DNA from: Vampirovibrionales bacterium
GTDB taxonomy: Bacteria; Cyanobacteriota; Vampirovibrionia; Vampirovibrionales; JAJTHC01
Direction: 5' to 3'
Assembly (NCBI GenBank): GCA_035285025.1
Contig: JAYKHY010000011.1
Location: 5,412 to 69,411, forward strand
Length of the DNA stretch: 64,000 nt
Under the pieces are notes generated by a model that was given only the letters and a program-made list of their open reading frames with translations, had not been told where the DNA came from and did not search any database. Each line of letters begins with the position of its first letter. Positions within the stretch are counted from its first letter, which is position 1. The position numbers and the translations under genes were made by a program. Positions 1 to 64,000 of the stretch are shown piece by piece.

Positions 1-278
1 TGCTGCCGCAAACGCTGAGTTACGTGATTGTTGCGGTTTCAATCGGCGTGCCGGGCTATATTCTGGCAGAATCTGGCCTGAGTTTTCTGGGGTTGGGCAT
101 TCAGCAGCCCGATGCCAGTTGGGGAAACTTGCTCAAGGAGGCGCAATCGTTAACCAATATTCTGCAACGCCCGTGGATGCTGGCCCCTGGCCTGCTGATT
201 GCCATTGCGGTGCTGGCTTATAATATTCTGGGCGACGCGGTGCGCGATTCGGCAGACCCTGCAACCACAGGGCGCTAG
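1..278 (+). CDS. ABC transporter permease (DppC/OppC-type), C-terminal part; 5' end outside window
   Basis: Reading frame is open from position 3. The EAA-like motif ESGLSFLGLGIQQPDASWG typical of binding-protein-dependent transport permeases is present. Stop at 278. Confidence 0.7.
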   Translation, partial: LPQTLSYVIVAVSIGVPGYILAESGLSFLGLGIQQPDASWGNLLKEAQSLTNILQRPWMLAPGLLIAIAVLAYNILGDAVRDSADPATTGR

Positions 279-442
279 CAGGCGTTAGTAAAAACTAATA
301 GGCGAATATATAGTTTAAGAACTACCGTGTTGCTTCTGTAGTGTCGCTTCTGTTCGCCTTGAGTGGCGGGGTAAGTTGGCGTCGCGACAGGTGGCCGCCA
401 ACTTAAAAACCGAGACTGGGATTCGTAAATAGAGTTGCGCTA

Positions 443-2305
443 TCAGGCTGTAAGCAGGGCTTGTACAAGCCCTTGCGCAAAGGTTTCCGCAAATGCCGGG
501 TCAAGCAGCTGCGCAGCCTCTGCGGGGTGCGTTAAAAAGCCGGCTTCAATTAAAATCGCAACGTTACGGTCAATGCGCGTCATTGCAAGCGAATCAAACA
601 AAACGCCATACGCGGGTAAATCGCACGCTTGCGGCAGGGTTTGTAGCAACTTGCGGGCCAGCGGCTGCGCCCAAGGGTGGTAATAGTACGTACTCAGGCC
701 GCGCTCCAATGCCGGGTCTCGGCCATCGGGCAGCGCGTTGTGGTGCAGGCTAAAAATCACATCGCAGTGGGCCAGGCGCTCGGCGCGCTCCGCGAGCGAC
801 ACAAACTCATCTGAATCACGGCTCATGCACGTCTTAAACCCCGCGGCCTGCAAGGCGGTTTGGCATGCCCGCGCCAGCACAAGATTCAGCGTTTTTTCGG
901 GCGTGCCGTCTGGCGCAAGCGCGCCGGTTTCCTCGCCACCGTGGCCTGCATCTAACCCGATGAGCCAGTCTGTCGGCTTTGCGGGCAGTCGCAGTAACGC
1001 GATCGTGGTGCGCTCGCCCTGTTGTTGCATGGCAATGCCTTTGAGCGCGCCATAAACCGGCACCGTAATCTTAACGTTTTCGGGCGTCAGTTGTTGGCAG
1101 GTTATAGGGCCAATTGTATCGGGCAGGTCGGGCGCGTAACGGATAAAATCGCAGTGATGCGCCGTGTTGCAGGCCGTCAGCTCGAGCGTGTAGGCTTCAG
1201 CAAAATTACACGGTTGCGCGATAAGGTGCCAAATCACGGGCGCGCCGAACGCGTCAAACGTAAGCGTAATGCGGTTCGGTTCGTGCGTTACGTTAATCAC
1301 GCGCAAGGGCTTGAGGCCATTGGCGGGGATAAATTCGGGCGACGCATTCAGGCTCTGCTTCAGGCTTTTCTCTGGTGTGCATTCAGCTTGCGCGACCCAC
1401 ACAGGCGGCGTAGCCGAAACCTGATAATACCCGTTGCACAAGGCGCGCGCGTGTAAAATAGCGCCTGCGGGTTGCGCGGTTTGTCTGGCGGCAGCCGGGC
1501 TTGGGGCCACGCGGCAAGTGGCTGCCGGAGCCTTTACGATGAGTGTTCTGGGCGCGCGCCATAAGGTAAGCTCTCGCGTGAGCGGCGGTAAGCTTAACGC
1601 CTGTGTTTCTGGGCCAATGCTCAGGGTTAGGTCAATAGTTTGCTCTGGAGTCGTATTAAATTCAGGTAAATGCGCCATTGCTGGCAGTTTTATCGAGGCG
1701 TGATATACGCACGCCGCGTGAATCAGCGGCTGTGCGTGATGCAGGTGGGCAAAAATACCGCTGCGGTTATCCCAAAAAGATTCCTGCGCGTTTGCTAATG
1801 CATTTTGCGAGCTGGCCAGCGCATTCAGTCTGATTTTGTGATCGAGTTGCGGGCCGTTTAAAGTCGCCACAAGCGCTTGGTGTGCAGGGCCTAGCACCAA
1901 TATATCCAGTGTTTCGCCCGCACAGGCGGCAAGGCCAGAGGTATCTGGCGTTGGCCATAACCAGCTTAAGGTTGCTGGCTCGGGCGTCACCGGGCTTCGG
2001 TAAATCGCAATCTGCGTGCTAGCCAGGGCCGTTTCATCGGCAGCTGCAAGTGTGAGTTCAACCCGGTTTAGGCCCGGCTTAAGCACGACCTTATGGCAAA
2101 AAAAGCCGCTTGCAGCATCCAAAAGATCTACACGGCAAGCTTGTGTTGCACCGGTATGCCTATCATCATTGTGGTTCAACACGTTTAAGGTGGCACCGTT
2201 GGGCCGTGCGCCCTGGCAATGTCCCATCACAAAGGTGCTGGCCTCGGCCGTTTGATGACCGTGAGCAGGGTAGGTGCATAAAATGTGGGCGGGCGCGTCA
2301 GGCAT
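443..2305 (-). CDS. N-acetylmuramoyl-L-alanine amidase (Amidase_3 catalytic domain at the C-terminus; ~400-aa N-terminal region of unknown fold)
   Basis: C-terminal region reads IGLDAGHGGEETGA...VIFSLHHNA...GLSTYYY, matching the Amidase_3/AmiC-type motif pattern. 620-aa ORF. No obvious N-terminal signal in the called start. Confidence 0.7.
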   Translation of the reverse strand: MPDAPAHILCTYPAHGHQTAEASTFVMGHCQGARPNGATLNVLNHNDDRHTGATQACRVDLLDAASGFFCHKVVLKPGLNRVELTLAAADETALASTQIAIYRSPVTPEPATLSWLWPTPDTSGLAACAGETLDILVLGPAHQALVATLNGPQLDHKIRLNALASSQNALANAQESFWDNRSGIFAHLHHAQPLIHAACVYHASIKLPAMAHLPEFNTTPEQTIDLTLSIGPETQALSLPPLTRELTLWRAPRTLIVKAPAATCRVAPSPAAARQTAQPAGAILHARALCNGYYQVSATPPVWVAQAECTPEKSLKQSLNASPEFIPANGLKPLRVINVTHEPNRITLTFDAFGAPVIWHLIAQPCNFAEAYTLELTACNTAHHCDFIRYAPDLPDTIGPITCQQLTPENVKITVPVYGALKGIAMQQQGERTTIALLRLPAKPTDWLIGLDAGHGGEETGALAPDGTPEKTLNLVLARACQTALQAAGFKTCMSRDSDEFVSLAERAERLAHCDVIFSLHHNALPDGRDPALERGLSTYYYHPWAQPLARKLLQTLPQACDLPAYGVLFDSLAMTRIDRNVAILIEAGFLTHPAEAAQLLDPAFAETFAQGLVQALLTA

Positions 2306-2588
2306 ATTTGCTTTATACTGACCTAACTGGGTTTAAACGATATTTTTTAAATGCAGTTTTTTTTAAATACAGTTTTAATTTGGCGACTCTGCATTAATTT
2401 AACACCCTGAATGTTATACGCAAGTCAACTTTTAGGCTGCAATGCAATGGCCTCCAAAATCCCCTCTCGGCAATTGTTCGCTAACCCAAATGTCTGATTT
2501 GCCTCTTTAAACTGTACTTTTTTAATCGCATCGTGCGCACCGATGCACCACGCATGCACCACGTAATTTTTAACCCTTTGGCCTTACC

Positions 2589-4574
2589 TTGAACATGGGG
2601 ATTCCTGCTTTTATGAACCGGCGATTACCTACAGCAAGCGTTTTAGCGGCGTTAACCCTGCTGATGACGGTGGCGACAATGCCTGCGGCCTGGGCGGCAC
2701 GGCTAACCAACGCGCAGTTTAATCCGACGGCGCAAACCCTAACGTTTAACATGGCCGAAGGCACCTTTGACCCTGCCTTTAGCGTCGAGGCGCTGGCGAC
2801 GCAAATCAAGATTGGTAAAAACCTGAGCGGCGAAGGGGCCAACAGCGGCCGAACGGTCAGCCCGGGGTATCGCACCACGATTCTGGGCGAAAAAGTCAAA
2901 GTCGATGACGCGCTGTGGTCTCGTCTGGCAACCTTGCTGTACACGCTTAAGCAGCAGCCGGGCGTCGATGATGCCACGCTCGATAATCTGGACGGCCAGC
3001 TGGTGCTGCGCATCGAAAGTCGCCAGCCCATTCGGCCAATTGTACTGCAGCATAAAGGTTCGCAAATCGTGATTGCGCTGCGCAATATTCCGACTAAGGC
3101 CCCAAAAGCCGATCAAAGCGAGACCCAGGCCAACGCCAAGGCCTCTGATAAGGCTAATAAGGACGAGGCGCGCGTTGCGCAAAAAACGCCCGCTAAAGCT
3201 AACGCAAAAGCACCGGCCTCCAAATTGGCCGCTAAAGCGCCCGAGCCGATTGCGGCAGGTCAAATTCAACCCGAGGGCGTAACGTTGTCCCAAGTGCCTG
3301 CGCAGGTGCCAGCGCCAGCTACAACAGTTTCCTCTGTTGCAACGGGCGCTAGCGGGCCAACCCCGACGCCCGAAAAAAGCCCCGCGCAGCAGGTTGCACA
3401 AGCCGCAACGCAGGCGGCGAGTGCTGTAACGCAGCAGGTAGCTGTGCCGATTAGCTCGTTGTTTGATCGTTTGCGCACGGGTGCCACGCCTTCAGATGCC
3501 AAATCAGCTTCGTCAGATACAGCTAGCCAGAGCGATAGCGCTGCCCAGGCTGCGCAAATGGCGATGACCAGCCCAATATTATCAATTCCGCAATTGTCCA
3601 GCCCGGTATTAAGCAGCGGCGCAAGTAGCCTGTTGCAGTATTCGCCTACCCCGTTGTATGCCCAAGAGCTTGAGCCCGAGGCCATGGCGGGTGTAATGGT
3701 GCCGCATTTGGCCGATGCCTGGCAGCAGTACCGTAACGGTAACGCCCAGCAGGCGCGCCAGCAACTTGATGATTACCGGGCCGCGCACCCGGAAGATGGC
3801 GCAGGGCACACGCTAGCGCTGATGATGGCTAACGCTGACGATAACCCCTTGCAGGGGGCGCTTGCCAGCCAGCAGCTTTACGAGCACCAGTTGCAGGCGA
3901 TGACTGACAACAGTCCATCGGCCAGTACCGAGGCCGCCATGATGCTGGTGCGGACCTTTGTGGCCAGCGGCAAGCTGGATGCCGCCAGTCAGGTGTTGTC
4001 TGGCTTGAATCAAAAATTGCCGCGCTCGGCAGAGGTGAATTATCTGCAGGGCATGCTGTCCGAATCCAGCGGGAATCTGGCGTCGGCGCGCAAGCAGTAT
4101 TTGCAGGCGTTGAGTAACAATAGCGAGCATTTTTTAGCGCATTATCGTATGGCCATGGTGGCGCTCAAGCAAAACCGACTCGATGAAGCGCTCTGGGAGC
4201 TGGGCGAGGTGCTGCAGCGTCGTCCGGATGACGCCGAAGCGCTCAAGGCTATGGGGATTATCGCCCAACGCCAGGGCCGCCTGGATAAGGCCGCCGGGTA
4301 TTACAAGCGCGCGCTTAAGCCGGATTTATTGGCCAATTACGCGTTGGTGCTTCGGCAGCAGGGCCAAAAAGAGCAAGCCTTGGCCGTGGCCAATGCCGCG
4401 CGGGTGATTGCGCCGGATAATCTGGATGTGCAATACACGGTGGGCATGTTACTCAGCGAACTGGGCGATACGCGCAGTGGTAAACAGTTGCTGAGCGCGT
4501 TTTTGGCTCGCGAAGCCTCGGGCGAGCGTGCGGCGCAGGCCCGCGCCAAGCTGGGTAAGCTGGGGGCCAAATAA
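2589..4574 (+). CDS. Secreted AMIN-like domain plus low-complexity linker plus TPR-repeat protein
   Basis: Signal peptide (LTLLMTVATMPAAWAA). A ~110-aa beta-rich N-terminal domain resembles AMIN domains. A long A/P/K/Q/S-rich linker follows. The C-terminal ~280 aa has TPR-like repeats (LQGMLSESSGNLASARKQYLQAL...). Transcribed divergently from the amidase gene. Confidence 0.6.
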   Translation: MNMGIPAFMNRRLPTASVLAALTLLMTVATMPAAWAARLTNAQFNPTAQTLTFNMAEGTFDPAFSVEALATQIKIGKNLSGEGANSGRTVSPGYRTTILGEKVKVDDALWSRLATLLYTLKQQPGVDDATLDNLDGQLVLRIESRQPIRPIVLQHKGSQIVIALRNIPTKAPKADQSETQANAKASDKANKDEARVAQKTPAKANAKAPASKLAAKAPEPIAAGQIQPEGVTLSQVPAQVPAPATTVSSVATGASGPTPTPEKSPAQQVAQAATQAASAVTQQVAVPISSLFDRLRTGATPSDAKSASSDTASQSDSAAQAAQMAMTSPILSIPQLSSPVLSSGASSLLQYSPTPLYAQELEPEAMAGVMVPHLADAWQQYRNGNAQQARQQLDDYRAAHPEDGAGHTLALMMANADDNPLQGALASQQLYEHQLQAMTDNSPSASTEAAMMLVRTFVASGKLDAASQVLSGLNQKLPRSAEVNYLQGMLSESSGNLASARKQYLQALSNNSEHFLAHYRMAMVALKQNRLDEALWELGEVLQRRPDDAEALKAMGIIAQRQGRLDKAAGYYKRALKPDLLANYALVLRQQGQKEQALAVANAARVIAPDNLDVQYTVGMLLSELGDTRSGKQLLSAFLAREASGERAAQARAKLGKLGAK

Positions 4575-4940
4575 GTTAGGTGCCCCGTAACGGATAGGCA
4601 GGGCTCTATTTCGTCAAGCGCGAAGCACGTTTTAAAGTTCATACTCTATATCGAATGTAGGAGCGTCACTCCTGCGAATGCCGGAGTTCAGGCAAAAGAG
4701 TTTATTGAATTTCCTTGAGCAATGGATGGGATGGCGCCCTCGCGTTCTTACCCTATTTCAAACCTGTTCTGCAAAAAAATGCAGTTTATGGCAGTGTTTC
4801 TTTCGTCTCAAAGTCCTTGGCTTGCTTTTTAAGGCTGTTGTCTTTAAAAACTGCACGCTGAACGTAAATAGAATCAGTTGATGACATGCCTTGCCCGTAC
4901 GTTTTTGGTATGGTAGTAACACTGGTTTTTTAATGTTTAA

Positions 4941-6410
<1,470 letters not shown>

Positions 6411-6438
6411 CTCCCAGACAACCAAAAAAAATACGCAA

Positions 6439-6470
6439 AGCGCCTCTTGAAAACCCAGGAGGCGCTTTTA
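6439..6470 (+). terminator. Rho-independent terminator downstream of atpD
   Basis: Hairpin GCGCCTC...GAGGCGC followed by TTTT. Confidence 0.6.
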
Positions 6471-6618
6471 AGTATCGTTGGGCTTTTGCTTAAGCTTAGG
6501 GCGCTTCCAAGCCTTTTCTTTTAATGCATTTTTTGCTCAAGAATGGCCTATGAATTAAGGATTCTACTGGTTTTCAGCAAATCCGATCAATCAAACATCC
6601 AAAATTTATGTGCAACAA

Positions 6619-6957
6619 TTACGGGGTTTTCTTTTGCCTGGTAAAGCTGTCTTGCTCAATACCTTTAATGCCTGAGGGCACTGTAAACGGTGGTAATAGC
6701 GTTAAAGGCTGCATCAAACTAATTTTACATTGACGCACATGCGTCAATGTTTTTTGGGGGTTGGCAGCTCTGCCATAAACAATCCAGACAACATCACCTG
6801 GATGCAAAGGATCAGCAATAGAGTCGGTTGCCAAGTCCAATTTGCTTATTTTTTCTCTGAATGCTTTTACTTTTTTGGATAAGTTTTCGTCATGCGTCTG
6901 TTTTACAACGCGCATCATCCCTGTGTAATGTTCTTGCCCGAAGCGTACCAAACGCAT
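6619..6957 (-). CDS. Hypothetical protein (112 aa)
   Basis: ATG start with a GAGGA SD 8 nt upstream. No recognisable motif. Confidence 0.4.
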   Translation of the reverse strand: MRLVRFGQEHYTGMMRVVKQTHDENLSKKVKAFREKISKLDLATDSIADPLHPGDVVWIVYGRAANPQKTLTHVRQCKISLMQPLTLLPPFTVPSGIKGIEQDSFTRQKKTP

Positions 6958-7041
6958 GCAAAATCCTCGATTCCCAGCGTAAATAACACCCTACAGTTTT
7001 GTAAAGCCTATCACAAGGTCTAACAAAAATGATAGCCTAAT

Positions 7042-9978
7042 TTACGCTAATGCTTGCACCTGCGTCTGTAAATTGCTCACTTGCGTGGCCAACTCTGAGA
7101 GCTGAGATTGCTTCTCGGCGATGACGGCGTCCGTTGCTTTTTGCGTAAAGCCGGCGTTGCCAAGCAGTTTTTCAAGTTGCGCATGCTCGGCTTGCGCTTT
7201 GGTCAGGACTTTTTCGAGTCGCGCGCGCTCTAGCGCGACATCAATCAATCCGGCCAGCGGCACAAAAATTTGCGCGGAGCCTACCACGCCCGCCGCGGAT
7301 TGCGCTGGTTTTTCGTTCAGTGCGGGGGTCACCATAAGGCGCTCCAGGCGGATAAAATGTCGCAGGATGCGCTCGCCGTCGCGCAGTGCCGCCAGGGTTT
7401 CGGCTTCGGGCGCGACAATAATAACCTCTAGCGCGGTTGCGTGCGGAATTTTATAATTTTGCCGCAGATGCCGAATTTCGCGAACCGCTTCGAGCACAAT
7501 CTGGGTTTGGTGAGCTACCGCCTGATGCTGGGCGAGCCATTCGGTGGTTGCGCCCGGAAACGGCACAAGCGAAATGGATTCGATCGAGCTTGCCGTGTGT
7601 GTCGCGCGCTCGGCGTAGGCCACAGGCCATTGCGCCTGGAGGGTTTGCCAGAGTTTTTCGGTGATGAACGGCATCACTGGGTGCAGCAGCCGCAGCAAGC
7701 CATCAAGCACGGTGCGCAGTACCAGTTGCGTCGTGGCGCCGCGCTCAGGTGTATCGGGGTCTCGCATTTGCCCTTTGGCCATCTCGACGTACCAGTCACA
7801 AAAGGCATCCCAGGCAAAGCGCTGCACGCCCACCGCGTATTCGCCAAATCGGTAGGCTGCAAGGTCTTGCGTAGCCTGCACAACGGTTTCTTGATAGCGG
7901 GCCATAATCCAGCGATCGAGCGGCGTAAGGGCTTCCGCCGGGAGCGCCCAGAGTGTTGTGTCGTTTAAGGGCTCGGCTTGCTGCGGCAGATTCATCATCA
8001 CAAAGCGGGCCGCGTTCCAGAGTTTGTTTGCAAACAGCTTGCCTTCTTCCAGTTTTGCGGGCGAAAGCTTAATATCCTGCCCGCCGTAGGTCACCAGGCT
8101 GGTCAGGCCAAAGCGGAATCCATCGCAGCCGTATTGATCAATAGCCAGCACGGGGTCGACGGTGTTGCCTTTGGATTTGCTCATTTTCTGGCCTTTTTCG
8201 TCGCGAATCAGGCCATGAATGTAGACGGTTTCAAACGGCGACTGGCCGGTGAGCGCAAGGCCCATCATCGTCATGCGCGCGACCCAGAAAAAGATAATAT
8301 CGAAGCCGGTCACGAGCACGCTGGTGGGGTAAAAGCGATGAAAATCGGGTGCGTCTTTTTGTGGCCAATTTAATGTACTCATAGGCCATAAACCAGACGA
8401 AAACCACGTGTCCAGCACGTCTGGGTCGGGAACTAAATCCGTACTGCCCGTCCGCGGGCAGCACGCGGGTTTTTCTTGCGGATTATCGACGTTGACAATC
8501 GGGAATTCGCGATAAATATCATCGGCGGCGTACCACGCCGGAATTTGATGCCCCCACCACAACTGGCGCGAAATGCACCAGTCCTGGATATTTTCTAGCC
8601 AGCGCGTGTAATCGTTCGTCCAGCGCTCGGGAATAAACCGCAGCTCACCTTTTTTCAGGGATTCAAGCGCCGCTTGCGCAAGCGGTGTGGTTTTAACAAA
8701 CCATTGCTTCGAGAGCAGCGGCTCAATCACGCTGCCGTGGCGCTGCGAGTACCCGACGCGGTGCTTGTGCGGCGTTTGCTCAGCCAGTAAGCCGGCGTCG
8801 TCGAGCATCGCGACGACTTGCTTGCGCGCTTCAAACCGATCGACGCCTTGCAACGCTTGCGGCACCCGCGGGTGATTGGCCAGACGGCCGTACAAGTCCA
8901 GAATCACGGGGCGGGGCAGGTTGTGCCGTTGGCCGATTTCAAAGTCGTTTTTATCGTGCGCGGGCGTAATCTTAAGTGCGCCGGTGCCAAAGCCCAGTTC
9001 TACGGCGTCATCTGCGATGACTTTTATAAGCCCCACGCTTTCGTCCGCTGACGCGTTTGGCGCATGGCTTAAGGGCACACGAACGGTTTTGCCAATCCAG
9101 TGCTTAAGGGTGGCATCATCCGGGTGGACGGCCACGGCCACGTCGCCAAAAATGGTTTCGGGCCGCGTTGTGGCGACAAGTAAATAAGGCCCCACGCTAT
9201 CCGAGGCGGCCGCCTCGGGCGCAGGGCCGTCGGCTAAGCGATACTTTAAATGGTAGAGCATCCCCTGCTCTTCGCGGTACTCGACTTCGATATCTGAAAT
9301 AGCAGAGACGCTTTGGGGGCACCAGTTTACAATGTATTCGCCCCGGTAAATCAGGCCGCGTTTGTAGAGTTCTGCAAATGCCTGGCGCACGGCCAGCATG
9401 CGCGCCTCATCCAGGGTAAACGCTTCGCGCTGCCAATCGGGCGAAACGCCAAGCCGCTTAAGCTGCCCCAGAATCGAGCCCTTGCACTGCATCGACCAAT
9501 CGTAGACGCGTGCTAAAAACGCCTCGCGGCCCAGATCGTCGCGGGTTTTGCCTTCGGCTTGCAGTTGGCGCTCGACCACCGTTTGCGTTGCGATGCCGGC
9601 GTGATCCGTGCCGGGAATCCAAACCGTATCGTCACCGCGCATGCGGTGCCAGCGCACCAGAATATCTTGCAGCGTGTTATCGAGCGCGTGGCCCATGTGC
9701 AGCACGCCGGTGACGTTGGGCGGCGGAATGACTAAGCTAAAGCGTCCCGTGCTTTTGTCCGCGGGCGCGGCTGGCGCAGGCGAAAAAAGATTTTGCGATT
9801 CCCAGTAGGCGTAAAGCTCGGCCTCGATGGTTTTAGGCTCAAAGCTGGCTAGCAGTTGCGTTGTTGGCACCTGGGCGGCATCCGTCCGGGATGCATCAGA
9901 ATTTAAGGCGGCAAGGTGAGAGGGGTCGGAGGTATGGAGCGTCATGCATCGTATTGAAGCATAAACAACCCGCGCCAT
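7042..9978 (-). CDS. valS: Valine--tRNA ligase
   Basis: HMGH (HIGH-type) and KMSKS motifs, a C-terminal coiled coil, and ~950-aa class I aaRS architecture. The true start is probably an internal Met (MTLHTSD...). Confidence 0.95.
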   Translation of the reverse strand: MARVVYASIRCMTLHTSDPSHLAALNSDASRTDAAQVPTTQLLASFEPKTIEAELYAYWESQNLFSPAPAAPADKSTGRFSLVIPPPNVTGVLHMGHALDNTLQDILVRWHRMRGDDTVWIPGTDHAGIATQTVVERQLQAEGKTRDDLGREAFLARVYDWSMQCKGSILGQLKRLGVSPDWQREAFTLDEARMLAVRQAFAELYKRGLIYRGEYIVNWCPQSVSAISDIEVEYREEQGMLYHLKYRLADGPAPEAAASDSVGPYLLVATTRPETIFGDVAVAVHPDDATLKHWIGKTVRVPLSHAPNASADESVGLIKVIADDAVELGFGTGALKITPAHDKNDFEIGQRHNLPRPVILDLYGRLANHPRVPQALQGVDRFEARKQVVAMLDDAGLLAEQTPHKHRVGYSQRHGSVIEPLLSKQWFVKTTPLAQAALESLKKGELRFIPERWTNDYTRWLENIQDWCISRQLWWGHQIPAWYAADDIYREFPIVNVDNPQEKPACCPRTGSTDLVPDPDVLDTWFSSGLWPMSTLNWPQKDAPDFHRFYPTSVLVTGFDIIFFWVARMTMMGLALTGQSPFETVYIHGLIRDEKGQKMSKSKGNTVDPVLAIDQYGCDGFRFGLTSLVTYGGQDIKLSPAKLEEGKLFANKLWNAARFVMMNLPQQAEPLNDTTLWALPAEALTPLDRWIMARYQETVVQATQDLAAYRFGEYAVGVQRFAWDAFCDWYVEMAKGQMRDPDTPERGATTQLVLRTVLDGLLRLLHPVMPFITEKLWQTLQAQWPVAYAERATHTASSIESISLVPFPGATTEWLAQHQAVAHQTQIVLEAVREIRHLRQNYKIPHATALEVIIVAPEAETLAALRDGERILRHFIRLERLMVTPALNEKPAQSAAGVVGSAQIFVPLAGLIDVALERARLEKVLTKAQAEHAQLEKLLGNAGFTQKATDAVIAEKQSQLSELATQVSNLQTQVQALA

Positions 9979-10270
9979 GTCGGGTTTTCAAGCGTTTTAA
10001 GCTTGGTTGACTCTGCAGGCAAGGCATGCGTTGCAAGGGATAATGGCTGTTAATTATAATGCTAGACAAATTTGAATATTCTGTTTAAAATGCAAGCCAT
10101 TCTAATGCGCTTAGTGTGCATTTTATGTATACGCGGGGTGCGCTCGCACCTTGGTATTCGCTCTGTTGATATCGTCAATTCATCTATATAAGGAGTCACT
10201 GATAATGACCGTCACGTCAGCATCATTTAGCGGTTTTAAAAAATGGCCGCTAGCAAATCATTAAGTCGGC

Positions 10271-10561
10271 TTGCAGGGTAAAAAGGTAAAAAACTCACCA
10301 AAAGGAGAGGAGCTGGAAGTCGTCGACGATTATTTAGGTGCTGAAAAAAATAATGGGGATCGTACAATTAGCGTCAAAACTTCAACAGGAAAAAAATCTA
10401 TTAGCACAGAGGGATACAGAGTTGTGCCGCCATCGCTATCTGAAAGACTAAGCAAGCGTGCTAAGCGCGATACTAAGATGCTCGCAAATTCGCGTTTTGC
10501 GAAGACTGCAAGCCGAGTAATGCATAACTTAGTCAACTGGATTAACCGCCCAGCGGTCTAG
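10271..10561 (+). CDS. Hypothetical small Lys-rich protein (96 aa) in an AT-rich pocket
   Basis: ORF starting at TTG. Local composition is AT-rich compared with neighbouring genes. A terminator hairpin follows. Start codon is uncertain. Confidence 0.3.
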   Translation: MQGKKVKNSPKGEELEVVDDYLGAEKNNGDRTISVKTSTGKKSISTEGYRVVPPSLSERLSKRAKRDTKMLANSRFAKTASRVMHNLVNWINRPAV

Positions 10562-10622
10562 TTCTGTCAGTCTTGCCTCAAGGTGAACGGCAGGCCGCCA
10601 GACGCCAGGCTTTAAATGTGTA

Positions 10623-10656
10623 AGCGCCCTGTTTTTACGAGCAGGGCGCTTTTTTA
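10623..10656 (+). terminator. Rho-independent terminator
   Basis: AGCGCCCTG...CAGGGCGCT stem followed by TTTTTT. Confidence 0.6.
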
Positions 10657-10911
10657 TGAGCGGGCTCGTTTTTGTTATACTGGCGCGGCAGCACGTAAGG
10701 GCCGCAGGGCTTAAGCATAATTTTGGCGATTATTTCGTAACTGGCAGCAGGGCAAATTTTCGTCAGGCAGAGCAAGCCTTTCAGCGTCCATGCTGTCAGT
10801 CGTGGCTCATTCGTTTAATTTTTTTATCATCACCGCTGCCACTGTCTAAGGCAGGTCTAATACGGCTTAAACGTTACGCTTTAAAAATTTATCTGGTTCA
10901 GGAGCCTGGCT

Positions 10912-11592
10912 TTGGGTTGTTCAATACAATTTAACGCGGTGTCTCGGCAATACGCCGAGCATCAGGTGCAGGCCCTTAGCGGGGTTAGTCTGTCGATTCC
11001 GGCGGGCCAGTTTGTGGCCCTGATGGGCGCTAGCGGGTGCGGTAAAAGTACCCTGCTCCATTTGCTGGGCGGCCTGGATAAACCCAGCGCTGGCGAAATT
11101 CGGGTTGATGATCAGGTTTTAAATACGCTCAATGAGACGGCGCTCACGCAATACCGGCGGGATCAAGTGGGGTTTGTGTTTCAGTTTTTTAATCTGCTGC
11201 CCACGCTCACCGTGCTCGAGAATATTTTATTGCCGTTGCAACTTAATAAAGGGTACGCACCCAAACCGGCCCAGGCGCAAGCCAGCGCCTTGCTGGCCTC
11301 GCTCGGGCTCGAGGCGCGGCAGGCGTTTTACCCGTCGCAGCTCTCGGGCGGGCAAATGCAGCGCGTGGCCATTGCGCGCGCACTCATTCATCGCCCGCCC
11401 CTGCTCTTGGCCGATGAGCCCACGGGCAACCTGGATACGGCCAACGGCCAAGCGGTGCTGGAACTGCTCAAAACCTTGTGTCAGGCGCAGGGCATTACGC
11501 TGGTGATGGCCACCCACGCGCCCGAGGCCGCCGCGTACGCCGATCGCATCATTAAACTGCAGGACGGGCAGGTGGTCTCGAATGACGCTTAA
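10912..11592 (+). CDS. ABC transporter ATP-binding protein (LolD/MacB/YbbA-type)
   Basis: Walker A GASGCGKST, signature LSGGQMQRVAIARAL, Walker B LLLADEPTGNLD. TTG start. Confidence 0.9.
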   Translation: MGCSIQFNAVSRQYAEHQVQALSGVSLSIPAGQFVALMGASGCGKSTLLHLLGGLDKPSAGEIRVDDQVLNTLNETALTQYRRDQVGFVFQFFNLLPTLTVLENILLPLQLNKGYAPKPAQAQASALLASLGLEARQAFYPSQLSGGQMQRVAIARALIHRPPLLLADEPTGNLDTANGQAVLELLKTLCQAQGITLVMATHAPEAAAYADRIIKLQDGQVVSNDA

Positions 11593-11650
11593 TCTGCGTC
11601 AAGCGGGTCTGACTGTTTTTGCGCAAGCAAGTGAAGTATAGATTTTAGCT

Positions 11651-14329
11651 GTGAGTACGCATTTACTTTTTTGGCCGTTTATCGGGCGGCATCTTAAAAA
11701 AAATCTCTGGCGCTCGGCGCTTACCGTGCTGGGCATTGCGCTTGGCGTGGCCGTGATGCTCTCGATTCATCTGGCCAACCGCACCGTGCTCGAGCAGTTT
11801 AACCAGAGCGTCACGCAAGTAGCCGGGCGGGCCAACGCCAGTATTGTGCCTGTTTTGGGCGAAACGCTTGATGAGCGCGTATTGAGCCGGATGCAATGGC
11901 TTTGGGCCGAGGGCGTCTCGTTTGCGCCGGTTTTAGAGTTAACCGCGCTGATGCCGCACCCCACGCAGCCGCAAGTGGTTCAGTTGCTCGGGTTGGATTT
12001 ATTCGAGGCGCAATCGTTTGGCTGGCTGAACGATACTTCGGCGGCTTCGGCGTCCGCACCGCAGACAGAGGCGTTATCGGCGTTTAAGGCAGGCCATGTA
12101 CTGGTTTCTCGCGCGTTAGCCCAAAGCTATCAACTTGAACCGGGCGATATGTTTACGGTGCAGCTGGGCAGCCGTGCAGTAAAACTCACAGTGGCCGGGT
12201 TGATGGCACCCGAAGGTGTGGGTAAAGCCTACGAGCAACGCATCATCGTGGCTGATATTAGCGTGCTGCAGGCGGCAAGCTTGATGCCGGGGCGTGTGAG
12301 CCGCATTGAACTGATTTTTCCGAGTGCTTCGTCTGGGCAAGCGGTGCTACAGACGCCCTTGGGGCAACGGATTACCCAAAAGTTAACCCGTATCCTACCC
12401 GGGCAGGTTGCAGTGCAGGCCGCAAGCGAGCGCGCCAGCCAGCTCGAAAAGTTATCACGATCGTTTCGGTTGAATTTACAGGCGCTGAGTTTTATTGCGC
12501 TGCTGGTGGCGATGTTTTTAATGTACAACACCATGGCGGTTTCGGTTTTAAAACGCCGTACCGAAATCGCCACGCTGCGCGCATTGGGTTTGAGCCGAAA
12601 CGGGCTTTTGGCGCTCTTTGGCTCGGAGTGCCTGATGCTGGGCGTGGCGGGTTCGGCGTTAGGCATAGGGTTAGGCGTTGCGCTTGCGCAGTTTAATTTA
12701 AAGCAGGTGGCCCTGACGGTGCAAACGCTTTACAGTGGCCAGCCGGTGGCGGCGCTCGTGATTCCGTGGGGCGATGTGCTGATTGTATTTTTGCTTGGCG
12801 TTGCGATGACGTTTATGGCGGCGGCGCACCCGCTATACGAGGCTATTTCTGTCTCGCCGGCGTTGTCTTTAAGAACAGCTTCGTTTGAATCTCGTGTTGG
12901 CGGCGTTGCGTTCAAGCTGCTTTTACTTGGGGTGGCCTTGGGCTTGTTGGCGTTAGGGTTGGCCGCGTTGCCGCCGGTCAGTCAGCTCGGGGGATTCCCG
13001 TTATTTGGCTTTATGGCGGCGTTTTTAACGTTCTTTGCGGTTTCGCTTGCGCTGCCGTGGGCGTTGGGGTGCTGTTTTACGTGGCTTCACGGGTTGCTCA
13101 AGTTGCGCTATCCGTTGCCCACGTTGGCGTTGGCCATGTTCAGGGGTGCGCTGGGGCGAACCTCTATTGCCGTGGCGAGCCTGACGATTGGCATTGCCAT
13201 GATGGTGAGTCTTTCGGTGATGATTGCCAGTTTTCGTCAAACCGTGACGGATTGGGTCAACCAGAGTCTTAAAGCCGATATTTTTGTCGAGGCCGAGCAT
13301 CGTGAGTTGAGCAAAACGCTGGGCGGCGTGCCCGCAGGGTTATTGCCCTGGTTTAAGGCACAGCCGGGGGTTGCTGCCGCAGATGGATTCTTTGATGTTG
13401 CGTTGATGTATCGAAACCAGCCGGCGCGACTGGGCGCAGGCGATTTTAACGTACTGGCGCGATACGGCGCGCTCAAGTTTTTATCCGGCGAATCGATGCA
13501 AGCCGTGCTGGGGCGTTGTATCGGCAAGCCGGCCGCATTGGTGAGCGAGAGTTTTGCCACGCGCCATCGCGTCGCCGTAGGCGATTGGCTTACGCTGCCG
13601 GTGCCTTCGGGGCCGTGGTTGCGATTGAAAATCGAGGGCGTTTACACCGATTACGCCAGCGATGCCGGCTACATTGTAATGGATGTGCGGCAGTATCTGG
13701 CAGCTTATGCCCAGCAAAACAACCCCGAAAAATCAGACACGCACTTAAGCAAAAACAGAACGGCGCAGCAAAACTATAGCAGCATCGCAATTTATTTAAA
13801 GCCGGGCACCGCGTCAGAAGCGACGATTCGGGCCATGCAGGCCAGGTTGATTCCGCAGGGGTACCGGTTATCGCTGCGCACCAACGCGGCTTTAAAAGCC
13901 GAGGTGATGCGTATTTTTGATGCCACGTTTGCCGTAACTTACGCCTTGCACGGCATAGCCATTGCCGTGGCGATTTTAAGCGTACTAAACACGCTGTTTA
14001 TGCTGGTCATTGCGGCGCGCCAGGAATTTGCGCTGCTTAAATATCTGGGGTTTAGTGCGCGCCAGTTGGCGGGCGTGGTGCTTTGGCAATCGGTGATTTT
14101 AGGGTTCACCGGGTTTGTGGCGGGGCTGGGTGTGGGCTGGTTGCTTTCGCAGGTGTTGATTGAGGTGATTAACAAGCAATCGTTTGGCTGGACCATATAC
14201 CCGCAATGGCCTTGGGGGTTTTTGGCGCAATCGGGCGTGATGGTTTTGTTAAGCGCCTTGCTGGCTGGCGTATTACCCGCACGGCTGGCCGCCAGAACCT
14301 TGCCGCAGGAGGTACTCCGCGATGCGTAA
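11651..14329 (+). CDS. ABC transporter permease, FtsX-like, with duplicated MacB/YbbP-type domains
   Basis: 892 aa with two FtsX-type 4-TM modules and large periplasmic loops. GTG start. Immediately downstream of the ATPase gene. Confidence 0.85.
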   Translation: MSTHLLFWPFIGRHLKKNLWRSALTVLGIALGVAVMLSIHLANRTVLEQFNQSVTQVAGRANASIVPVLGETLDERVLSRMQWLWAEGVSFAPVLELTALMPHPTQPQVVQLLGLDLFEAQSFGWLNDTSAASASAPQTEALSAFKAGHVLVSRALAQSYQLEPGDMFTVQLGSRAVKLTVAGLMAPEGVGKAYEQRIIVADISVLQAASLMPGRVSRIELIFPSASSGQAVLQTPLGQRITQKLTRILPGQVAVQAASERASQLEKLSRSFRLNLQALSFIALLVAMFLMYNTMAVSVLKRRTEIATLRALGLSRNGLLALFGSECLMLGVAGSALGIGLGVALAQFNLKQVALTVQTLYSGQPVAALVIPWGDVLIVFLLGVAMTFMAAAHPLYEAISVSPALSLRTASFESRVGGVAFKLLLLGVALGLLALGLAALPPVSQLGGFPLFGFMAAFLTFFAVSLALPWALGCCFTWLHGLLKLRYPLPTLALAMFRGALGRTSIAVASLTIGIAMMVSLSVMIASFRQTVTDWVNQSLKADIFVEAEHRELSKTLGGVPAGLLPWFKAQPGVAAADGFFDVALMYRNQPARLGAGDFNVLARYGALKFLSGESMQAVLGRCIGKPAALVSESFATRHRVAVGDWLTLPVPSGPWLRLKIEGVYTDYASDAGYIVMDVRQYLAAYAQQNNPEKSDTHLSKNRTAQQNYSSIAIYLKPGTASEATIRAMQARLIPQGYRLSLRTNAALKAEVMRIFDATFAVTYALHGIAIAVAILSVLNTLFMLVIAARQEFALLKYLGFSARQLAGVVLWQSVILGFTGFVAGLGVGWLLSQVLIEVINKQSFGWTIYPQWPWGFLAQSGVMVLLSALLAGVLPARLAARTLPQEVLRDA

Positions 14330-15581
14330 GTTTGCCAATAATAAAGCCGTTATATTAAGCCTTAATGCGTTAAACACGTTGCGTCGCCAGAGTATAAGCG
14401 CTCTGGGGTTTTTGATGGCAGTGTTTTTGGGTTTGAATTTTTTACCTGTGGCAAGCTGGGCTGCAAACGCGCCGAATACGCCTACATCCGAGTTTCGGCA
14501 GGCCTTGCCTGGGTATCGCTATCAGTTTCCGGCTGATCATGCTTCGCACCCGGCGTTTAAAACGGAATGGTGGTACTACACGGGGCATTTGCGTGCGGCT
14601 TCCGGGCGGCAGTACGGCTACGAGCTCACGTTTTTTCGCATTGGTAACCCGTCGCACGGATTGCCAGGGGCTTCTCGATGGGCGCTCAAAAACAGCATCA
14701 TGGCGCATTTAGCGCTGACCGATATTAGCGGCAAACGGTTTTATTATCAGCAGGCGCTTGCGCGCGCAGGGTATTCGGCAGGTGCCAGCACCAATCAGTA
14801 TCACGTTTGGCTCAAGGATTGGTCGGTTGTTCGATCGGCCAAAACGGGGCACCACGTACTGCGCGCAAAAACCGACGCGTTTGCGCTCGCGCTAACCTTG
14901 GCACCGCTTAAACCGCCCGCCATCCACGGCGAAAACGGCGTGAGCCAAAAGGCCAGTTGCCTAGGGTGCGCGTCTCATTATTATTCTTACACGCGCATGC
15001 AAACGCGGGGTACGCTGACGCTTGGCGGCACTCGGCAGCCAGTTGTGGGGCAGTCGTGGATGGATCACGAGTTTGGCAGCAACCAGCTCACGCGCGAGCA
15101 AGTGGGCTGGGACTGGTTTAGCTTGCAGCTTTCGGAGGCCGACGCAGGTTCAAAAACACTCGACAAGGCACCCGCTCATGCACGGGCCAAATCAATTGGA
15201 AGCGACTTGATGCTGTATAACATGCGCCTTAAAAACGGCCAGCACGATGCGCAATCGAGCGGCTCCTGGGTAGCCCCGGATGGCCGCGTGACGCATTTAC
15301 GCAGGCAAAGTTTTAGCATTACGCCGCTTGCTTACTGGCAGAGCCCAAGCACGCGCGGGCGCTACCCGATGCAATGGCGGGTTTTGGTGCCCGAGCTGGC
15401 GTTAAATTTGTTGGTGACGCCTGTAATGCAGCAGCAAGAGCTGGTACTGAACCAGACGCAGGGCCTAACCTACTGGGAAGGCGCTGTTCGCGTGAGCGGA
15501 ACGCGCGGCGGTAAAAAATTAACGGGCCTGGGCTACGTAGAAATGACCGGGTACGCCCAGCGCTTTAAGCAATCGATTTAA
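14322..15581 (+). CDS. AttH-like / CrtC-like lipocalin-domain protein, the third component of the Att-type ABC system
   Basis: Motif FPADHASHPAFKTEWWYYTGHL is characteristic of the AttH / hydroxyneurosporene-synthase-like family. It has a signal peptide. Its ATG overlaps the permease stop (ATGCGTAA) and a GGAGG SD sits upstream. Confidence 0.75.
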   Translation: MRKFANNKAVILSLNALNTLRRQSISALGFLMAVFLGLNFLPVASWAANAPNTPTSEFRQALPGYRYQFPADHASHPAFKTEWWYYTGHLRAASGRQYGYELTFFRIGNPSHGLPGASRWALKNSIMAHLALTDISGKRFYYQQALARAGYSAGASTNQYHVWLKDWSVVRSAKTGHHVLRAKTDAFALALTLAPLKPPAIHGENGVSQKASCLGCASHYYSYTRMQTRGTLTLGGTRQPVVGQSWMDHEFGSNQLTREQVGWDWFSLQLSEADAGSKTLDKAPAHARAKSIGSDLMLYNMRLKNGQHDAQSSGSWVAPDGRVTHLRRQSFSITPLAYWQSPSTRGRYPMQWRVLVPELALNLLVTPVMQQQELVLNQTQGLTYWEGAVRVSGTRGGKKLTGLGYVEMTGYAQRFKQSI

Positions 15582-15881
15582 TAACCGGTGGGGGTTTTTT
15601 TTGCGTAAAAAAAGCCCCTTGCGAGGCATTTATGCAGACTTTCAAGGTTCTAAGATTCAGTTGTTTTGACCTGTTTGCAAAATCAAAGGCATTCAATCAA
15701 TAAAATGGGACCTCCTTGGGTGATAAATCACAGCCCAACAGATACCCTGTTGCAAGCTGCACTTATTCGACTGCAAACAGTATTGCGCACCCCTGTTTAA
15801 ATCGATTGGCCCACGTTTGCCCACAGGTGTTTTTTGCGACTGGCGTAATCGCCTGAAACCTTTGCCAGGGTTCAAATTAAA

Positions 15882-15955
15882 TCGGACCGACAGGATTTGA
15901 ACCTGCGACCCCTTCCACCCCAAGGAAGTGCGCTACCAAGCTGCGCTACGGCCCG
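15882..15955 (-). tRNA. tRNA-Pro (anticodon GGG)
   Basis: Hand-folded cloverleaf: acceptor CGGGCCG/CGGTCCG, D-stem GCGC/GCGC, anticodon stem CTTCC/GGAAG with loop TTGGGGT, T-loop TTCAAAT, discriminator A. No encoded CCA. Near-identical to enterobacterial proL. Confidence 0.9.
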
Positions 15956-16128
15956 ATTTAATCTGATGAAGCTGGACAAAAAACGTAAAGAAAAAAGGCT
16001 GAGTGCACAAGCTTGGGTGAGCCAGGCAACCATCAATCCATTTGCATTATGGCGCAGCCATAACCTGGGTGCAAGCGCAAGCGGGCCGGCAATAGTTGCA
16101 GCAAAATTGTGCTTTACAAGCATCAACG

Positions 16129-17232
16129 CTAAACGTTAAATCTAAAATGCACAACGTCGCCGTCGGCCATCACGTACTCTTTGCCTTCCAGCCGCATTAG
16201 GCCTTTGGCTTTTGCGCCCGCTTCGCCCTGGCAGGCAATGTAGTCGTTATAACCAATGACTTCGGCTTTAATAAAGCCTTTCTCAAAATCGGTGTGAATC
16301 ACCGCTGCGCACGCCGGAGCCTTGAGACCTTGCGTGTAGGGCCAGGCCCGCACCTCGATTTTGCCGGCGGTAAAGTAGGTGGCAAGGCCCAATTGGTTAA
16401 ACGTTGCACGGATTAATTTATCGACGCCACTGGTTTCCACGCCCAGTTCGGCTAAATAGGCCTGCTTCTCGGCGTCATCGCCCAGCGTGTTTAATTCGGA
16501 TTCGATTTGCGCAGAGATTGCCACAATGTTGGCGCCTTGGGCGCTGGCAAAGGCTTTGAGCGCCTGGTAATGCGCGTTTTTGTCTGGGTTGGCCAGGTCG
16601 CCTTCGGCGACGTTGGCGGCGTAAACCACCGGTTTGGCGCACAATAACTGAGACTGCTTGAGTAAAAGCTGCTCTTCGTCGGTGTAATCGCTCAGCTTTA
16701 GCCATTGGCCCGCTTCGATCACCGGCCGGATTTTGGCAAACAGATCCAGCCACGCGCGCGCGTCTTTGTCTTGCGCTTTAAGGGCTTTTTGCAGGCGTTC
16801 GGTGCGTTTATCAAGCGAGGCCATGTCGGCCAGGCACAGTTCGATGGTGATGGTTTCTACGTCGCGCAGCGGGCTGACGCTACCTTCGACGTGGGTAATG
16901 TTTTCGTCATCAAAGCAGCGCACCACGTGCACAATCACGTCCACTTCTCGGATGGTGGCCAGAAACTGGTTACCGAGACCTTCGCCTTTGCTGGCCCCGC
17001 GCACCAGGCCGGCAATATCAACAAATTCAAACGCGGCGGGCACAACTTTATCGGTTTCGACGATGGCTTGCAGCTTGTAAAGGCGCGCATCGGGCACCCA
17101 AACCACACCCTTGGTTGGCTCAATGGTGCAAAACGGATAATTGGCGCTTTCTGCCGCGTACGTTGCGGTTAGAGCGTTAAACAGCGTACTTTTGCCAACG
17201 TTTGGCAATCCTACAATACCGGCTTTAAGCAT
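16129..17232 (-). CDS. ychF: Ribosome-binding ATPase YchF (Obg-like GTPase family)
   Basis: [23 protein letters not shown]-terminus with full-length YchF similarity including the C-terminal TGS domain. The 6-frame ORF extends to 17316, but the conserved start is at 17232. Confidence 0.9.
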
Positions 17233-17390
17233 AAGAGTTAAACTTAATGTTGAGGCAACAACAAACAGAGAAACGCAACATCGCCTGGGCGAGCGGGCGT
17301 TTGCGTGAACGATCACGCGCTTGAACTATTACATAAATAATCACGCCACGGTTCGCGCATTCGGCGCAACGGCAAGAGCATCTCACAAAA

Positions 17391-18722
17391 TTAGCGGGCG
17401 TGCGTGCGCAGCATGGCAAACGCTTCGCTATAAAGCGCTTCGTGGCGTTGCACGTAGGTTGCCAACTGGTAGCGCTCGCGGGTTTTTGCTGCAGCCTGCT
17501 GGCCAAGGGTTTCGCATAGCGCGTCGTTGTTCGCCAAAGTTAAAATCGCTGCTTTCAGGGCTTCTGCGTTTGCGGGCGGAATCAGCAGACCGGTGTGCGC
17601 GTCCGTAATCACCTCGGGAATGGCGCCCATTCGGCTGGCAATGACAGGTTTGCCTAGGGCGCCTGCTTCGGCGAGCGTTAAGCCAAAGGCTTCGAACCAA
17701 TTAACGGGCGACACCAACGCTTTGCAACCTGCGTAAAGCTGCTTGAGTACCGGTTTGGGCTGAAACGGAATCAGTCGAATGTTGCTTGAGGCTTGGCACG
17801 CGGCCTGCACTTCAGGTTCCATTGTGCCGTGGCCCACCAGCACCAGTCGTTGTTCGGGTAGGGCTTTAAACGCCTCGAGTAGCTCTGCAATACCTTTTTC
17901 GGCGACAAGCCGGCCAGTGTATAAAAAATAGCCGGGCGTCAGGCCAAATGCTAACAGGGCCTGTGCGGTTTCTTCGGTAGCCTGCGGCGTAAAGTAAAGG
18001 TTATCGACAAAGTTTTCGATCACATGGATGTGATCTTTAGGAAAAGCGGCTTGCACCATGACGTGCTTAAGGGCCTGACTTGGGCAGCTGTAAAGCTTGG
18101 GAATCTGATACAGGCGATGCCACTTGCGAGCGCTAAATTCTAGGGCGGCATAAGCGCTTTTGGGCAGGCTGCCACGCAGGCAGCGGTTTTGAATCGCGTG
18201 CAGCGCGCCAAGGGCCTTATCTGTACTGCACAGGACATCTTGGCAATACGTTTGGCCTGTGCCGGGGTTGCCGCGCATCAGCGTCGAGGCAGGGCACGCC
18301 AGAAAACTATCGTGCGCCGTCATCACCACGGGCAGGGCGTTGTTTTTACACGCCTGCATGACCGAGGGCGTGAGGTAGCGATTGATGCCATGCACGTGCG
18401 CGATTTGCGGTTTAACGTGCCGAATAAACGCTTCGAGGTTTTGCGCCGCGTGCTGATTGTAAATCGTGTGCGGCATCTGGAGCACTTGTCGCGGCAGCGA
18501 GAGTTTTTCGAGATCGGGGGTTTGCGGAAAGTAATTGGCGTAAATATAGTCGGGGTCTAGCAAGGGTTTACCGTGAGAAATATTGCCTTCCATAGGTTGG
18601 CACGCGTAGGCAAACACCTTGTGCCCCGCTTGTTGCAGCCCGTGGTAGAGCCCTTCGAGCATGGCCTCCGCGCCGCCGTGCGCGGTAAAAAAATTGTTAA
18701 TCAGTAAAATCCGCAACGTCAT
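17391..18722 (-). CDS. Glycosyltransferase family 4 (GT-B, GT1-like) protein
   Basis: C-terminal EAFGLTLAEAGALGKPVIASRMGAIPEVI motif (the E-x7-E region of retaining GT4 enzymes). Confidence 0.75.
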   Translation of the reverse strand: MTLRILLINNFFTAHGGAEAMLEGLYHGLQQAGHKVFAYACQPMEGNISHGKPLLDPDYIYANYFPQTPDLEKLSLPRQVLQMPHTIYNQHAAQNLEAFIRHVKPQIAHVHGINRYLTPSVMQACKNNALPVVMTAHDSFLACPASTLMRGNPGTGQTYCQDVLCSTDKALGALHAIQNRCLRGSLPKSAYAALEFSARKWHRLYQIPKLYSCPSQALKHVMVQAAFPKDHIHVIENFVDNLYFTPQATEETAQALLAFGLTPGYFLYTGRLVAEKGIAELLEAFKALPEQRLVLVGHGTMEPEVQAACQASSNIRLIPFQPKPVLKQLYAGCKALVSPVNWFEAFGLTLAEAGALGKPVIASRMGAIPEVITDAHTGLLIPPANAEALKAAILTLANNDALCETLGQQAAAKTRERYQLATYVQRHEALYSEAFAMLRTHAR

Positions 18723-19024
18723 GCTGCATAATGACCTTCAAGATGCCAATTGGTTTCCTGGTATTTTAGCAAGCCATTTTTTAAATACGTTTTTTAATAC
18801 GCCGGTTTTATTTTTGATTTTTTGCTGGTGTTTGAATCAAACCAATACGGTTGGCTGCCTCAGGGCTCAAATTAACAGAGCGCATGCAAGCTAGTGAGGC
18901 TAGTTAATCGTTTAGTATGGATATTATTTTCGCATTTAAATTGCATAATGAACCCTACGTGTCTTACCGAATTAGGTGCGTTTGAAGAACTTTTTTCAGA
19001 AGCTCGTTTTATTTAAGAGCATGT

Positions 19025-19573
19025 ATGGTGATTAATACTGATTTAAACGCGACCGATATGTTGATGTTTAGAACGGCGTCGGTTGCAGATGCCCGCTTAC
19101 TGTATGATTGGCGCAACGACCCGCAGACGCGGCAAAATTCGCTGGAGACCTCAGCCGTCAGTTGGGAAGAGCATCTGGGGTGGTTAACGCGTAAACTGGC
19201 CGAGCCCGCCTATTTAATGCATATTGCCCAGTGCTGCCAGCCTGACGGACGTTTAGTGCCTGCGGTTTTTTTGCGGCTTGCGTTAATGGCCGATGACCAA
19301 GGCGGGCCCTATGGGTACTTATCGTATACCGTCAATCCCGAACTGCGCGGACAGGGGCTGGGGAAGGCGGCGGTGCTGCAATACGCGCAGCAGTTTAAGC
19401 TGCCCATCCAGTTTGATGTATTAACCGAAAATCAGGCCAGCCACCGTATTGCCGCGGCTTTGGGTGCACGTGTTGTATCGCAAACGCCCGCTTGTGTGCG
19501 TTACGGTTGGTGGCCTGATGTTAAGGCCGCGACGATGAAAAATACGGCGCAAAATGCGGCGCGGGTGACTTAA
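19025..19573 (+). CDS. GNAT family N-acetyltransferase
   Basis: RGQGLGKA acetyl-CoA-binding motif (Q/R-x-x-G-x-G/A) and ~180-aa size. Divergent from the GT4 gene across an AT-rich promoter region. Confidence 0.6.
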   Translation: MVINTDLNATDMLMFRTASVADARLLYDWRNDPQTRQNSLETSAVSWEEHLGWLTRKLAEPAYLMHIAQCCQPDGRLVPAVFLRLALMADDQGGPYGYLSYTVNPELRGQGLGKAAVLQYAQQFKLPIQFDVLTENQASHRIAAALGARVVSQTPACVRYGWWPDVKAATMKNTAQNAARVT

Positions 19574-19675
19574 GTTTTGGTCTGTGTGGCAGTATAATGA
19601 CACTGACGCAGGGTGGTTGAATGCGCAAGTGCGCAGAGACGCCTTTTGCGGTGAGAAAATGGTAACGATGTTTTT

Positions 19676-21487
19676 ATGGCTTTGATGCGGTCTATCTTAG
19701 CGTTTTGCCTAAGCCCAATACGGCGTTGGCGCAGGAAAAAACTGGCGCAAAAGGTGCTGGATGCGAAAGCTGCGATAAATAATTGGCAGATTGATGACGC
19801 CGAGGCCCTGGCCCGAAAATTACCCGAAAAAGCTTGCAAGTTTAGGCTTTTGGCCGATATTGCAGCGTTAAACGGCGATGCCCGGATGCTGCACGAGAAC
19901 GCCGTTAAAGCGTTTGCCGAATCTCCGTTTGACGTTAAACACGTTTCGTTAATTAAGCAGGCGGCGGCACAACTAAACTTGCCGTGCGACTTTATGGCGT
20001 CGTTACTTGCGACGCGCCCAGAAACGTTAAAAACATCGGAGTTGTTGGTGTTGCTTCAGCTTTTGCTCGAAGAAGGTTATTTGGACGAATTTAAAGCGGC
20101 TCATCAATCGGCGCTTAATCGTTCGTCGCTTTCAAAAAAGCAGTTAGAACGCCTTTCGATTTTAAATTTTCGATGTTTGTATCTCGAAGAGCACTATGAG
20201 CAACTTTCGCAACTAGGGCAACAACTAGCACAAATGCCCGAGGGTATCGCCAAGTCTTCGGCTGGCTTGGTGGTGTCATCTCTGTTGCAGTTAGGCCGTT
20301 TGCAAGCTGCGCAAGCGTTTTATACGCAATATATTAACCCTGTAGCGCCAGATTCTTTTGCCCCGGTGTATTATCATCTGGTTTTACAGTCGCAAGGCCC
20401 TGCGGCGGCCTACCAGCTATACCGTCTTGATAAAAGCACGCAGAGTCTTCAGAAAGCGTTCCCCGACAAATTTTGCGCAGATGTGGCCGAACTGGCAAAA
20501 GCCCCCGAGGGCGAAAAGTGGTTGCTGGCCAATTACGGCATAGGCGACGAGATTCGTCACGCCGCGATTTATGCCGACCTGGCAAAAACCGTTCAGCCGC
20601 TGTATATTACCTGCGATCCCAGATTGCATTCTTTGCTGCGCCGCAGCTACCCCGAGCTTGAATTTTTTCCGGTGGAGCGCTGGCGCTATGAGTCTCGGTT
20701 TGGGCAGTACCCGGCACGCAAGGCAGTTACGGGCGGGCAATTGTGCGCCATGGTGGCAGATTCTGCCGTATGGCAGCGTTTGACGGCTGCATCGGCCGTG
20801 GGCTCGGTGATTAGCATGATTGGCGCTGTGTGGCCCAGTGATGCTGAGTTTGCCCAAGCGCGCCCGCCTGCTTTAAAAGTAGATGCTGAACGCGTGGAAG
20901 CGTTTAAAGCCAGGTTGCAAGCCCTGAATAAATTTGGGGATGCCTCTGGGCAAGCGGGTAAAACACGATTTGTGGGCTTGTCCTGGCGTAGTTTTTTACA
21001 ATCGGTGAACCGAAACGTTCATTATTTATCGATGCCCGAGATGCTCAAGGCAATTCAGGGGCATGAACACGTGCGCTTTATTAACCTGCAGGTGGCATTA
21101 TCGCCAGAAGAGCGCGAAACGTTTAAAGCGGCCAACATTGAGCTGGTTGAATTACCCGAGCTGGATTTAAAAGATGACTTTGAAGGCATGGCCGCGCTTA
21201 TGGTTGCGCTGGATGCGGTGGTTTCTCCGGCAACAACCATGATTGAGCTTTGCGGCGCGGTTGGAGCGAACGGCTATTTGCTCTCGACCAATTACCAGAC
21301 GGCGTGGCGTAAAAAAGCCGACGGCCGGGATATTTGGCATCAAAGCGTCACGGTGCTTAGCACGGCCAATCGCGAGCACCTCCCCGATGTGTTATCGGCT
21401 GCGATTCGTGCGTTGCCGCCGCGCGTCGCAGCCAATGCGAACGCTGTTGCGGAACCCGTGGCCCTTGCTGCAGTAACGCCCGGCTAA
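19676..21487 (+). CDS. TPR-like N-terminal extension fused to a glycosyltransferase family 9 (heptosyltransferase-like) domain
   Basis: C-terminal motif FEGMAALMVALDAVVSPATTMIELCGAVG matches the GT9 pattern (L..A.VVS.DTG..HLAAALG). An N-terminal GT9-like NYGIGDEIRH motif (residues ~275-600) is also present. The first ~270 aa are helical repeats. Confidence 0.5.
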   Translation: MALMRSILAFCLSPIRRWRRKKLAQKVLDAKAAINNWQIDDAEALARKLPEKACKFRLLADIAALNGDARMLHENAVKAFAESPFDVKHVSLIKQAAAQLNLPCDFMASLLATRPETLKTSELLVLLQLLLEEGYLDEFKAAHQSALNRSSLSKKQLERLSILNFRCLYLEEHYEQLSQLGQQLAQMPEGIAKSSAGLVVSSLLQLGRLQAAQAFYTQYINPVAPDSFAPVYYHLVLQSQGPAAAYQLYRLDKSTQSLQKAFPDKFCADVAELAKAPEGEKWLLANYGIGDEIRHAAIYADLAKTVQPLYITCDPRLHSLLRRSYPELEFFPVERWRYESRFGQYPARKAVTGGQLCAMVADSAVWQRLTAASAVGSVISMIGAVWPSDAEFAQARPPALKVDAERVEAFKARLQALNKFGDASGQAGKTRFVGLSWRSFLQSVNRNVHYLSMPEMLKAIQGHEHVRFINLQVALSPEERETFKAANIELVELPELDLKDDFEGMAALMVALDAVVSPATTMIELCGAVGANGYLLSTNYQTAWRKKADGRDIWHQSVTVLSTANREHLPDVLSAAIRALPPRVAANANAVAEPVALAAVTPG

Positions 21488-21539
21488 AGTCTCGAGGCGG
21501 GTTTTTTTTGATAAGTTCCATTTGATGGTTTAAATCGCC

Positions 21540-22349
21540 TTGCCGGCTGGGGCCGCCTGTCATCGGCATCTTTGTGTCATGATGCAGGTTATGACCACTC
21601 AAAGCCAACCTAAACAATACGCCCGGCCTGACGCCCGGCAGCCGGATGCCCTCAGGCCCGTCGAACTAATTCGCAAGTATACGATGCACGCGCCCGGTGC
21701 CGTGCTGGCTTGCCTGGGCCATACCAAAGTGCTGGTTACCGCCAGCGTTGAAGAACGTGTGCCGAGGCATATTCACGTTCAAAACCAAGAGACAGGCATT
21801 GCCCGCGGCTGGATTACCGCCGAGTACGCCATGTTGCCCGGTGCAACCAATACGCGCAACAACCGCGAACGGAATCATCCTTCGGGGCGCTCGCAGGAAA
21901 TCCAGCGGCTGATTGGCCGAAGCTTGCGCGCCGCGATGGATTTAAAACTTCTGGGAGCCCGAACGATTACCATTGACGCCGATGTGATTCAGGCCGATGG
22001 CGGCACCCGTGTGACCGCAATTACCGGTGCTTATGTTGCGCTGGTGGACGCGCTTAGCTGGCTTGTGGCGCAGGGCAAATTGCCCGCGCTGCCGGTCACA
22101 ACGCCTGTGGCTGCCGTCAGCGTCGGGGTTTTACAAGGCACGCCCTTGCTTGACTTGTGTTACGCCGAAGATTCGACCGCGGATGTGGATGCAAACGTGG
22201 TAATGAACGCCGAAGGCGCTTTTTTAGAGTTGCAGGCCACCGCCGAAAGCGCACCGTTTAGCCGCGCCGAGCTTGACCAGATGCTGGCGCTTGCCAAGTT
22301 GGGCTGCACGCAGTTGCTTGCGGCGCAGCAAGCCGCGTTAAACAGCTAA
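21540..22349 (+). CDS. rph: Ribonuclease PH
   Basis: [26 protein letters not shown] and [12 protein letters not shown] match RNase PH. The true start is likely an internal Met (~21579-21588). Confidence 0.9.
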
Positions 22350-22529
22350 TCGGGTTTACTCCTATAAATAAAGCCAAACAGTTACATTTGTAATTGATTT
22401 GGCGTAAGATACGTTTAGACGCAAGATGACTTTTGATGCTTTACGTGTTTAACGGGGCGTATGCTGCTTAAGCGTTTTGGTTTGCCTTAAATTTATTTGC
22501 TCCTATACAATTAACCCGGTACCTACTTT

Positions 22530-24023
22530 ATGACGGAACATTACGCTGACGCTGCTTTGGCGCCCGAAGCCAGCAACCGGATGCTGCCTGCAGCAAGCAC
22601 GAGCCACTGGTTTTATGCCGGCCCCGTAATTGCCGTGGTGGGTCGCCCCAACGTGGGTAAATCTACATTAATTAACCGCATTGTGGGCGCGCGCAAGGCG
22701 ATTGTGGATGATTTGCCGGGTGTGACCCGAGACCGGGCCTACTATGCGGCGCAGTGGCAGAATCAGGCGATTACCCTGATGGACACTGGCGGATTGGTGC
22801 CAGAACTTAGCCACGCCGATGATTCGACGGATGACCCGTTTGGCGAAGGCATTAACGCGCAAGTAATGCTCGCGTTGCTGGAGGCGGATGTTGTGATTCT
22901 GGTGGTGGATGCACAAGCAGGCCCTATGGCGCTGGATTTGGCTGTGGCGCAAAAAATCAGAAAATCCGGTAAACCCTGCCTGGTGGCAGCTAACAAAATC
23001 GATACGCCAGAGCAGCTGACACTACAACACGCGTTTTACGAACTGGGGTTGGGCGAGCCGGTGCCGATGTCGGCCATGCACGGCAGCGGCGGCGTTGGGC
23101 AACTGCTCGATAAAGCCTTGGCGCAAGTGCCCGAGGCACGCAAGGTGCTGGTTTCGGCCGCGCAACCCGAGGATTCTGACGCTGAAGCGCAGCAGGCGCG
23201 CACGCGCATCGCGATTTTAGGGCGGCCCAACGTGGGTAAATCCTCGATTTTAAACAAGTTGCTTAAAACCGATCGCGCCCTGGTGAGCGATGTGGCGGGC
23301 ACGACGCGCGACGCGCTGGATGCGCCCTTGACCGTGGTGGATAAAGCGGGCGAGGCGCATCATTATATTTTGGTTGATACCGCGGGCATCCGCCGCAAAA
23401 AGAAGGTCGATTATGGCGTCGAGCTGTTTTCGGTGGATAGAGCCTTAAAGGCGATGCGCGAAGCAGAAGTTGCCGTTTTGGTGCTGGATGCCGAGGCCAC
23501 ATTGGCCGAAGGCGTGAGCGATCAGGATAAAAAAATTGCCGATGCGATTATCGAGGCGGGGCGCTCGTTGGTGCTGGCCATTAACAAATGGGATTTGGTG
23601 CCCGATAAAAGCGCGATGACAACCAGCAAAATCGAGAAGCATTTGCGCCGTACGCTACCGCATCTGGATTTTGCGCCCATGGTGTTTGTGTCCGCGCAAT
23701 CCGGGTTGCGCCTGACAAAAATGCTTGAAATTGCGCAAAAAGTTGCGGAAAACGCCAAACGCCGGATTAAAACGCCCTTGGTGAATCAGGTGCTGCAAGA
23801 TGCTTTGACGATGCACGCGCCGCCGCCGATTAAGAGTCGATCGCTAAAAATTCGCTACGCAACACAGGCGGGCGTTCAGCCGCCCACGTTTGTGCTGTTT
23901 TGCAACGATGCCCGTCTGATTAAGCCCGCGTATCAGCGATACCTTGAAAAACAGTTCCGGTCGCGATTTTACCTGGAAGGCACGCCCATTCGTCTGGTGT
24001 TCCGTGGGCGCGAAGAAAAATAA
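22530..24023 (+). CDS. der: Ribosome-associated GTPase Der/EngA (two tandem GTPase domains plus KH-like C-terminus)
   Basis: Two G1 motifs, [17 protein letters not shown] and IAILGRPNVGKSSILN, and C-terminal similarity to Der. It has an N-terminal extension and a long acidic inter-domain linker. Confidence 0.9.
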   Translation: MTEHYADAALAPEASNRMLPAASTSHWFYAGPVIAVVGRPNVGKSTLINRIVGARKAIVDDLPGVTRDRAYYAAQWQNQAITLMDTGGLVPELSHADDSTDDPFGEGINAQVMLALLEADVVILVVDAQAGPMALDLAVAQKIRKSGKPCLVAANKIDTPEQLTLQHAFYELGLGEPVPMSAMHGSGGVGQLLDKALAQVPEARKVLVSAAQPEDSDAEAQQARTRIAILGRPNVGKSSILNKLLKTDRALVSDVAGTTRDALDAPLTVVDKAGEAHHYILVDTAGIRRKKKVDYGVELFSVDRALKAMREAEVAVLVLDAEATLAEGVSDQDKKIADAIIEAGRSLVLAINKWDLVPDKSAMTTSKIEKHLRRTLPHLDFAPMVFVSAQSGLRLTKMLEIAQKVAENAKRRIKTPLVNQVLQDALTMHAPPPIKSRSLKIRYATQAGVQPPTFVLFCNDARLIKPAYQRYLEKQFRSRFYLEGTPIRLVFRGREEK

Positions 24024-24497
24024 TCTGGCGGGTTGTAAGCTGGCAGATGCAACGCTCCACGCAACAGACCGTCGTTTTAATAGGGTCAGCAAACTTTAAA
24101 CAACCTGCTTGAGAGCAACCTGCTGTGCGCTTCGGGCTGCGGTTGGGTGCGCGTTTTGGGAGCTCTAAAAACGGGGATTTGCCCGCGATTGATGCTTAAA
24201 GGCGTGCGCGATGAGGCCTTTAAGCTGTATAGTCTGGCCGCTTTTTTTGAATAACGCCATTTCATCAAGATTTAGCGCTTCGTCGAATCCAGCACGAAGC
24301 GTTGCGAGTTATAAAACCAGTTACAGGCCTTAAGTTTGTGCCGCACGTAATCGCATGCCCGAGCGTTTAAGTCCATAGGCATTTAAGTGCCAGCTAGTTA
24401 GCTTGCATGTGAATGCACAGTTTTGGCCAAACCCTTAACTTAAACGGTTGATTAAAACGGCTGATTGAAATGTTAATTTGCAAGGTAAAAAAAAGAT

Positions 24498-26726
24498 TTG
24501 ATGAAAAGTTTTTGTTTGAATGATTTGTGCGATAATAATTTGATGCTGTCTCGTATTTTGTTTGCGTTAAGTTTAGCCCTTTCGCTGCAAGCCGTGGTTA
24601 CTGCGCCCGCAAGCTTGCTTTGGGCCGAAGCCACTGGCACCCACAAAGGGGCGGACCCTGAGGCGACTGTTGCGCCGCAGGCTTCTGGTGCCGAAGTGTT
24701 AAAGAAAAGCGAGCAGCGCGCGCCGGAGCGGGTAGAGTCGCGTGCGTCTGAGCAGCTGTTGCTCGGCGATTTAGAGCCGATGACGCCAGGGCCAAGCAGT
24801 GCCTTGCGGAACGAGGCGTCGGGCGCGATGGCTGCCGAGCGCTCGGATGGTTCGGATGTGAGTGATGCGGCCACTGTGGACCCGGCCAAAACAATCACAA
24901 CGCGCGCCGTGGTGGATATTGACAGCAAAACGCTAACCTACGACGAATTAAAAGACGTTTATATCGCCCGCGGCGATGCCAGCAGCCAGGTACACGTTGT
25001 GGTCAGCGAGCAAAACAGCGAGCTGATTGCGGATGAGGTGACCTACGATAAAAATACGCAGCAGATGATTGCGCGGGGCCACGTGATTATTTTGCGCAAC
25101 GGCACCCGAACAGACGGCACGTTTGCGCGGATTGATTTGGGGCGTAAATCCGCGCTGATTCAAAAGCCGGTCACCAAGCTTGAGGCGGTGCGCGTCAAAG
25201 CGGACGTTACCTACGTAAGCGATGATTATTATGAAATGCGCGATGGCCGGTTTATTCTGGATGGTGCGCAAGCGACCGCGCGTATTGGCCGGGGGCGCCC
25301 GCGTACGCCGGCAGAAGATCCGACGTTGACCACAGACGCAAGAACCGGACAGCGTATTGCGCCAAGCGCCTCGATAGAGGCTTACAGCGACCCGTTGGGG
25401 GATACCGCTGGCCTTACGCCAGAAGGCATGGCGCAGCGTAATGCCGCAAACGCCAAGTTGGCAAACGAGGTGCTGGATTTATCTGAGCCGCAGCCGGATA
25501 ACAAATCGCCGTTCCATATTAAAGTGGGCGAGGTGGATGTTTACCGCGAAGAAGACGGCTATAACAAGGTGCTGCTCAAGCAGCCTTCGCTTTATTATAA
25601 AAAATTCAAGGTCGCGACCGCGCACAGCGCTGATTTTTCGTTGGATGCCAAGGCCGGAACCACTGAATATCTGGGGCCGGATATTGGTTTTGACCCGGAT
25701 TTGGGCGGTCTATACGCCGGGCCAGGCTACGATTTTAGGCTGCTGAACGGGGTTGCGCGGGTCTCTCCGATTTTAACTTACGGTAATACAGCCCGGCGAT
25801 CCGATGGCGGTAGACGCTTGAGCGAGCTGGATAATCCGTTAGGGATTGGGATTGCGTCCCACTTCAGGAACAGTACCACGGCGCTGGATGCGTTTTACAG
25901 CACCAGTGCGCAGCAGGCGGTTTTATACGGCGAGCATCGGTTAACGCAAGCGACGCGTTTAATGGGCGCGTTACACCAGGATTATACCAACGGCTTTTTA
26001 GGCGTTGAGCGGCCCGGGTATTCGTTGCAGGTAACCGACCGCCGGCAGCTGGCCCGTTTTGGCGCGTTTAGCGTTGATTCGTTCAGTAGTTTGGGCGCCT
26101 TAAAAGATGACTTCTTCCCGACGAACCGTCAGCGGTTTTTTGTGAGCGCCGATACGTCAGGTGAACCTGAAGTTGCGGGCCGCGCGCAGTTCCAGGTGCG
26201 TTTGCGCAACAACCGACCACTGGTTAATTTTAAAAACATTTTAACCGCCGGCTTCGAGGCGCAGGGGTTATTCTCGGCCTACAGCACCAGCGATTTTAGA
26301 AGCATTTTGCGTGGCGGCCCTACAGCACAGTTAAGCCTGGGGCCTGTTACCAGCCGGGTGCGCTATTTTGCCTCGAACGTAACCGGCGAAACCCCGTTTG
26401 TGGCGGATGCGTTTTACCAGGGTCGGCACAACGTTAGCACGATTAACCAGTATAAATTATCGGAGTTTATTAGCGTCGGCATGCAGAATAGCTTTAGCCT
26501 GCAAAAAGACAACGCGCGCGGTGACCTGGTGATTGGTAATGCGGTTTACGCCCTATTTGGCCCCAAAGAGCTTAAAGTAAGGCTGAGCTATGATTTTATT
26601 AACCAGCGCTCGGCGTTTACGGTCAATTTCTTCCCGACGGAGGGGGATTTGAACGTAGACTTTGACACGATGCGCGTGTATCAGCCGCAAAACTACGGCA
26701 CGGCAAGCGGGCGTCAGTGGTTTTAG
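24498..26726 (+). CDS. lptD: LPS-assembly outer-membrane protein LptD-like (OstA N-terminal domain plus large beta-barrel)
   Basis: Signal peptide. The N-terminal region has an OstA/LptA-like beta-jellyroll pattern (IARGDASSQVHVV...ADEVTYDKNTQQMIARGHVIIL). A ~550-aa beta-rich C-terminal region ends in an aromatic residue (…GRQWF). Confidence 0.55.
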   Translation: MMKSFCLNDLCDNNLMLSRILFALSLALSLQAVVTAPASLLWAEATGTHKGADPEATVAPQASGAEVLKKSEQRAPERVESRASEQLLLGDLEPMTPGPSSALRNEASGAMAAERSDGSDVSDAATVDPAKTITTRAVVDIDSKTLTYDELKDVYIARGDASSQVHVVVSEQNSELIADEVTYDKNTQQMIARGHVIILRNGTRTDGTFARIDLGRKSALIQKPVTKLEAVRVKADVTYVSDDYYEMRDGRFILDGAQATARIGRGRPRTPAEDPTLTTDARTGQRIAPSASIEAYSDPLGDTAGLTPEGMAQRNAANAKLANEVLDLSEPQPDNKSPFHIKVGEVDVYREEDGYNKVLLKQPSLYYKKFKVATAHSADFSLDAKAGTTEYLGPDIGFDPDLGGLYAGPGYDFRLLNGVARVSPILTYGNTARRSDGGRRLSELDNPLGIGIASHFRNSTTALDAFYSTSAQQAVLYGEHRLTQATRLMGALHQDYTNGFLGVERPGYSLQVTDRRQLARFGAFSVDSFSSLGALKDDFFPTNRQRFFVSADTSGEPEVAGRAQFQVRLRNNRPLVNFKNILTAGFEAQGLFSAYSTSDFRSILRGGPTAQLSLGPVTSRVRYFASNVTGETPFVADAFYQGRHNVSTINQYKLSEFISVGMQNSFSLQKDNARGDLVIGNAVYALFGPKELKVRLSYDFINQRSAFTVNFFPTEGDLNVDFDTMRVYQPQNYGTASGRQWF

Positions 26727-26902
26727 GCCGCGTGTTTTAAGCTGTACAGGGTTTTAACCTAAATTGCGCTGACCTGTAAAATACAGTCAGGGCAAGTGTT
26801 TTTGCCAATACGATGAATTATTCTTAGCCTAAATCGACCGCAACACAACATGGTTAGAGTAATCCGGACAAAGTCAAATATTTAATCTGTTTTTGGCGTG
26901 GT

Positions 26903-27364
26903 TTAACTAAGCGCTTTATAGGCTTTCTCAAAGAAGCCACCCAAGCCCTTTGTCTTAATTGTGTTAAAAATTTCGCCAAGCATTTTACGCTGGTCAGGGT
27001 TTGCGACCCATTCCACGCCTTCGCGATGGACAGCCATCGCCACACCTGCGGATACGCCTAAAGCACTAAGAAAAGGCCCAACAAACGGAATGGCTAATGA
27101 GCCTAAACCCACAGCCGAGGCTGCACCTGCAAATGAGAGTTGTGTGGCAGCTTTGTGGAGTAAATAACTCAGTTGTAAAGCCTTATTTCCGCTTCGACGC
27201 AGAGGATGGGTAGCCGAGCCGTAGTAGGGAATACCTCCGGGCAAAGAAATTGCACCGCCGACAAGATTTTTAACAACATCACAAGCACCTACAGGCTTTT
27301 TAACCGCCTGCGTAACGGCGTTAATGGCATTGTTCGATGCGCCCGCAGGCGAAATCGACGTCAT
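26903..27364 (-). CDS. Hypothetical glycine-zipper membrane protein (153 aa) in an AT-rich pocket
   Basis: Strong SD (GAGGAG) before the ATG. The central segment AGAASAVGLGSLAIPFVGPFLSALGVSAGVAMAV is a GxxxG/AxxxA glycine-zipper TM region. No signal peptide. Local AT content is higher than the flanks. Confidence 0.5.
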   Translation of the reverse strand: MTSISPAGASNNAINAVTQAVKKPVGACDVVKNLVGGAISLPGGIPYYGSATHPLRRSGNKALQLSYLLHKAATQLSFAGAASAVGLGSLAIPFVGPFLSALGVSAGVAMAVHREGVEWVANPDQRKMLGEIFNTIKTKGLGGFFEKAYKALS

Positions 27365-27486
27365 ACACTCTTGCTCCTCAAAATGATAAACTCAAAAACC
27401 TGGCCTAAAAAATCTTGGTTGCATGCATAAAACCCATTATGTAGCATTTGGTGCGCCTCTTATAACGGAGTTCTCTTACCCGCATT

Positions 27487-28842
27487 TTGGCTTTCGCCGC
27501 AGTGGTAGTCCAAAAAAAGTCGTTTATGAAACACACGCCGGATTGCGGTATCATAGACCAAAGCATTGACCAACGTAATAGAGGCCTTAAAACGATGCCC
27601 AGCGTAACATTTGATTCGCCCTACCTGCTGCAGAGCCCCCTTGTTGAGCAAACCTTGGGCAACGCCAAGCACCCGCTCAAGCCGATTGCAGACAAAGTGC
27701 TGGCTGGTGAGCGCCTGAGCCTGGACGAAGGCCTTGCGCTATACGAGAGCAACGATTTGCTGTATTTAGGCCTGCTTGCGGATTTTAAGCGCCGCCAGAT
27801 GCACCAGACGCAAAACGTTTACTGGGTACATAACTTCCACATTAACCCCACCAACATTTGCGAAGACACGTGCACGTTTTGCTCGTTTAAAAAGGGGCCT
27901 AACTCGCCGTACGCCTACCAGATGTCGGTGGAAGATGCCTTAAACAGCGTGCGTGCCTACCCCGGTCACGATACGCTGCGGGAGTTTCATATTGTGGGCG
28001 GGCATTACCGGCAGCTTACGCTGGCGTATCACGTTGAGCTATTCAAGGCACTTAAAAAAGAGTTTCCGCACGTGGCGATTAAAGGCCTGACCGCCGCCGA
28101 AATTGACTTTTTTGGCAAGATTGATGGCGTCACGCCCGAGCAGTGCTTGCAAGAACTTAAGGCCGCTGGGCTGGATGCATTGCCCGGTGGCGGCGCCGAG
28201 GTGTTTGCCGAGCGGATTCGGCAAATTGTTTGCCCAGATAAAATCACGGCAGACCGTTGGCTCGAAATTCACGGGATGGCGCACGCGATGGGCATCCCGA
28301 GCAACGCGACCATGCTTGCGGGCTTGGGCGAAACCCCTGCCGAACGGGTGGATCATATGGTTCGCCTAAGAACCCAGCAGGATAAGAGTTTATCGCAGCA
28401 GAGTTTGTGCCAGGGAGGGGGCTCGGGGGCGCAACATGCCAATGTTGCTTTAAATTGCTCAACGGCCCTCGCGAACAAGTCCACTTCCACCGGAGCTTTC
28501 ATGAGTTTTATCCCCTTAAACTGCTATTACGACAACAACAAAATCGACGCCAAACACGCGCTTACAGGCGTTGAGAACCTGAAAAACTTTGCCGTTTCGC
28601 GGTTAATGCTGGATAATATTCCGCACATTAAATCGTTCTGGATTCATATTGGCGAAAAGATGAGCCAGATTGGCCTGTTTTTTGGCGTGGACGACGTAGA
28701 CGGCACGGTGGTGCACGAGAAAATTGCCCACGCAGCGGGGACGGAATCGAGCGAGCATTTAACGCGCGCGCAACTGGAGCATCTCATCGTCAACGCCGGC
28801 CGCGTGCCCGTGGAGCGCGATTTGTTTTACAACGTGGTGTAA
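27487..28842 (+). CDS. Radical SAM menaquinone (futalosine pathway) enzyme, MqnC/MqnE family
   Basis: CEDTCTFC (CxxxCxxC) radical-SAM cluster motif, an HIVGG motif and a MqnC/MqnE/CofH-like C-terminal half. The likely start is the ATG at ~27595 (MPSVTF). Contains a low-complexity insert (…QGGGSGAQHANVALNCSTALANKSTSTG…). Confidence 0.7.
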   Translation: MAFAAVVVQKKSFMKHTPDCGIIDQSIDQRNRGLKTMPSVTFDSPYLLQSPLVEQTLGNAKHPLKPIADKVLAGERLSLDEGLALYESNDLLYLGLLADFKRRQMHQTQNVYWVHNFHINPTNICEDTCTFCSFKKGPNSPYAYQMSVEDALNSVRAYPGHDTLREFHIVGGHYRQLTLAYHVELFKALKKEFPHVAIKGLTAAEIDFFGKIDGVTPEQCLQELKAAGLDALPGGGAEVFAERIRQIVCPDKITADRWLEIHGMAHAMGIPSNATMLAGLGETPAERVDHMVRLRTQQDKSLSQQSLCQGGGSGAQHANVALNCSTALANKSTSTGAFMSFIPLNCYYDNNKIDAKHALTGVENLKNFAVSRLMLDNIPHIKSFWIHIGEKMSQIGLFFGVDDVDGTVVHEKIAHAAGTESSEHLTRAQLEHLIVNAGRVPVERDLFYNVV

Positions 28843-28847
28843 AAGTT

Positions 28848-29120
28848 TTAGCTATCTTCTTTTAGGACTTCCCAAGGTTCTGTACTTTCTCCCTTCTTGT
28901 CAAAAGTAATGTAATTTGCAACATCCATACTAGGCCCTGCGCTACTTTGACGTCCAACAAAGCGATATGTAGTACTTTCGGGAGTTTTCGACGACACTAC
29001 AGGAGCATGTTCTCGCAATTGAATGCGAACTTCTTGCTGGCCTGTACCTTGTCTGAGTGTTGAATACGGGGCTAAGTTTTGAAATTGCGCAAGAGTAATG
29101 CCAAAGTGTGCAAGACGCAT
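28848..29120 (-). CDS. Hypothetical small protein (90 aa) on the opposite strand in an AT-rich wedge between the two mqn genes
   Basis: ORF with an ATG start. The region 28.85-29.19 kb is markedly AT-richer than the flanks. Confidence 0.3.
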   Translation of the reverse strand: MRLAHFGITLAQFQNLAPYSTLRQGTGQQEVRIQLREHAPVVSSKTPESTTYRFVGRQSSAGPSMDVANYITFDKKGESTEPWEVLKEDS

Positions 29121-29191
29121 AAATAAATATAAAATCCTTTTAGAATCAGATATTAAGTCTACTTATTCAAAAAACCTGTGAAAGTTTTTAA

Positions 29192-30085
29192 ATGCTTCGT
29201 CTGGGCGAAATTGAATACTTGAATACGCTGCCCTTTAGCGCAGTGTTTTTGGACTTAGAATTAAAAGAAGACGCTCATTCCATAAGCGGCACGCGTTGTG
29301 GCATGAGCGTTATAAAAGATACCCCGGCGGGCCTGAACGCGAAATTACTGGCTGGCGAGCTGGACGCCTCGGGCGTGTCGGCGGCGTGTTTACTGCAAAA
29401 CCCACAGGCGCTGATTCAGCTGCCGGGTTTGGGCATTAGCAGCCCCGGCCCGGTGATGAGCGTAACTGTGCTGAGCCCCGTGCCTTGGGCGGCACTCGCG
29501 GAGCAACCTGCGATTCAGGTCACGCCCGCCTCGGCCAGCGCGCGCGCGATGCTAAAGGGACTTCTGTTAGAGCAATTCGGTCAATATCCTGTGTTTGAGG
29601 AACTTAGAGATGCCCACAGGGAGGGAGCGCGAGGGAGGGAACGGCCCTCGAAAAAAAGCCATGTTCGCTTGGAAACAATCCCTCCACTCCAACCAAAGCT
29701 CATTATTGGCGATGCCGCGCTGGCCGAGCTGGATAACCCGAACTGGCCTTATAAACTGGATTTGGCGAGCCAATGGCACGCGCACACCGGCTTGCCCGCT
29801 GTGTTTGGCGTGTGGGCTGCGCGTCGCGCGTGGGCTGAGCAACACCCCGAGGCGTTTATTGCGCTTTCGGAGGCATTGCAAGCCGCAGCAAATTGCTATA
29901 AAACAGAGGCACATCGACAGGCGCAGGTGCTAGAGCTGGCTTACAATCGCTCGGATTTGCCCAGAGCGCGCCTTGAAACGTACCTGACATGCGCTATAGA
30001 CTATGCGTGGCAAGATGCGCACGCGCAAGCCTTGGCTCGGTTGGGCGAAATGCTCAAGCTTGAACGGACAACGTTACCCGCATGA
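29192..30085 (+). CDS. Menaquinone biosynthesis protein MqnA/MqnD family (futalosine pathway; chorismate dehydratase-like)
   Basis: N-terminal LRLGEIEYLNTLPF matches the MqnA (G.I.YLN..P) signature with a periplasmic-binding-protein-like fold. A charged low-complexity insert (DAHREGARGRERPSKKSH) is present. The stop overlaps the tsaD start. Confidence 0.65.
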   Translation: MLRLGEIEYLNTLPFSAVFLDLELKEDAHSISGTRCGMSVIKDTPAGLNAKLLAGELDASGVSAACLLQNPQALIQLPGLGISSPGPVMSVTVLSPVPWAALAEQPAIQVTPASASARAMLKGLLLEQFGQYPVFEELRDAHREGARGRERPSKKSHVRLETIPPLQPKLIIGDAALAELDNPNWPYKLDLASQWHAHTGLPAVFGVWAARRAWAEQHPEAFIALSEALQAAANCYKTEAHRQAQVLELAYNRSDLPRARLETYLTCAIDYAWQDAHAQALARLGEMLKLERTTLPA

Positions 30086-31110
30086 AAATCTTAGCCCTTG
30101 AATCCAGTTGTGACGATACCGGTGCCGCCATTATTGAGGATGGTCGGCGCGTGCTGGCCAACAAAGTAGCGTCTCAGGTGCAAATCCATACCCCGTTTGG
30201 TGGCGTACTGCCCGAAGCGGCTGCGCGCGAGCATTTGCTGGCCGTTAACGCGGTGGTGCAGGCAGCACTCGATGAAGCTGGCCTGAGTTTGGCAGACATG
30301 GATGCGTTTGCGGCGACCATAGGGCCGGGGCTGATTGGCTCGTTACTGATTGCATCGAGTACGGCGAAAGCCTTGAGTTTACTGACCGCAAAGCCTTTTT
30401 TAGGGATTAATCATTTATATGGCCACGTCGCCAGCGCGTATCTGGAAAGTGATTTAGAACCGCCGTTTTTATGTTTACTCGTCAGTGGCGGGCATACGCA
30501 GCTGATTCATGTCAAATCATTTTCGGACATGCAGATTTTGGGCGAAACGCTGGATGACGCTGTAGGCGAGGCGTATGACAAAACCGCGCGCTTGCTGGGG
30601 TTGCCCTTCCCCGGGGGGCCGGTGCTGGATAAACTGGCGGCGCAAGGCGACGCAACGCGATTTGAATTGCCGATTGCCAAAACGCAGTCGCCTTGGGATT
30701 TTAGCTTTAGCGGACTCAAAACGGCGGTGAATCGTCAGTGGTCAGGCTTGCTTCAGGCGCACCCGGATTGGAATCCTGCGCTGGATACAGACAATAACGA
30801 CAGCCCGTTTGCGCAAGCACGTGCCGACATGGCGGCGAGCTTCCAGCGCGTGGCGGTTAAAACCTTGCTGGATAAAACGCTTGCTTGCGCCAAGGCGCAC
30901 GGATTACAGCAGGTTTCGATTTGCGGCGGCGTGGCGGCCAATAGCGCACTGCGGCAGGCGTTTTGGGGGTGCGAGGCCGTGTCTGCCACGATTCCGGCGT
31001 TTAGATTTTGTACCGATAACGCCGCCATGATTGGCGCGAGCGCCTTTTTTAACCCAATCACGCAGGATTTGGGGCAGGATGTGTTTTCTCGGGTGTTGGT
31101 TCGGGCTTAG
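30082..31110 (+). CDS. tsaD: tRNA N6-adenosine threonylcarbamoyltransferase TsaD (Kae1/YgjD)
   Basis: MKILALESSCDDTGAAI N-terminus and full-length TsaD similarity with its metal-binding His pair. Confidence 0.9.
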   Translation: MKILALESSCDDTGAAIIEDGRRVLANKVASQVQIHTPFGGVLPEAAAREHLLAVNAVVQAALDEAGLSLADMDAFAATIGPGLIGSLLIASSTAKALSLLTAKPFLGINHLYGHVASAYLESDLEPPFLCLLVSGGHTQLIHVKSFSDMQILGETLDDAVGEAYDKTARLLGLPFPGGPVLDKLAAQGDATRFELPIAKTQSPWDFSFSGLKTAVNRQWSGLLQAHPDWNPALDTDNNDSPFAQARADMAASFQRVAVKTLLDKTLACAKAHGLQQVSICGGVAANSALRQAFWGCEAVSATIPAFRFCTDNAAMIGASAFFNPITQDLGQDVFSRVLVRA

Positions 31111-31417
31111 CGCTTACCTCAGGAAATCATAAATTTGCTTCGCTATGCAAAACGCGCGCGCAGGGTTAGGCTATAACACATCAGCGCTTTTAACAGAATA
31201 TTTCGCTCGAATGGCGAGTTAGCTTGCCTGTGCGGGCTGGGCGTTATAAAAACGCTTTTTTACATAAAAGCGTCGCCTCTCCCGCGCCCCTTGAACGTTT
31301 TTCTGGGGAAACTCGCTCAACCCGTTTGTAAAAATGATTCTTGATTATTGGTTTTCAACTAACTGACAATTCACGTTATTTAAACCACTTTTTAAAAAGA
31401 GGAGCATACGCACGCCT

Positions 31418-31846
31418 ATGGCGCGTTTTATTGTGCTGGCCAGCGGAGCCACTGCTGCTAGTCGACCAGATCCGAATTTGCTTGCGACCACAAATCCAGA
31501 GTGGTCTGGGCCGTTGGATCCGCCCGGTGCGGCGTGGCAAAGTCAGGGGAGTAAGGCGTTATTCCCGTTGGAGCCATTAACCGGCGGCGGCGACACGCCC
31601 ATGATTGTGGCGTTGATGCCTGGGGCCGGGGTGACCAGTGTGGATATCAGCGCGTGGTTTTACGTGGATGGCGTTGCGCAGTGGCTCCAGTTTAATAAGA
31701 ACACGCCAACGCTAACGTTGACGCAAAAATCTCTGGTGTTTATCGAGAATCCTTCTGGGCTGCCTTGCTATATTCAGCTGAGCAATTTTGTGGGCGGCAC
31801 GACGGCTAGTTTGTACGCCGATGCGCAGACGGCACAGATTGCTTGA
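31418..31846 (+). CDS. Hypothetical protein (142 aa), first gene of the phage-like cluster
   Basis: Strong SD AAGAGGAG 8 nt before the ATG. No signal peptide beyond a weakly hydrophobic N-terminus. Confidence 0.55.
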   Translation: MARFIVLASGATAASRPDPNLLATTNPEWSGPLDPPGAAWQSQGSKALFPLEPLTGGGDTPMIVALMPGAGVTSVDISAWFYVDGVAQWLQFNKNTPTLTLTQKSLVFIENPSGLPCYIQLSNFVGGTTASLYADAQTAQIA

Positions 31847-31873
31847 GTCTAGTTTTGCGTTGGAGTGTGCAGG

Positions 31874-32848
31874 ATGTATACCCGTTTTGGCATGAATACT
31901 TTTGGCGCGGGGCTAATGCGCCGCTCGGTAACCACGGGCTTGAACCGGCGAGGTAAGCAATTGGGCAAAACTGTTCAGTACGACCAACCCACACACGAGT
32001 GGTTGTTTAACGCGGCGGACGGCGTCGTGATTCGAGATCAGGCAGGGGCGACGGATTTGCAGTTAAACACGGTCGGCACCCCGTCCATGCAATGGGTGGG
32101 TAGCGCGGCCACACGAGGCCTGGATATGAACACGCCGCCGACCAGCTATAACCCCGATAATTATTGGCGCGCTGTTAATAGCCTTGGCTACAATCATACG
32201 GCGTTTACGGTGTACGCCTGGATTACCATGAACACCGCCGATGATATTTTTGATTTTATGGCGTTTAGCAAGCTCAGTGGTAGTGTTAATCCTTACCGCT
32301 GGAAGCTGGGCGTGGGCCACAGCAAGCATTTTGAGCCACGTACCGTGTTTGCCTCGGGGCAGGGTGATTATTGGCTCCGCAGCGCAATGGCGGGTTTGCC
32401 AAATCATCCGTCTGGGCCGAATCAGGGCACGGAATATCAATCCAAAATGCCAATCGTGTATCGGTTGGGCGGCACCAAAAAATACGTCAGTTTTGTCGAT
32501 GGGCAAACGTATCTGGTTAAGTTTGGCTGGCAAACAATCGGCCCCAATAACGCCTATACCGAGGTGGGCATTGCAAAAAACGGTGATGCTTTTGGGTTTG
32601 ATCCGGAAGGCACAGGGCCGGATGCCGCGTTTAAAACCCAATGGCGACGCGAGTTTAGCGGCCGAACAATGGTATTGCCTACCGCTGGCGAAGCGTCGCT
32701 GTACCGGCTGACCAGCAATTCGGCACCCGTAAGCGAGCAAAGCGATGTGACGTATCACAAGATTTTGTATTACGACACGCTCAAGGGGTTTGAGCATGAC
32801 CAGCGCGTGTTTGCCGATGGACTGAATAAAAACAGCTGGTTTAGTTGA
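31874..32848 (+). CDS. Hypothetical beta-rich protein, possibly ConA/LamG-like (324 aa)
   Basis: ATG at 31874 with a GGAG SD (the 6-frame ORF begins at 31865). TAFTVYAWITMNTADDIF resembles the core strand of LamG-like lectin folds. No signal peptide. Confidence 0.55.
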   Translation: MYTRFGMNTFGAGLMRRSVTTGLNRRGKQLGKTVQYDQPTHEWLFNAADGVVIRDQAGATDLQLNTVGTPSMQWVGSAATRGLDMNTPPTSYNPDNYWRAVNSLGYNHTAFTVYAWITMNTADDIFDFMAFSKLSGSVNPYRWKLGVGHSKHFEPRTVFASGQGDYWLRSAMAGLPNHPSGPNQGTEYQSKMPIVYRLGGTKKYVSFVDGQTYLVKFGWQTIGPNNAYTEVGIAKNGDAFGFDPEGTGPDAAFKTQWRREFSGRTMVLPTAGEASLYRLTSNSAPVSEQSDVTYHKILYYDTLKGFEHDQRVFADGLNKNSWFS

Positions 32849-32901
32849 GTTTGGATTTTCTCGGGAATGATAGTAATAAAATTTTGAGGAGCAGAGACTT
32901 T

Positions 32902-33390
32902 ATGGCGATTTTTGCAGACGGCACGATTATTACCACCGAAGGTAACGGGGCGTATCTTGATACGCTAATCCAGACCGGTAAAACCCTGACCAATAACGCG
33001 GGCGGCAGCATTGCAGGCGCCACGCTGCATACCCCCAGGCACCTGGCGGCTTACGAACACAGCGACGGCACCACGGGTGCGGTAGGCGTTAAAAGCACGC
33101 GCGGCTTGCCGGTGGTGTACCAAAGCGCAACCGAGACACTGGCGCAAGAAACCGTGGGTACAACCAGCGCTGCGTTTGCGGCCATTGCTAGCCTGACGGA
33201 AGGCGTGCACGTAAAAGCGCTGGCGAGTAACACCGGCCAGGTTTACCTTAAAAAAGGCGCGACGGCGACCACCGGTAACGGCTGGGAGCTTTCCGCAAAA
33301 GACGAGGTGTTTATACGGTGCGGCAACGCCAACGAGATTAACGCCATTGCCAGTGCCGCCGGGCAGAAAGTGTGCGTGAAAGCATGGTAG
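32902..33390 (+). CDS. Hypothetical small beta-rich protein (163 aa), phage structural-like
   Basis: GAGGAG SD 9 nt before the ATG at 32902 (the 6-frame ORF begins at 32845). Gly/Thr/Ala-rich. Overlaps the next gene by 7 nt. Confidence 0.5.
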   Translation: MAIFADGTIITTEGNGAYLDTLIQTGKTLTNNAGGSIAGATLHTPRHLAAYEHSDGTTGAVGVKSTRGLPVVYQSATETLAQETVGTTSAAFAAIASLTEGVHVKALASNTGQVYLKKGATATTGNGWELSAKDEVFIRCGNANEINAIASAAGQKVCVKAW

Positions 33391-34373
33391 TGCGTTTGAA
33401 GCCGGGTGCCGGTAACCCATCGTTACTAAAACTTGCTAACTACCGTGGCTTTAATGCTAACCCGGTGGTGATTCCGGTTTATGTACCACCCGCGCCGCCC
33501 GCGCCGACCGGCGATTTGCTGGATGACTTGGCCGCGCTTGGCGTAACGCCTGCCTATGCGTGGTCGATTACCAAAATAAAAAGCACGTATAACGGGCCAG
33601 CGGTTAAAATACGGCGTGCCAGCGACAACGCCGAGCAGGATATTAACTTTTTAAGCAACCGGACGCTGGATGCGTCGACACTGGCCAGTTTTTGCGGATC
33701 GTCCATTGGCTACGTGACCACCTGGTACGACCAAAGCGGTAACGCGCGCCACGCCACGCAAACCTCGCAGGCGCAACAGCCCATACTCTGGAGCGGCACG
33801 GCCATTAACACGATTAACGGCGCGCCGGGCCTGTTGTTTGATGGCAGCGATGACGGCCTGACGTTTCCGAATACCGGGGCGGTGACGGGTAACAACGCCT
33901 TAACGCTTGCGGTATGGGCGGGCGGCAATAACACCGCCAATACGGCGGGCTCGATTTTAAACCAAAGTTCGGTAGCAACCCGCAGCAGCGCCTACATTTG
34001 GGTCAGTCAGTCAGCAGCGACCGTGGAGCTGCGAACCTTTGGCGATAATCTGAGCCTGGGTGGCGGCTCGTTTGTGGTGGGCGACCGAAACGCGTTTATC
34101 TGGCGTTACGACCCGACGCCAAACCCGACCTACGGCACGCTGAGCGGCCATGTGCTTTACCGACAGGGCCAGAACGATACGCTAAACGGCGAAATTTTTG
34201 ATACACACGCTCTGGGCGGGGCCATGGTACTTTCGGCCTCGGTGCTGGCGATTGGGCGGCGCAGCACAACCAGTGACCGGTTTAACGGCACGGTGATGGC
34301 GGCGTTGTATATTCCGGCCGCGCTGGCCAGTTGGCCTAGTGTCAAGACCGTGCTTCAGCAGTACTGGACGTAA
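33384..34373 (+). CDS. LamG (concanavalin A-like lectin/glucanase) domain protein, phage tail-fibre/receptor-binding-like
   Basis: WYDQSGNARHAT...PGLLFDGSDDGLTFPN...ALTLAVWAG...FNGTVMAALYIPAAL matches the LamG_3 pattern (D.SGNGNH..., FDG.DD, WV, F.G.IDEV.IY..ALS). Start ATG overlaps the upstream stop (ATGGTAG). No signal peptide. Confidence 0.6.
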   Translation: MVVRLKPGAGNPSLLKLANYRGFNANPVVIPVYVPPAPPAPTGDLLDDLAALGVTPAYAWSITKIKSTYNGPAVKIRRASDNAEQDINFLSNRTLDASTLASFCGSSIGYVTTWYDQSGNARHATQTSQAQQPILWSGTAINTINGAPGLLFDGSDDGLTFPNTGAVTGNNALTLAVWAGGNNTANTAGSILNQSSVATRSSAYIWVSQSAATVELRTFGDNLSLGGGSFVVGDRNAFIWRYDPTPNPTYGTLSGHVLYRQGQNDTLNGEIFDTHALGGAMVLSASVLAIGRRSTTSDRFNGTVMAALYIPAALASWPSVKTVLQQYWT

Positions 34374-34580
34374 GTTCGAGGCTTCTCTGGGGCGCATAAG
34401 CTGTGTTGTTCGTCGCTCAAAATCCTCACGTAGTTTTTTAAACGCTGCGGTTTTTGCTCCTCACGCCTTGCTTCTGCATCCCCATAAAATCCTCTTTTTA
34501 AAAAATCATAAAAAAGCTCGTCATTTAGACGAAAGCCGTCATAAGGATTTTGAATCAAAAAGTAATCAGAGAGAGTCAAG

Positions 34581-34937
34581 ATGGACGTGATTAACACCCT
34601 CGAAAATAGTATTCAGGCCGGCATGCAAGTCGGGATTCCGGCGATGGCGGGCAGCGTGCTGGTGTTTTTAATCAACATTGGCCTGTTTGCCACCAAGGCC
34701 GAGCTGCAAGCGTTGCGCGCAGACCTGATTCAGCAAAGCATCAGCCGAGACGAAGTCGAGCGCGCGCTGGCCAAAATCGAGCGCACGATTCAGGACGCGC
34801 TGGCCATGCTTCGGCAGGACGTGCGCGATGATTTTCAGGAGCTTAAAAGCGATGTTCAAGCGCTGCGCGGCGCGCTGACCGGTATTACGCCGCTTAAAAA
34901 AAGAAACTCTGGCAGCGGAGGGCGCGCGGATGGCTGA
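34581..34937 (+). CDS. Single-TM plus coiled-coil membrane protein (holin-like or i-spanin-like)
   Basis: N-terminal TM helix VGIPAMAGSVLVFLINIGLF followed by a ~70-aa heptad-rich coiled coil. It has its own AT-rich promoter gap upstream. The stop overlaps the peptidase start (ATGGCTGA). Confidence 0.6.
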   Translation: MDVINTLENSIQAGMQVGIPAMAGSVLVFLINIGLFATKAELQALRADLIQQSISRDEVERALAKIERTIQDALAMLRQDVRDDFQELKSDVQALRGALTGITPLKKRNSGSGGRADG

Positions 34938-35355
34938 ATCTTCGTCTAAAAAAAAGCTCGATCCTGATTTGCAGTTAGCGCCAAACTTTTACCTGCGAGA
35001 ATTTTTACCCGATGGCGTGCTGCCTGAAGCCTTGCCAAAACCGGTACTAGAGAATTTACGGCGATTGGCCACGCAGTTGCAGGCCCTGCGCAATGGCGTG
35101 TTTAACGGCCGGGCGATTCGCATTAGCCCCAACGGCGGCGGCTACCGCACGCGTTTGCTGAACCAGCAATTGGGCGGCGCGCCACACAGTTTCCATTTAC
35201 AGGGCATGGCCGCCGATATTAACGTGGCCGGTTTGAGTCCCAGGCAGGTGCAAAGCTTGTTAAAAGCCTGGCCCGGCGGGCTGGGGGCGTACCCTGGGCA
35301 TACGCACGTGGATTTTGGCCCGCACCGCCGTTGGGCGGGGGTGTATAACAAGTAG
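34930..35355 (+). CDS. Peptidase M15 (Peptidase_M15_3/YcbK-like) zinc peptidoglycan endopeptidase, endolysin-like; no signal peptide
   Basis: Motifs YLREF..., SFHLQGMAADI (H-x6-D zinc ligands) and HTHVDF are typical of M15 L,D/D,D-peptidases of phage endolysin type. GGAGGG SD. Translationally coupled to the upstream TM gene. Confidence 0.7.
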   Translation: MAESSSKKKLDPDLQLAPNFYLREFLPDGVLPEALPKPVLENLRRLATQLQALRNGVFNGRAIRISPNGGGYRTRLLNQQLGGAPHSFHLQGMAADINVAGLSPRQVQSLLKAWPGGLGAYPGHTHVDFGPHRRWAGVYNK

Positions 35356-35410
35356 CGCGTTATTCTGGCTTTTACCAGAATGACAAACGTTGCATGATGG
35401 AGAGATACTA

Positions 35411-36091
35411 ATGCAAACGATTTTGATTCATGGCATTGGTGATAACCAGGCAAATTTTGCCGAGCGCTGGCAGACTGCAGCGCTGCTAAACTTGCCCGAG
35501 CGCAGCGTCGTGTCGTTTTATTACGAGGATTTGATGGATGAGACCTCGGCTAACGTGCTAATGCAATTGCTGGTTAAGGCGGCCGAGGTGTTTTTCCGGG
35601 TGCCGTTGCAAACCGCGGGGATTTTGATTCCAGAGTATGTGGGCGATGTTGTGGCGTTTTTGTTTGATGCCCGGTTGCGAGAGGCTATTGCGACGCGATT
35701 AAGGATTCAACTTGAGCCGCTTGCCAAGGACGATCAATTGCTCGTGATTGGGCACTCTCAGGGGGCGTTGGTGGCGGTTTGGTTGTTGCTGACCCAGCCG
35801 TGGCTATTGCAAGGCCGAACCATTACGCTGGCCACGCTTGGGTGCCCACTGGGCAGCCCGGTGCAGGGCATGGCAACGCTGCTTAAAAAGCTGTTCCCGG
35901 TTAAAAAGCCGCTGGGCCGCCCGAATATTGCCCGCTGGATTAACGTGCACTCCAAGCTGGATCCGCTCAGTGGTGAGATTCGGGGCCTGGGCTGCGACAC
36001 GCAGGTGCAGGCGATGATGCACCAGGGTGTGTTTCACCGGAGTATTCAGGGGTATCTTAAGTTGCTGGCGGGGGCGCTTCAGGCAGAGTAA
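35411..36091 (+). CDS. Alpha/beta-hydrolase fold serine esterase/lipase-like protein (GHSQG nucleophile elbow); no signal peptide
   Basis: ILIHGIGD (oxyanion region), LVIGHSQGALV (GxSxG), and downstream Asp/His candidates (KLDPLSG, MHQGVFH). The ATG at 35411 has a GGAGAG SD (the 6-frame ORF begins at 35390). Confidence 0.55.
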   Translation: MQTILIHGIGDNQANFAERWQTAALLNLPERSVVSFYYEDLMDETSANVLMQLLVKAAEVFFRVPLQTAGILIPEYVGDVVAFLFDARLREAIATRLRIQLEPLAKDDQLLVIGHSQGALVAVWLLLTQPWLLQGRTITLATLGCPLGSPVQGMATLLKKLFPVKKPLGRPNIARWINVHSKLDPLSGEIRGLGCDTQVQAMMHQGVFHRSIQGYLKLLAGALQAE

Positions 36092-36157
36092 ACTGGAGTA
36101 CGCTTGCCTGTTGCTATGCAAGTGCTCGTGGTGTTGTTTTAGGCGGCAGAGACCAAC

Positions 36158-37567
36158 ATGCTTTTATTGAAGCGCATTTTAAAATCATTATTTGCAGGCT
36201 TTTGGCTGACGACCCTGATTGCATTGGGCGCCATGCACTTAGGCGGTTGCCAGTCCGCGAACCATGAGCGCGAGCAGGCGACGCCTGTGACGCTGACGCT
36301 TTGGACGCTGCAAATGCAGCCGTTTGAAACCTTGGTACGCAAGGCCATTACGGATTTTGAGCACCAGCACCCCGGCGTGCGCGTGCAGTGGGAAGATCTG
36401 CCTTTTGCAGAAGGCAAAAAACGCGCGTTGGCCGCGGTGCTGAGCCCGCGGGTGCCGGACGTGATTAACCTGAACCCCGGTTTTGCCGCGCTGCTGGCCC
36501 AGCGCGGCGCGCTGCTAGATATGAACACCGAATTATCCGCCGAGCAGCAAGCGGATTACGTGCCCGTAGTGTGGGAAGCCGTTCAGCTACAAAGACGCCT
36601 CACAGCTGGGCGGCCTGTCGGCGTTGGCGTGAGGCATGCAAATATTGCAGTAGGCTTGCCTTGGTACGTAACGACGACGGTGACGATGAGTAACGCCGCG
36701 CTGCTAAAACAGGCGGGTTGGCAGCACCCGCCCGAGACACTGGCCGAGCTGGAGCAATTGGGCCACGCCCTAAAACCACTGGGGTACAAGGCCCTAATGC
36801 CCGCGATTGCCGAGAACGGCGCGTTTTTAAAGCTGCTGCGCCGCGCAGGGCTGGAGCCGGTGCAAAACGGGTGTCTGGTTTGGGCGGGGCTGCCCGAAGT
36901 CCGGCGCCAGTTGGCGTTTTATAAACGCCTTTACGATGCGCGACTAATCCCGGCGGAATCCTTGACGGCGGGGCACCGGGCGGCTGTAGAGCAATATTTA
37001 AGCGGGCGACTGGCGCTGCTAAGCAGCGGCCCGAATTTTTTGGGCATGGTTAAAGACAACGCACCCGAGGTTTACGCGCAAACGCAGGTTTCGCCTGCAA
37101 TCCCGATGGCGGGCTATAATCAGCACGCGTATCTGGATGTTTCTGCCATGGTGCTAAGCGTACCCAGTAAAAGTGCGCATCCCAAGCTGGCCATTGCGTT
37201 GGCGCGCACGTTGGCGGGGCCTGAGTTTCAGTTGGCGCTGGCTAAAACCGTGCCGGTGTTGCCTTCGGTTAAGGCGGCATACGCGCAAGCGCCCGCGTTT
37301 TTTGGCTTAACGCCCTCGGCCACCCCTCGCGTGCATACTGTAGATTCTGCCATGACGGCTGGGCGTTGGCTGACCGCGCAACAATTATTGGGCGCTAAAG
37401 CAACGAATCCGGTGTTACCCAACGAGGCGCAACTGAATACGGCAGTTGATTACGCCATTCAGAGTGTGTTGCTTGATCGTAGCGATATTCCTGAAGCGCT
37501 GAGTCATGCCGAACAGCGGGTTAACGCGGGCACGTGCGTAACCACCGCCGAAAGCTTGGCGCAATAA
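36158..37567 (+). CDS. Extracellular solute-binding lipoprotein (ABC SBP family 1, sugar-type)
   Basis: Lipoprotein signal with LGGC lipobox and an SBP_bac_1-like fold. No adjacent permease or ATPase genes. Confidence 0.65.
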   Translation: MLLLKRILKSLFAGFWLTTLIALGAMHLGGCQSANHEREQATPVTLTLWTLQMQPFETLVRKAITDFEHQHPGVRVQWEDLPFAEGKKRALAAVLSPRVPDVINLNPGFAALLAQRGALLDMNTELSAEQQADYVPVVWEAVQLQRRLTAGRPVGVGVRHANIAVGLPWYVTTTVTMSNAALLKQAGWQHPPETLAELEQLGHALKPLGYKALMPAIAENGAFLKLLRRAGLEPVQNGCLVWAGLPEVRRQLAFYKRLYDARLIPAESLTAGHRAAVEQYLSGRLALLSSGPNFLGMVKDNAPEVYAQTQVSPAIPMAGYNQHAYLDVSAMVLSVPSKSAHPKLAIALARTLAGPEFQLALAKTVPVLPSVKAAYAQAPAFFGLTPSATPRVHTVDSAMTAGRWLTAQQLLGAKATNPVLPNEAQLNTAVDYAIQSVLLDRSDIPEALSHAEQRVNAGTCVTTAESLAQ

Positions 37568-37638
37568 GGTGATGACTTGAATTCAGTGAGGTTGTTCATG
37601 GCGTTTAAGCGAGGATTGGTTCCCTCCCTCAATAATTT

Positions 37639-39021
37639 CTATTTGCCCGAATCAGACGACCAGCCTGAATCAGACGACCAGAAAGATTCCAGCGAGCGAT
37701 TGAGTGCATCGCTTAGCCGGTGCCATTGCGCGCCGGTTTGCGTGGGCACCCCGGTTTCAATCGCGGTTAAAAACGCCTGATTGTTGGCGGGCGCTTGCGC
37801 AGGGTCTAAAAACGCGCTGCTCTGCGCCACGGCTTGCCGCGCCGGTATAATCAGCCCGCTTTGGCTAAACGCTCGGCTGGCTTGCGCGCTGGTTAAAAAT
37901 TTGGCCAGCGCCAATGCCTCGTCCGGGTGGCGCGTCCGGCGCGAAATCGCATAGCCCGCGCTATCGATACCCACACGGGAGCCGCTCGGCCCTTGCGGTA
38001 ACGTGGTGACGTTCCAGTTAAATTTGGCGCGCTGCCGTAATACGGGCACGCTCCAGCGGCCGTTAATCATCATGGCAAGTTCGCCCGCAATAAATTTATC
38101 CGTCATGGGCGTGCTGCCGGTTTGCGCTCGGCTGGGCGCAAGGTGGTAGCGATGCACTAAATCGCGGTAAAACGTCAAGCCCTCGCGGGTTTGAGCATCC
38201 TGCAGCAACGCTTGTGGCTGTTCGACGCCAGCAAGGCCGCGCCCGCCCCAGCTGTAGGCAAACGGCAGCCAGTAAAGCGCCGGCGTACGATAAAACGAGA
38301 GCGCAAACGCCGTACTGTTTTGAGGCACGCCGTTTGCCGCAAGGAGTTTAGGGCCGAACGCCAGGACGGATTGCCAGGTGGTGGCGGCGTTGGGCGCAGG
38401 CACGCCCGCGCGCTTGAACCAGTCTGCGTTGTAGTACAGTACCAGATTCGAGACATCTCGCGGGAGCGCGTACAAGGTTTGTGAGCCCCTTGGCCAGCTA
38501 AACGCCTTGAGCGCGTTGGGGTAAAATGCTTGGCCAAGGCGCGATAGCTGCTGAGCGCCGGCCAGGTTCTTGAGTTGATGCGTTTGCGCGTAAACCGGTA
38601 GGTAATCGCTGCCCATCAGCATCACGTCGGGCGGTTGATTTGCCGCCATGAGCAAATGCAGCTTGGGGTAATAATAGTCTGGAATATGCGTTAGCGAGAC
38701 GCGAATTGCGGGGTGGCGCGCCTGGAAGTTGGCCAGCAGTGGCTTTAGCGTGGCGAGTTCTTGCGCGCTGCCCCAAGTGGCTAAGTTTAGGACTATTTTA
38801 GACCTGGCGGCCTCTTGTTTTGTGGCGGTCGGTGTATGCTGGCAGCCAGAAAGTAATCCAACCCCGATGCCGATAATGATAAGCAGGCCGCACGCCAACA
38901 AAGGCGATAAGTAAGGCGAACCCTTGCGCAGGGGCAAATGGTGTTTTAAAAGCGCGAGCATGCCAGTTATTTTAGCCTGAGTTAATTTTGTTTGTCGCGT
39001 AAAGCTTAGCGTAAGACCCAT
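37639..39021 (-). CDS. Extracellular solute-binding lipoprotein (ABC SBP family 1), second orphan copy
   Basis: Signal peptide with LSGC lipobox and SBP family 1 similarity. The C-terminal tail SSDSGWSSDSGK is encoded by an 18-bp tandem duplication. Confidence 0.65.
   Translation of the reverse strand: MGLTLSFTRQTKLTQAKITGMLALLKHHLPLRKGSPYLSPLLACGLLIIIGIGVGLLSGCQHTPTATKQEAARSKIVLNLATWGSAQELATLKPLLANFQARHPAIRVSLTHIPDYYYPKLHLLMAANQPPDVMLMGSDYLPVYAQTHQLKNLAGAQQLSRLGQAFYPNALKAFSWPRGSQTLYALPRDVSNLVLYYNADWFKRAGVPAPNAATTWQSVLAFGPKLLAANGVPQNSTAFALSFYRTPALYWLPFAYSWGGRGLAGVEQPQALLQDAQTREGLTFYRDLVHRYHLAPSRAQTGSTPMTDKFIAGELAMMINGRWSVPVLRQRAKFNWNVTTLPQGPSGSRVGIDSAGYAISRRTRHPDEALALAKFLTSAQASRAFSQSGLIIPARQAVAQSSAFLDPAQAPANNQAFLTAIETGVPTQTGAQWHRLSDALNRSLESFWSSDSGWSSDSGK
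37651..37686 (-). repeat. 18-bp tandem direct repeat (x2) encoding the SDSGWS tail of the SBP
   Basis: cctgaatcagacgaccag repeated twice in tandem (near-identical). Confidence 0.6.
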
Positions 39022-39175
39022 TAAGCCAAGCGCTTAAATTAGTCAGTTAATGCGTTGTGCACGACTCAAAAAATCGAGAATATGAATTTATGTGCGCCTT
39101 AAAATGTGTGCTATTGGCAAAACGCGCGCAATGCGTAAAAACGGACTGCGCGCGCGTGTTATAAGCGTTTTGCGG

Positions 39176-40459
39176 TTAACCTTCCGCAGGTTCTGCCGGT
39201 AGTTGGTCGGTTTTAACGGTAAGGGCCGATAAAGACCCGTTGCGCAGAATCTGCATGTTGAGCGGGGTGTTAATTGGCGTTTTGCGGACCCACTCCTGAA
39301 TGGATTTAGCGCTGGTCACGGGTTTGCCTTCGATGCGTTGAATGACATCGCCTTGCATAAAGCCGGCGCGCTGCGCGGGGCTATCCGGAATAACGCGCGC
39401 GACGACTGCGCCTTGTGTGGTTTCGGGTAGGCCCAGGCTGCGGGCAACCGGGGGTTCCATATCCATCATGGCCAGGCCCAGCCACGGGCGATTGATTTGC
39501 CCCGAGCTAATCAGGCTGTCGGCCACCTGGCGGGCAACATCTACCGGGATGGCAAACCCGATGTTCTGCCCGCGGCCTGCAATGGCCGTGTTAATGCCAA
39601 TAACTTCTCCGTTTAAATTGACTAGCGGTCCGCCAGAGTTGCCGGGATTAATCGCGGCATCGGTCTGGATAAATTCAACGTTTGCGTTTAAATCAGGCAC
39701 CTGACGAGAAATGGCGCTAATAATGCCCAGGGTAACGGTATGATCAAACCCAAGCGGGCTGCCTACGGCTAAAACCCATTCGCCAGGCCGAAGCTTGGCG
39801 CTTTGGCCAATCACGGCAGGGGTCAGGTTGGATGCATTAATTTTTAAGACCACCAGATCGCTGTATTTATCGCGACCGACGACTTTTGCCGGTAATTTGC
39901 GCCCATCGTTAAGGGTTACCTGAATATCACTGGCATTATCGACGACGTGATAATTGGTAAGCACATGGCCAGATTTATCTAGAATAAAGCCGGAGCCATT
40001 ACCTATTACTTGCGGCATAAGTGTGTTGCTGCGCGAACCATAGCCCCTAAACGGTGAATCGCCCAACTCGTCTGGGGTTAAGCCAAAAAAGCGCTCAATA
40101 AAGCCTTCTCCAAAGGGGAATGGGCCTGATTGCGCGGAAGAAGGCCCTGCAGCCTTGGTGACATCGATGTTGACCACGCTAGGCGCAACGGTTTCGGCCA
40201 CATCGGCAATTAAGCTAGGGTTCATACCAAGCATGCCGGGGTTTGGCCGACGCAAGACGCCGTTTTCTCCCGAAACGGTGAGTGTGCTGCCTTGTGCTGC
40301 TTTAGGCCAAAGTTGCTTGACGCTGTCAATAGCGCCGGTTTGATCCAGTACAACGGCACCGGTGACGCCAATGGTACAAGCCAGTAAAACGCCCCACAGG
40401 GCACCTGTAACCCAATTTTTAGGCTCTTTTTTATACGGAACTGACATGGATATACCCAC
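39176..40459 (-). CDS. HtrA/DegP-family periplasmic serine endoprotease (trypsin-like domain plus PDZ)
   Basis: Catalytic-triad contexts GSGFILDKSGHVLTNYHVV, D…, GNSGGPLVN. N-terminal TM/signal. One PDZ-like C-terminal domain. Confidence 0.85.
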   Translation of the reverse strand: MGISMSVPYKKEPKNWVTGALWGVLLACTIGVTGAVVLDQTGAIDSVKQLWPKAAQGSTLTVSGENGVLRRPNPGMLGMNPSLIADVAETVAPSVVNIDVTKAAGPSSAQSGPFPFGEGFIERFFGLTPDELGDSPFRGYGSRSNTLMPQVIGNGSGFILDKSGHVLTNYHVVDNASDIQVTLNDGRKLPAKVVGRDKYSDLVVLKINASNLTPAVIGQSAKLRPGEWVLAVGSPLGFDHTVTLGIISAISRQVPDLNANVEFIQTDAAINPGNSGGPLVNLNGEVIGINTAIAGRGQNIGFAIPVDVARQVADSLISSGQINRPWLGLAMMDMEPPVARSLGLPETTQGAVVARVIPDSPAQRAGFMQGDVIQRIEGKPVTSAKSIQEWVRKTPINTPLNMQILRNGSLSALTVKTDQLPAEPAEG

Positions 40460-40660
40460 CTTTTATGCGTATGAACAACAACGGAACAACCCAAAACGAA
40501 TTTGTATAAATACAGCTTCTATTAAGTACATCAAAGTGTGTGACGCTTGCGTGTTTTAACTAGCTTACCAAGCCATGACGTTTAGAAGAAGCCTGCGTTC
40601 CGGAAAAAGGTTTAAGTTAAAATAAAGTTTAAGCTTGGGTTGACCAAGTTTAAACGTTTT

Positions 40661-40734
40661 GGCCCTGTAGTTCAGTTGGATAGAACGGCGCACTCCTAAC
40701 GCGCATGTCGGGGGTTCGACTCCCTCCAGGGTCA
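40661..40734 (+). tRNA. tRNA-Arg (anticodon CCU)
   Basis: Hand-folded: acceptor GGCCCTG/CAGGGTC, D-arm GTTC/GAAC, anticodon loop CTCCTAA, T-arm GGGGG-TTCGACT-CCCTC, discriminator A. No CCA encoded. Confidence 0.85.
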
Positions 40735-40749
40735 TTTTTTAAAAGGTGA

Positions 40750-40787
40750 TAACGTAAAAATCCCCTGTATGGTTTCCATACAGGGGA
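40750..40787 (-). terminator. Rho-independent terminator for the Q-rich repeat protein gene
   Basis: Perfect 11-bp inverted repeat CCCCTGTATGG/CCATACAGGGG followed by a T-run on the minus strand. Confidence 0.7.
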
Positions 40788-40804
40788 GTAAGCTTGAATT
40801 TTGC

Positions 40805-41983
40805 TTAAGCAGCAGCTGTTTCCGTGGTTGTCGTTGCTGCGGGTGTTAATAGTTTTTGCAGGTCTGCTTTGGTCAGGTTAGCAGCATTACCATCTTTAGC
40901 CGCAGTGGCTTTAAGTTCGGCAATGCTTAATTTGCCATCGGTGCCAGCAACTTTATCGAACACCAGGTTTAACGCTTTGCTAGCGTCCAGTTTGCTTTGT
41001 TGCTGGGTAATGGCGCTGCGTACTTCGTCAACGTGGGTTTCGTCAAGGTCGTACTGCTCCAGGTAGTCCGCCAGATCGTCCGCATCCATATCTTCTAGTG
41101 CTTCCAGGTATTTCTGGTTGCGCTCCAGTTGCGTCGCTAATGCATCTGAATGTTGCTTGAGCTGATCCTGCGTAATGGTGCCGTCTTTAATGCCAAGCCA
41201 GTTCTCGCTATCTGCATCTTTTAATAGATCGAGTACGTTTTCGGTATTAGCGTTGAGCGTCAATTTATCAACTGAGCTTTTCAGTAGTTTGTCTGCGTCA
41301 GCCTGACTCAGCGTGGTCGCTGTGCCATCCAGGTTTAGTGCGGCGTCAACATCAGCTTCGCTGATGGTAGCGGCGTCGCCGCCTTCGGCATCTGCATCCA
41401 GACCAGCAATCTGATCAAAGTGGGTGACGAGCGCTTTGCTGGCTAAGAAGGCAGCTTTCGCGTCATCAACGTCGCTTTGCTCGGAGTAACCGAATTTTTC
41501 TAGTAAAACCTCACGTTGATAATTGGCTGTTGCTTTCAGCAGGGCGTTTTGGGCTTCGGTTTTGGTTAGTTTGCCATTGCCATCGCGGGTTTCATAACCG
41601 ACGACTCGTTTATCTGCTTCTGTAAATGCGCTTTTGAGATCCGTCGATTTAATCGGGTAACTTAAGGTTGGTAATTTGGCACCAGGAAAGTTTGGATGGT
41701 AATTAGGAGCCTGCGGTTGCTGACCCCATTGCGGCTGCTGGCTCCACTGAGGCTGCTGGCCCCACTGCGGCTGCTGACCCCACTGAGGCTGCTGACCCCA
41801 CTGCGGTTGCTGACCCCACTGCGGTTGCTGTTGAACGCCGCCAAATGCGTTTTGGCCGCCCTGGAGCATCGAGAGTTGACCCAGAATTTGTTGCATCATG
41901 GGGTTGGTCTGGCTCATGCCGCCAGTGTAACCGCCACCGTAGCCACCATAAGCGCTTTGTCCGTACATCGGATTCATACTCAT
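40805..41983 (-). CDS. Q/G/Y/W-rich low-complexity repeat protein (7x QPQWGQ) with an acidic helical C-terminal domain
   Basis: N-terminal ~100 aa is GYGGGY/Q-rich followed by seven tandem hexapeptides QPQW[GS]Q. The C-terminal ~280 aa is acidic and helical with D-x-D/N-G-x-L-like loops. ORF is 392 aa with a strong terminator. Confidence 0.65.
   Translation of the reverse strand: MSMNPMYGQSAYGGYGGGYTGGMSQTNPMMQQILGQLSMLQGGQNAFGGVQQQPQWGQQPQWGQQPQWGQQPQWGQQPQWSQQPQWGQQPQAPNYHPNFPGAKLPTLSYPIKSTDLKSAFTEADKRVVGYETRDGNGKLTKTEAQNALLKATANYQREVLLEKFGYSEQSDVDDAKAAFLASKALVTHFDQIAGLDADAEGGDAATISEADVDAALNLDGTATTLSQADADKLLKSSVDKLTLNANTENVLDLLKDADSENWLGIKDGTITQDQLKQHSDALATQLERNQKYLEALEDMDADDLADYLEQYDLDETHVDEVRSAITQQQSKLDASKALNLVFDKVAGTDGKLSIAELKATAAKDGNAANLTKADLQKLLTPAATTTTETAAA
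41707..41831 (-). repeat. Tandem array of ~7 near-identical 18-bp repeats (ccccactg[c/a]gg[c/t]tgctg[a/g]) inside the CDS
   Basis: Visible directly in the sequence. The period of 18 bp is 6 codons, so the array is in frame. Confidence 0.85.
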
Positions 41984-42177
41984 AACCTGTAGGGTCTCCT
42001 GTCTCTGAGTGAAAGGTGCAAAACTGGACTTCGAACGAAATGCTTTTATGCTTTAAGCAAATTGATTGATAAACCGGGAGAAAAAAGTAATGACAAGTAG
42101 AAAGACGAACAATATGAAATAGACTTAGGCTGTATATACTTAATAAAAACTTTGAATTTCATATAATTGTTTAATTT

Positions 42178-43032
42178 ATGATTAAATTAACAAAAATTAA
42201 TAACCCTCAGGTTTGCGCGCCAAAGCACGCTGCTTCAAACCCTTTGCGGGGCCTGATTCTGGCGTTCATGGTATTAGCAGCCGGGGGGGTGCTGTGCGTT
42301 AACCTGGCGCGCACTTGGGCGTTGCCCGAACTTGAGGCGGAGCGTCGGGTAACGTTGCCCACAGGTACCATGTTTGCGGTGCTGCTTAACGCGCCGCTCG
42401 ATAGCCGCGAGATTACCTTGGATCAGCCGGTTTGCGGCCAGTTAATCAACGATATTTATATTGATCGGTTGTTGGTTTTAAAAGCCCATAGCCAGGTTTG
42501 CGGTATCGTATCCACGCTGCACCCGCCCATTGAAGGGCGTGACACGATTATTGAGGTTCAGTTTGGTACGCTCGAGGCCATGACGCCTTGGGGATTGCAG
42601 GCCATTGCTTTTAAAGGGCATTTAAAAACCGATCGCCCTGACCATTTGCTCGGCGGGTGGCTGACGCCGGGGAGCAAACCGCGCAGGGTGCCTTTTTACG
42701 TCACCATGTTAGGCGATTACGCCAAAGCCATTTGGGATCGTTCGCCTCGGTTAATGGGTCGGCCGATTATTTTTGATGCGGGCGCGCGCTGGGAGGTGAT
42801 TCTGGATGAACCCTTGGTGCTGCCGCCAGAGCTCCCTGCAACAGGGCCGTTCCCGCTGCAGACGCCGGAGGCTGTAATGCCAGACACTAAGACGCCAGAG
42901 GCGATTCCGGTAAAAGCGCCGTCGCTCGAGCCTGTCAGCGCACCGGCTCAGTCTTTAACCGTGCCAGCAGCGGGTAGTAACACGGGCTCGGTGGTACCTT
43001 CATCCCCAGAGCCAGAATTTGAAGCGTTTTGA
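42178..43032 (+). CDS. Hypothetical membrane-anchored protein with a Pro-rich C-terminus
   Basis: N-terminal TM LRGLILAFMVLAAGGVLCV, a ~170-aa globular region and a P/A/S/E-rich tail. Its 3' end overlaps the convergent M48 gene by ~85 nt. Confidence 0.45.
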   Translation: MIKLTKINNPQVCAPKHAASNPLRGLILAFMVLAAGGVLCVNLARTWALPELEAERRVTLPTGTMFAVLLNAPLDSREITLDQPVCGQLINDIYIDRLLVLKAHSQVCGIVSTLHPPIEGRDTIIEVQFGTLEAMTPWGLQAIAFKGHLKTDRPDHLLGGWLTPGSKPRRVPFYVTMLGDYAKAIWDRSPRLMGRPIIFDAGARWEVILDEPLVLPPELPATGPFPLQTPEAVMPDTKTPEAIPVKAPSLEPVSAPAQSLTVPAAGSNTGSVVPSSPEPEFEAF

Positions 43033-44099
43033 GCTGCCTGCGACGAGGCGGGAGCTGCAATTACGGGCTCGGCAATGGCTGGGGCCGCCACCGGCGCAGT
43101 AACCTTAGTTGATTCTCGCTTTTGCGCCTCGTGCGCTTCGCGCAGGCGGTTAAGTTCCTGTTGCTGCTTTGCCATAATCTCTCGCAGCGCCATCACGGCG
43201 GTTTCGGGGTTATCCGGGTCTATCTCAAAGCTATCCACAAGCTCTTCTGTTGAATCTTTATCAGCAGCATCTTTTTTGTATATATTGAGCTTTTTTTTAC
43301 CCGAAACGTCTTTGCTTTCAGCTGTTTCTGTTGCCGGTACCACCAGCTTTTTGCGTCGGGTTTCAAGCTTTTCGATGGCTTGTTCTTCGGCCAACGCCCA
43401 GTCAGATTCCATCTTGGCCCACACGTCTGGGTATTTTGTCCGAATCAGCGCCTGGACGCGCGCCATGCGGCGGGTGCTTAAGGGATGGGAGCTCCACGGG
43501 TTGCCCGCATCGCCGGCGACTTTCTCAAACACGCTGAGCATCGCCGCCGGATTATACCCAGCGTTGACCATGTATTGCACGCCCAGCAAATCAGCCTCAA
43601 TCTCCTGATTGCGCGTCATTACGTTGGCCGCGCCGCCAGTAACAGTGTTGGCCAGGTAAGCGCCCGAAAACACTGGCGCACCCAAAAACAGTAACGAATC
43701 TACGGCGTATAGTGCGCCTGTAGCAACGGTGGCCCCGGCCATGCGGCGCATGGTGCCTTTGGCCACGTGGCGTTTAATAATATGGCCCATCTCGTGCGAT
43801 AAAATGGCCGCCAGCTCGTCATCACTCTGGATGTAGCGCAGCAGAGCCAAATCGATATAAACGTTGCCGGTGCGGTCGCTGGCCGAGGCGTTAATGATTT
43901 TTTGGTTCATCACGTGGAAGCCAATCAGCTGCTTGATATGATTGGCCATGCGCAACTGGTTACCAATCTCGGAGACCTTTTTTTCATAGTTGTGGCGCTT
44001 CCAAAGCGGGTCGCTCTCGCCTTCGGCCCAGGCCACATTCGGCAACAACGTTGCAAAAAGTATTAAATGCAAAATTATTTGCGTGCAAACCCGTCGCAT
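42948..44099 (-). CDS. Peptidase M48 family zinc metalloprotease (BepA/HtpX-like) with signal peptide and a disordered C-terminal tail
   Basis: HEMGHIIKRH (HExxH) plus downstream E…EADLLG (third ligand region). N-terminal signal peptide. Confidence 0.7.
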   Translation of the reverse strand: MRRVCTQIILHLILFATLLPNVAWAEGESDPLWKRHNYEKKVSEIGNQLRMANHIKQLIGFHVMNQKIINASASDRTGNVYIDLALLRYIQSDDELAAILSHEMGHIIKRHVAKGTMRRMAGATVATGALYAVDSLLFLGAPVFSGAYLANTVTGGAANVMTRNQEIEADLLGVQYMVNAGYNPAAMLSVFEKVAGDAGNPWSSHPLSTRRMARVQALIRTKYPDVWAKMESDWALAEEQAIEKLETRRKKLVVPATETAESKDVSGKKKLNIYKKDAADKDSTEELVDSFEIDPDNPETAVMALREIMAKQQQELNRLREAHEAQKRESTKVTAPVAAPAIAEPVIAAPASSQAAQNASNSGSGDEGTTEPVLLPAAGTVKD

Positions 44100-44246
44100 A
44101 CCAAACAGAAAATCCCCACTGAAAAAATCTAATGTAAAATATCTTAACGAGTTAATAAATCATACACCTTTGGCAAAAAAAACGCTTGCTCTGCCTGTGT
44201 TCTGAAAGTCAAAATAGCGTAGCCAAAAGTTGATTTACTAGAATAG

Positions 44247-46559
<2,313 letters not shown>

Positions 46560-46651
46560 AGCTCACAATCATTATCCCGGCAAAAGCCGGTTTATCCGTT
46601 ACCATTGAATTCCGCTGTGCTCGAACTTCGCGGGTGTGACGTTTCTACCCC

Positions 46652-47410
46652 TTGAAGGGAATCACACGTTGTATGCCAGAAATCACATTTGAAGCCCTGG
46701 CCCTGATTGATTACGCTGACGCGTGGGCGATTCAGCAGCAGCGCGTTGCCGCGCGCGCGCAGGATGCCATCAACGATACGATTCTGCTTTGCGAGCATCC
46801 GCCGGTCATCACGGCGGGCCGGGGGGTCTCGCCCCAGGCGTTTGAGGCGTTTACGGCCTCACCGCTTTTACCCGTTTTACCCGTATTTCACACCGAACGC
46901 GGCGGCGAGGGTGCTATCAACGCCGCCGAATCCCGCGTTCGCAGTTATCATACCGAACGCGGCGGCGGGTGGACCGCCCATGAGCCAGGGCAACTCGTGG
47001 TGTATCCCATTTTAAAAATGCCGGTTCGCCAACTACGGGGTTTCGTAAACGATTTGCTCTGCGCCGTAACGTATACGCTCACAGACTTTGGCTTGGATGC
47101 GCTTCAGCCCCCCGAGGGCCAGACGGGTGTTTGGGTGCAGACGCCCTCGGGCGAGCTGCGGAAACTGGCCTCGATTGGTTTGGCCAGCAAAAGCGCTGGC
47201 AAGGGTGTGGCGGTTACGTATCACGGCTTAGCGCTCAACGTCTGTAATTCGCTCGAAACATTCAGCGTCATTGACCCGTGCGGATTCGCGCCCGGCGTGA
47301 TGACGAGCATGCACGCTTTACTGGGTTCAGCCGTGGTGGAAGACGTTCAGCCAAAATTCACGGAGGCCCTTACGCGGGTTTTACAGCGTGCATTGGCCGA
47401 ACCGACTTAA
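46652..47410 (+). CDS. lipB: Octanoyltransferase LipB
   Basis: ILLCEHPPVITAGRG and RGGGWTAHEPGQLVVYPIL (RGG...HGPGQ motif). Carries an in-frame ~20-aa partial duplication of the motif region. Confidence 0.85.
   Translation: MKGITRCMPEITFEALALIDYADAWAIQQQRVAARAQDAINDTILLCEHPPVITAGRGVSPQAFEAFTASPLLPVLPVFHTERGGEGAINAAESRVRSYHTERGGGWTAHEPGQLVVYPILKMPVRQLRGFVNDLLCAVTYTLTDFGLDALQPPEGQTGVWVQTPSGELRKLASIGLASKSAGKGVAVTYHGLALNVCNSLETFSVIDPCGFAPGVMTSMHALLGSAVVEDVQPKFTEALTRVLQRALAEPT
46866..46970 (+). repeat. Intragenic direct repeats in lipB: 9-bp ttttacccg x2, and 16-bp accgaacgcggcggcg x2 spaced 60 nt apart
   Basis: Seen in the sequence. It produces the duplicated peptide HTERGGEG…/HTERGGGW. Confidence 0.7.
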
Positions 47411-47623
47411 CAAAGCCAGTCGGGCGTGGGTACGTCGTTCGGCACCGGCGTATGTTTGTACAAGCGCCTCTGAGAGGCTCATATTTTGCACTTTGGCCAG
47501 CGCATGGGCGCGCTGAAGCAGGCTTTTAACGCCTTTTTGCGGCGCTTGGGCCTGAACCAGTTTAAACAGTTCAAGGCAGCGTTCGGTAAACTCGGCTTCG
47601 GTCATGGCGCGCTTTCTGTACAA
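47381..47623 (-). CDS. Questionable small ORF (80 aa) convergent with and overlapping the lipB 3' end
   Basis: No convincing SD. Sits in a 510-bp lipB-nupC spacer. Possibly non-coding. Confidence 0.2.
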   Translation of the reverse strand: MYRKRAMTEAEFTERCLELFKLVQAQAPQKGVKSLLQRAHALAKVQNMSLSEALVQTYAGAERRTHARLALLSRFGQCTL

Positions 47624-47921
47624 GCAAAAATTAAGGCGTGTGTTGCGTTAAGGCCCATGTTAATTAAGGCCGCACTAAACGGTGTTGAGTGGTTTTCATA
47701 CTACAATCAAATAGAAAAATGCTAAAAAATCCCTTGATGGACTCATTCGTCACGACAAGAAGCCCAGTAAGGCCGCCACGATACTCTAGCGAACGCACGA
47801 TTTAATCTGGCGTCTGTCAGAAAAAAACACCCCAGAAAAGAACGCTTGTGATGAGTCCGGTCCATTCCTAGGGATGAAATGGTAAAAATTCGCGCTCGTT
47901 ACCCTGTAGGCTATTCGATTT

Positions 47922-49415
47922 ATGCTTATTCCCCTGCTTGGCATCGCCCTGATTTTGCTCGTTGCAACGCTTGTTTCTAGCGACCGCAAGGCGATTAACT
48001 GGCATTTGGTTGCGCGCGGGTTGGCGCTGCAAACCATTTTAGCCTTTATCGTCCTGAATCTGCCCGCCGGGCGCTGGGTGTTCCAGACCTTGGGCCATGG
48101 CATCGAGGCGCTGCTTAAGTTTTCGGATGCGGGCGCAAGTTTTGTGTTTGGCGATTTGTTGACCAAAGGCACGTTTATTTTTGCCTTTAAACTGGTGCCC
48201 ACTATTATTTTTGTCTCGGCGTTGGTGAGCATTGCCTACCATATTGGGTTGCTGCAAAAAGTGGTCTCTGCGGTGGCGTGGTGCGTGTCTCGCGTGTTGG
48301 GCGTGAGCGGGGCAGAAGCCTTGAGCAACGCGGCCAGCGTGTTTGTGGGCCAAGTCGAGGCGCAATTACTGGTGCGCCCGTATTTAGCGACCATGACTCG
48401 TTCGGAGTTACTGACCGTTATGGCCGGCAGCATGGCCTGCATTGCGGGCGGCGTGATGGCGGTTTACATTCAGATGGGCGTGGATGCCGCGTATTTACTT
48501 GCGGCCAGCTTAATGGCAATTCCGGGGGCTTTGGTGATGGCAAAAATCGTGTTGCCAGAAACCCAGATGCCCGTGACGGCGGGGAAATCCGGTATGGCGC
48601 AAGCGCAAGTGCCCATTAAAACCGTTAACCTGATTGACGCCACGGCGCATGGCGCGCTGGAAGGTATGAAAATCGGGATTGCCGTGTGCGCGGTGCTGGT
48701 GGCGTTTATTGCGCTGATTGCGGCCGCCGATGGCGTTTTGGCGTGGGCCAGCAAACAGGTGCTGGGCAATGCCGTTACCTTTAAACAGTTGGTGGGGTTC
48801 GCGTTTCAGCCGATTGCCTTTATGCTGGGTGTGCCCGCCGAGGAATCTCGGGCGGTGGGCGCGCTGCTGGGCACCAAACTGGTGGTTAACGAGTTTGTGG
48901 CCTATGCCGATTTAGCGCCGCAAATGCTCGCGAAGACCCTTTCGCCGCGAGCGATTACAGTCGCGACGTTTGCCCTGTGCGGCTTTGCCAACCTGGGCTC
49001 GATTGCGATTCAGGTGGGCGGTATTGGCGAGATGATCCCCGAGCGCAAGCACGAGTTGGCGCAACTGGGTTTAAGAGCCTTATTGTGCGGGACGGCGGCG
49101 TCGTATATTTCGGCGGCGCTGGCGGGGTTGCTGATTGCGCCGCCTCTGCCTTGGCTGCCGGTGGCTTTACTGTTGGTTGCCTGTGCGGGCTTGGCGATGA
49201 GTTTGATGCTCGGGCGCAAGACTGCTGTAGCGGGCGCAGTTGCAGCAAACTCGGCCAGTGCTCCGGTTACCAGCACAGAGGCCGCTAACGCGGTAAACAC
49301 GCCGCCCGAGGTGCTGTTGCCCGGTTTGTCGCAGGTGTATGGCGCAGCGCCCAGTACCCAGGCCGCGGTGCCGGAGCCTACCGTGCCGGTGCCTGCCGAA
49401 AACGTGCGCCCGTAA
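47922..49415 (+). CDS. Concentrative nucleoside transporter (NupC/CNT family)
   Basis: Full-length CNT-like polytopic membrane protein with conserved G-rich re-entrant regions. Has a low-complexity A/P/T-rich C-terminal tail. Confidence 0.8.
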   Translation: MLIPLLGIALILLVATLVSSDRKAINWHLVARGLALQTILAFIVLNLPAGRWVFQTLGHGIEALLKFSDAGASFVFGDLLTKGTFIFAFKLVPTIIFVSALVSIAYHIGLLQKVVSAVAWCVSRVLGVSGAEALSNAASVFVGQVEAQLLVRPYLATMTRSELLTVMAGSMACIAGGVMAVYIQMGVDAAYLLAASLMAIPGALVMAKIVLPETQMPVTAGKSGMAQAQVPIKTVNLIDATAHGALEGMKIGIAVCAVLVAFIALIAAADGVLAWASKQVLGNAVTFKQLVGFAFQPIAFMLGVPAEESRAVGALLGTKLVVNEFVAYADLAPQMLAKTLSPRAITVATFALCGFANLGSIAIQVGGIGEMIPERKHELAQLGLRALLCGTAASYISAALAGLLIAPPLPWLPVALLLVACAGLAMSLMLGRKTAVAGAVAANSASAPVTSTEAANAVNTPPEVLLPGLSQVYGAAPSTQAAVPEPTVPVPAENVRP

Positions 49416-49630
49416 AATTTATTTTAAAAAGCGCTTGTAATGCGCTGAGGGTAATGTTTTTGAGAGCATTAACCTATTAGAGGTCTGTGTTTTTACGTTG
49501 TGATGAAGCAGTCAAATCCTCGAAAAACAGAGCTTTAGGCAAGCGTTTGAATCAGATTTTGAATAACTAGCCAAGCTCACAGGTCACGATTTTATTTAGA
49601 AAAAGACACTTAGTTAGTACTCTTAAAAAT

Positions 49631-52411
49631 TCAGGCTGGCTGTAGCATTGGCTGCTGCTGAGTGGCTTGCAACGCCATAAAGCAGTCGTCCTGGGGGTGC
49701 CCCAACACGGTGAGCGTTTCCTCGGCACGCGTCAGCGCGACATAAAACAGTCGCAGTCGCTCTTCAGCATCTCGTGGCGACTTCCAGCCGGCTTTGTAAA
49801 GCCCGCTTTTAAGCGCTCCAATGGCGTTATCTGCCACAGTGCGACCAATTAATAAGCCATGGCCGGGCATGCTGCCCAGCGCCGGGCTGTACTGAAGTAA
49901 CGTCGCATCGCTCTTGCCGCGCCCGCCGCCAGGGGCTTCGCCCCACGCGACGATGACGTGTTTAAACTCAAGGCCCTTGGCCCCAAAAGCTGTCATGAGC
50001 TGTAGTTTGTTTTTGTTTTTTGACTCAGGTAAAACGTCAGACTCGGCAAGTAAGGCTTGATTAGCTTCTAGGCTGTCAAGATTGTCTGCCGAAGGCGGCA
50101 CAAGTTCGTCAGGTTGCGGTAATCTGGCGTTGGGCGAGGCGTCAATCTGGATGAGCACCTCGGCCAGATATCGCCACGCCTCGGATGCTTTTTGGCACTG
50201 TTTAAATTCGGCGGTGCTGCACAACGTGCGTATGAGCTGCGCCCAGGTTGGCCAAAGCGTTTGCGCGTCGGCGGTCTCTGGCAGGGGCCACAGGCCCAGG
50301 GGCGTCATGTACTGCGTCAACGCTTGCATCACGGTGGCGGGTGTATAAGTGCCTCCGCCATTAACGTCTCCCCCAAGAGCGTCTTCAGCCGCTGCTGGTT
50401 GATTTATGCTTCGCTTGGGCATGTAGGGCGTTTGCTGAACCAGTTCGGCCAGGCTTAACACGCCTGCCCGCAGAGGCGCGGGCCAGGCTTTTGGCAAAAT
50501 TTGCTCGCGCGTAATGCCCTCAAGCCAGCTGAGTTCGCGCGGCTTCAGGCGCGCCATTTGCCAGAGCTGCCGGTGCGATAATTTTTGCGAGAGCAGCCGC
50601 ACTAACGCGGTATCATCGTGAGGGTAAGCCAGCAACCGAAGCGCCGCCCACCAGGTTTTAACGGCTGGCTGGCTAAAAAACCCAACGTCTGCCGCAAGCT
50701 GAACCCCAATGCCGTGTTGTTCGAGTAAGCGCCCAACCTGGGCCAGCTTGGTGCGTTTTCGTGCCAGAACCACAATGTCTTTCGGCGCGATGCCTTGCGC
50801 CAGCAGGGCTTGCACCGTCTCTAGAATGAGTTGATTTTCGTGCTTGCGGTAATCTTCAACGGTTAGGGTGTTTTTTTCTGCTGTTATTGGGTCAGTCTGG
50901 TCGTTGCTTGGGGTTGATGCGACGGGTGGGATGACGGGGATTAAATTGACCTGGGCGGGCGGCGCGTTGGTTTTATGCGCTATCAGCGGTGGTTCCTCTG
51001 GAGCAAGCATTTGAGCCAACGGGTTTGCGAGCGATAAAATCACGGGCTTGGAGCGGTAATTGGTGGTCAGGGCAATTGTGCAGCATTGCGCCGCCGCAAC
51101 GCCCTGTGTAATCAGGCGCATGTTTTCGGGTTGCGCAAACCGAAACCCGTAAATCGATTGTTTGGCGTCGCCTACGAGCGTTAAGCGGGGTGACTCACCC
51201 TCGATGAGTTTGGCAATCAGGCGTAACTGCGCGTTGTTGGTATCCTGAAATTCATCCACCAGAATCGCCTTGAATTGGGCTTTCAAGCGTTGGCAAAACG
51301 CGTCATCGGCGGTTAAAAGCGCAAGAGTGTGCAGAATTAAATCGTCATAATCAACTTGCTGCTGCTGCAACAACGTGTACTGATACACGGCATAATAAGC
51401 AGCAACCAGCGCGAGCGTCTGGGCTTCTAGCGGGGCAAACGCTTGCAGCGCAGTCTGAACGCTTGATCCAGCAGCGCCGGGTGAATCCATTTGCGGCGCG
51501 ACGTAATTTTTTTGCTTGGCGTTGTAGCGGGCAAAATACGGCGCTTCTAGCAGCGGTTTAATGTGTGTTTTATACCATTCGCTGGGCATGTCGGGCGTTT
51601 GGCAGGCCTCTTGCCAGTCAGCGCTTGTCCAGGGTGCAAGCGTCAGCGACCAGTCTGCCGCAAGCGCGGCCAGCGTGTCGCCCTCGGGCGCGGGCGCAGC
51701 GGGGTGCAGCCGAGCCAGCGCGGCGTTAAACTGTTGCGTTTGTTGTTGGGCGGTTGCATAAAACGCCTTGGGGCAGAGGCCAGCGGTTTTAATGCGCTGA
51801 ATCAGCTCGGGCAGATGCGCAAGCAGTTTTTGGGCGGGTAGCGCCTCGGGCCACTGTTGCTGAAGCGCCTGAACAGAGAGTATGGCCGGGTCAAGCGTGC
51901 CGTCTAGTCCGGCGTGCGCGAGCGCCTCGGTGCAATCTGCCCATCGGTTGTGATAAATGGCGCTTTGCAGCCGATCGGCGTGGCGTTTTTGATCGATTTC
52001 GGTCAGGATGGTAAATTGTGGGCTTGTAGGATCCAAGCCCGTATATTGTTGAGTAAGCGCCGGATCAAGTTTTAAAATTTGCAGGCAAGCGCCGTGGATG
52101 GTGGTTATCCAGCTGGGCATGTTTGCATCGGGCTCGAGGGTGTGCTTGGCGGCGGGCCAATGCTGCGCGATGCGAGATTGGAGTTCTTTTGCGGCTTTGT
52201 GCGTAAAGGTAATCGCCAAAATATGCGCAAGCGGTTCTGCGAGGCCCTGTTCGGCCAAGGTGCGGGCAATGCGTGCCACGCGCTGAGCCATGACCTCGGT
52301 TTTGCCCGTGCCTGCGCCAGCCAGGATTTGCACCAACGCTTCCAAAGGGGCGTCTACGGCGTGTTGTTGCTCGGGGTTTAAAGATTTGTGCTGCGATAAT
52401 ACCGTGTTCAT
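49631..52411 (-). CDS. ATP-dependent DNA helicase, UvrD/Rep/PcrA superfamily 1
   Basis: Motif I GAGTGKT, Ia ITFTHKAAKEL, II ILVDEFQDTN, V MTAFGAKGLEFKHVIV and VI RLFYVALTRAE. 926 aa with long inserts. Confidence 0.85.
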   Translation of the reverse strand: MNTVLSQHKSLNPEQQHAVDAPLEALVQILAGAGTGKTEVMAQRVARIARTLAEQGLAEPLAHILAITFTHKAAKELQSRIAQHWPAAKHTLEPDANMPSWITTIHGACLQILKLDPALTQQYTGLDPTSPQFTILTEIDQKRHADRLQSAIYHNRWADCTEALAHAGLDGTLDPAILSVQALQQQWPEALPAQKLLAHLPELIQRIKTAGLCPKAFYATAQQQTQQFNAALARLHPAAPAPEGDTLAALAADWSLTLAPWTSADWQEACQTPDMPSEWYKTHIKPLLEAPYFARYNAKQKNYVAPQMDSPGAAGSSVQTALQAFAPLEAQTLALVAAYYAVYQYTLLQQQQVDYDDLILHTLALLTADDAFCQRLKAQFKAILVDEFQDTNNAQLRLIAKLIEGESPRLTLVGDAKQSIYGFRFAQPENMRLITQGVAAAQCCTIALTTNYRSKPVILSLANPLAQMLAPEEPPLIAHKTNAPPAQVNLIPVIPPVASTPSNDQTDPITAEKNTLTVEDYRKHENQLILETVQALLAQGIAPKDIVVLARKRTKLAQVGRLLEQHGIGVQLAADVGFFSQPAVKTWWAALRLLAYPHDDTALVRLLSQKLSHRQLWQMARLKPRELSWLEGITREQILPKAWPAPLRAGVLSLAELVQQTPYMPKRSINQPAAAEDALGGDVNGGGTYTPATVMQALTQYMTPLGLWPLPETADAQTLWPTWAQLIRTLCSTAEFKQCQKASEAWRYLAEVLIQIDASPNARLPQPDELVPPSADNLDSLEANQALLAESDVLPESKNKNKLQLMTAFGAKGLEFKHVIVAWGEAPGGGRGKSDATLLQYSPALGSMPGHGLLIGRTVADNAIGALKSGLYKAGWKSPRDAEERLRLFYVALTRAEETLTVLGHPQDDCFMALQATQQQPMLQPA

Positions 52412-52426
52412 GCCGTCAGCATAACG

Positions 52427-52789
52427 TTACTGTGATTTTTTGGGAATAACTTTTATGCTGAATTCAGGGTGCGGTTCTTGTGGGTATAGTGCCGCTGCAA
52501 CTTTTGTAAAGGTATCTTTAAAAAAAAGTTGTTCCTGTTCATAGTCTTGATAAGGCATTTTGGGATTAGGCCGCGTGACGGCATTAATATAAAGCTGGCA
52601 AGGGTTGCTTTCAGTCGGTAAATTGATGTGTACGAGCGCACCGGCTTTAATATAAGGCCGGTTGCCAGAGTCTCGGGCATTGCGTTGAATGGCAAGCCGG
52701 AGTGCTCTGAGCGTACTAAAGTTTTTGAGATTAAAATTAGGAGCCGTTAGTATCAGTTGGTAACGCATATTTGCGCTAAGGCGCGTCAA
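52427..52789 (-). CDS. Hypothetical protein (~107-120 aa) immediately upstream of and co-oriented with the helicase
   Basis: 16-nt gap to the helicase start. Likely start is MRYQLILTAPNF. No recognisable motif. Confidence 0.35.
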   Translation of the reverse strand: MTRLSANMRYQLILTAPNFNLKNFSTLRALRLAIQRNARDSGNRPYIKAGALVHINLPTESNPCQLYINAVTRPNPKMPYQDYEQEQLFFKDTFTKVAAALYPQEPHPEFSIKVIPKKSQ

Positions 52790-52909
52790 AGCAATTAGTT
52801 GCGTAGATGCTTAAGGCATGGCAAACAATTGTTTTGTTCTGTAGATTAACTTTTCCCAATTTGTTTCAGCTTGCGTCGCCATCACGCTGTTTGCAAAGCG
52901 CAACGCTTT

Positions 52910-53228
52910 TTTATTTTATGGAATTGTTAAAAAAGGCTCTTTTTTGTGTGATTTAGCGAATTCAAGCAAAGATTTAGCTGCCTGTGCTAACGGTTCATCT
53001 ATCAGCGCATGGCCTGTCTCAGGATCTCTAGCATTACCCGCGTGAATCGCCAATTCTGTTGTTTTTTTTTAAAATTCCTGAGAAGGCAGTTCCTCAGGCC
53101 CGAACGATTTTTGCATAGCTTTCATTAAAGCTTGACGTTCTTGATACAGTTGTCTTGCCCGTTGTTGAAGCGACAGAGGATTAGAACTTTGACCGTTGAT
53201 TATTAAAAATTACCTACAGTCATACGTT
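52910..53228 (-). pseudogene. Small ORF remnant split into two frames at a T9 homopolymer (53062-53070)
   Basis: Manual translation of the minus strand gives …QQRARQLYQERQALMKAMQKSFGPEELPSQEF*. This continues in the +1 frame as KKTTELAIHAGNARDPETGHALIDEPLAQAAKSLLEFAKSHKKEPF…*. The frame switch falls exactly at the A9/T9 run. No intact ORF of at least 60 aa is present. Confidence 0.3.
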
Positions 53229-53268
53229 GTGATTGATTTCTTATTTGTAGCATAAACAGAAAAGAAGT

Positions 53269-55776
53269 TTACTCTTCAAGTTCGGCCACAATTTTGCTCA
53301 CGGTTGCCACTTCGTCGCTTTCATCCATCGCCTGAATCCGCACGCCGGTGGCCATACGGCTCTGTTTGGGAATATCGCCGGCGCGCATGCGCACCACCAC
53401 GCCGTTTGCGGATACAATCATCAGCTCTTCGTCATCATGCACCACGCAGGTGCTTTTAACACGGCTTTTCTCGTTCTTAAACTTCGTGCCAATCAGGCCA
53501 ATGCCGCCACGAGCCTGATCCCGGAATTCGGCCAGATCCATGCGTTTGCCAAAGCCGTCGTTAGTCAGTAAAAACAGGCTGGCGCCCCGGTTTTCGGCTT
53601 CTTTCGGGATTACGCTAAAATCCACAATCGTATGCTGCGGGCGCAAACGAATAGCCGTTACGCCGCGCGCTGAGCGTCCAAGCGGGCGAAGCTCTTTGCC
53701 GCTGTTAAAGCGAATCGCCATGCCGCCGCTGGTGCCGATAAACACGTCATCGCCATCGCCGCAAGGCATAACCCAGTTCAAGGTGTCGCCGTCTTCCAGG
53801 CCAATGGCAATCAGGCCGTTGCGGCGTATGTTCTCGAATTGCTCGAGCGTGGTTTTTTTAATCCACCCTTTAGCGGTCAGCATTACCAAAAATTTAGCCT
53901 CGTGGCCTTTTTCCATCGGGACCACCGCCGTCACGTGCTCGTTCTGCTCGATCGGGATCAAGTTAATCATCGCCAAGCCTTTCGCCGAACGACCGCCTTC
54001 AGGCAAATCGTAGACGCGGCGCTTGTACACGACGCCCTTGTTGGTAAAAAACAGAATCTCATCGTGCATGTGGGTGGCAAAAAAGTGCGCAACGTCGTCT
54101 TCTTCGCGGGTTTTCATGCCGCCTTTGCCCCGTGTTGCACGCTTTTGGCGCTCAAAGGTATCGAGCGAAAGGCGTTTGATGTAGCCTTGGCGCGTAATAA
54201 ACACGCCCATGGCATCGTTGGGCGTGAGTTCCTCGATGCTGAACTCGGAATCATCCCCGGCTTCGATGCGCGTGCGGCGTTCATCGCCGTATTTTTCTTT
54301 CAGCTCAGTCAACTCGTCTTTAATAATCGTTAGTACGCGGTTGCGATCGGCCAGAATAGCTTTGTAATCTGCGATTTGGGTCATTAAGGCTTCGTGCTCA
54401 CCCGCGATTTTTTCGCGCTCCAAACTTGTTAAGCGGCGCAGTTGCATTTCTAAAATCGCGTTGGCCTGGTCTTCGTCCAAGCCGTACTTGCTCATTAAGC
54501 CTTGGCGCGCCTCGTCGGTGGCTTTTGCGGCGCGAATCACCTGAATCACGGCATCGAGATCGCCTAAGGCAATCATCAACCCGGCCAATAAATGCGCGCG
54601 CGCCGAGGCTTTTTTAAGTAAAAACTGGGTGCGGCGTACCACAACGGTTTCGCGGAAGCTGACAAACTCGCTCAGAACGTCAACAATTCCCAGCAGGCGT
54701 GGCTGTTTATTAACCAGCGCCAGCATGTTAACGCCAAAGCTGGTTTGCAATTGCGTTTGCTTGAATAAATTGCGGGCCACTACATCCGGGTTGGCGTCGC
54801 GTTTAAGCTCTATTACCAAGCGCAGACCGTCGCGATCGCTCTCGTTGCGCAAATCGCTGATGCCTTCGATTTTTTTATCGCGCACCAGTTCAGCAATTTT
54901 TTCGGTCAGATTCGAGAGATCCACCTGATACGGAATTTCTGTGACGACAATCGCGGTTCGTTCCTGACGTCCGCCGCCGCCTGGGATTTGTTCTATGTGG
55001 GTTTGCGCGCGCATGATTACGCTGCCGCGCCCGCCTCTAAAGGCTTCTCGAATGCCTTGCAAGCCCATAATCGAGCCGCCCGTCGGGAAATCGGGGCCTT
55101 TAATGTAGGCCATCATTTCGTCGGGGGTTAAATCCGGGTTATCAATCAGGGCCACCAGGCCGTCAACCACCTCGGATAAATTAAACGGCGGAATATTCGT
55201 TGCCATGCCCACGGCAATCCCGCTGGAGCCATTCAGCAGCAGCACGGGTAAGCGTGTGGGCAGCACGTCGGGTTCTTCTTCAGAGCCATCATAGTTGGGC
55301 ACAAAGTCTACGGTGTCTTGCTCAATGTCTTCGAGCATGGTGGTGGCGATTTGTGTCAGTTTACATTCGGTGTAGCGCATGGCGGCGGCGTTGTCGCCTT
55401 CGATGCTGCCAAAGTTACCGTGTCCGTTGACCAACGGGTAACGACTTGCAAAACTCTGGGCCAAGCGCACCAGAGCATCGTAAACGGCCGTATCGCCGTG
55501 GGGGTGGTATTTCCCAAGTACTTCGCCAACGACTTTAGCGCATTTTTTAAACGGCTTTTCGGGCGAAAGGCCTAGCTCGTGCATGGCATACAGAATGCGA
55601 CGGTGCACAGGCTTTAAGCCATCGCGCAGGTCGGGCAAGGCACGGCCCACAATTACGCTCATGGCGTAATCCAGGTAGGAGCGCTTCATCTCATCTCGAA
55701 TCCGGATGGGGACAATTTTACCGTCGCCAAATAGATTGTTTTGTTTTGTTGCTGCCATAGCAGGCCTCTTATTCAA
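53269..55776 (-). CDS. gyrA: DNA gyrase subunit A
   Basis: [28 protein letters not shown] (active-site Tyr region), GyrA-box [10 protein letters not shown] in the C-terminal beta-pinwheel domain. 835 aa. Confidence 0.95.
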
Positions 55777-55985
55777 TCGCTACAGGAGTTTAAATTTAAT
55801 AAAATAATGTTGCATCATGCGTGCCAAGTCATTAGTTTAGCGCAAACACAGCTAATGCGGGATGTTGTAGGGCCTGGAAAAAATGAAAACTTGTGTTGGC
55901 TAGCGTATTTGTACCTTGTCGACAATTTTGTGCCAGACGCGTTTGTTGACGCATCTTGCTGTTAATGCAATAATATTGCAAAAGT

Positions 55986-56918
55986 TTGTTGAACTGTACG
56001 ATTGAGCAACTTGTCGTTATGGCGCTCGTGCCTTATTTATCGCAGCCTGTGGTTTATCCGCCAACTGCTATTCCCGCAGCTGGGGCTGCTGCGACTGCGC
56101 GAGCGTTTTATGCGGGCAATCAAGCGTTTATACCCCGGGTTGAGATTGGGCCAGCAGTTGGTGCCGGCTTAAGCGCTCAATTTGCCACAGTGCCTGCCAA
56201 AAATGCGATGCATGTGAAGCCAGGGCAAAGGGCGCCTGTTGCGCTTGCGAGCCACACGGAGCAAGCGTCGAACCGGCCGATGCATTTGCTGGGCGCTTTA
56301 GGTTATGCGTTGAGCGCGGTATTGATTGGACGGCTCGGACAAAAAAACGTGCCAGGACTATTGGCGAAAGTGAAGCCGCCTGCGATGAAGCTTTTTTCGT
56401 TAGATATTAAAGACTGGCTCAAAACGGGACTCGCGGTGCAAACGGTAAGCCAGATGAATCAGGCGTTCAATGTTTCGCCTCCACCTTGGGCGCTGGCGCT
56501 CGAAACGGTTACGGTGATGACCCCCCTGCTGCACGGGCCGTTAAACAAAAAAGGCTGGGCGAACCTACCGTTGCTTGCGCTCACTATTCCTGCGCTGGTG
56601 CAGGGTACGCATGCGCTCAGTGAGCGGCTAAATCACGTTCTGGAGAATACGGAGCGTCCTGTTCCCAAGTGGCTGCCTCAAACCGCGTTAAGTTTGGGTT
56701 CTGCCGTGGTTGGGTTTGTTGGCCTCAGAAGATTAATCCAGCACCCGACCTACCAAAAATTACTGGGTAAAGCAGGTCTGGCAGCCGCTGCAACAGATAT
56801 TATGGCGTGTACGCGCTGTGGTGGCGTGCATAGTAATCTGATTTGTACAACCGAGGTGGCCGAGGCGCTTGGTGGGGCGGGTGCTTGGTTACAATCAAAA
56901 TTTTCAGACAATTCGTGA
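55986..56918 (+). CDS. Hypothetical protein (310 aa), Ala/Leu-rich, possibly membrane-associated
   Basis: Long ORF with TTG start (alternative ATG at 56019). Divergent from gyrA. No motif recognised. Confidence 0.4.
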   Translation: MLNCTIEQLVVMALVPYLSQPVVYPPTAIPAAGAAATARAFYAGNQAFIPRVEIGPAVGAGLSAQFATVPAKNAMHVKPGQRAPVALASHTEQASNRPMHLLGALGYALSAVLIGRLGQKNVPGLLAKVKPPAMKLFSLDIKDWLKTGLAVQTVSQMNQAFNVSPPPWALALETVTVMTPLLHGPLNKKGWANLPLLALTIPALVQGTHALSERLNHVLENTERPVPKWLPQTALSLGSAVVGFVGLRRLIQHPTYQKLLGKAGLAAAATDIMACTRCGGVHSNLICTTEVAEALGGAGAWLQSKFSDNS

Positions 56919-57079
56919 GTTTCGTGAGCTTATAGACCAGTGATTTAAACCTTGCTGCTGATTTTTAAGGCGAGACATATGTGGCGCAAGAATTGAAATT
57001 GCTCTGGCTCGGTGTATGATGCGCTTAAACTAAGCTAGCTTTTTGTTAGCGTATCAGCCATCGCAAGCAAGGAGAGCGG

Positions 57080-57859
57080 GTGATGACGGTGAAAAAATCT
57101 TTTTTAAATAGTCTTTGTTCGCTGAGCATGCGCTATGCGTTTACGCACCGCACGGCAAGGCAATTACTAGTTTGGCTTGCGTTTAGCTTGCTTGTAGCAG
57201 GGCCCTCTGCGCATGCAGCAGAAAACGAGCTTGCGCTATGGGTGCCGGTGACACTGGAAAAAAAGATGCTTAAGTCTTCCAAGCACCCTGTGCGCTTGAT
57301 GTTAGAGGTGACACCCAGACAAGCTGATGATTTAACAAACTTTGAGCAACTGATTATTCGTCCTGCGGTGGGCGTGCAACTGACGAAGAGCATTTCGGTA
57401 TGGCAAGGGTATGCCTGGACGCCCCTGCTGTTTAACAACAGGCAGCAAACCACGTTTAACGATGAGCATCGGCTTTATCAACAGTTATTATTTGAGAAAA
57501 CGTTTTTTAAAAAGCTAGGCGTCACCAATCGTTGGCGCTTTGAAGAACGCTTTATCGAGGGCGAAGGCGAGGTTGCCTTGCGCAGCCGAAACCTGACCCG
57601 TTTAAGCTGGCCCTTGGATGCGCAAAAAAAATGGGCGGCGATTTTAAGCAACGAGACCTTTTTTAACTGGAACACGACCAGTCGCGATGGCATCCAGCGT
57701 GGATTTGACCAGGACCGAATTTTTGTGGGCATTAACCGGGAGTTAAACCCGCATGTTAACGCCGAGGCGGGGTATATGCTGCGCATTTGGAACCGCCCGA
57801 ATGCAACGCCGGATAAGTTCTCGCACATTATTCTGGTGGGCGTAAACGTTAATTTGTAA
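57080..57859 (+). CDS. Secreted/outer-membrane hypothetical protein (DUF2490-like)
   Basis: Signal peptide ending AHAAE. Beta-rich sequence with alternating hydrophobics. Confidence 0.45.
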   Translation: MMTVKKSFLNSLCSLSMRYAFTHRTARQLLVWLAFSLLVAGPSAHAAENELALWVPVTLEKKMLKSSKHPVRLMLEVTPRQADDLTNFEQLIIRPAVGVQLTKSISVWQGYAWTPLLFNNRQQTTFNDEHRLYQQLLFEKTFFKKLGVTNRWRFEERFIEGEGEVALRSRNLTRLSWPLDAQKKWAAILSNETFFNWNTTSRDGIQRGFDQDRIFVGINRELNPHVNAEAGYMLRIWNRPNATPDKFSHIILVGVNVNL

Positions 57860-57877
57860 ATTGCTTGCTTAAGTTAT

Positions 57878-57920
57878 AAAAAACGCTGCGTAGATGTTCG
57901 ACTCTACGCAGCGTTTTTGT
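57878..57920. terminator. Bidirectional rho-independent terminator between convergent genes
   Basis: A-run, 12-bp inverted repeat ACGCTGCGTAGA/TCTACGCAGCGT, then T-run. Confidence 0.7.
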
Positions 57921-57974
57921 ATTGTTTATATTTTTGGCGCGGTACCGCGCCGCCAATAGCTACTCCCGTTGTAG

Positions 57975-60149
57975 CTATTCCCGAATCAGGGCTTCGTGCA
58001 TCATGCGGCGCATTTCGGGCGTGATGTGGGCGGAATCAAAAATCCCGACCCCGACGGCACCCGCTTGGCGCGCCGCGGTGATTTGCTCAAGCAGCCGTTT
58101 GGCGTCCATGCCGTTGTAAGGCGAGAAAACACCCGTAATCACTGGTTTGCCGCTATTAAGCGTGCTATTTAGCACGTTTTGCGTGCTATCGGTCACGATT
58201 TTAATGTCGCTGGTCAACGTTAAGGGCACAAGCCAATCCACCCAACCCTGGTTTGCCCAGAGCGCCCAATCCTGATGTTTTTGCAGGACGGCTTCTCTGG
58301 AATCCGGGAAAATGCAGACCGAAAGCGTGATGGGCTGTTTGGCACGGGGCTTTTCTTGATCCAGCAGCAGGCGCACCTGCTCAACAAAAGAAGAGACCTG
58401 GCGCGCTTTAAAGGCACCCCAATCCAGCCATGCACTGGTTTGGCTGGGCGAGAGGTTCACCGGATCCATGCCAGTTTCGGCCATAAACGCTTGCCGCGCA
58501 ACATCGGTATACCCCCAGGTGGTCTGGTGGTAACTGAATTTTTCGGGGCTAAAGCTGCTGGCAAACCGAATGTAATCCAGTTGAATGCCATCAACCGGGT
58601 AGCGTTGAATCATCTCGCCAATCAGCGTCAGCAAAAATTGCCGGGCTTGCGGGTTGGTGGGGTCAATAAAGTAATGATCCATTTCAACCGTCGAGCTTTT
58701 AGGTTTTGCGGGCGCCTGTCCGTTTTCGAGCGCGGAGAGCTGGACGTTGGCCCATTGTGGGTAAGTTTTAATAATCGGGCCGCCGTCATCGATTTTGCGC
58801 GAGCCGCCGTAAAACGTTTCTATCCAGGCGTGGACTTTCATCCCGCGCTTATGGGCTTCTTCAATCCAGAGCGCCAGTAAATCGGTGCCGTTAAATTTTG
58901 GGTTCTGGTTGGGCGAAAGTTTGTACGCGGTGTAGGTGCGGGACGGAAAAATCGTGTAGCCATGGAAGTACGTTTCGAGGAACACGGTGTTCATGCCGGC
59001 CTGTTTAAACGCGGTCAGGGTTTCGGCAATGGCTTCGCGAGACGTTTCAATTGGTCGATGCCAAACGCCTACGGGTGCATCAAAAGGCAGCACCGCAAAG
59101 CGTTTGAACGCCAGGGTGGTCAGTTCCTTTAGCGATGTCATGGCTTGGCGGGCGGCGGCATCGGGCTGGTTTTGCTGAATCAGCGCATCAAACGAATTCA
59201 GCATGTTAAAGCCGCGCTGGCAGGCATCGTTGAGTTTCGCCTGGTCTTGGGCTTCGGCATCGCTGATGTACCGATCGGGCAGTTGGCCCGCTTTTTCTGG
59301 CGTTGTGCAATCCATGGCTTGCAGTTGATATTGCAATTGCAGGCGATAGGTTTCGGTATCAATGCTGCTGGTCACAACCTTGGTGTCAAAATCCACCGTG
59401 ATTTTAGCCCCAAGCGGCGCGTTTTCGGCGAGCCATTTTTGCCCGCGACCGTGACCACTCAGGATAAAATCGCCTTTGCTCTGCGGAATCACCGAGTCTG
59501 CGCCGCCGTGTTTAATCACGCGGCCGTTAACCACGGTAACCTCAAACCCAAAACGATTGGTGCCGGTCGAGGGTTTGTCGTACTCGCGGCTATACAGTAA
59601 AAACTGGTTTGACCCTCTGGCCCCCGGGAAACTACTGCCGATGGCGTTGTTTTTGGCGTTAGGGTTAATGGCGTTTAGCGCAAGGCTGGTTTCGGTAAAC
59701 AGGGTCTCGTTGATGCTAAACGTGCTACCTTCGCTCAGGGCATCCAGTAACGCTTTACGGCGCTCGCCCGAGGCAGACAGCACGAGGCCGTTTTGCGGAA
59801 TGGGACTATTGCCGCACCCACTGGGATTAGTTTTAAGGCATTCAAACACGTTCTGGACTTTAACAATTTTGTATTGCCCAGGTGTGTTGGCTATGGGTTC
59901 AGCAATCATCTCGACGCCAAAGCCGTTGGTGCGGGTGGATTTACCGTATTGCTCGTTAAAAATGATCAGACGATTTTCGGGCCGAGATGTGTTTTGATCA
60001 TCGACATCGAGCGATTGCCCGTTGGCGAGCATAATTTTTAGCGAAGCATCGGCAAACGCAGGGGAAGAAAAGCACTGAAAGCTTGTTAAAAAAGCTACCA
60101 ACACCATAAAAAAGCGCGCGATGCTAACACAAGAAAGACGCATCAACAT
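57975..60149 (-). CDS. Glycoside hydrolase-like GHL10 (YngK/YddW, UPF0748) family protein with signal peptide and two N-terminal repeated beta domains
   Basis: C-terminal ~400 aa match the TIM-barrel GHL10 pattern (MNTVFLETYFHGYTIFPS…, GIQLDYIRF). The N-terminus has duplicated NGFGVEM…/NRFGFEV… modules. Confidence 0.5.
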   Translation of the reverse strand: MLMRLSCVSIARFFMVLVAFLTSFQCFSSPAFADASLKIMLANGQSLDVDDQNTSRPENRLIIFNEQYGKSTRTNGFGVEMIAEPIANTPGQYKIVKVQNVFECLKTNPSGCGNSPIPQNGLVLSASGERRKALLDALSEGSTFSINETLFTETSLALNAINPNAKNNAIGSSFPGARGSNQFLLYSREYDKPSTGTNRFGFEVTVVNGRVIKHGGADSVIPQSKGDFILSGHGRGQKWLAENAPLGAKITVDFDTKVVTSSIDTETYRLQLQYQLQAMDCTTPEKAGQLPDRYISDAEAQDQAKLNDACQRGFNMLNSFDALIQQNQPDAAARQAMTSLKELTTLAFKRFAVLPFDAPVGVWHRPIETSREAIAETLTAFKQAGMNTVFLETYFHGYTIFPSRTYTAYKLSPNQNPKFNGTDLLALWIEEAHKRGMKVHAWIETFYGGSRKIDDGGPIIKTYPQWANVQLSALENGQAPAKPKSSTVEMDHYFIDPTNPQARQFLLTLIGEMIQRYPVDGIQLDYIRFASSFSPEKFSYHQTTWGYTDVARQAFMAETGMDPVNLSPSQTSAWLDWGAFKARQVSSFVEQVRLLLDQEKPRAKQPITLSVCIFPDSREAVLQKHQDWALWANQGWVDWLVPLTLTSDIKIVTDSTQNVLNSTLNSGKPVITGVFSPYNGMDAKRLLEQITAARQAGAVGVGIFDSAHITPEMRRMMHEALIRE

Positions 60150-60499
60150 AATTGAGTTACCGTCAGTTACAAACCTGTCAACGCGCTTACTTTAACCTTA
60201 AAGCATCATGTTGGGAATCTGTTTTATCGTCCGGGTGTTTCCAAGCGTTTAGATTTAGCTGTAAGACGGGTTTTGTTTCAGAGCATTTGGCATAGTGTAT
60301 GCGCTTGCGTAATTGTTTTGGCAATTACAAATCATTGTTTTTGAGCTGCGCTTAAAACGCTGAAAAATCAAGGCTTGCATAAAATGCGACGTCTTCAATA
60401 AGACCATCGGAAAACCGTTTACCTGTTTTATGCGGTTGAGTTTGCTTTTAATTGGCCTAACGCGTCTAAGGCGGGCCTTTATGGCATACTGCAGCTATT

Positions 60500-61969
60500 A
60501 TGTATACGCTCTTTAGGCTGAGTTATAGTGCGCTGTGGCTGATAATCCTGCCCTGGGTAACGGCGGCGCTACTGCTGAAGCAAAAACACCGCGCGGGGCT
60601 TGCCCAGCGGTTAGGGCTTTGGCCAGAGGCGCTGCAAGCTAATGTTGCGCTTGTGCGCGCGCTGCACGATGGCTCGGAGCAGGCTGCGTGCTATTGGATA
60701 CACGCGGTGTCGGTCGGCGAGCTTAACGCCATGAAGCCGCTGATTTTTGCGTTACTGGCCAAAAACAACGCGGTGTTTTTAACCACCACCACCCAAACCG
60801 CGCATAGCCTCGCGCAAAGCCTTGTACAGATGACAGAACTTTCAGCCGAGCTTGCCTCAGGCAAGCTGCTGTGCGCCTATTGTCCGCTTGATGCGCCGTG
60901 GCTGGCGCGTGATGTGCTTTTACGCGTGCAGCCTAAAGCCCTATTGATTGCAGAAACCGAGCTTTGGCCGGGGCTTGTCTTGGCTGCCGATCGGCTCAGA
61001 ATTCCGGTTTTGCTGGTTAACGGCCGAATCTCGCCGCGTTCATTTCAATCGTATCGGCGGATTAAGCCCTTACTTTCGCTGATTTTAGCGCGTTATCACC
61101 GTTTTTTGATGCAGTCTGACGCGGATGCCGAGCGCATAAAAACGTTGGGCGCGCCCGTTGAGCGTGTCTCGGTGATGGGGAATCTTAAGCTGGTGGCCGC
61201 CCCGGTGCAGCAGCACGCGCTAGAGGCGCAGTGGCGCCAGTGGCTCGGGTTGACTTTGCCTGACGGGCACCAGCCAGATTGCGCCCAGGTTCAAACTGGC
61301 ACGATTGAGGCGCGCCAATTGAACGACCTCAGTCCGCTTTACCCATATGTGGTGGTTTTTGCCAGTACCCACCGGGGCGAGGAACAGGCCTTGCTAGGAG
61401 CGTATCAAGCCCTGATAAAAGCAATGGCCGGCACGAAAAACCCAAAAATTAAGCTGGTGTGGGCTCCCAGACACCCCGAGCGCGTCGCCGAGGCCGATGC
61501 GCTTCTGAAGGCCGAAGGACTAGACTACGTCAAGCGTAGTGATTTATCGCCTATCCACTCAGATAACGTTGAAAACGTACCCCAGCTCCCTAGCATCATT
61601 TTACTGGATTGCGTGGGCGAGTTAAATGCGGTATTTGCTTGTGCGCAAGTGGCGGTGATGGGGAATAGCTGGGGGTTAGTGCAGCAGCACGGGGGTAAAG
61701 GCGGTGGGCAGAATCCGATTGAGCCCCTTATGGCGGGGTGTTTACCGGTGTACGGGCCCGATATGAAAAATTTTGAAGCGATTAGTGCCGGGCTTGCGGC
61801 TTGCCATGGGGCGGTTGCCTTAGCTTCTGTAGAAGCGCTCCCGGATGCAATTTTAAATGCGCTAACAGCGACAGTGCAGCGCGAAAGGCAGCTGGCTGCA
61901 GCTAAAGGCTGGATAGAGACGCAAAATCAGTCTCTGGCGCTTGCCTTGGCTGCAATTACGGGGTTGTAA
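60500..61969 (+). CDS. waaA: 3-deoxy-D-manno-octulosonic acid (Kdo) transferase
   Basis: WIHAVSVGE motif, CPLD…ETELWP, and a C-terminal GT-B half with GG…NPIEP. The N-terminal TM is present. It is ~60 aa longer than typical KdtA because of inserts. Confidence 0.7.
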   Translation: MYTLFRLSYSALWLIILPWVTAALLLKQKHRAGLAQRLGLWPEALQANVALVRALHDGSEQAACYWIHAVSVGELNAMKPLIFALLAKNNAVFLTTTTQTAHSLAQSLVQMTELSAELASGKLLCAYCPLDAPWLARDVLLRVQPKALLIAETELWPGLVLAADRLRIPVLLVNGRISPRSFQSYRRIKPLLSLILARYHRFLMQSDADAERIKTLGAPVERVSVMGNLKLVAAPVQQHALEAQWRQWLGLTLPDGHQPDCAQVQTGTIEARQLNDLSPLYPYVVVFASTHRGEEQALLGAYQALIKAMAGTKNPKIKLVWAPRHPERVAEADALLKAEGLDYVKRSDLSPIHSDNVENVPQLPSIILLDCVGELNAVFACAQVAVMGNSWGLVQQHGGKGGGQNPIEPLMAGCLPVYGPDMKNFEAISAGLAACHGAVALASVEALPDAILNALTATVQRERQLAAAKGWIETQNQSLALALAAITGL

Positions 61970-62014
61970 ACATACAGGCCTCTAAAAATTGCCCGGCTGA
62001 AAGCTGAAATATGT

Positions 62015-62659
62015 TTAACGATGTAGTGCGCCCTGAAGGTAGATTTTCGTTAGTTCAAGCATAATATTAACGCCAATTACGCCGCCCACAATGCACCATG
62101 CACGTTTGCTACCAATGGCTTCGTGCACAACAACGTGTTGCCCCTTGGCGTCCCAACTGGTTTCACCGTGTTCGTTAAGATCTCTGTAACTAATAAACAT
62201 GGTGACGATGTTTACCACGGGAACGCCCAACGCGTGTCCTTTTAATAGACACCGCAATTCTCTTATCGCGGCTTGTTTAAAACTTAATTTTTCGCCAGAT
62301 TTATTGTATACCCAGGTTTTGAGGAGCCATTTCCCTGGGGTGCTCCCGATTGTAGAGAGACAATAGGCGTTGAGGGGAATGTAACCCCCTAATATAACGG
62401 CAAGTATGGCTAAAATCCCCAGCATCAAAGCGACGAGCGACAGCAACGGGTTTATGACGGCTAATGTGGTGGCGCTTGCGGTCATTAAAAGTTCTATAAC
62501 AGTAAAATAAACCACTAAATTCAGGCCCGATGCAAAAAACCTGATCCAGGGGCGTTGTTGTGACACGCCCTCAATCGAGTGACTTTTTACGCCTAAAGAA
62601 ACATTGGTGCTGGCGCTGTACTGTGCCGCGCCGCCGTAGACGTTACCAAAATCAGTCAT
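62015..62659 (-). CDS. RDD-family membrane protein
   Basis: 3-4 TM helices and a GSTPGKWLLK motif typical of RDD proteins. The gene is somewhat AT-richer than neighbours. Confidence 0.45.
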   Translation of the reverse strand: MTDFGNVYGGAAQYSASTNVSLGVKSHSIEGVSQQRPWIRFFASGLNLVVYFTVIELLMTASATTLAVINPLLSLVALMLGILAILAVILGGYIPLNAYCLSTIGSTPGKWLLKTWVYNKSGEKLSFKQAAIRELRCLLKGHALGVPVVNIVTMFISYRDLNEHGETSWDAKGQHVVVHEAIGSKRAWCIVGGVIGVNIMLELTKIYLQGALHR

Positions 62660-63059
62660 TTTGTACAGTGCCTTTCAATACGGGGCTTTACTGGCGATGT
62701 TGTTGAGGTTGCGTGAGCAATGCGCTTGATTAAACACAGTGGCGCTAGCGGTTAGCGGAATTGGGTTAAAGTATTTGCTATACTGTTGCAATAACCAGGT
62801 TTTGCAGTCATTTGAGAAAAAAAATTCTTAATGTGCTCCATCTGATTTTGGGAGTGTCGTCCAAAGCACTGGATTCTTAAGGGCGATCGCCTACTGCGGC
62901 TGGGTGGCACCATTGCCAGAATGACTAGCCGGTTTAAATTGAATATTGTATTTTTTAGGCAGCTACTTCTTTTTTATCTCTTCAAAAGTTCTGTCTTCAA
63001 TAACCAGGCTAAACGTCTCGTTTAAATAAACATTTTACTAGCGTGAGCCAAGAAAATTT

Positions 63060-63557
63060 ATGGCATCTATTCAAAATTCTGCTGATTCAGGCCGTCAAAC
63101 CGACTCTGCTTACCTTAAAAGCGCCATGGACGTATTAAAACGACTGGGCTTCAGGTTGACGAAGCCCAGGTTGAGGGTTTTAACCCTGCTGGATACGCTC
63201 GCGCAGCCTGTTTCTGCCTACGAAATTCGGGACCGTTTGCTGGCTGAGCAAACTCCCGTTGATATCGTGAGCGTATACCGGATTTTGGAATGCTTGGAGC
63301 AAAACGGCTTGATTCACCGGCTTTTAAGCTCGGGCAAGGTTCAAAAGTGTCAACTAGAGCAAGAAACGTGCTGCGCGACGCCGCATCAGGCCGACCATTG
63401 CCACCATTTATTTATTTGCGAGCGTTGCCATACTGTTAACGAGGTGCATTGTCCTTTGGCGTTGGGCGATCTTGTGCGAACCATGGCCAATACGCTGGGG
63501 TTTCGGGTGTCTCGCCATAGCGTGGAGGTGTTTGGCCTGTGCAGCGCGTGCAATTAG
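63060..63557 (+). CDS. Fur-family metalloregulator (Fur/Zur/PerR)
   Basis: Winged-helix N-terminus (RLTKPRLRVLTLL…SAYEI) and metal-site residues HHLFICERCHTVNEVHC…C..C. Confidence 0.75.
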   Translation: MASIQNSADSGRQTDSAYLKSAMDVLKRLGFRLTKPRLRVLTLLDTLAQPVSAYEIRDRLLAEQTPVDIVSVYRILECLEQNGLIHRLLSSGKVQKCQLEQETCCATPHQADHCHHLFICERCHTVNEVHCPLALGDLVRTMANTLGFRVSRHSVEVFGLCSACN

Positions 63558-64000
63558 GGCATTGTTATTTTTTGCTAATTCCTTAGTCCAATGCGCCAAT
63601 CGGCATAAGAGCGCTGTAGACATGTCTGAGTGGCGTTAAGTCCTTTGGCTATAGTATGTATATATTGCCTTGGCTTGAGCTTTAAACGCTTAAATTTTTT
63701 AAACTACGTAATTAGGGCCAAAACCCTGCTATAGCGTTAAGTCGCATTTTGAACGCATGGGATTTAGACACACTTGTTAACATTTAACGTCGTAGTTAAC
63801 AAACCCCTTGCAAAAGATTCTCCCTTGGGTGAATATACTTTCCCGAGCCGCCCCAAACGGGGTCGCGTTTCGGTGTAAAACGAATCTGGCTAATAATACT
63901 GTACTTTGACAACTGCATAGGCATGTAAATTATATCTTCTCCCGAGAAGCCGAAGTTACAGCCACGTCGTCTTAATCCTATTTGCGCGACGTGCAAAACA

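Follow-up and report, generated by a model that had tools for sequence, protein, structure and literature searches.

The locus examined here raises the question of why seven co-oriented genes that resemble phage fibre and lysis genes lie between housekeeping genes in a Vampirovibrionales genome. The DNA analysed (the window) was a 64-kb stretch of a Vampirovibrionales metagenome-assembled genome (GCA_035285025.1, contig JAYKHY010000011.1, positions 5,412–69,411, forward strand). ORF calling gave seven intact ORFs in one orientation at 31418–36091, all on the forward strand and designated O1–O7, with mqnA-tsaD on the left flank and lipoprotein SBP gene(s) on the right. Separate gene calling on a Logan contig from this sample gave matching ORFs O1–O7, which agreed with the layout of seven genes between two housekeeping genes given in the preliminary description. 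Of the two stop/start overlaps that it reported, the 7-nt overlap of O3 and O4 was found, but the 4-nt overlap of O2 and O3 was not upheld, as it needs an unsupported TTG start at 32845 (giving an O3 of 181 aa) and homology starts only at 32902. O5 and O6 overlapped by 8 nt, and the AT-rich gap of ∼200 bp noted ahead of the lysis-like genes measured 207 nt between O4 and O5, with 41.5% GC. O5 alone among the seven proteins had a predicted TM or signal-peptide-like N-terminus, in line with the earlier statement that O1–O4 carry no signal peptide. When composition was compared, as had been proposed, the GC3 and codon usage of the block were indistinguishable from those of host genes; such values could reflect either a donor phage adapted to its host or a long stay in the chromosome. 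No informative PADLOC or NCBIfam match was obtained for the block proteins, the intergenic DNA contained no pseudogene fragments of upstream phage genes, and a scan for sigma-70 promoters upstream of O1 and O5 gave nothing convincing.

It was found that the gene order of the block is that of uncultured podophages. On L037, a 36.6-kb marine podophage contig (TARA scaffold, ERZ28653697), the portal, capsid and SU10-type adaptor genes are followed by genes of 143, 321, 244, 280, 100, 122 and 220 aa, and matches to O1, O2, O6, O7 and, weakly, O5 were observed. A second contig, L035 (JGI 3300032322 Ga0335305_1524807), matched O2, O3, O4 and O6. Of these two contigs, O3 and O4 were detectable in L035 alone and O1 and O7 in L037 alone; combined, they matched six of the seven genes significantly, and O5 weakly and by position, with the gene order shared throughout. 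Like the block, the phages encode in the same order a small protein, a ConA-like protein, two fibre-region proteins, a TM plus coiled-coil protein and an M15 peptidase, and L037, the only one of the two to do so, has a lipase-like hydrolase after the M15 gene. They differ from the block in amino acid sequence (27–48% identity) and in carrying full head, connector and early modules, and in L035 two additional small genes (61 and 62 aa) separate the O5-like gene from the M15 gene. The 469-aa gene after the L037 hydrolase has the length of the window's SBP gene, but the two were not homologous.

Among 80 loci retrieved by an M15-alignment scan, more than two block genes were present only in L040, which is apparently the same phage as L035 (identical tblastn matches), and two were present in L039. 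Scans of IMG/VR with O6 alone, with the O1 alignment and with the O7 alignment returned nothing, as did a search of metagenomes for the SBP protein; the O1 alignment recovered two 2.4-kb metagenome contigs, in which O1 was the sole match and which were too short to provide a neighbourhood. Judged from the sequences, the fibre-to-lysis module of seven genes is conserved in uncultured podophages. The donor comes from a lineage of podophages, with a connector of T7/SU10 type, that is hardly sampled so far and has no cultured representative. Because the related phage contigs, as far as they are visible, showed no integrase, a temperate lifestyle of the donor is unproven.

The first four genes correspond to the fibre region of these phages. 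O1 (31418–31846, 142 aa), probably a small virion- or fibre-associated protein, shared 38% identity (133 aa aligned, E 1e-21) with the product of the 143-aa L037 gene, which lies directly 5′ of the O2 homologue; it had no match in Pfam, PHROG or NCBIfam. O2 (31874–32848, 324 aa) and O4 (33384–34373, 329 aa) were both modelled as ConA-like β-sandwiches, the O2 model being of moderate confidence. The tailspike gp15 of the cyanophage Pan3 (PDB 9vyh chain q) was the first structural match for O2 and the second for O4, at 8–14% sequence identity and with no sequence-level match, while the best structural match of O4 was the GH54 arabinofuranosidase fold. The modelled fold and its likeness to a cyanopodophage tailspike favour the suggestion that O2 is a second LamG/ConA-like protein, and point to a putative tailspike or receptor-binding-type role. 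A full HMMER search found five distant homologues of O2 among 1.8 billion representatives. O2 had no close homologue among ∼15 billion proteins, where the word-index search returned the query alone, and no tblastn match to isolated phages. PDB sequence searches with O1, O2 and O3 gave chance-level matches only.

For O4, described at first as a clear LamG/ConA-like lectin, the ConA-like fold was retained but not the Pfam LamG membership, and the protein is instead GH54-like. Neither O2 nor O4 matched PF13385 (Laminin_G_3) at E ≤ 1; in phage contigs this domain was carried by genes adjoining O4 homologues. O4 matched PF09206 (E 9e-11) and phrog_10356, ‘virion structural protein’ (E 4e-16), and kept all 22 of the 22 family-invariant residues. 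Although O4 shares this profile and the fold with the GH54 α-L-arabinofuranosidase B (PF09206; PDB 1wd3), the sequence similarity was limited to the first 70–90 residues of the domain, with the catalytic residues beyond the alignment, and the arabinose-binding C-terminal domain was not detected in O4. Phage members are annotated as structural proteins. O3 (32902–33390, 162 aa), placed by its matches in the structural region of phages, matched a 249-aa gene located after the O2 homologue in L035 (E 2e-12 and 1e-7) and a 154-aa gene after the O2 homologue on the T7-like contig L038 (E 1e-5).

The remaining three genes are lysis-like. O5 (34581–34937, 118 aa) has one predicted TM at residues 19–37 followed by a coiled coil, as had been described for the first gene after the gap. 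It weakly matched Rz-like spanin PHROGs (E 6e-4 to 0.03) and TIGR03495 LysB (E 0.007), suggesting a lysis accessory protein of the Rz-like i-spanin or single-TM holin-like type. The same architecture was observed directly 5′ of the M15 gene in L037 and L039, with weak sequence similarity to O5; in and around O5 and O6, no small lipoprotein-type ORF (o-spanin) turned up. O6 (34930–35355, 141 aa) is an M15 (LAS-type) zinc peptidoglycan peptidase, with matches to Peptidase_M15_3 (PF08291, E 3e-11, 43.9 bits against a curated cut-off of 23.2 bits), the endolysin family phrog_894 (E 7e-19) and PDB 1lbu (E 1e-3). It was 45–63% identical to the M15 gene products of L035, L037 and L039, and the zinc ligands, H89 and D96 of an H-x6-D motif and the C-terminal His H126, were invariant across O6 and its phage orthologues. 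The score above the cut-off and the intact ligands bear out the proposed M15 endopeptidase, or endolysin. O7 (35411–36091, 226 aa), which had been taken as an α/β-hydrolase closing the block, gave weak α/β-hydrolase/lipase matches in Pfam and PDB, and its HG motif and GHSxG nucleophile elbow were conserved, consistent with a lipase/esterase-like serine hydrolase. It shared 27% identity with a 220-aa PGAP1-like protein of L037 (221 aa aligned, E 1.5e-15); because the gene for that protein likewise follows directly 3′ of the M15 gene, O7 was regarded as part of the phage module.

No other phage parts were recognised around the block. As the preliminary description had stated, an integrase, capsid, terminase or tail partner is missing from the window: Pfam and PHROG scans of the ∼40 other ORFs were negative for all four, and Logan contigs reaching 2–3.5 kb beyond each window end contained host genes and no recognisable phage parts. 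The block is also away from any tRNA, the nearest, Arg-CCT at 40660–40735, being 4.5 kb off, and integration at a tRNA was thus rejected. A tailocin, eCIS or other contractile injection system was rejected, since sheath, tube and baseplate genes were absent from the window and the related phages are podophages. An anti-phage defence system was rejected likewise, the sole PADLOC match being a chance-level ZorB hit for O5 (E 0.012).

Synteny was compared with related genomes. In the nearest relative found (TsaD 68% identical), mqnA-tsaD was present and the block was absent, but the SBP gene was absent too and the downstream genes differed, so the direct succession of tsaD and the SBP gene that would mark an insertion was not seen. 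No genome closer than this relative was found to show an empty site, and protein searches gave no conservation of the block outside the single genome. A contig scan with TsaD yielded distant phyla only, Vampirovibrionales not among them, as the exact peptides it used lie in variable parts of the protein; synteny therefore rests on protein matches and contig look-ups.

The search for att-like direct repeats at the block ends revealed a 16-nt candidate, which is imperfect and was evaluated post hoc. Its left copy, GAGTTAGCTTGCCTGT, lies at 31216–31231 (forward strand) between tsaD and O1, and its right copy, GAGTACGCTTGCCTGT, at 36096–36111 (forward strand) in the stretch from the O7 stop codon to the start of the SBP gene. 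The copies matched at 14 of 16 positions and the pattern occurred at just these two sites in the window; in the post hoc test an equal match arose in 3 of 1000 shuffles and in 6 of 456 random genomic windows. Directly after the left copy, 3′ of tsaD, there is a terminator-like hairpin (31239–31257, forward strand) with a 7-pair stem followed by TTTTTACA, a match to consensus only. A palindromic motif, CCACTTTTTAAAAAGAGGA (31385–31403), is located just 5′ of O1 and overlaps the O1 Shine-Dalgarno sequence. The pattern CCWCTTTTTAAAAA was found at two window sites only, with 0.22 expected: upstream of O1 and at 34491–34504 (forward strand), where the second copy, CCTCTTTTTAAAAA, lies in the AT-rich O4–O5 gap and forms with 31389–31403 a perfect 15-nt inverted repeat.

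Phage homology and collinearity favour the first of the two readings proposed at the outset, a decayed prophage end that kept fibres and lysis genes. We consider it probable that the block represents the last seven late-operon (virion and lysis) genes of a podophage, stranded in the chromosome, and the block is most likely a cryptic prophage remnant of an ordinary kind. In the intact phage, O1–O4 would make up the tail fibres or spikes or be attached to them, with O2 and O4 of carbohydrate-recognition type; at the end of infection O5 and the cytoplasmic O6 would breach the inner membrane and cut the peptide links of peptidoglycan, and O7 would probably aid in dismantling the outer envelope. 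The terminase, portal, capsid, adaptor and nozzle genes, upstream in the phage, and all early genes are absent here. Because head and tail are missing, there is no virion in which the fibre proteins could act, and the block presumably has no present function in the host. The most likely history would be insertion into the chromosome 3′ of tsaD, then loss of the interior in one large deletion that spared both att-like repeats; a less likely route would be the illegitimate capture of a phage fragment. As a counterpoint to a remnant, each of the seven ORFs has the full length of its phage counterpart, O4 keeps its invariant residues, and O6 and O7 keep their catalytic motifs; an old remnant in neutral decay would not be expected to be so intact.

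Cryptic prophages with late genes only are known from E. coli K-12, in which e14 has tail-fibre genes and DLP12 the lysis cassette essD-ybcS-rzpD. The block resembles them in its isolated late genes, its housekeeping neighbourhood, the lack of capsid, terminase and replication genes, and its intact fibre and lysis genes. It differs in having no integrase or invertase, a podophage donor and a Vampirovibrionales host, and in keeping both the fibre and the lysis modules, which survive together because they were adjacent in the donor genome.

A working unit, either releasing the two ConA-like proteins from a subpopulation in a T10SS-like manner or encoding the fibres and lysis proteins of a GTA-like system that derives from a podophage and is dispersed over the genome, was judged improbable. 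The first form, a domesticated module, we hold to be slightly less probable again: O5 and O6, perhaps with O7, would release O1–O4 and the hydrolase, for example so that a predatory Vampirovibrionales cell could adhere to its prey or attack it. T10SSs are holin/endopeptidase/spanin cassettes such as ChiWXYZ and the Yersinia entomophaga lysis cassette (PMC10847048, PMC10109510), and they derive from phage lysis cassettes (PMC10847048, PMC13284979), which provides a precedent. By analogy, a small membrane protein and a zinc peptidoglycan peptidase beside putative cargo without signal peptides might serve export, O1–O4, O6 and O7 all lacking such a peptide; every ORF and catalytic motif is intact, the composition is host-like, and a motif confined to these two sites in the window precedes both sub-operons. 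However, the ‘cargo’ genes are fibre genes of the phage itself, still in their native order, and since genes and gene order both coincide exactly with the phage late-operon end, the arrangement needs no host-level selection. Moreover, the nearest relative is without the block, O2 has no close homologue in the proteins searched and hence there is no sign of vertical conservation across host lineages, a clear holin and an o-spanin lipoprotein are missing, and neither an associated regulator nor a cargo gene of non-phage origin was found. No positive evidence for domestication was found.

Somewhat less credible still is that the block is one locus of a dispersed, functional GTA-like system, or of an intact prophage with its other parts elsewhere in the genome. 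The tail-fibre and lysis genes of RcGTA occupy loci apart from its head-tail cluster, the genes here are intact and only ∼70 kb of the genome was inspected; against this, no head or tail gene occurred within 30 kb on either side, and we know of no podophage-derived GTA. A chimera of assembly or binning, in which a co-occurring phage fragment was wrongly joined between host segments, is very improbable, for although the source is a metagenome-assembled genome and the boundaries lie in low-GC intergenic DNA (44% GC at the left), the same junctions were present in a second assembly of the sample (the 12-kb Logan contig L001), GC3 and codon usage match the host, two simultaneous wrong junctions would be needed, each inside a short intergenic region, and the 16-nt bounding repeat is too short to mislead an assembler.

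Vampirovibrionales are a non-photosynthetic sister lineage of Cyanobacteria, and a full-text literature search for ‘Vampirovibrionales’ with ‘prophage’ indicated that little is apparently published on phage traces in them, the one work retrieved, a journal paper with its preprint, dealing with a different topic. The stranded podophage genes tie a Vampirovibrionales host to a lineage of podophages whose structural affinity is with the tailspikes of cyanopodophages, and add O2-type proteins, which are extremely rare in current databases. The O7-type hydrolase right after the endolysin would be a candidate outer-envelope lysis factor, its positional analogue being mycobacteriophage LysB. As a remnant, the block would be ordinary biology; if its genes proved to be under purifying selection, it would become a candidate domesticated release or adhesion module in a predatory bacterium, which would be considerably more interesting.

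In the Vampirovibrionales metagenome-assembled genome that yielded the window, tsaD (30082-31110), whose translation is coupled to that of mqnA, and a gene for a lipoprotein-type solute-binding protein (SBP) of SBP_bac_1/SBP_bac_8 type (36158-37567, +) enclose the seven co-oriented ORFs of the block. A second SBP_bac_1/SBP_bac_8 gene (37639-39021, −) is convergent with this SBP gene. By ORF calling, O1 was located at 31418-31846, O2 at 31874-32848, O3 at 32902-33390, O4 at 33384-34373, O5 at 34581-34937, O6 at 34930-35355 and O7 at 35411-36091, all on the forward strand. Genes called independently on a Logan contig (12 kb) assembled from this sample again gave O1-O7 and both junctions, and the coordinates and gene descriptions in the preliminary description agreed with both calls. 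The 4-nt overlap of O2 and O3 given there, however, exists only with a TTG start at 32845, whereas the homology to phage proteins starts at the ATG at 32902. The tsaD-O1 spacer (307 nt, 44% GC) and the O4-O5 gap (207 nt, 41.5% GC) are AT-rich. The NCBI proteins for O2 and O4, encoded on a contig of 71 kb, are MEB3244669.1 (VKJ06_01620) and MEB3244671.1, respectively. An 80-aa GTG-start ORF on the reverse strand (34355-34597) crosses the O4-O5 gap and overlaps both gene ends; it showed no NCBIfam or PADLOC match and no match in related phage contigs, and is probably non-coding. No terminator-like site was found in the 66 nt that separate O7 from the first SBP gene, so transcriptional read-through from the block into the latter would be possible.

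The block stands apart from other phage genes. Pfam scans of 30 other large ORFs of the window turned up housekeeping genes alone, including ValRS, ATP synthase beta, a MacB-type ABC transporter, YchF, Der, RNase PH, a futalosine-pathway radical-SAM enzyme, MqnA, HtrA, LigA, gyrA and UvrD. Of ten ORFs compared with PHROGs (six Pfam-less and four outside the Pfam scans), none matched a structural phage family, and the two matches obtained were to families of unknown function. Host genes were found on Logan contigs reaching 2-3.5 kb beyond each window end. Across roughly 70 kb, the claim that the block lacks a partner gene for an integrase, capsid, terminase or tail tube held. The closest tRNA is 4.5 kb distant. 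A 603-aa ORF (19676-21487, +) between GNAT acetyltransferase and RNase PH genes, 10 kb from the block, had no Pfam family at E<=1e-5 but matched phrog_36377 (unknown function) with an E of 5.5e-63; it may derive from a phage, or PHROGs may have taken in a host gene.

Collinearity with two uncultured podophage contigs, L035 and L037, argued decisively for a phage origin and bore out the reading of the block as a phage remnant. L037, a marine contig of 36.6 kb, encodes a portal, a capsid and an SU10-type adaptor, then genes of 525, 360 and 119 aa, followed by genes of 143, 321, 244, 280, 100, 122 (M15) and 220 aa (PGAP1-like hydrolase), one more gene and reverse-strand early genes. By tblastn, O1 matched the 143-aa gene (38% identity, 1e-21), O2 the 321-aa gene (4e-18), O6 the M15 gene (45%, 2e-27) and O7 the hydrolase (27% over 221 aa, 1.5e-15), while the alignment of O5 with the 100-aa gene was weak (E 0.25). 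In L035, a 32.7-kb contig with an SU10-type portal and adaptor, consecutive genes matched O2 (2e-25), O3 (2e-12), O4 (8e-14) and O6 (5e-34). Chained tblastx of the block gave E values of 2e-81 against L035 and 2e-51 against L037, with no matches in its intergenic DNA. All seven genes therefore derive from a single ancestral stretch of phage DNA, in which a podophage late operon ran from fibre to lysis genes at its end. O7 is included: it had been described as an appendix to the block, but its homologue in L037 lies directly in the collinear segment.

In a T7-like contig with a Gp10A-type capsid, tube, nozzle, gp13 and gp14 (L038, ENA ERZ27264819 k141_751521), O2 and O3 homologues were found at 2055-3471 between the major capsid and tail-tube genes, not at the operon end, implying that O2 and O3 travel together from one podophage backbone to another.

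The two proteins described as lectin-like, O2 and O4, proved to be so at the fold level, and neither matched Pfam Laminin_G_3. O4 scored above the Pfam cut-off for PF09206 (GH54 arabinofuranosidase catalytic domain), but its sequence similarity to the GH54 enzyme ends after about 90 residues; it also matched phrog_10356 'virion structural protein'. Its 780 homologues were mainly metagenomic proteins of 280 or 550 aa. Both contexts inspected were phage contigs encoding a neck protein of T4 gp13 type; one also encodes PhoH, and the other has several Laminin_G_3 genes together with one for Peptidase_S74. Here the O4 domain occurred in tandem genes and also twice per protein. Tandem PF09206/Laminin_G_3 gene arrays were seen in three metagenomic phage contigs (L002 10001-15799, L003 1257-9001 and L004 10001-16212), and single 550-aa proteins carry a duplicated, conserved N-terminal part (roughly 100 residues) of the domain. 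In isolated phages (Gordonia, Arthrobacter, Synechococcus S-CBS4 and Aphanizomenon CL131), it lies within proteins annotated as minor tail or as virion structural proteins. All 22 family-invariant residues, including every invariant N-terminal one, were kept in O4, with changes at near-invariant C-terminal positions between residues 306 and 328 (E306A, N323V, N325Q and Y328W), which could reflect lineage divergence or the onset of relaxed constraint. O2 matched only itself in a word-index search, and a full HMMER search of 1.8 billion representatives yielded five distant homologues; all three with fetched genomic context were on phage contigs. In one homologue, P0246, a collagen-like stretch of Gly-X-Y repeats, about 40 residues long and also seen in some fibre proteins, is fused at the N-terminus to the O2-type beta-sandwich domain.

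On the lysis side, O6 retained the LAS zinc ligands H89, D96 and H126. O7 and its phage orthologue have HG and GHSxG motifs in common, and O7 weakly resembles lipases. O5 has one transmembrane segment (residues 19-37) followed by a coiled coil, an architecture also present upstream of the M15 genes in L035, L037 and an IMG/VR contig, L039. It might be either holin-like or i-spanin-like; its matches to Rz-like spanins were weak, and no o-spanin-like lipoprotein ORF was found in or near O5 and O6. L039 (IMGVR_UViG_3300032308_002752) encodes, within 9592-10390, the closest phage M15 peptidase found (63% identity to O6). Its GC is host-like (0.55), a 133-aa protein overlaps the M15 start, an O4-type gene lies 5 kb upstream and the contig ends 400 nt past the M15 gene. 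It may represent a phage of a related host.

In the nearest available relative (TsaD 68% identical, same study), mqnA-tsaD is kept, the gene after tsaD is a convergent response-regulator gene, and both the block and the SBP gene are missing; the next relative is different once more. The block is thus not conserved. It had been proposed that tsaD directly before the SBP gene elsewhere would indicate an insertion; the block was absent, but so was the SBP gene, so no clean empty site was seen. The shared mqnA-tsaD pair occupies 29192-31110 in the window, with a 4-nt overlap, and 3913-5788 in the relative's locus (L031). An Amidase_3 gene two genes upstream of this pair in the relative is 28 kb away and inverted in the window, so synteny has been extensively rearranged between the two.

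As for the att-like direct repeats suggested for the boundaries, the pattern GAGTNNGCTTGCCTGT has exactly two sites in the 64 kb, at 31216 and 36096, in direct orientation and one in each bounding intergenic region. The repeat is imperfect, with the copy form GAGT..GCTTGCCTGT. In a post hoc test, 3 of 1000 shuffles and 6 of 456 random genomic windows gave a match as good as that between the two bounding regions. Because of the imperfection and the post hoc nature of the test, the repeat is regarded as a candidate att remnant only. The layout fits a lambda-like arrangement, with one att site next to the end of the late operon; a single internal deletion would then have removed all between the other att site and O1. 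Another motif, CCWCTTTTTAAAAA, has its sole sites in the window at 31385-31403 and 34490-34504 (0.22 expected). The first copy is palindromic, lies just 5' of O1 and overlaps the Shine-Dalgarno sequence; the second lies in the AT-rich O4-O5 gap, about 90 nt upstream of O5, and the two copies make up a perfect 15-nt inverted repeat around O1-O4. None of the phage loci fetched contains the motif, which may be a late promoter or operator of a phage.

Comparison of the block with host genes showed that GC, GC3 and codon adaptiveness of O1-O7 were all in the host range (z-scores −1.2 to +1.9). All seven ORFs are full length, which fits either selection or a recent transfer from a phage adapted to the host. 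No close O2 homologue was found among about 15 billion proteins and no second genome carrying the block was found; therefore, there was no evidence for vertical retention. Since the gene order is also the phage's own, the block is probably an ordinary stranded phage fragment. A T10SS-like (type 10 secretion system) release module (for comparison, PMC10847048, PMC13284979) or a dispersed GTA-like (gene transfer agent) locus, both functional readings, is improbable. An assembly artefact is more improbable still. New about this probable phage fragment are the lineage of its host, how rare the lineage of the phage is, and the module of fibre, M15 and lipase-like genes that is conserved.

Follow-up and report, generated by a model that had tools for sequence, protein, structure and literature searches.

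The question raised by this locus is whether three adjacent genes in a Vampirovibrionales MAG form a device for releasing proteins from the cell or are the lysis genes left behind by a phage. The genes lie at 34581-36091 on the plus strand of the window, i.e., of the whole 64,000-nucleotide stretch of DNA that was analysed, and encode a protein in which a coiled coil follows a single transmembrane segment (TM-CC for short), an M15 peptidase and an alpha/beta hydrolase. A preliminary description had read them as a candidate type 10 secretion system (T10SS), with the proteins encoded upstream as cargo. In the reading that we prefer, and to which we give a probability of about two in three, a prophage has left a remnant here whose 3' end, three lysis genes behind tail-fibre-type genes, is its lysis module. 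The interpretation offered in that description is thereby partly supported: the cassette is there as described, with intact ORFs and the same genes in both public gene calls of the identical contig L001, as is the logic of a lysis cassette, in which an M15 peptidoglycan peptidase without a signal peptide is coupled to a membrane protein. The T10SS reading itself is not supported over that of a prophage remnant.

The triad closes a 4.9-kb phage-derived island (31.2-36.1 kb; Table 1) of seven ORFs, all intact, bordered by tsaD/mqnA-like genes on one side and by an ABC solute-binding-protein (SBP) gene on the other. The island is not an intact prophage: it lacks contiguous integrase, replication, packaging and head genes. 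Its GC and GC3 contents are indistinguishable from those of the host genes, and none of its proteins matches a defence system in PADLOC. The 16-nt direct repeat, 14 of whose 16 bases are identical, occurs within the 64-kb window in two copies only and is absent from L006, the second Vampirovibrionales genome discussed below; the left copy is suggestive of an att core, a remnant of which it may be, at the left edge of the island.

Table 1. Features of the phage-derived island and its edges; positions refer to the window.
Feature	Position	Strand	Remarks
Direct repeat, left copy, GAGTTAGCTTGCCTGT	31216-31231		16 nt, imperfect; ~105 nt past the tsaD stop
142-aa ORF, first gene of the island	31418-31846	+	L001 gene call; host-like GC3
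324-aa ORF	31874-32848	+	L001 gene call; no family matches
162-aa ORF	32902-33390	+	L001 gene call; weak match to PHROG 11169 (0.013)
Beta-sandwich protein, ~329-333 aa	33384-34373	+	Domain of phage tail-fibre/virion-protein type; 'LamG-like' in the preliminary description
Intergenic gap 5' of the lysis genes	34374-34580		207 bp
TM-CC, candidate holin	34581-34937	+	118 aa; short acidic N-terminus, one TMD, ~60-aa coiled coil, basic tail (KKR..R)
M15 peptidase, endolysin	34930-35355	+	141 aa; signal-less, zinc, Peptidase_M15_3/M15A type
Lipase-like serine hydrolase (esterase)	35411-36091	+	226 aa; signal-less; proposed third lysis factor
Direct repeat, right copy, GAGTACGCTTGCCTGT	36096-36111		16 nt; 5 nt past the esterase stop

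The genes upstream of the triad point to the tail end of a phage. The ~329-aa beta-sandwich protein matches PF09206 (N-terminal region, 9.4e-11) and PHROG 10356, a virion structural protein (3.6e-16), has 107 confirmed loci in IMG/VR, and in tblastn searches matched minor tail and virion proteins of Gordonia, Arthrobacter, Synechococcus and Aphanizomenon phages. The 324-aa ORF, with a marginal local match (E 0.008) to the 959-aa fibre protein of phage contig L114, possibly encodes a tail-fibre-like beta-sandwich protein as well; pairwise comparisons of the 324/327-aa and 162/181-aa proteins with the L114 fibre proteins gave marginal matches or none, and the IMG/VR scan returned no relatives of the 324/327-aa protein. 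The 142-aa ORF has no match in Pfam, PHROG, NCBIfam or PADLOC. In its overall layout the island looks like the last part, on the 3' side, of phage late operons such as those of L202/L114, L002 and L032, and the assignment of the upstream proteins as cargo of a T10SS is not upheld. The promoter gap ascribed to the cassette does exist, but a sigma-70 consensus scan detected no promoter in it, nor anything in either of the gaps scanned. Within this gap, at 34490-34504, lies TCCTCTTTTTAAAAA, the inverted complement of TTTTTAAAAAGAGGA found at 31389-31403, upstream of the first gene of the island; the gap is also bridged by an 80-aa ORF on the minus strand (34355-34597), which has no family match.

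The endolysin belongs to Peptidase_M15_3 (PF08291, E 2.9e-11, 43.9 bits against a cut-off of 23.2) and to PHROG 894, 'endolysin' (6.7e-19); tblastn likewise gave phage matches for it. Its zinc motif is intact (H89-x6-D96 and H124-x-H126), with H89, D96 and H126 conserved among relatives. The claim that it lacks a signal peptide is confirmed by a hydrophilic N-terminus (maximum KD19 0.50) and the absence of a twin-arginine motif; a cryptic export signal is ruled out by hydropathy. While the proposed M15_3 membership holds, likeness to ChiX does not: when phmmer and a 12-sequence profile were run against all PDB chains, 1LBU, the M15A-type zinc D-Ala-D-Ala carboxypeptidase of Streptomyces albus G, was the only entry retrieved at E<=1 (profile E 1e-13), and this search revealed no kinship with ChiX, of which a structure has been deposited, with Ply500 or with the T5-type L-alanoyl-D-glutamate peptidase. 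The single-sequence AF2 model (pLDDT 42) is too poor for fold comparison.

The nearest relative of this peptidase (62-63% identity) is the product of a gene that closes the tail-fibre operon on the contig of a temperate siphovirus; this contig carries genes for a tape measure, a distal tail protein, a J-like fibre and an integrase, and on it the M15 gene is overlapped by a preceding ORF for a coiled-coil protein with a hydrophobic N-terminus. In MW495066.1, a TM-CC homologue is located directly 5' of the M15 gene, after portal, capsid, tail and fibre genes. The M15 proteins of the window, L006 and L114 form a clade marked by a 3-residue insertion (SPNGGGYR versus T/N-SGYR). The 8-nt overlap of the TM-CC and M15 genes, ATGGCTGA, is present at 34930-37 as described, but it is not conserved, L006 having a 200-bp gap in its place and MW495066.1 one of 70 bp.

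The third gene, whose reading frame can be taken from 35390 or 35411, starts in the public gene calls with the ATG at 35411 behind GGAGAG. As stated in the preliminary description, it encodes a signal-less, lipase-fold protein with a GHSQG motif. An IHGIG oxyanion motif, the nucleophile GHS116QG, D184 and a histidine about five residues before the invariant Y215 can be recognised; S116 and D184 are invariant in the alignments, and the histidine is found at that distance from Y215 in all members. The protein models as a minimal alpha/beta hydrolase (pLDDT 77, pTM 0.81), for which Foldseek gave lipases and esterases as the best PDB matches (probability 1.0, TM ~0.5) and an alpha/beta hydrolase of an uncultured Caudovirales as the best viral one. 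Fold and HMM signals lead to the A. fulgidus lipase, Bacillus LipA, PGAP1 and DDHD, and one homologue reaches Pfam DDHD, a phospholipase A1 domain. With LysB or cutinases there is no Pfam or PHROG match, and the LysB models in BFVD appear at E ~0.02, in ranks 34-38. The esterase is a member of an undescribed phage family, absent from PHROGs, NCBIfam and 50,697 GenBank phage genomes and with no characterised member.

It is the company kept by this family that suggests a part in lysis. The family is represented by a small set of some nine loci from five lineages, to which a metagenome scan with the esterase alignment added only one, and the homologues were found solely on phage contigs or in the second Vampirovibrionales genome. 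The esterase-bearing contigs comprise T7-like, Mu-like and siphovirus-like ones besides the Vampirovibrionales chromosomes, and the T7-like contigs resemble phages of diderm hosts. In four of the five lineages, no more than one small ORF separates the gene from a recognisable or candidate cell-wall hydrolase gene upstream: M15 in the window and L006, GH108 in L002, Amidase_2 with PG_binding_1 in L031 and L033, and a Tlde1-like protein, recognised by a weak match, in L005. In L032 a TM-CC analogue and a 191-aa protein lie upstream. This protein, 191 or 193 aa long and encoded between the TM-CC analogue and the esterase in L032 and L003, is not counted as an endolysin, since SLT_2 at E 0.067 is its only match; in L003, two inserted genes part the esterase from this lysin candidate. 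The suggestion that the esterase is a LysB-like accessory is thus strengthened by its position, on phage contigs, beside endolysins of three unrelated families and one weakly matched peptidoglycan enzyme; the proposed lysis role is one of guilt by association.

The esterase might instead be a phage accessory gene (moron) of the kind that tends to settle at operon ends, with a function in the deacylation of surface polymers or receptors, in host lipid metabolism or in superinfection exclusion. Such an explanation would suit a family without a characterised member whose lysis role is putative; phage lipases with roles on extracellular polymers are known (PMC12173070), and other genes, either small ORFs (84-88 aa) or one for a C92 amidase, follow M15 in MW495066.1, L114 and L008. 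We nevertheless consider it rather unlikely, given the recurrence beside peptidoglycan hydrolases in most lineages, the T7-type amidase locus, where the esterase gene lies in a middle region and not at an operon end, the lack of a signal peptide or virion-association domain in the esterase, and its conservation together with TM-CC and M15 across two Vampirovibrionales genomes.

TM-CC is the only protein of the cassette with a TMD, a single hydrophobic segment at about residues 17-37 (Kyte-Doolittle 19-residue mean 2.08). Outside this segment the protein is charged and helical, with weak matches of the coiled-coil type only. An acidic flank (-2) precedes the TMD and basic residues come after it, with +3 in the tail; in the 63-, 68-, 83-, 128- and 133-aa counterparts, to judge from their sequences, the N-flank is likewise acidic or neutral and basic residues come close behind the hydrophobic segment. 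An N-out/C-in topology is predicted on this ground by the positive-inside rule, by itself a weak predictor. Relatives are few: P0007 in L006 (E 3e-20), the 68-aa P0008 (E 4e-4) and the 83-aa protein of MW495066.1 (pairwise E 7e-7). A full HMMER search of 1.8 billion representatives yielded just two relatives, a word-indexed protein search only the query itself, and an IMG/VR scan with the TM-CC alignment nothing. Because hhalign detected no homology between the TM-CC family of the window and the corresponding proteins of L032, L003 and L002 (probability 0.1 for L032 and L002), the latter are treated as analogues.

TM-CC is proposed to be the holin because it is the only membrane protein of the cassette and both enzymes are devoid of export signals. 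It has the generic form of a holin, being small, with at least one TMD and a charged C-terminus, and its gene adjoins that of the endolysin. The profile checks for holin and spanin families proposed in the preliminary description did not bring up any holin family (Pfam, PHROGs and NCBIfam, E<=0.1) and gave only sub-threshold Rz-like matches. The reading of the protein as a tape-measure or scaffold fragment, which by the same description would have undone the hypothesis, is rejected because the Pfam matches are far below threshold (TMP_3, E 0.048, 13.8 bits against a cut-off of 41).

An unlikely alternative is that TM-CC is an i-spanin-like or other periplasmic coiled-coil lysis protein, the holin having been lost or lying elsewhere, so that the remnant would not be lysis-competent. 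An N-terminal TMD followed by a coiled coil in 118 aa is indeed the architecture of an i-spanin (T4 PseT.3 has 117 aa; PMC6139136), and the sole family-level hints are three Rz-like PHROGs (the best, PHROG 7686, at 6e-4) and the Rz-like LysB family TIGR03495 (0.007, against a cut-off of 92.75 bits); moreover, L003 contains, after the esterase gene, a separate 53-aa strongly hydrophobic ORF that could be a holin. All these matches, however, are far below threshold and of coiled-coil nature, and the charges predict a topology that is the reverse of the N-in/C-out orientation of i-spanins. The 68- and 83-aa homologues argue against a spanin in being too short to span the periplasm, and the location directly 5' of a signal-less endolysin gene, sometimes with translational coupling, is the usual one for a holin. 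Nor was a partner found. The lipobox scan of the plus strand from 34400 to 36150 gave no ORF conserved in relatives, which bears out the earlier statement that an Rz1-like lipoprotein ORF is missing; in all plus-strand frames scanned in the window, L006 and L032 no credible o-spanin or other lipoprotein ORF, whether embedded, overlapping or adjacent, was detected, and no u-spanin was found at the cassette.

In L006, a distant Vampirovibrionales genome (~55% identical), the same triad is present in the same order beside the same SBP gene, while the neighbourhood beyond is rearranged. The amino acid identities are 51-55% for TM-CC, 56-60% for M15 and 46% for the esterase, compared with 54-56% for the flanking host SBP; pN is 0.30-0.37, pS is saturated (0.74-0.80), and all ORFs are intact, so that the non-synonymous divergence of the triad resembles that of the host gene. 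From these sequences, the arrangement is not due to chance. Its persistence at the SBP gene may reflect either domestication or repeated integration of related temperate phages at one site. The L006 contig ends inside the TM-CC gene, and therefore a full prophage may lie upstream there.

Domestication is the core of the remaining alternative, that the triad is a host-controlled T10SS-like or programmed-lysis module in which the TM-CC/M15 pair releases the signal-less beta-sandwich proteins, the esterase, or both. All seven ORFs are intact in an island far too small for a phage, its base composition is that of the host, the triad has diverged like a host gene at an orthologous position within an otherwise rearranged region, and the definition of a T10SS asks for a holin and a phage-derived peptidoglycan hydrolase but not necessarily for spanins (PMC13284979). 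However, what would be the cargo has its homologues among phage tail and virion proteins; the island contains no regulator and no cargo-type or recognisable exoprotein gene; the M15 of the window is nearer to the temperate-phage copy (62%) than to the syntenic chromosomal copy in L006 (56%) and is not of the ChiX type by sequence; the triad is known from two genomes only, in one of which the contig break leaves room for a full prophage; and homologues of the esterase occur in lytic-phage contexts such as the T7-like contigs, where a cargo would be senseless. Altogether, this alternative appears improbable, and a pattern of holin, M15 and cargo read from sequence alone is here explained better by the end of a prophage than by type 10 secretion.

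If the region is indeed a prophage lysis module, its products could act in three steps. The 118-aa bitopic TM-CC would span the inner membrane so that, as the distribution of charges suggests, the short acidic N-terminus faces outwards while the coiled coil and the basic tail stay in the cytoplasm, and as a holin it would permeabilise this membrane. The M15A-type zinc peptidase, whose family and intact metal site are evident, would then reach the murein and cut peptide stems or cross-links. The lipase-fold esterase would escape through the same lesion and hydrolyse an acyl or lipid ester in the outer envelope, i.e., an outer-membrane lipid, a lipoprotein or a tether. Its fold and its repeated place after unrelated endolysins suggest that it would thereby do the job of spanins in proteobacterial phages or of LysB in mycobacteriophages.

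How phages of many diderm bacteria pass the outer membrane without spanins is an unsolved question. The only non-spanin solution for diderm hosts that we know of is the cationic 'disruptin' peptide and, to our knowledge, it is essentially in phages of mycolic-acid bacteria alone that a lipid esterase has been linked to lysis. It is tempting, though tentative and with the odds against it, to see in the esterase a new class of phage lysis enzyme which, in diderm hosts lacking a spanin solution, would break through the outer membrane or its tethers. Were this true, three-step lysis by holin, endolysin and esterase would extend beyond the mycolata, and a candidate answer would be at hand for some of the 'spanin-less' phages, of which 91 have been reported, 20 of them on marine cyanobacteria (PMC6139136). 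A further step beyond such a reading would be to suppose that the triad is kept by the Vampirovibrionales for lysis or release under host control. In any case, an esterase family found repeatedly behind unrelated endolysins is a concrete and cheaply testable candidate, and could provide an outer-membrane-active partner for engineered lysins.

Among the known systems, the T10SSs (Serratia ChiWXYZ, the Salmonella TtsA and chitinase systems, the Yersinia entomophaga lysis cassette and C. difficile TcdE/TcdL) resemble the triad in that a phage-derived pair, a membrane protein and a peptidoglycan hydrolase, is encoded on the chromosome away from any intact prophage, and in some of them spanins are dispensable (PMC13284979). 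Yet a T10SS is a cargo-dedicated locus outside a phage morphogenesis operon, which the island is not. The neighbours of the window genes are tail-fibre homologues instead of toxins or chitinases, no dedicated regulator accompanies them, their closest relatives are in phages, the M15 is PF08291/1LBU-like and not retrievably ChiX-like, and any secretion by the locus is hypothetical. With 1LBU and the phage 'M15' endolysins of PHROG 894, the window enzyme shares the H-x6-D and H-x-H zinc site, but its 141 aa make up one catalytic domain only, to which no cell-wall-binding domain is joined.

The lambda cassette (S, R, Rz/Rz1) similarly comes directly after the tail-fibre genes at the prophage end, with the gene of the membrane protein immediately 5' of, and overlapping, that of an endolysin that needs a membrane lesion. 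It differs in that neither an o-spanin nor a u-spanin was found for the window cassette, whose third gene encodes an esterase and whose membrane protein combines one TMD with a long coiled coil. The lipase of a Pseudomonas syringae pv. actinidiae siphovirus (part of chimera ELP-E10; PMC12173070) is another serine lipase/esterase from the lysis cassette of a phage with a Gram-negative host, where it would, as has been proposed, disturb the outer membrane or surface polymers, its natural lysis role being putative. In contrast to the window esterase, it is described as homologous to an Aeromonas hydrophila lipase and is tied to a carbohydrate-binding domain (PMC12173070); if it is among the 50,697 GenBank phage records it is not a detectable relative, since the window esterase matched none of them.

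The mycobacteriophage cassettes (LysA, LysB and LysF1b/Gp5-type proteins; PMC13056207, PMC5707550) offer a parallel by function, no component being homologous by sequence. LysB is a mycolylarabinogalactan esterase of the cutinase type, whereas the window esterase is a minimal lipase/PGAP1/DDHD-like alpha/beta hydrolase, the window endolysin is a single-domain M15A peptidase, and the host, a diderm of the Cyanobacteriota lineage, has no mycolic acids. On the other hand, holin-like proteins with one TMD and an N-out/C-in orientation are an experimentally documented class (PMC13056207), and TM-CC fits the form, if not the homology, of its LysF1b-like members: one N-terminal TMD with basic residues behind it, a predicted N-out/C-in topology, a highly charged C-terminal part, a length of 92-150 aa and a place in a lysis cassette. 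In both cases a single-pass membrane protein with a charged cytoplasmic tail, predicted as such for TM-CC, is combined with a signal-less peptidoglycan hydrolase and, encoded beside it, a signal-less GXSXG serine esterase that is, or in the window would be, aimed at an outer lipid layer, and the genes are grouped without spanins at the end of the structural genes.

The three genes at 34581-36091 form a phage-type lysis cassette ending a prophage remnant and are of an ordinary kind; the mechanistic steps beyond family assignment are all ones that we infer. Less ordinary are a previously undescribed family of lipase-fold esterases that tracks endolysins across unrelated phages, and a coiled-coil holin candidate with a single transmembrane domain. 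The preliminary description of the triad, comprising ORFs for a protein with a transmembrane segment and a coiled coil (TM-CC), a Peptidase_M15_3 (M15) and a GHSQG alpha/beta hydrolase (esterase), was confirmed as a whole, as was the overlap of the first two genes, ATGGCTGA. For the esterase, the mechanical ORF begins at TTG 35390, and ATG 35411 is favoured by both public gene calls and a GGAGAG site.

According to an ORF scan and the public gene calls, the triad belongs to an island of seven tightly packed plus-strand ORFs between tsaD and an ABC solute-binding lipoprotein (SBP) gene, matched by an identical 12-kb contig in a second assembly (0 mismatches). Protein names in the source records place the window in a Vampirovibrionales MAG. 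The product of the gene preceding TM-CC has matches in 107 IMG/VR loci as well as among minor tail and virion proteins encoded by actinobacteriophages and cyanophages; for the three ORFs before it no relatives were detected in family-model searches or IMG/VR. The island is only 4.9 kb long, with host-like GC and GC3. Given this size and the lack of any integrase, head or packaging gene, it does not amount to a complete prophage. Judging from sequence, the surroundings of the triad are phage-derived. A 16-nt imperfect direct repeat (14/16 identical), present in exactly two copies in the window and not found in L006, a locus of a second Vampirovibrionales genome, brackets the island exactly and may be an attL/attR core remnant, but chance commonly produces repeats this long within 5.5 kb. 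Two other features lie in the spacers. TTTTTAAAAAGAGGA occurs at 31389-31403, before the first island gene, and as its exact reverse complement at 34490-34504, before the lysis genes; this may reflect a regulatory site common to both gaps or a coincidence between AT-rich spacers. An 80-aa GTG-initiated minus-strand ORF (34355-34597), with no family matches and absent from both public annotations, runs across the entire spacer from the tail-fibre-like gene to TM-CC.

Features of the island and its flanks, with amino-acid identity to the second genome (L006)
Feature	Position	Strand	Product	Identity	Remark
tsaD	30082-31110				left flank of island
Direct repeat, left copy	31216-31231				~105 nt past tsaD stop
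'LamG-like' tail/virion-type gene	33384-34373				directly upstream of TM-CC; PHROG 10356 'virion structural protein'
TM-CC	34581-34937	+	118 aa	51-55%	
M15	34930-35355	+	141 aa	56-60%	
Esterase	35411-36091	+	226 aa	46%	
Direct repeat, right copy	36096-36111				5 nt past esterase stop
ABC solute-binding lipoprotein gene	36158-37567			54-56%	right flank of island

M15 passes the Peptidase_M15_3 gathering threshold, as the proposed profile check established, matches PHROG 894 'endolysin' (6.7e-19), retains the zinc site H-x6-D / H-x-H and, as described, lacks a signal peptide, its N-terminus being hydrophilic. Its nearest relative (62-63% identity) is encoded on the IMG/VR contig IMGVR_UViG_3300032308_002752 together with a tape measure, a distal tail protein, a J-like central fibre, an integrase and large fibre proteins; after the fibre genes comes an ORF of 133 aa, hydrophobic at its N-terminus and including a coiled coil, that overlaps the M15 start by 14 nt. 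The M15 of GenBank MW495066.1 (44-45% identity) is preceded by an 83-aa TM and coiled-coil protein with significant similarity to TM-CC (pairwise E 7e-7), with portal, major head, tail and fibre genes ahead of both. A similar island in a third Vampirovibrionales MAG (L008) ends with M15, directly followed by a Peptidase_C92 (YaeF/YiiX permuted papain-like amidase; L008:10379-10897), so that another second hydrolase takes the slot of the esterase. From these arrangements, the TM-CC and M15 pair is a recurrent phage module at the extreme end of the tail-fibre genes, the classical location of holin and endolysin.

Several of these loci deserve mention in their own right. In the IMG/VR contig, that of a temperate siphovirus, a tyrosine integrase (L202:3291-4385; PHROG 1, 5e-68) has an unusual position mid tail module, with the tail proteins on one side and the gene of the J-like fibre on the other. 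MW495066.1 ('Microcystis phage MaAM05', PhiMa05; 273.9 kb, GC 54%) is labelled a jumbo cyanophage; its annotation is almost all cellular housekeeping (ispG/H, mqnC, trpS, rpsA, secE-nusG-rplK-rplA, rpoD, smc-scpAB, uvrA, topA, ftsH, sufBCDS, secDF, flagellar and chemotaxis genes), with one phage-like island of ~10 kb at 207.5-217.4 kb (portal, head, tail, fibre, TM-CC, M15). The record resembles a piece of a Vampirovibrionales-type chromosome, which bears on the published claim that a phage has six ribosomal proteins (PMC13157829). The compact head/tail/fibre/M15 island is common to two Vampirovibrionales-type genomes (L008:1-10900 and L199:7500-17400, the latter in MW495066.1), which share a 512/521-aa protein, a 385/394-aa protein and M15 (52-53% identity) in different chromosomal contexts, with no replication or packaging genes visible nearby; portal and major-head genes were PHROG-identified in MW495066.1 only, L008 showing by eye only a fragment that resembles a capsid gene, on the border of the locus. 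Such islands might represent defective prophages of one family, or else a GTA-like element. Within that of L008, a 469-aa protein and an overlapping 108-aa acidic protein (L008:1341-3073) look, from inspection of the sequence, like a toxin/immunity moron.

In the second Vampirovibrionales MAG, GCA_035285385.1, the contig starts within the TM-CC gene and continues with M15, the esterase (nucleophile motif GYSLG), two small genes and the orthologue of the window SBP; its other genes have no counterparts in the 64-kb window. pN is 0.30-0.37, near the SBP value of 0.31, and pS is saturated. Every ORF is intact, so purifying selection has acted on the genes. One explanation is a domesticated module kept by the host. 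Three observations favour instead related temperate phages integrated at one site, with the window copy having lost most of its prophage: the window M15 is nearer the temperate-phage copy (62%) than the syntenic one (56%), the contig of L006 breaks off precisely in the cassette, and the genes that overlap in the window stand 200 bp apart in L006.

TM-CC has a single hydrophobic segment (approximately residues 17-37), an N-flank of net charge -2 and a charged, helical remainder with a +3 tail; exhaustive HMMER searches retrieved only two relatives, one with 58% identity in the second genome and one of 68 aa among tail-fibre genes. TM-CC and its 63-133-aa counterparts (the latter read by eye) share an N-flank that is acidic or neutral and have basic residues soon after the hydrophobic segment, and the predicted topology is N-out/C-in, the reverse of the i-spanin N-in/C-out. 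Single-TMD, N-out/C-in, charged-tail holin-like proteins, with a lysis role shown genetically, were recently reported in mycobacteriophages (PMC13056207), and TM-CC shares their architecture with no homology. We put the probability that TM-CC is a holin at about 0.5-0.55. That it is i-spanin-like is unlikely: the only family-level signals, sub-threshold matches to Rz-like i-spanins, are taken here as coiled-coil resemblance because of the predicted topology, because the 68- and 83-aa homologues are too short for the periplasm, because TM-CC is the sole membrane protein beside two enzymes without export signals, and because no embedded, overlapping or adjacent o-spanin lipoprotein ORF occurs in the window, L006 or the phage contig L032, which upholds the earlier statement that no embedded Rz1-like ORF was found. 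In one survey, 91 phages of diderm hosts, 20 of them on marine cyanobacteria, had no recognisable spanins (PMC6139136).

The esterase (motifs IHGIG, GHS116QG and D184; alpha/beta hydrolase model, pLDDT 77, pTM 0.81) could be placed in no family of PHROG, NCBIfam or PADLOC, and no relative of it turned up in 50,697 GenBank phage genomes; a homologue used as query matched solely a distant PGAP1-like protein. All recovered homologues are in phage contigs or the second Vampirovibrionales locus. In L002 the order is a LamG+GDSL fibre protein, a 63-aa TM-CC, a 166-aa protein, a GH108 lysozyme, a 51-aa ORF and the esterase; in L032 and L003, fibres, a 128-aa TM-CC analogue, a 191/193-aa protein, the esterase and terminase, with a two-gene insertion in L003; in L004 and L005, a weak Tlde1-like protein, a 53-aa ORF and the esterase; and in the T7-like L031 and L033, RNA polymerase, SSB, endonuclease (L033), Amidase_2+PG_binding_1, the esterase and primase (L033). 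A peptidoglycan-acting protein thus lies at most one small ORF upstream in 4/5 lineages, the three firmly identified enzymes being of three unrelated families and the fourth the weak Tlde1-like match. As chance adjacency is, by our own rough estimate, a few percent per genome, the association with endolysins is unlikely to be accidental. Regarding these contigs, the 499-aa L002 protein (L002:4796-6295; LamG-like N-terminal region by eye, C-terminal GDSL lipase domain by Pfam), encoded immediately before the small TM-CC gene, gives this phage a second lipase, of virion type, besides the esterase; the L003 insertion (L003:8158-9907, compared with L032) separates the candidate lysin from the esterase by two genes on the reverse strand (340 and 264 aa), and a 53-aa strongly hydrophobic ORF follows the esterase.

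The structural and HMM signals of the esterase all resemble those of lipid esterases: lipases of A. fulgidus and Streptomyces, Bacillus LipA, esterases of the hormone-sensitive-lipase type, acyl-protein thioesterase, PGAP1 and, in a homologue, DDHD. As suggested before, the esterase may therefore work like LysB, but LysB matches it only marginally and it does not belong to that family. A lysis esterase would have a precedent in a different enzyme family: one Pseudomonas syringae siphovirus encodes a lipase among its lysis genes, for which action at the outer surface has been proposed (PMC12173070).

By definition, a type 10 secretion system combines a holin with a phage-derived peptidoglycan hydrolase for a linked cargo; spanins may or may not be part of it (PMC13284979). 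Such a pair, with TM-CC as candidate holin, is also present in the window, but the proposal of a T10SS-like system with a ChiX-type M15 is improbable, since the upstream 'cargo' matches phage tail and virion proteins, the island has no regulator gene, M15 is M15A/1LBU-like with no retrievable ChiX likeness, and the closest relatives of the cassette genes are located in phages. Compared with the LysA, LysB and holin of mycobacteriophages, the triad looks like a functional parallel in a diderm of the Cyanobacteriota lineage.
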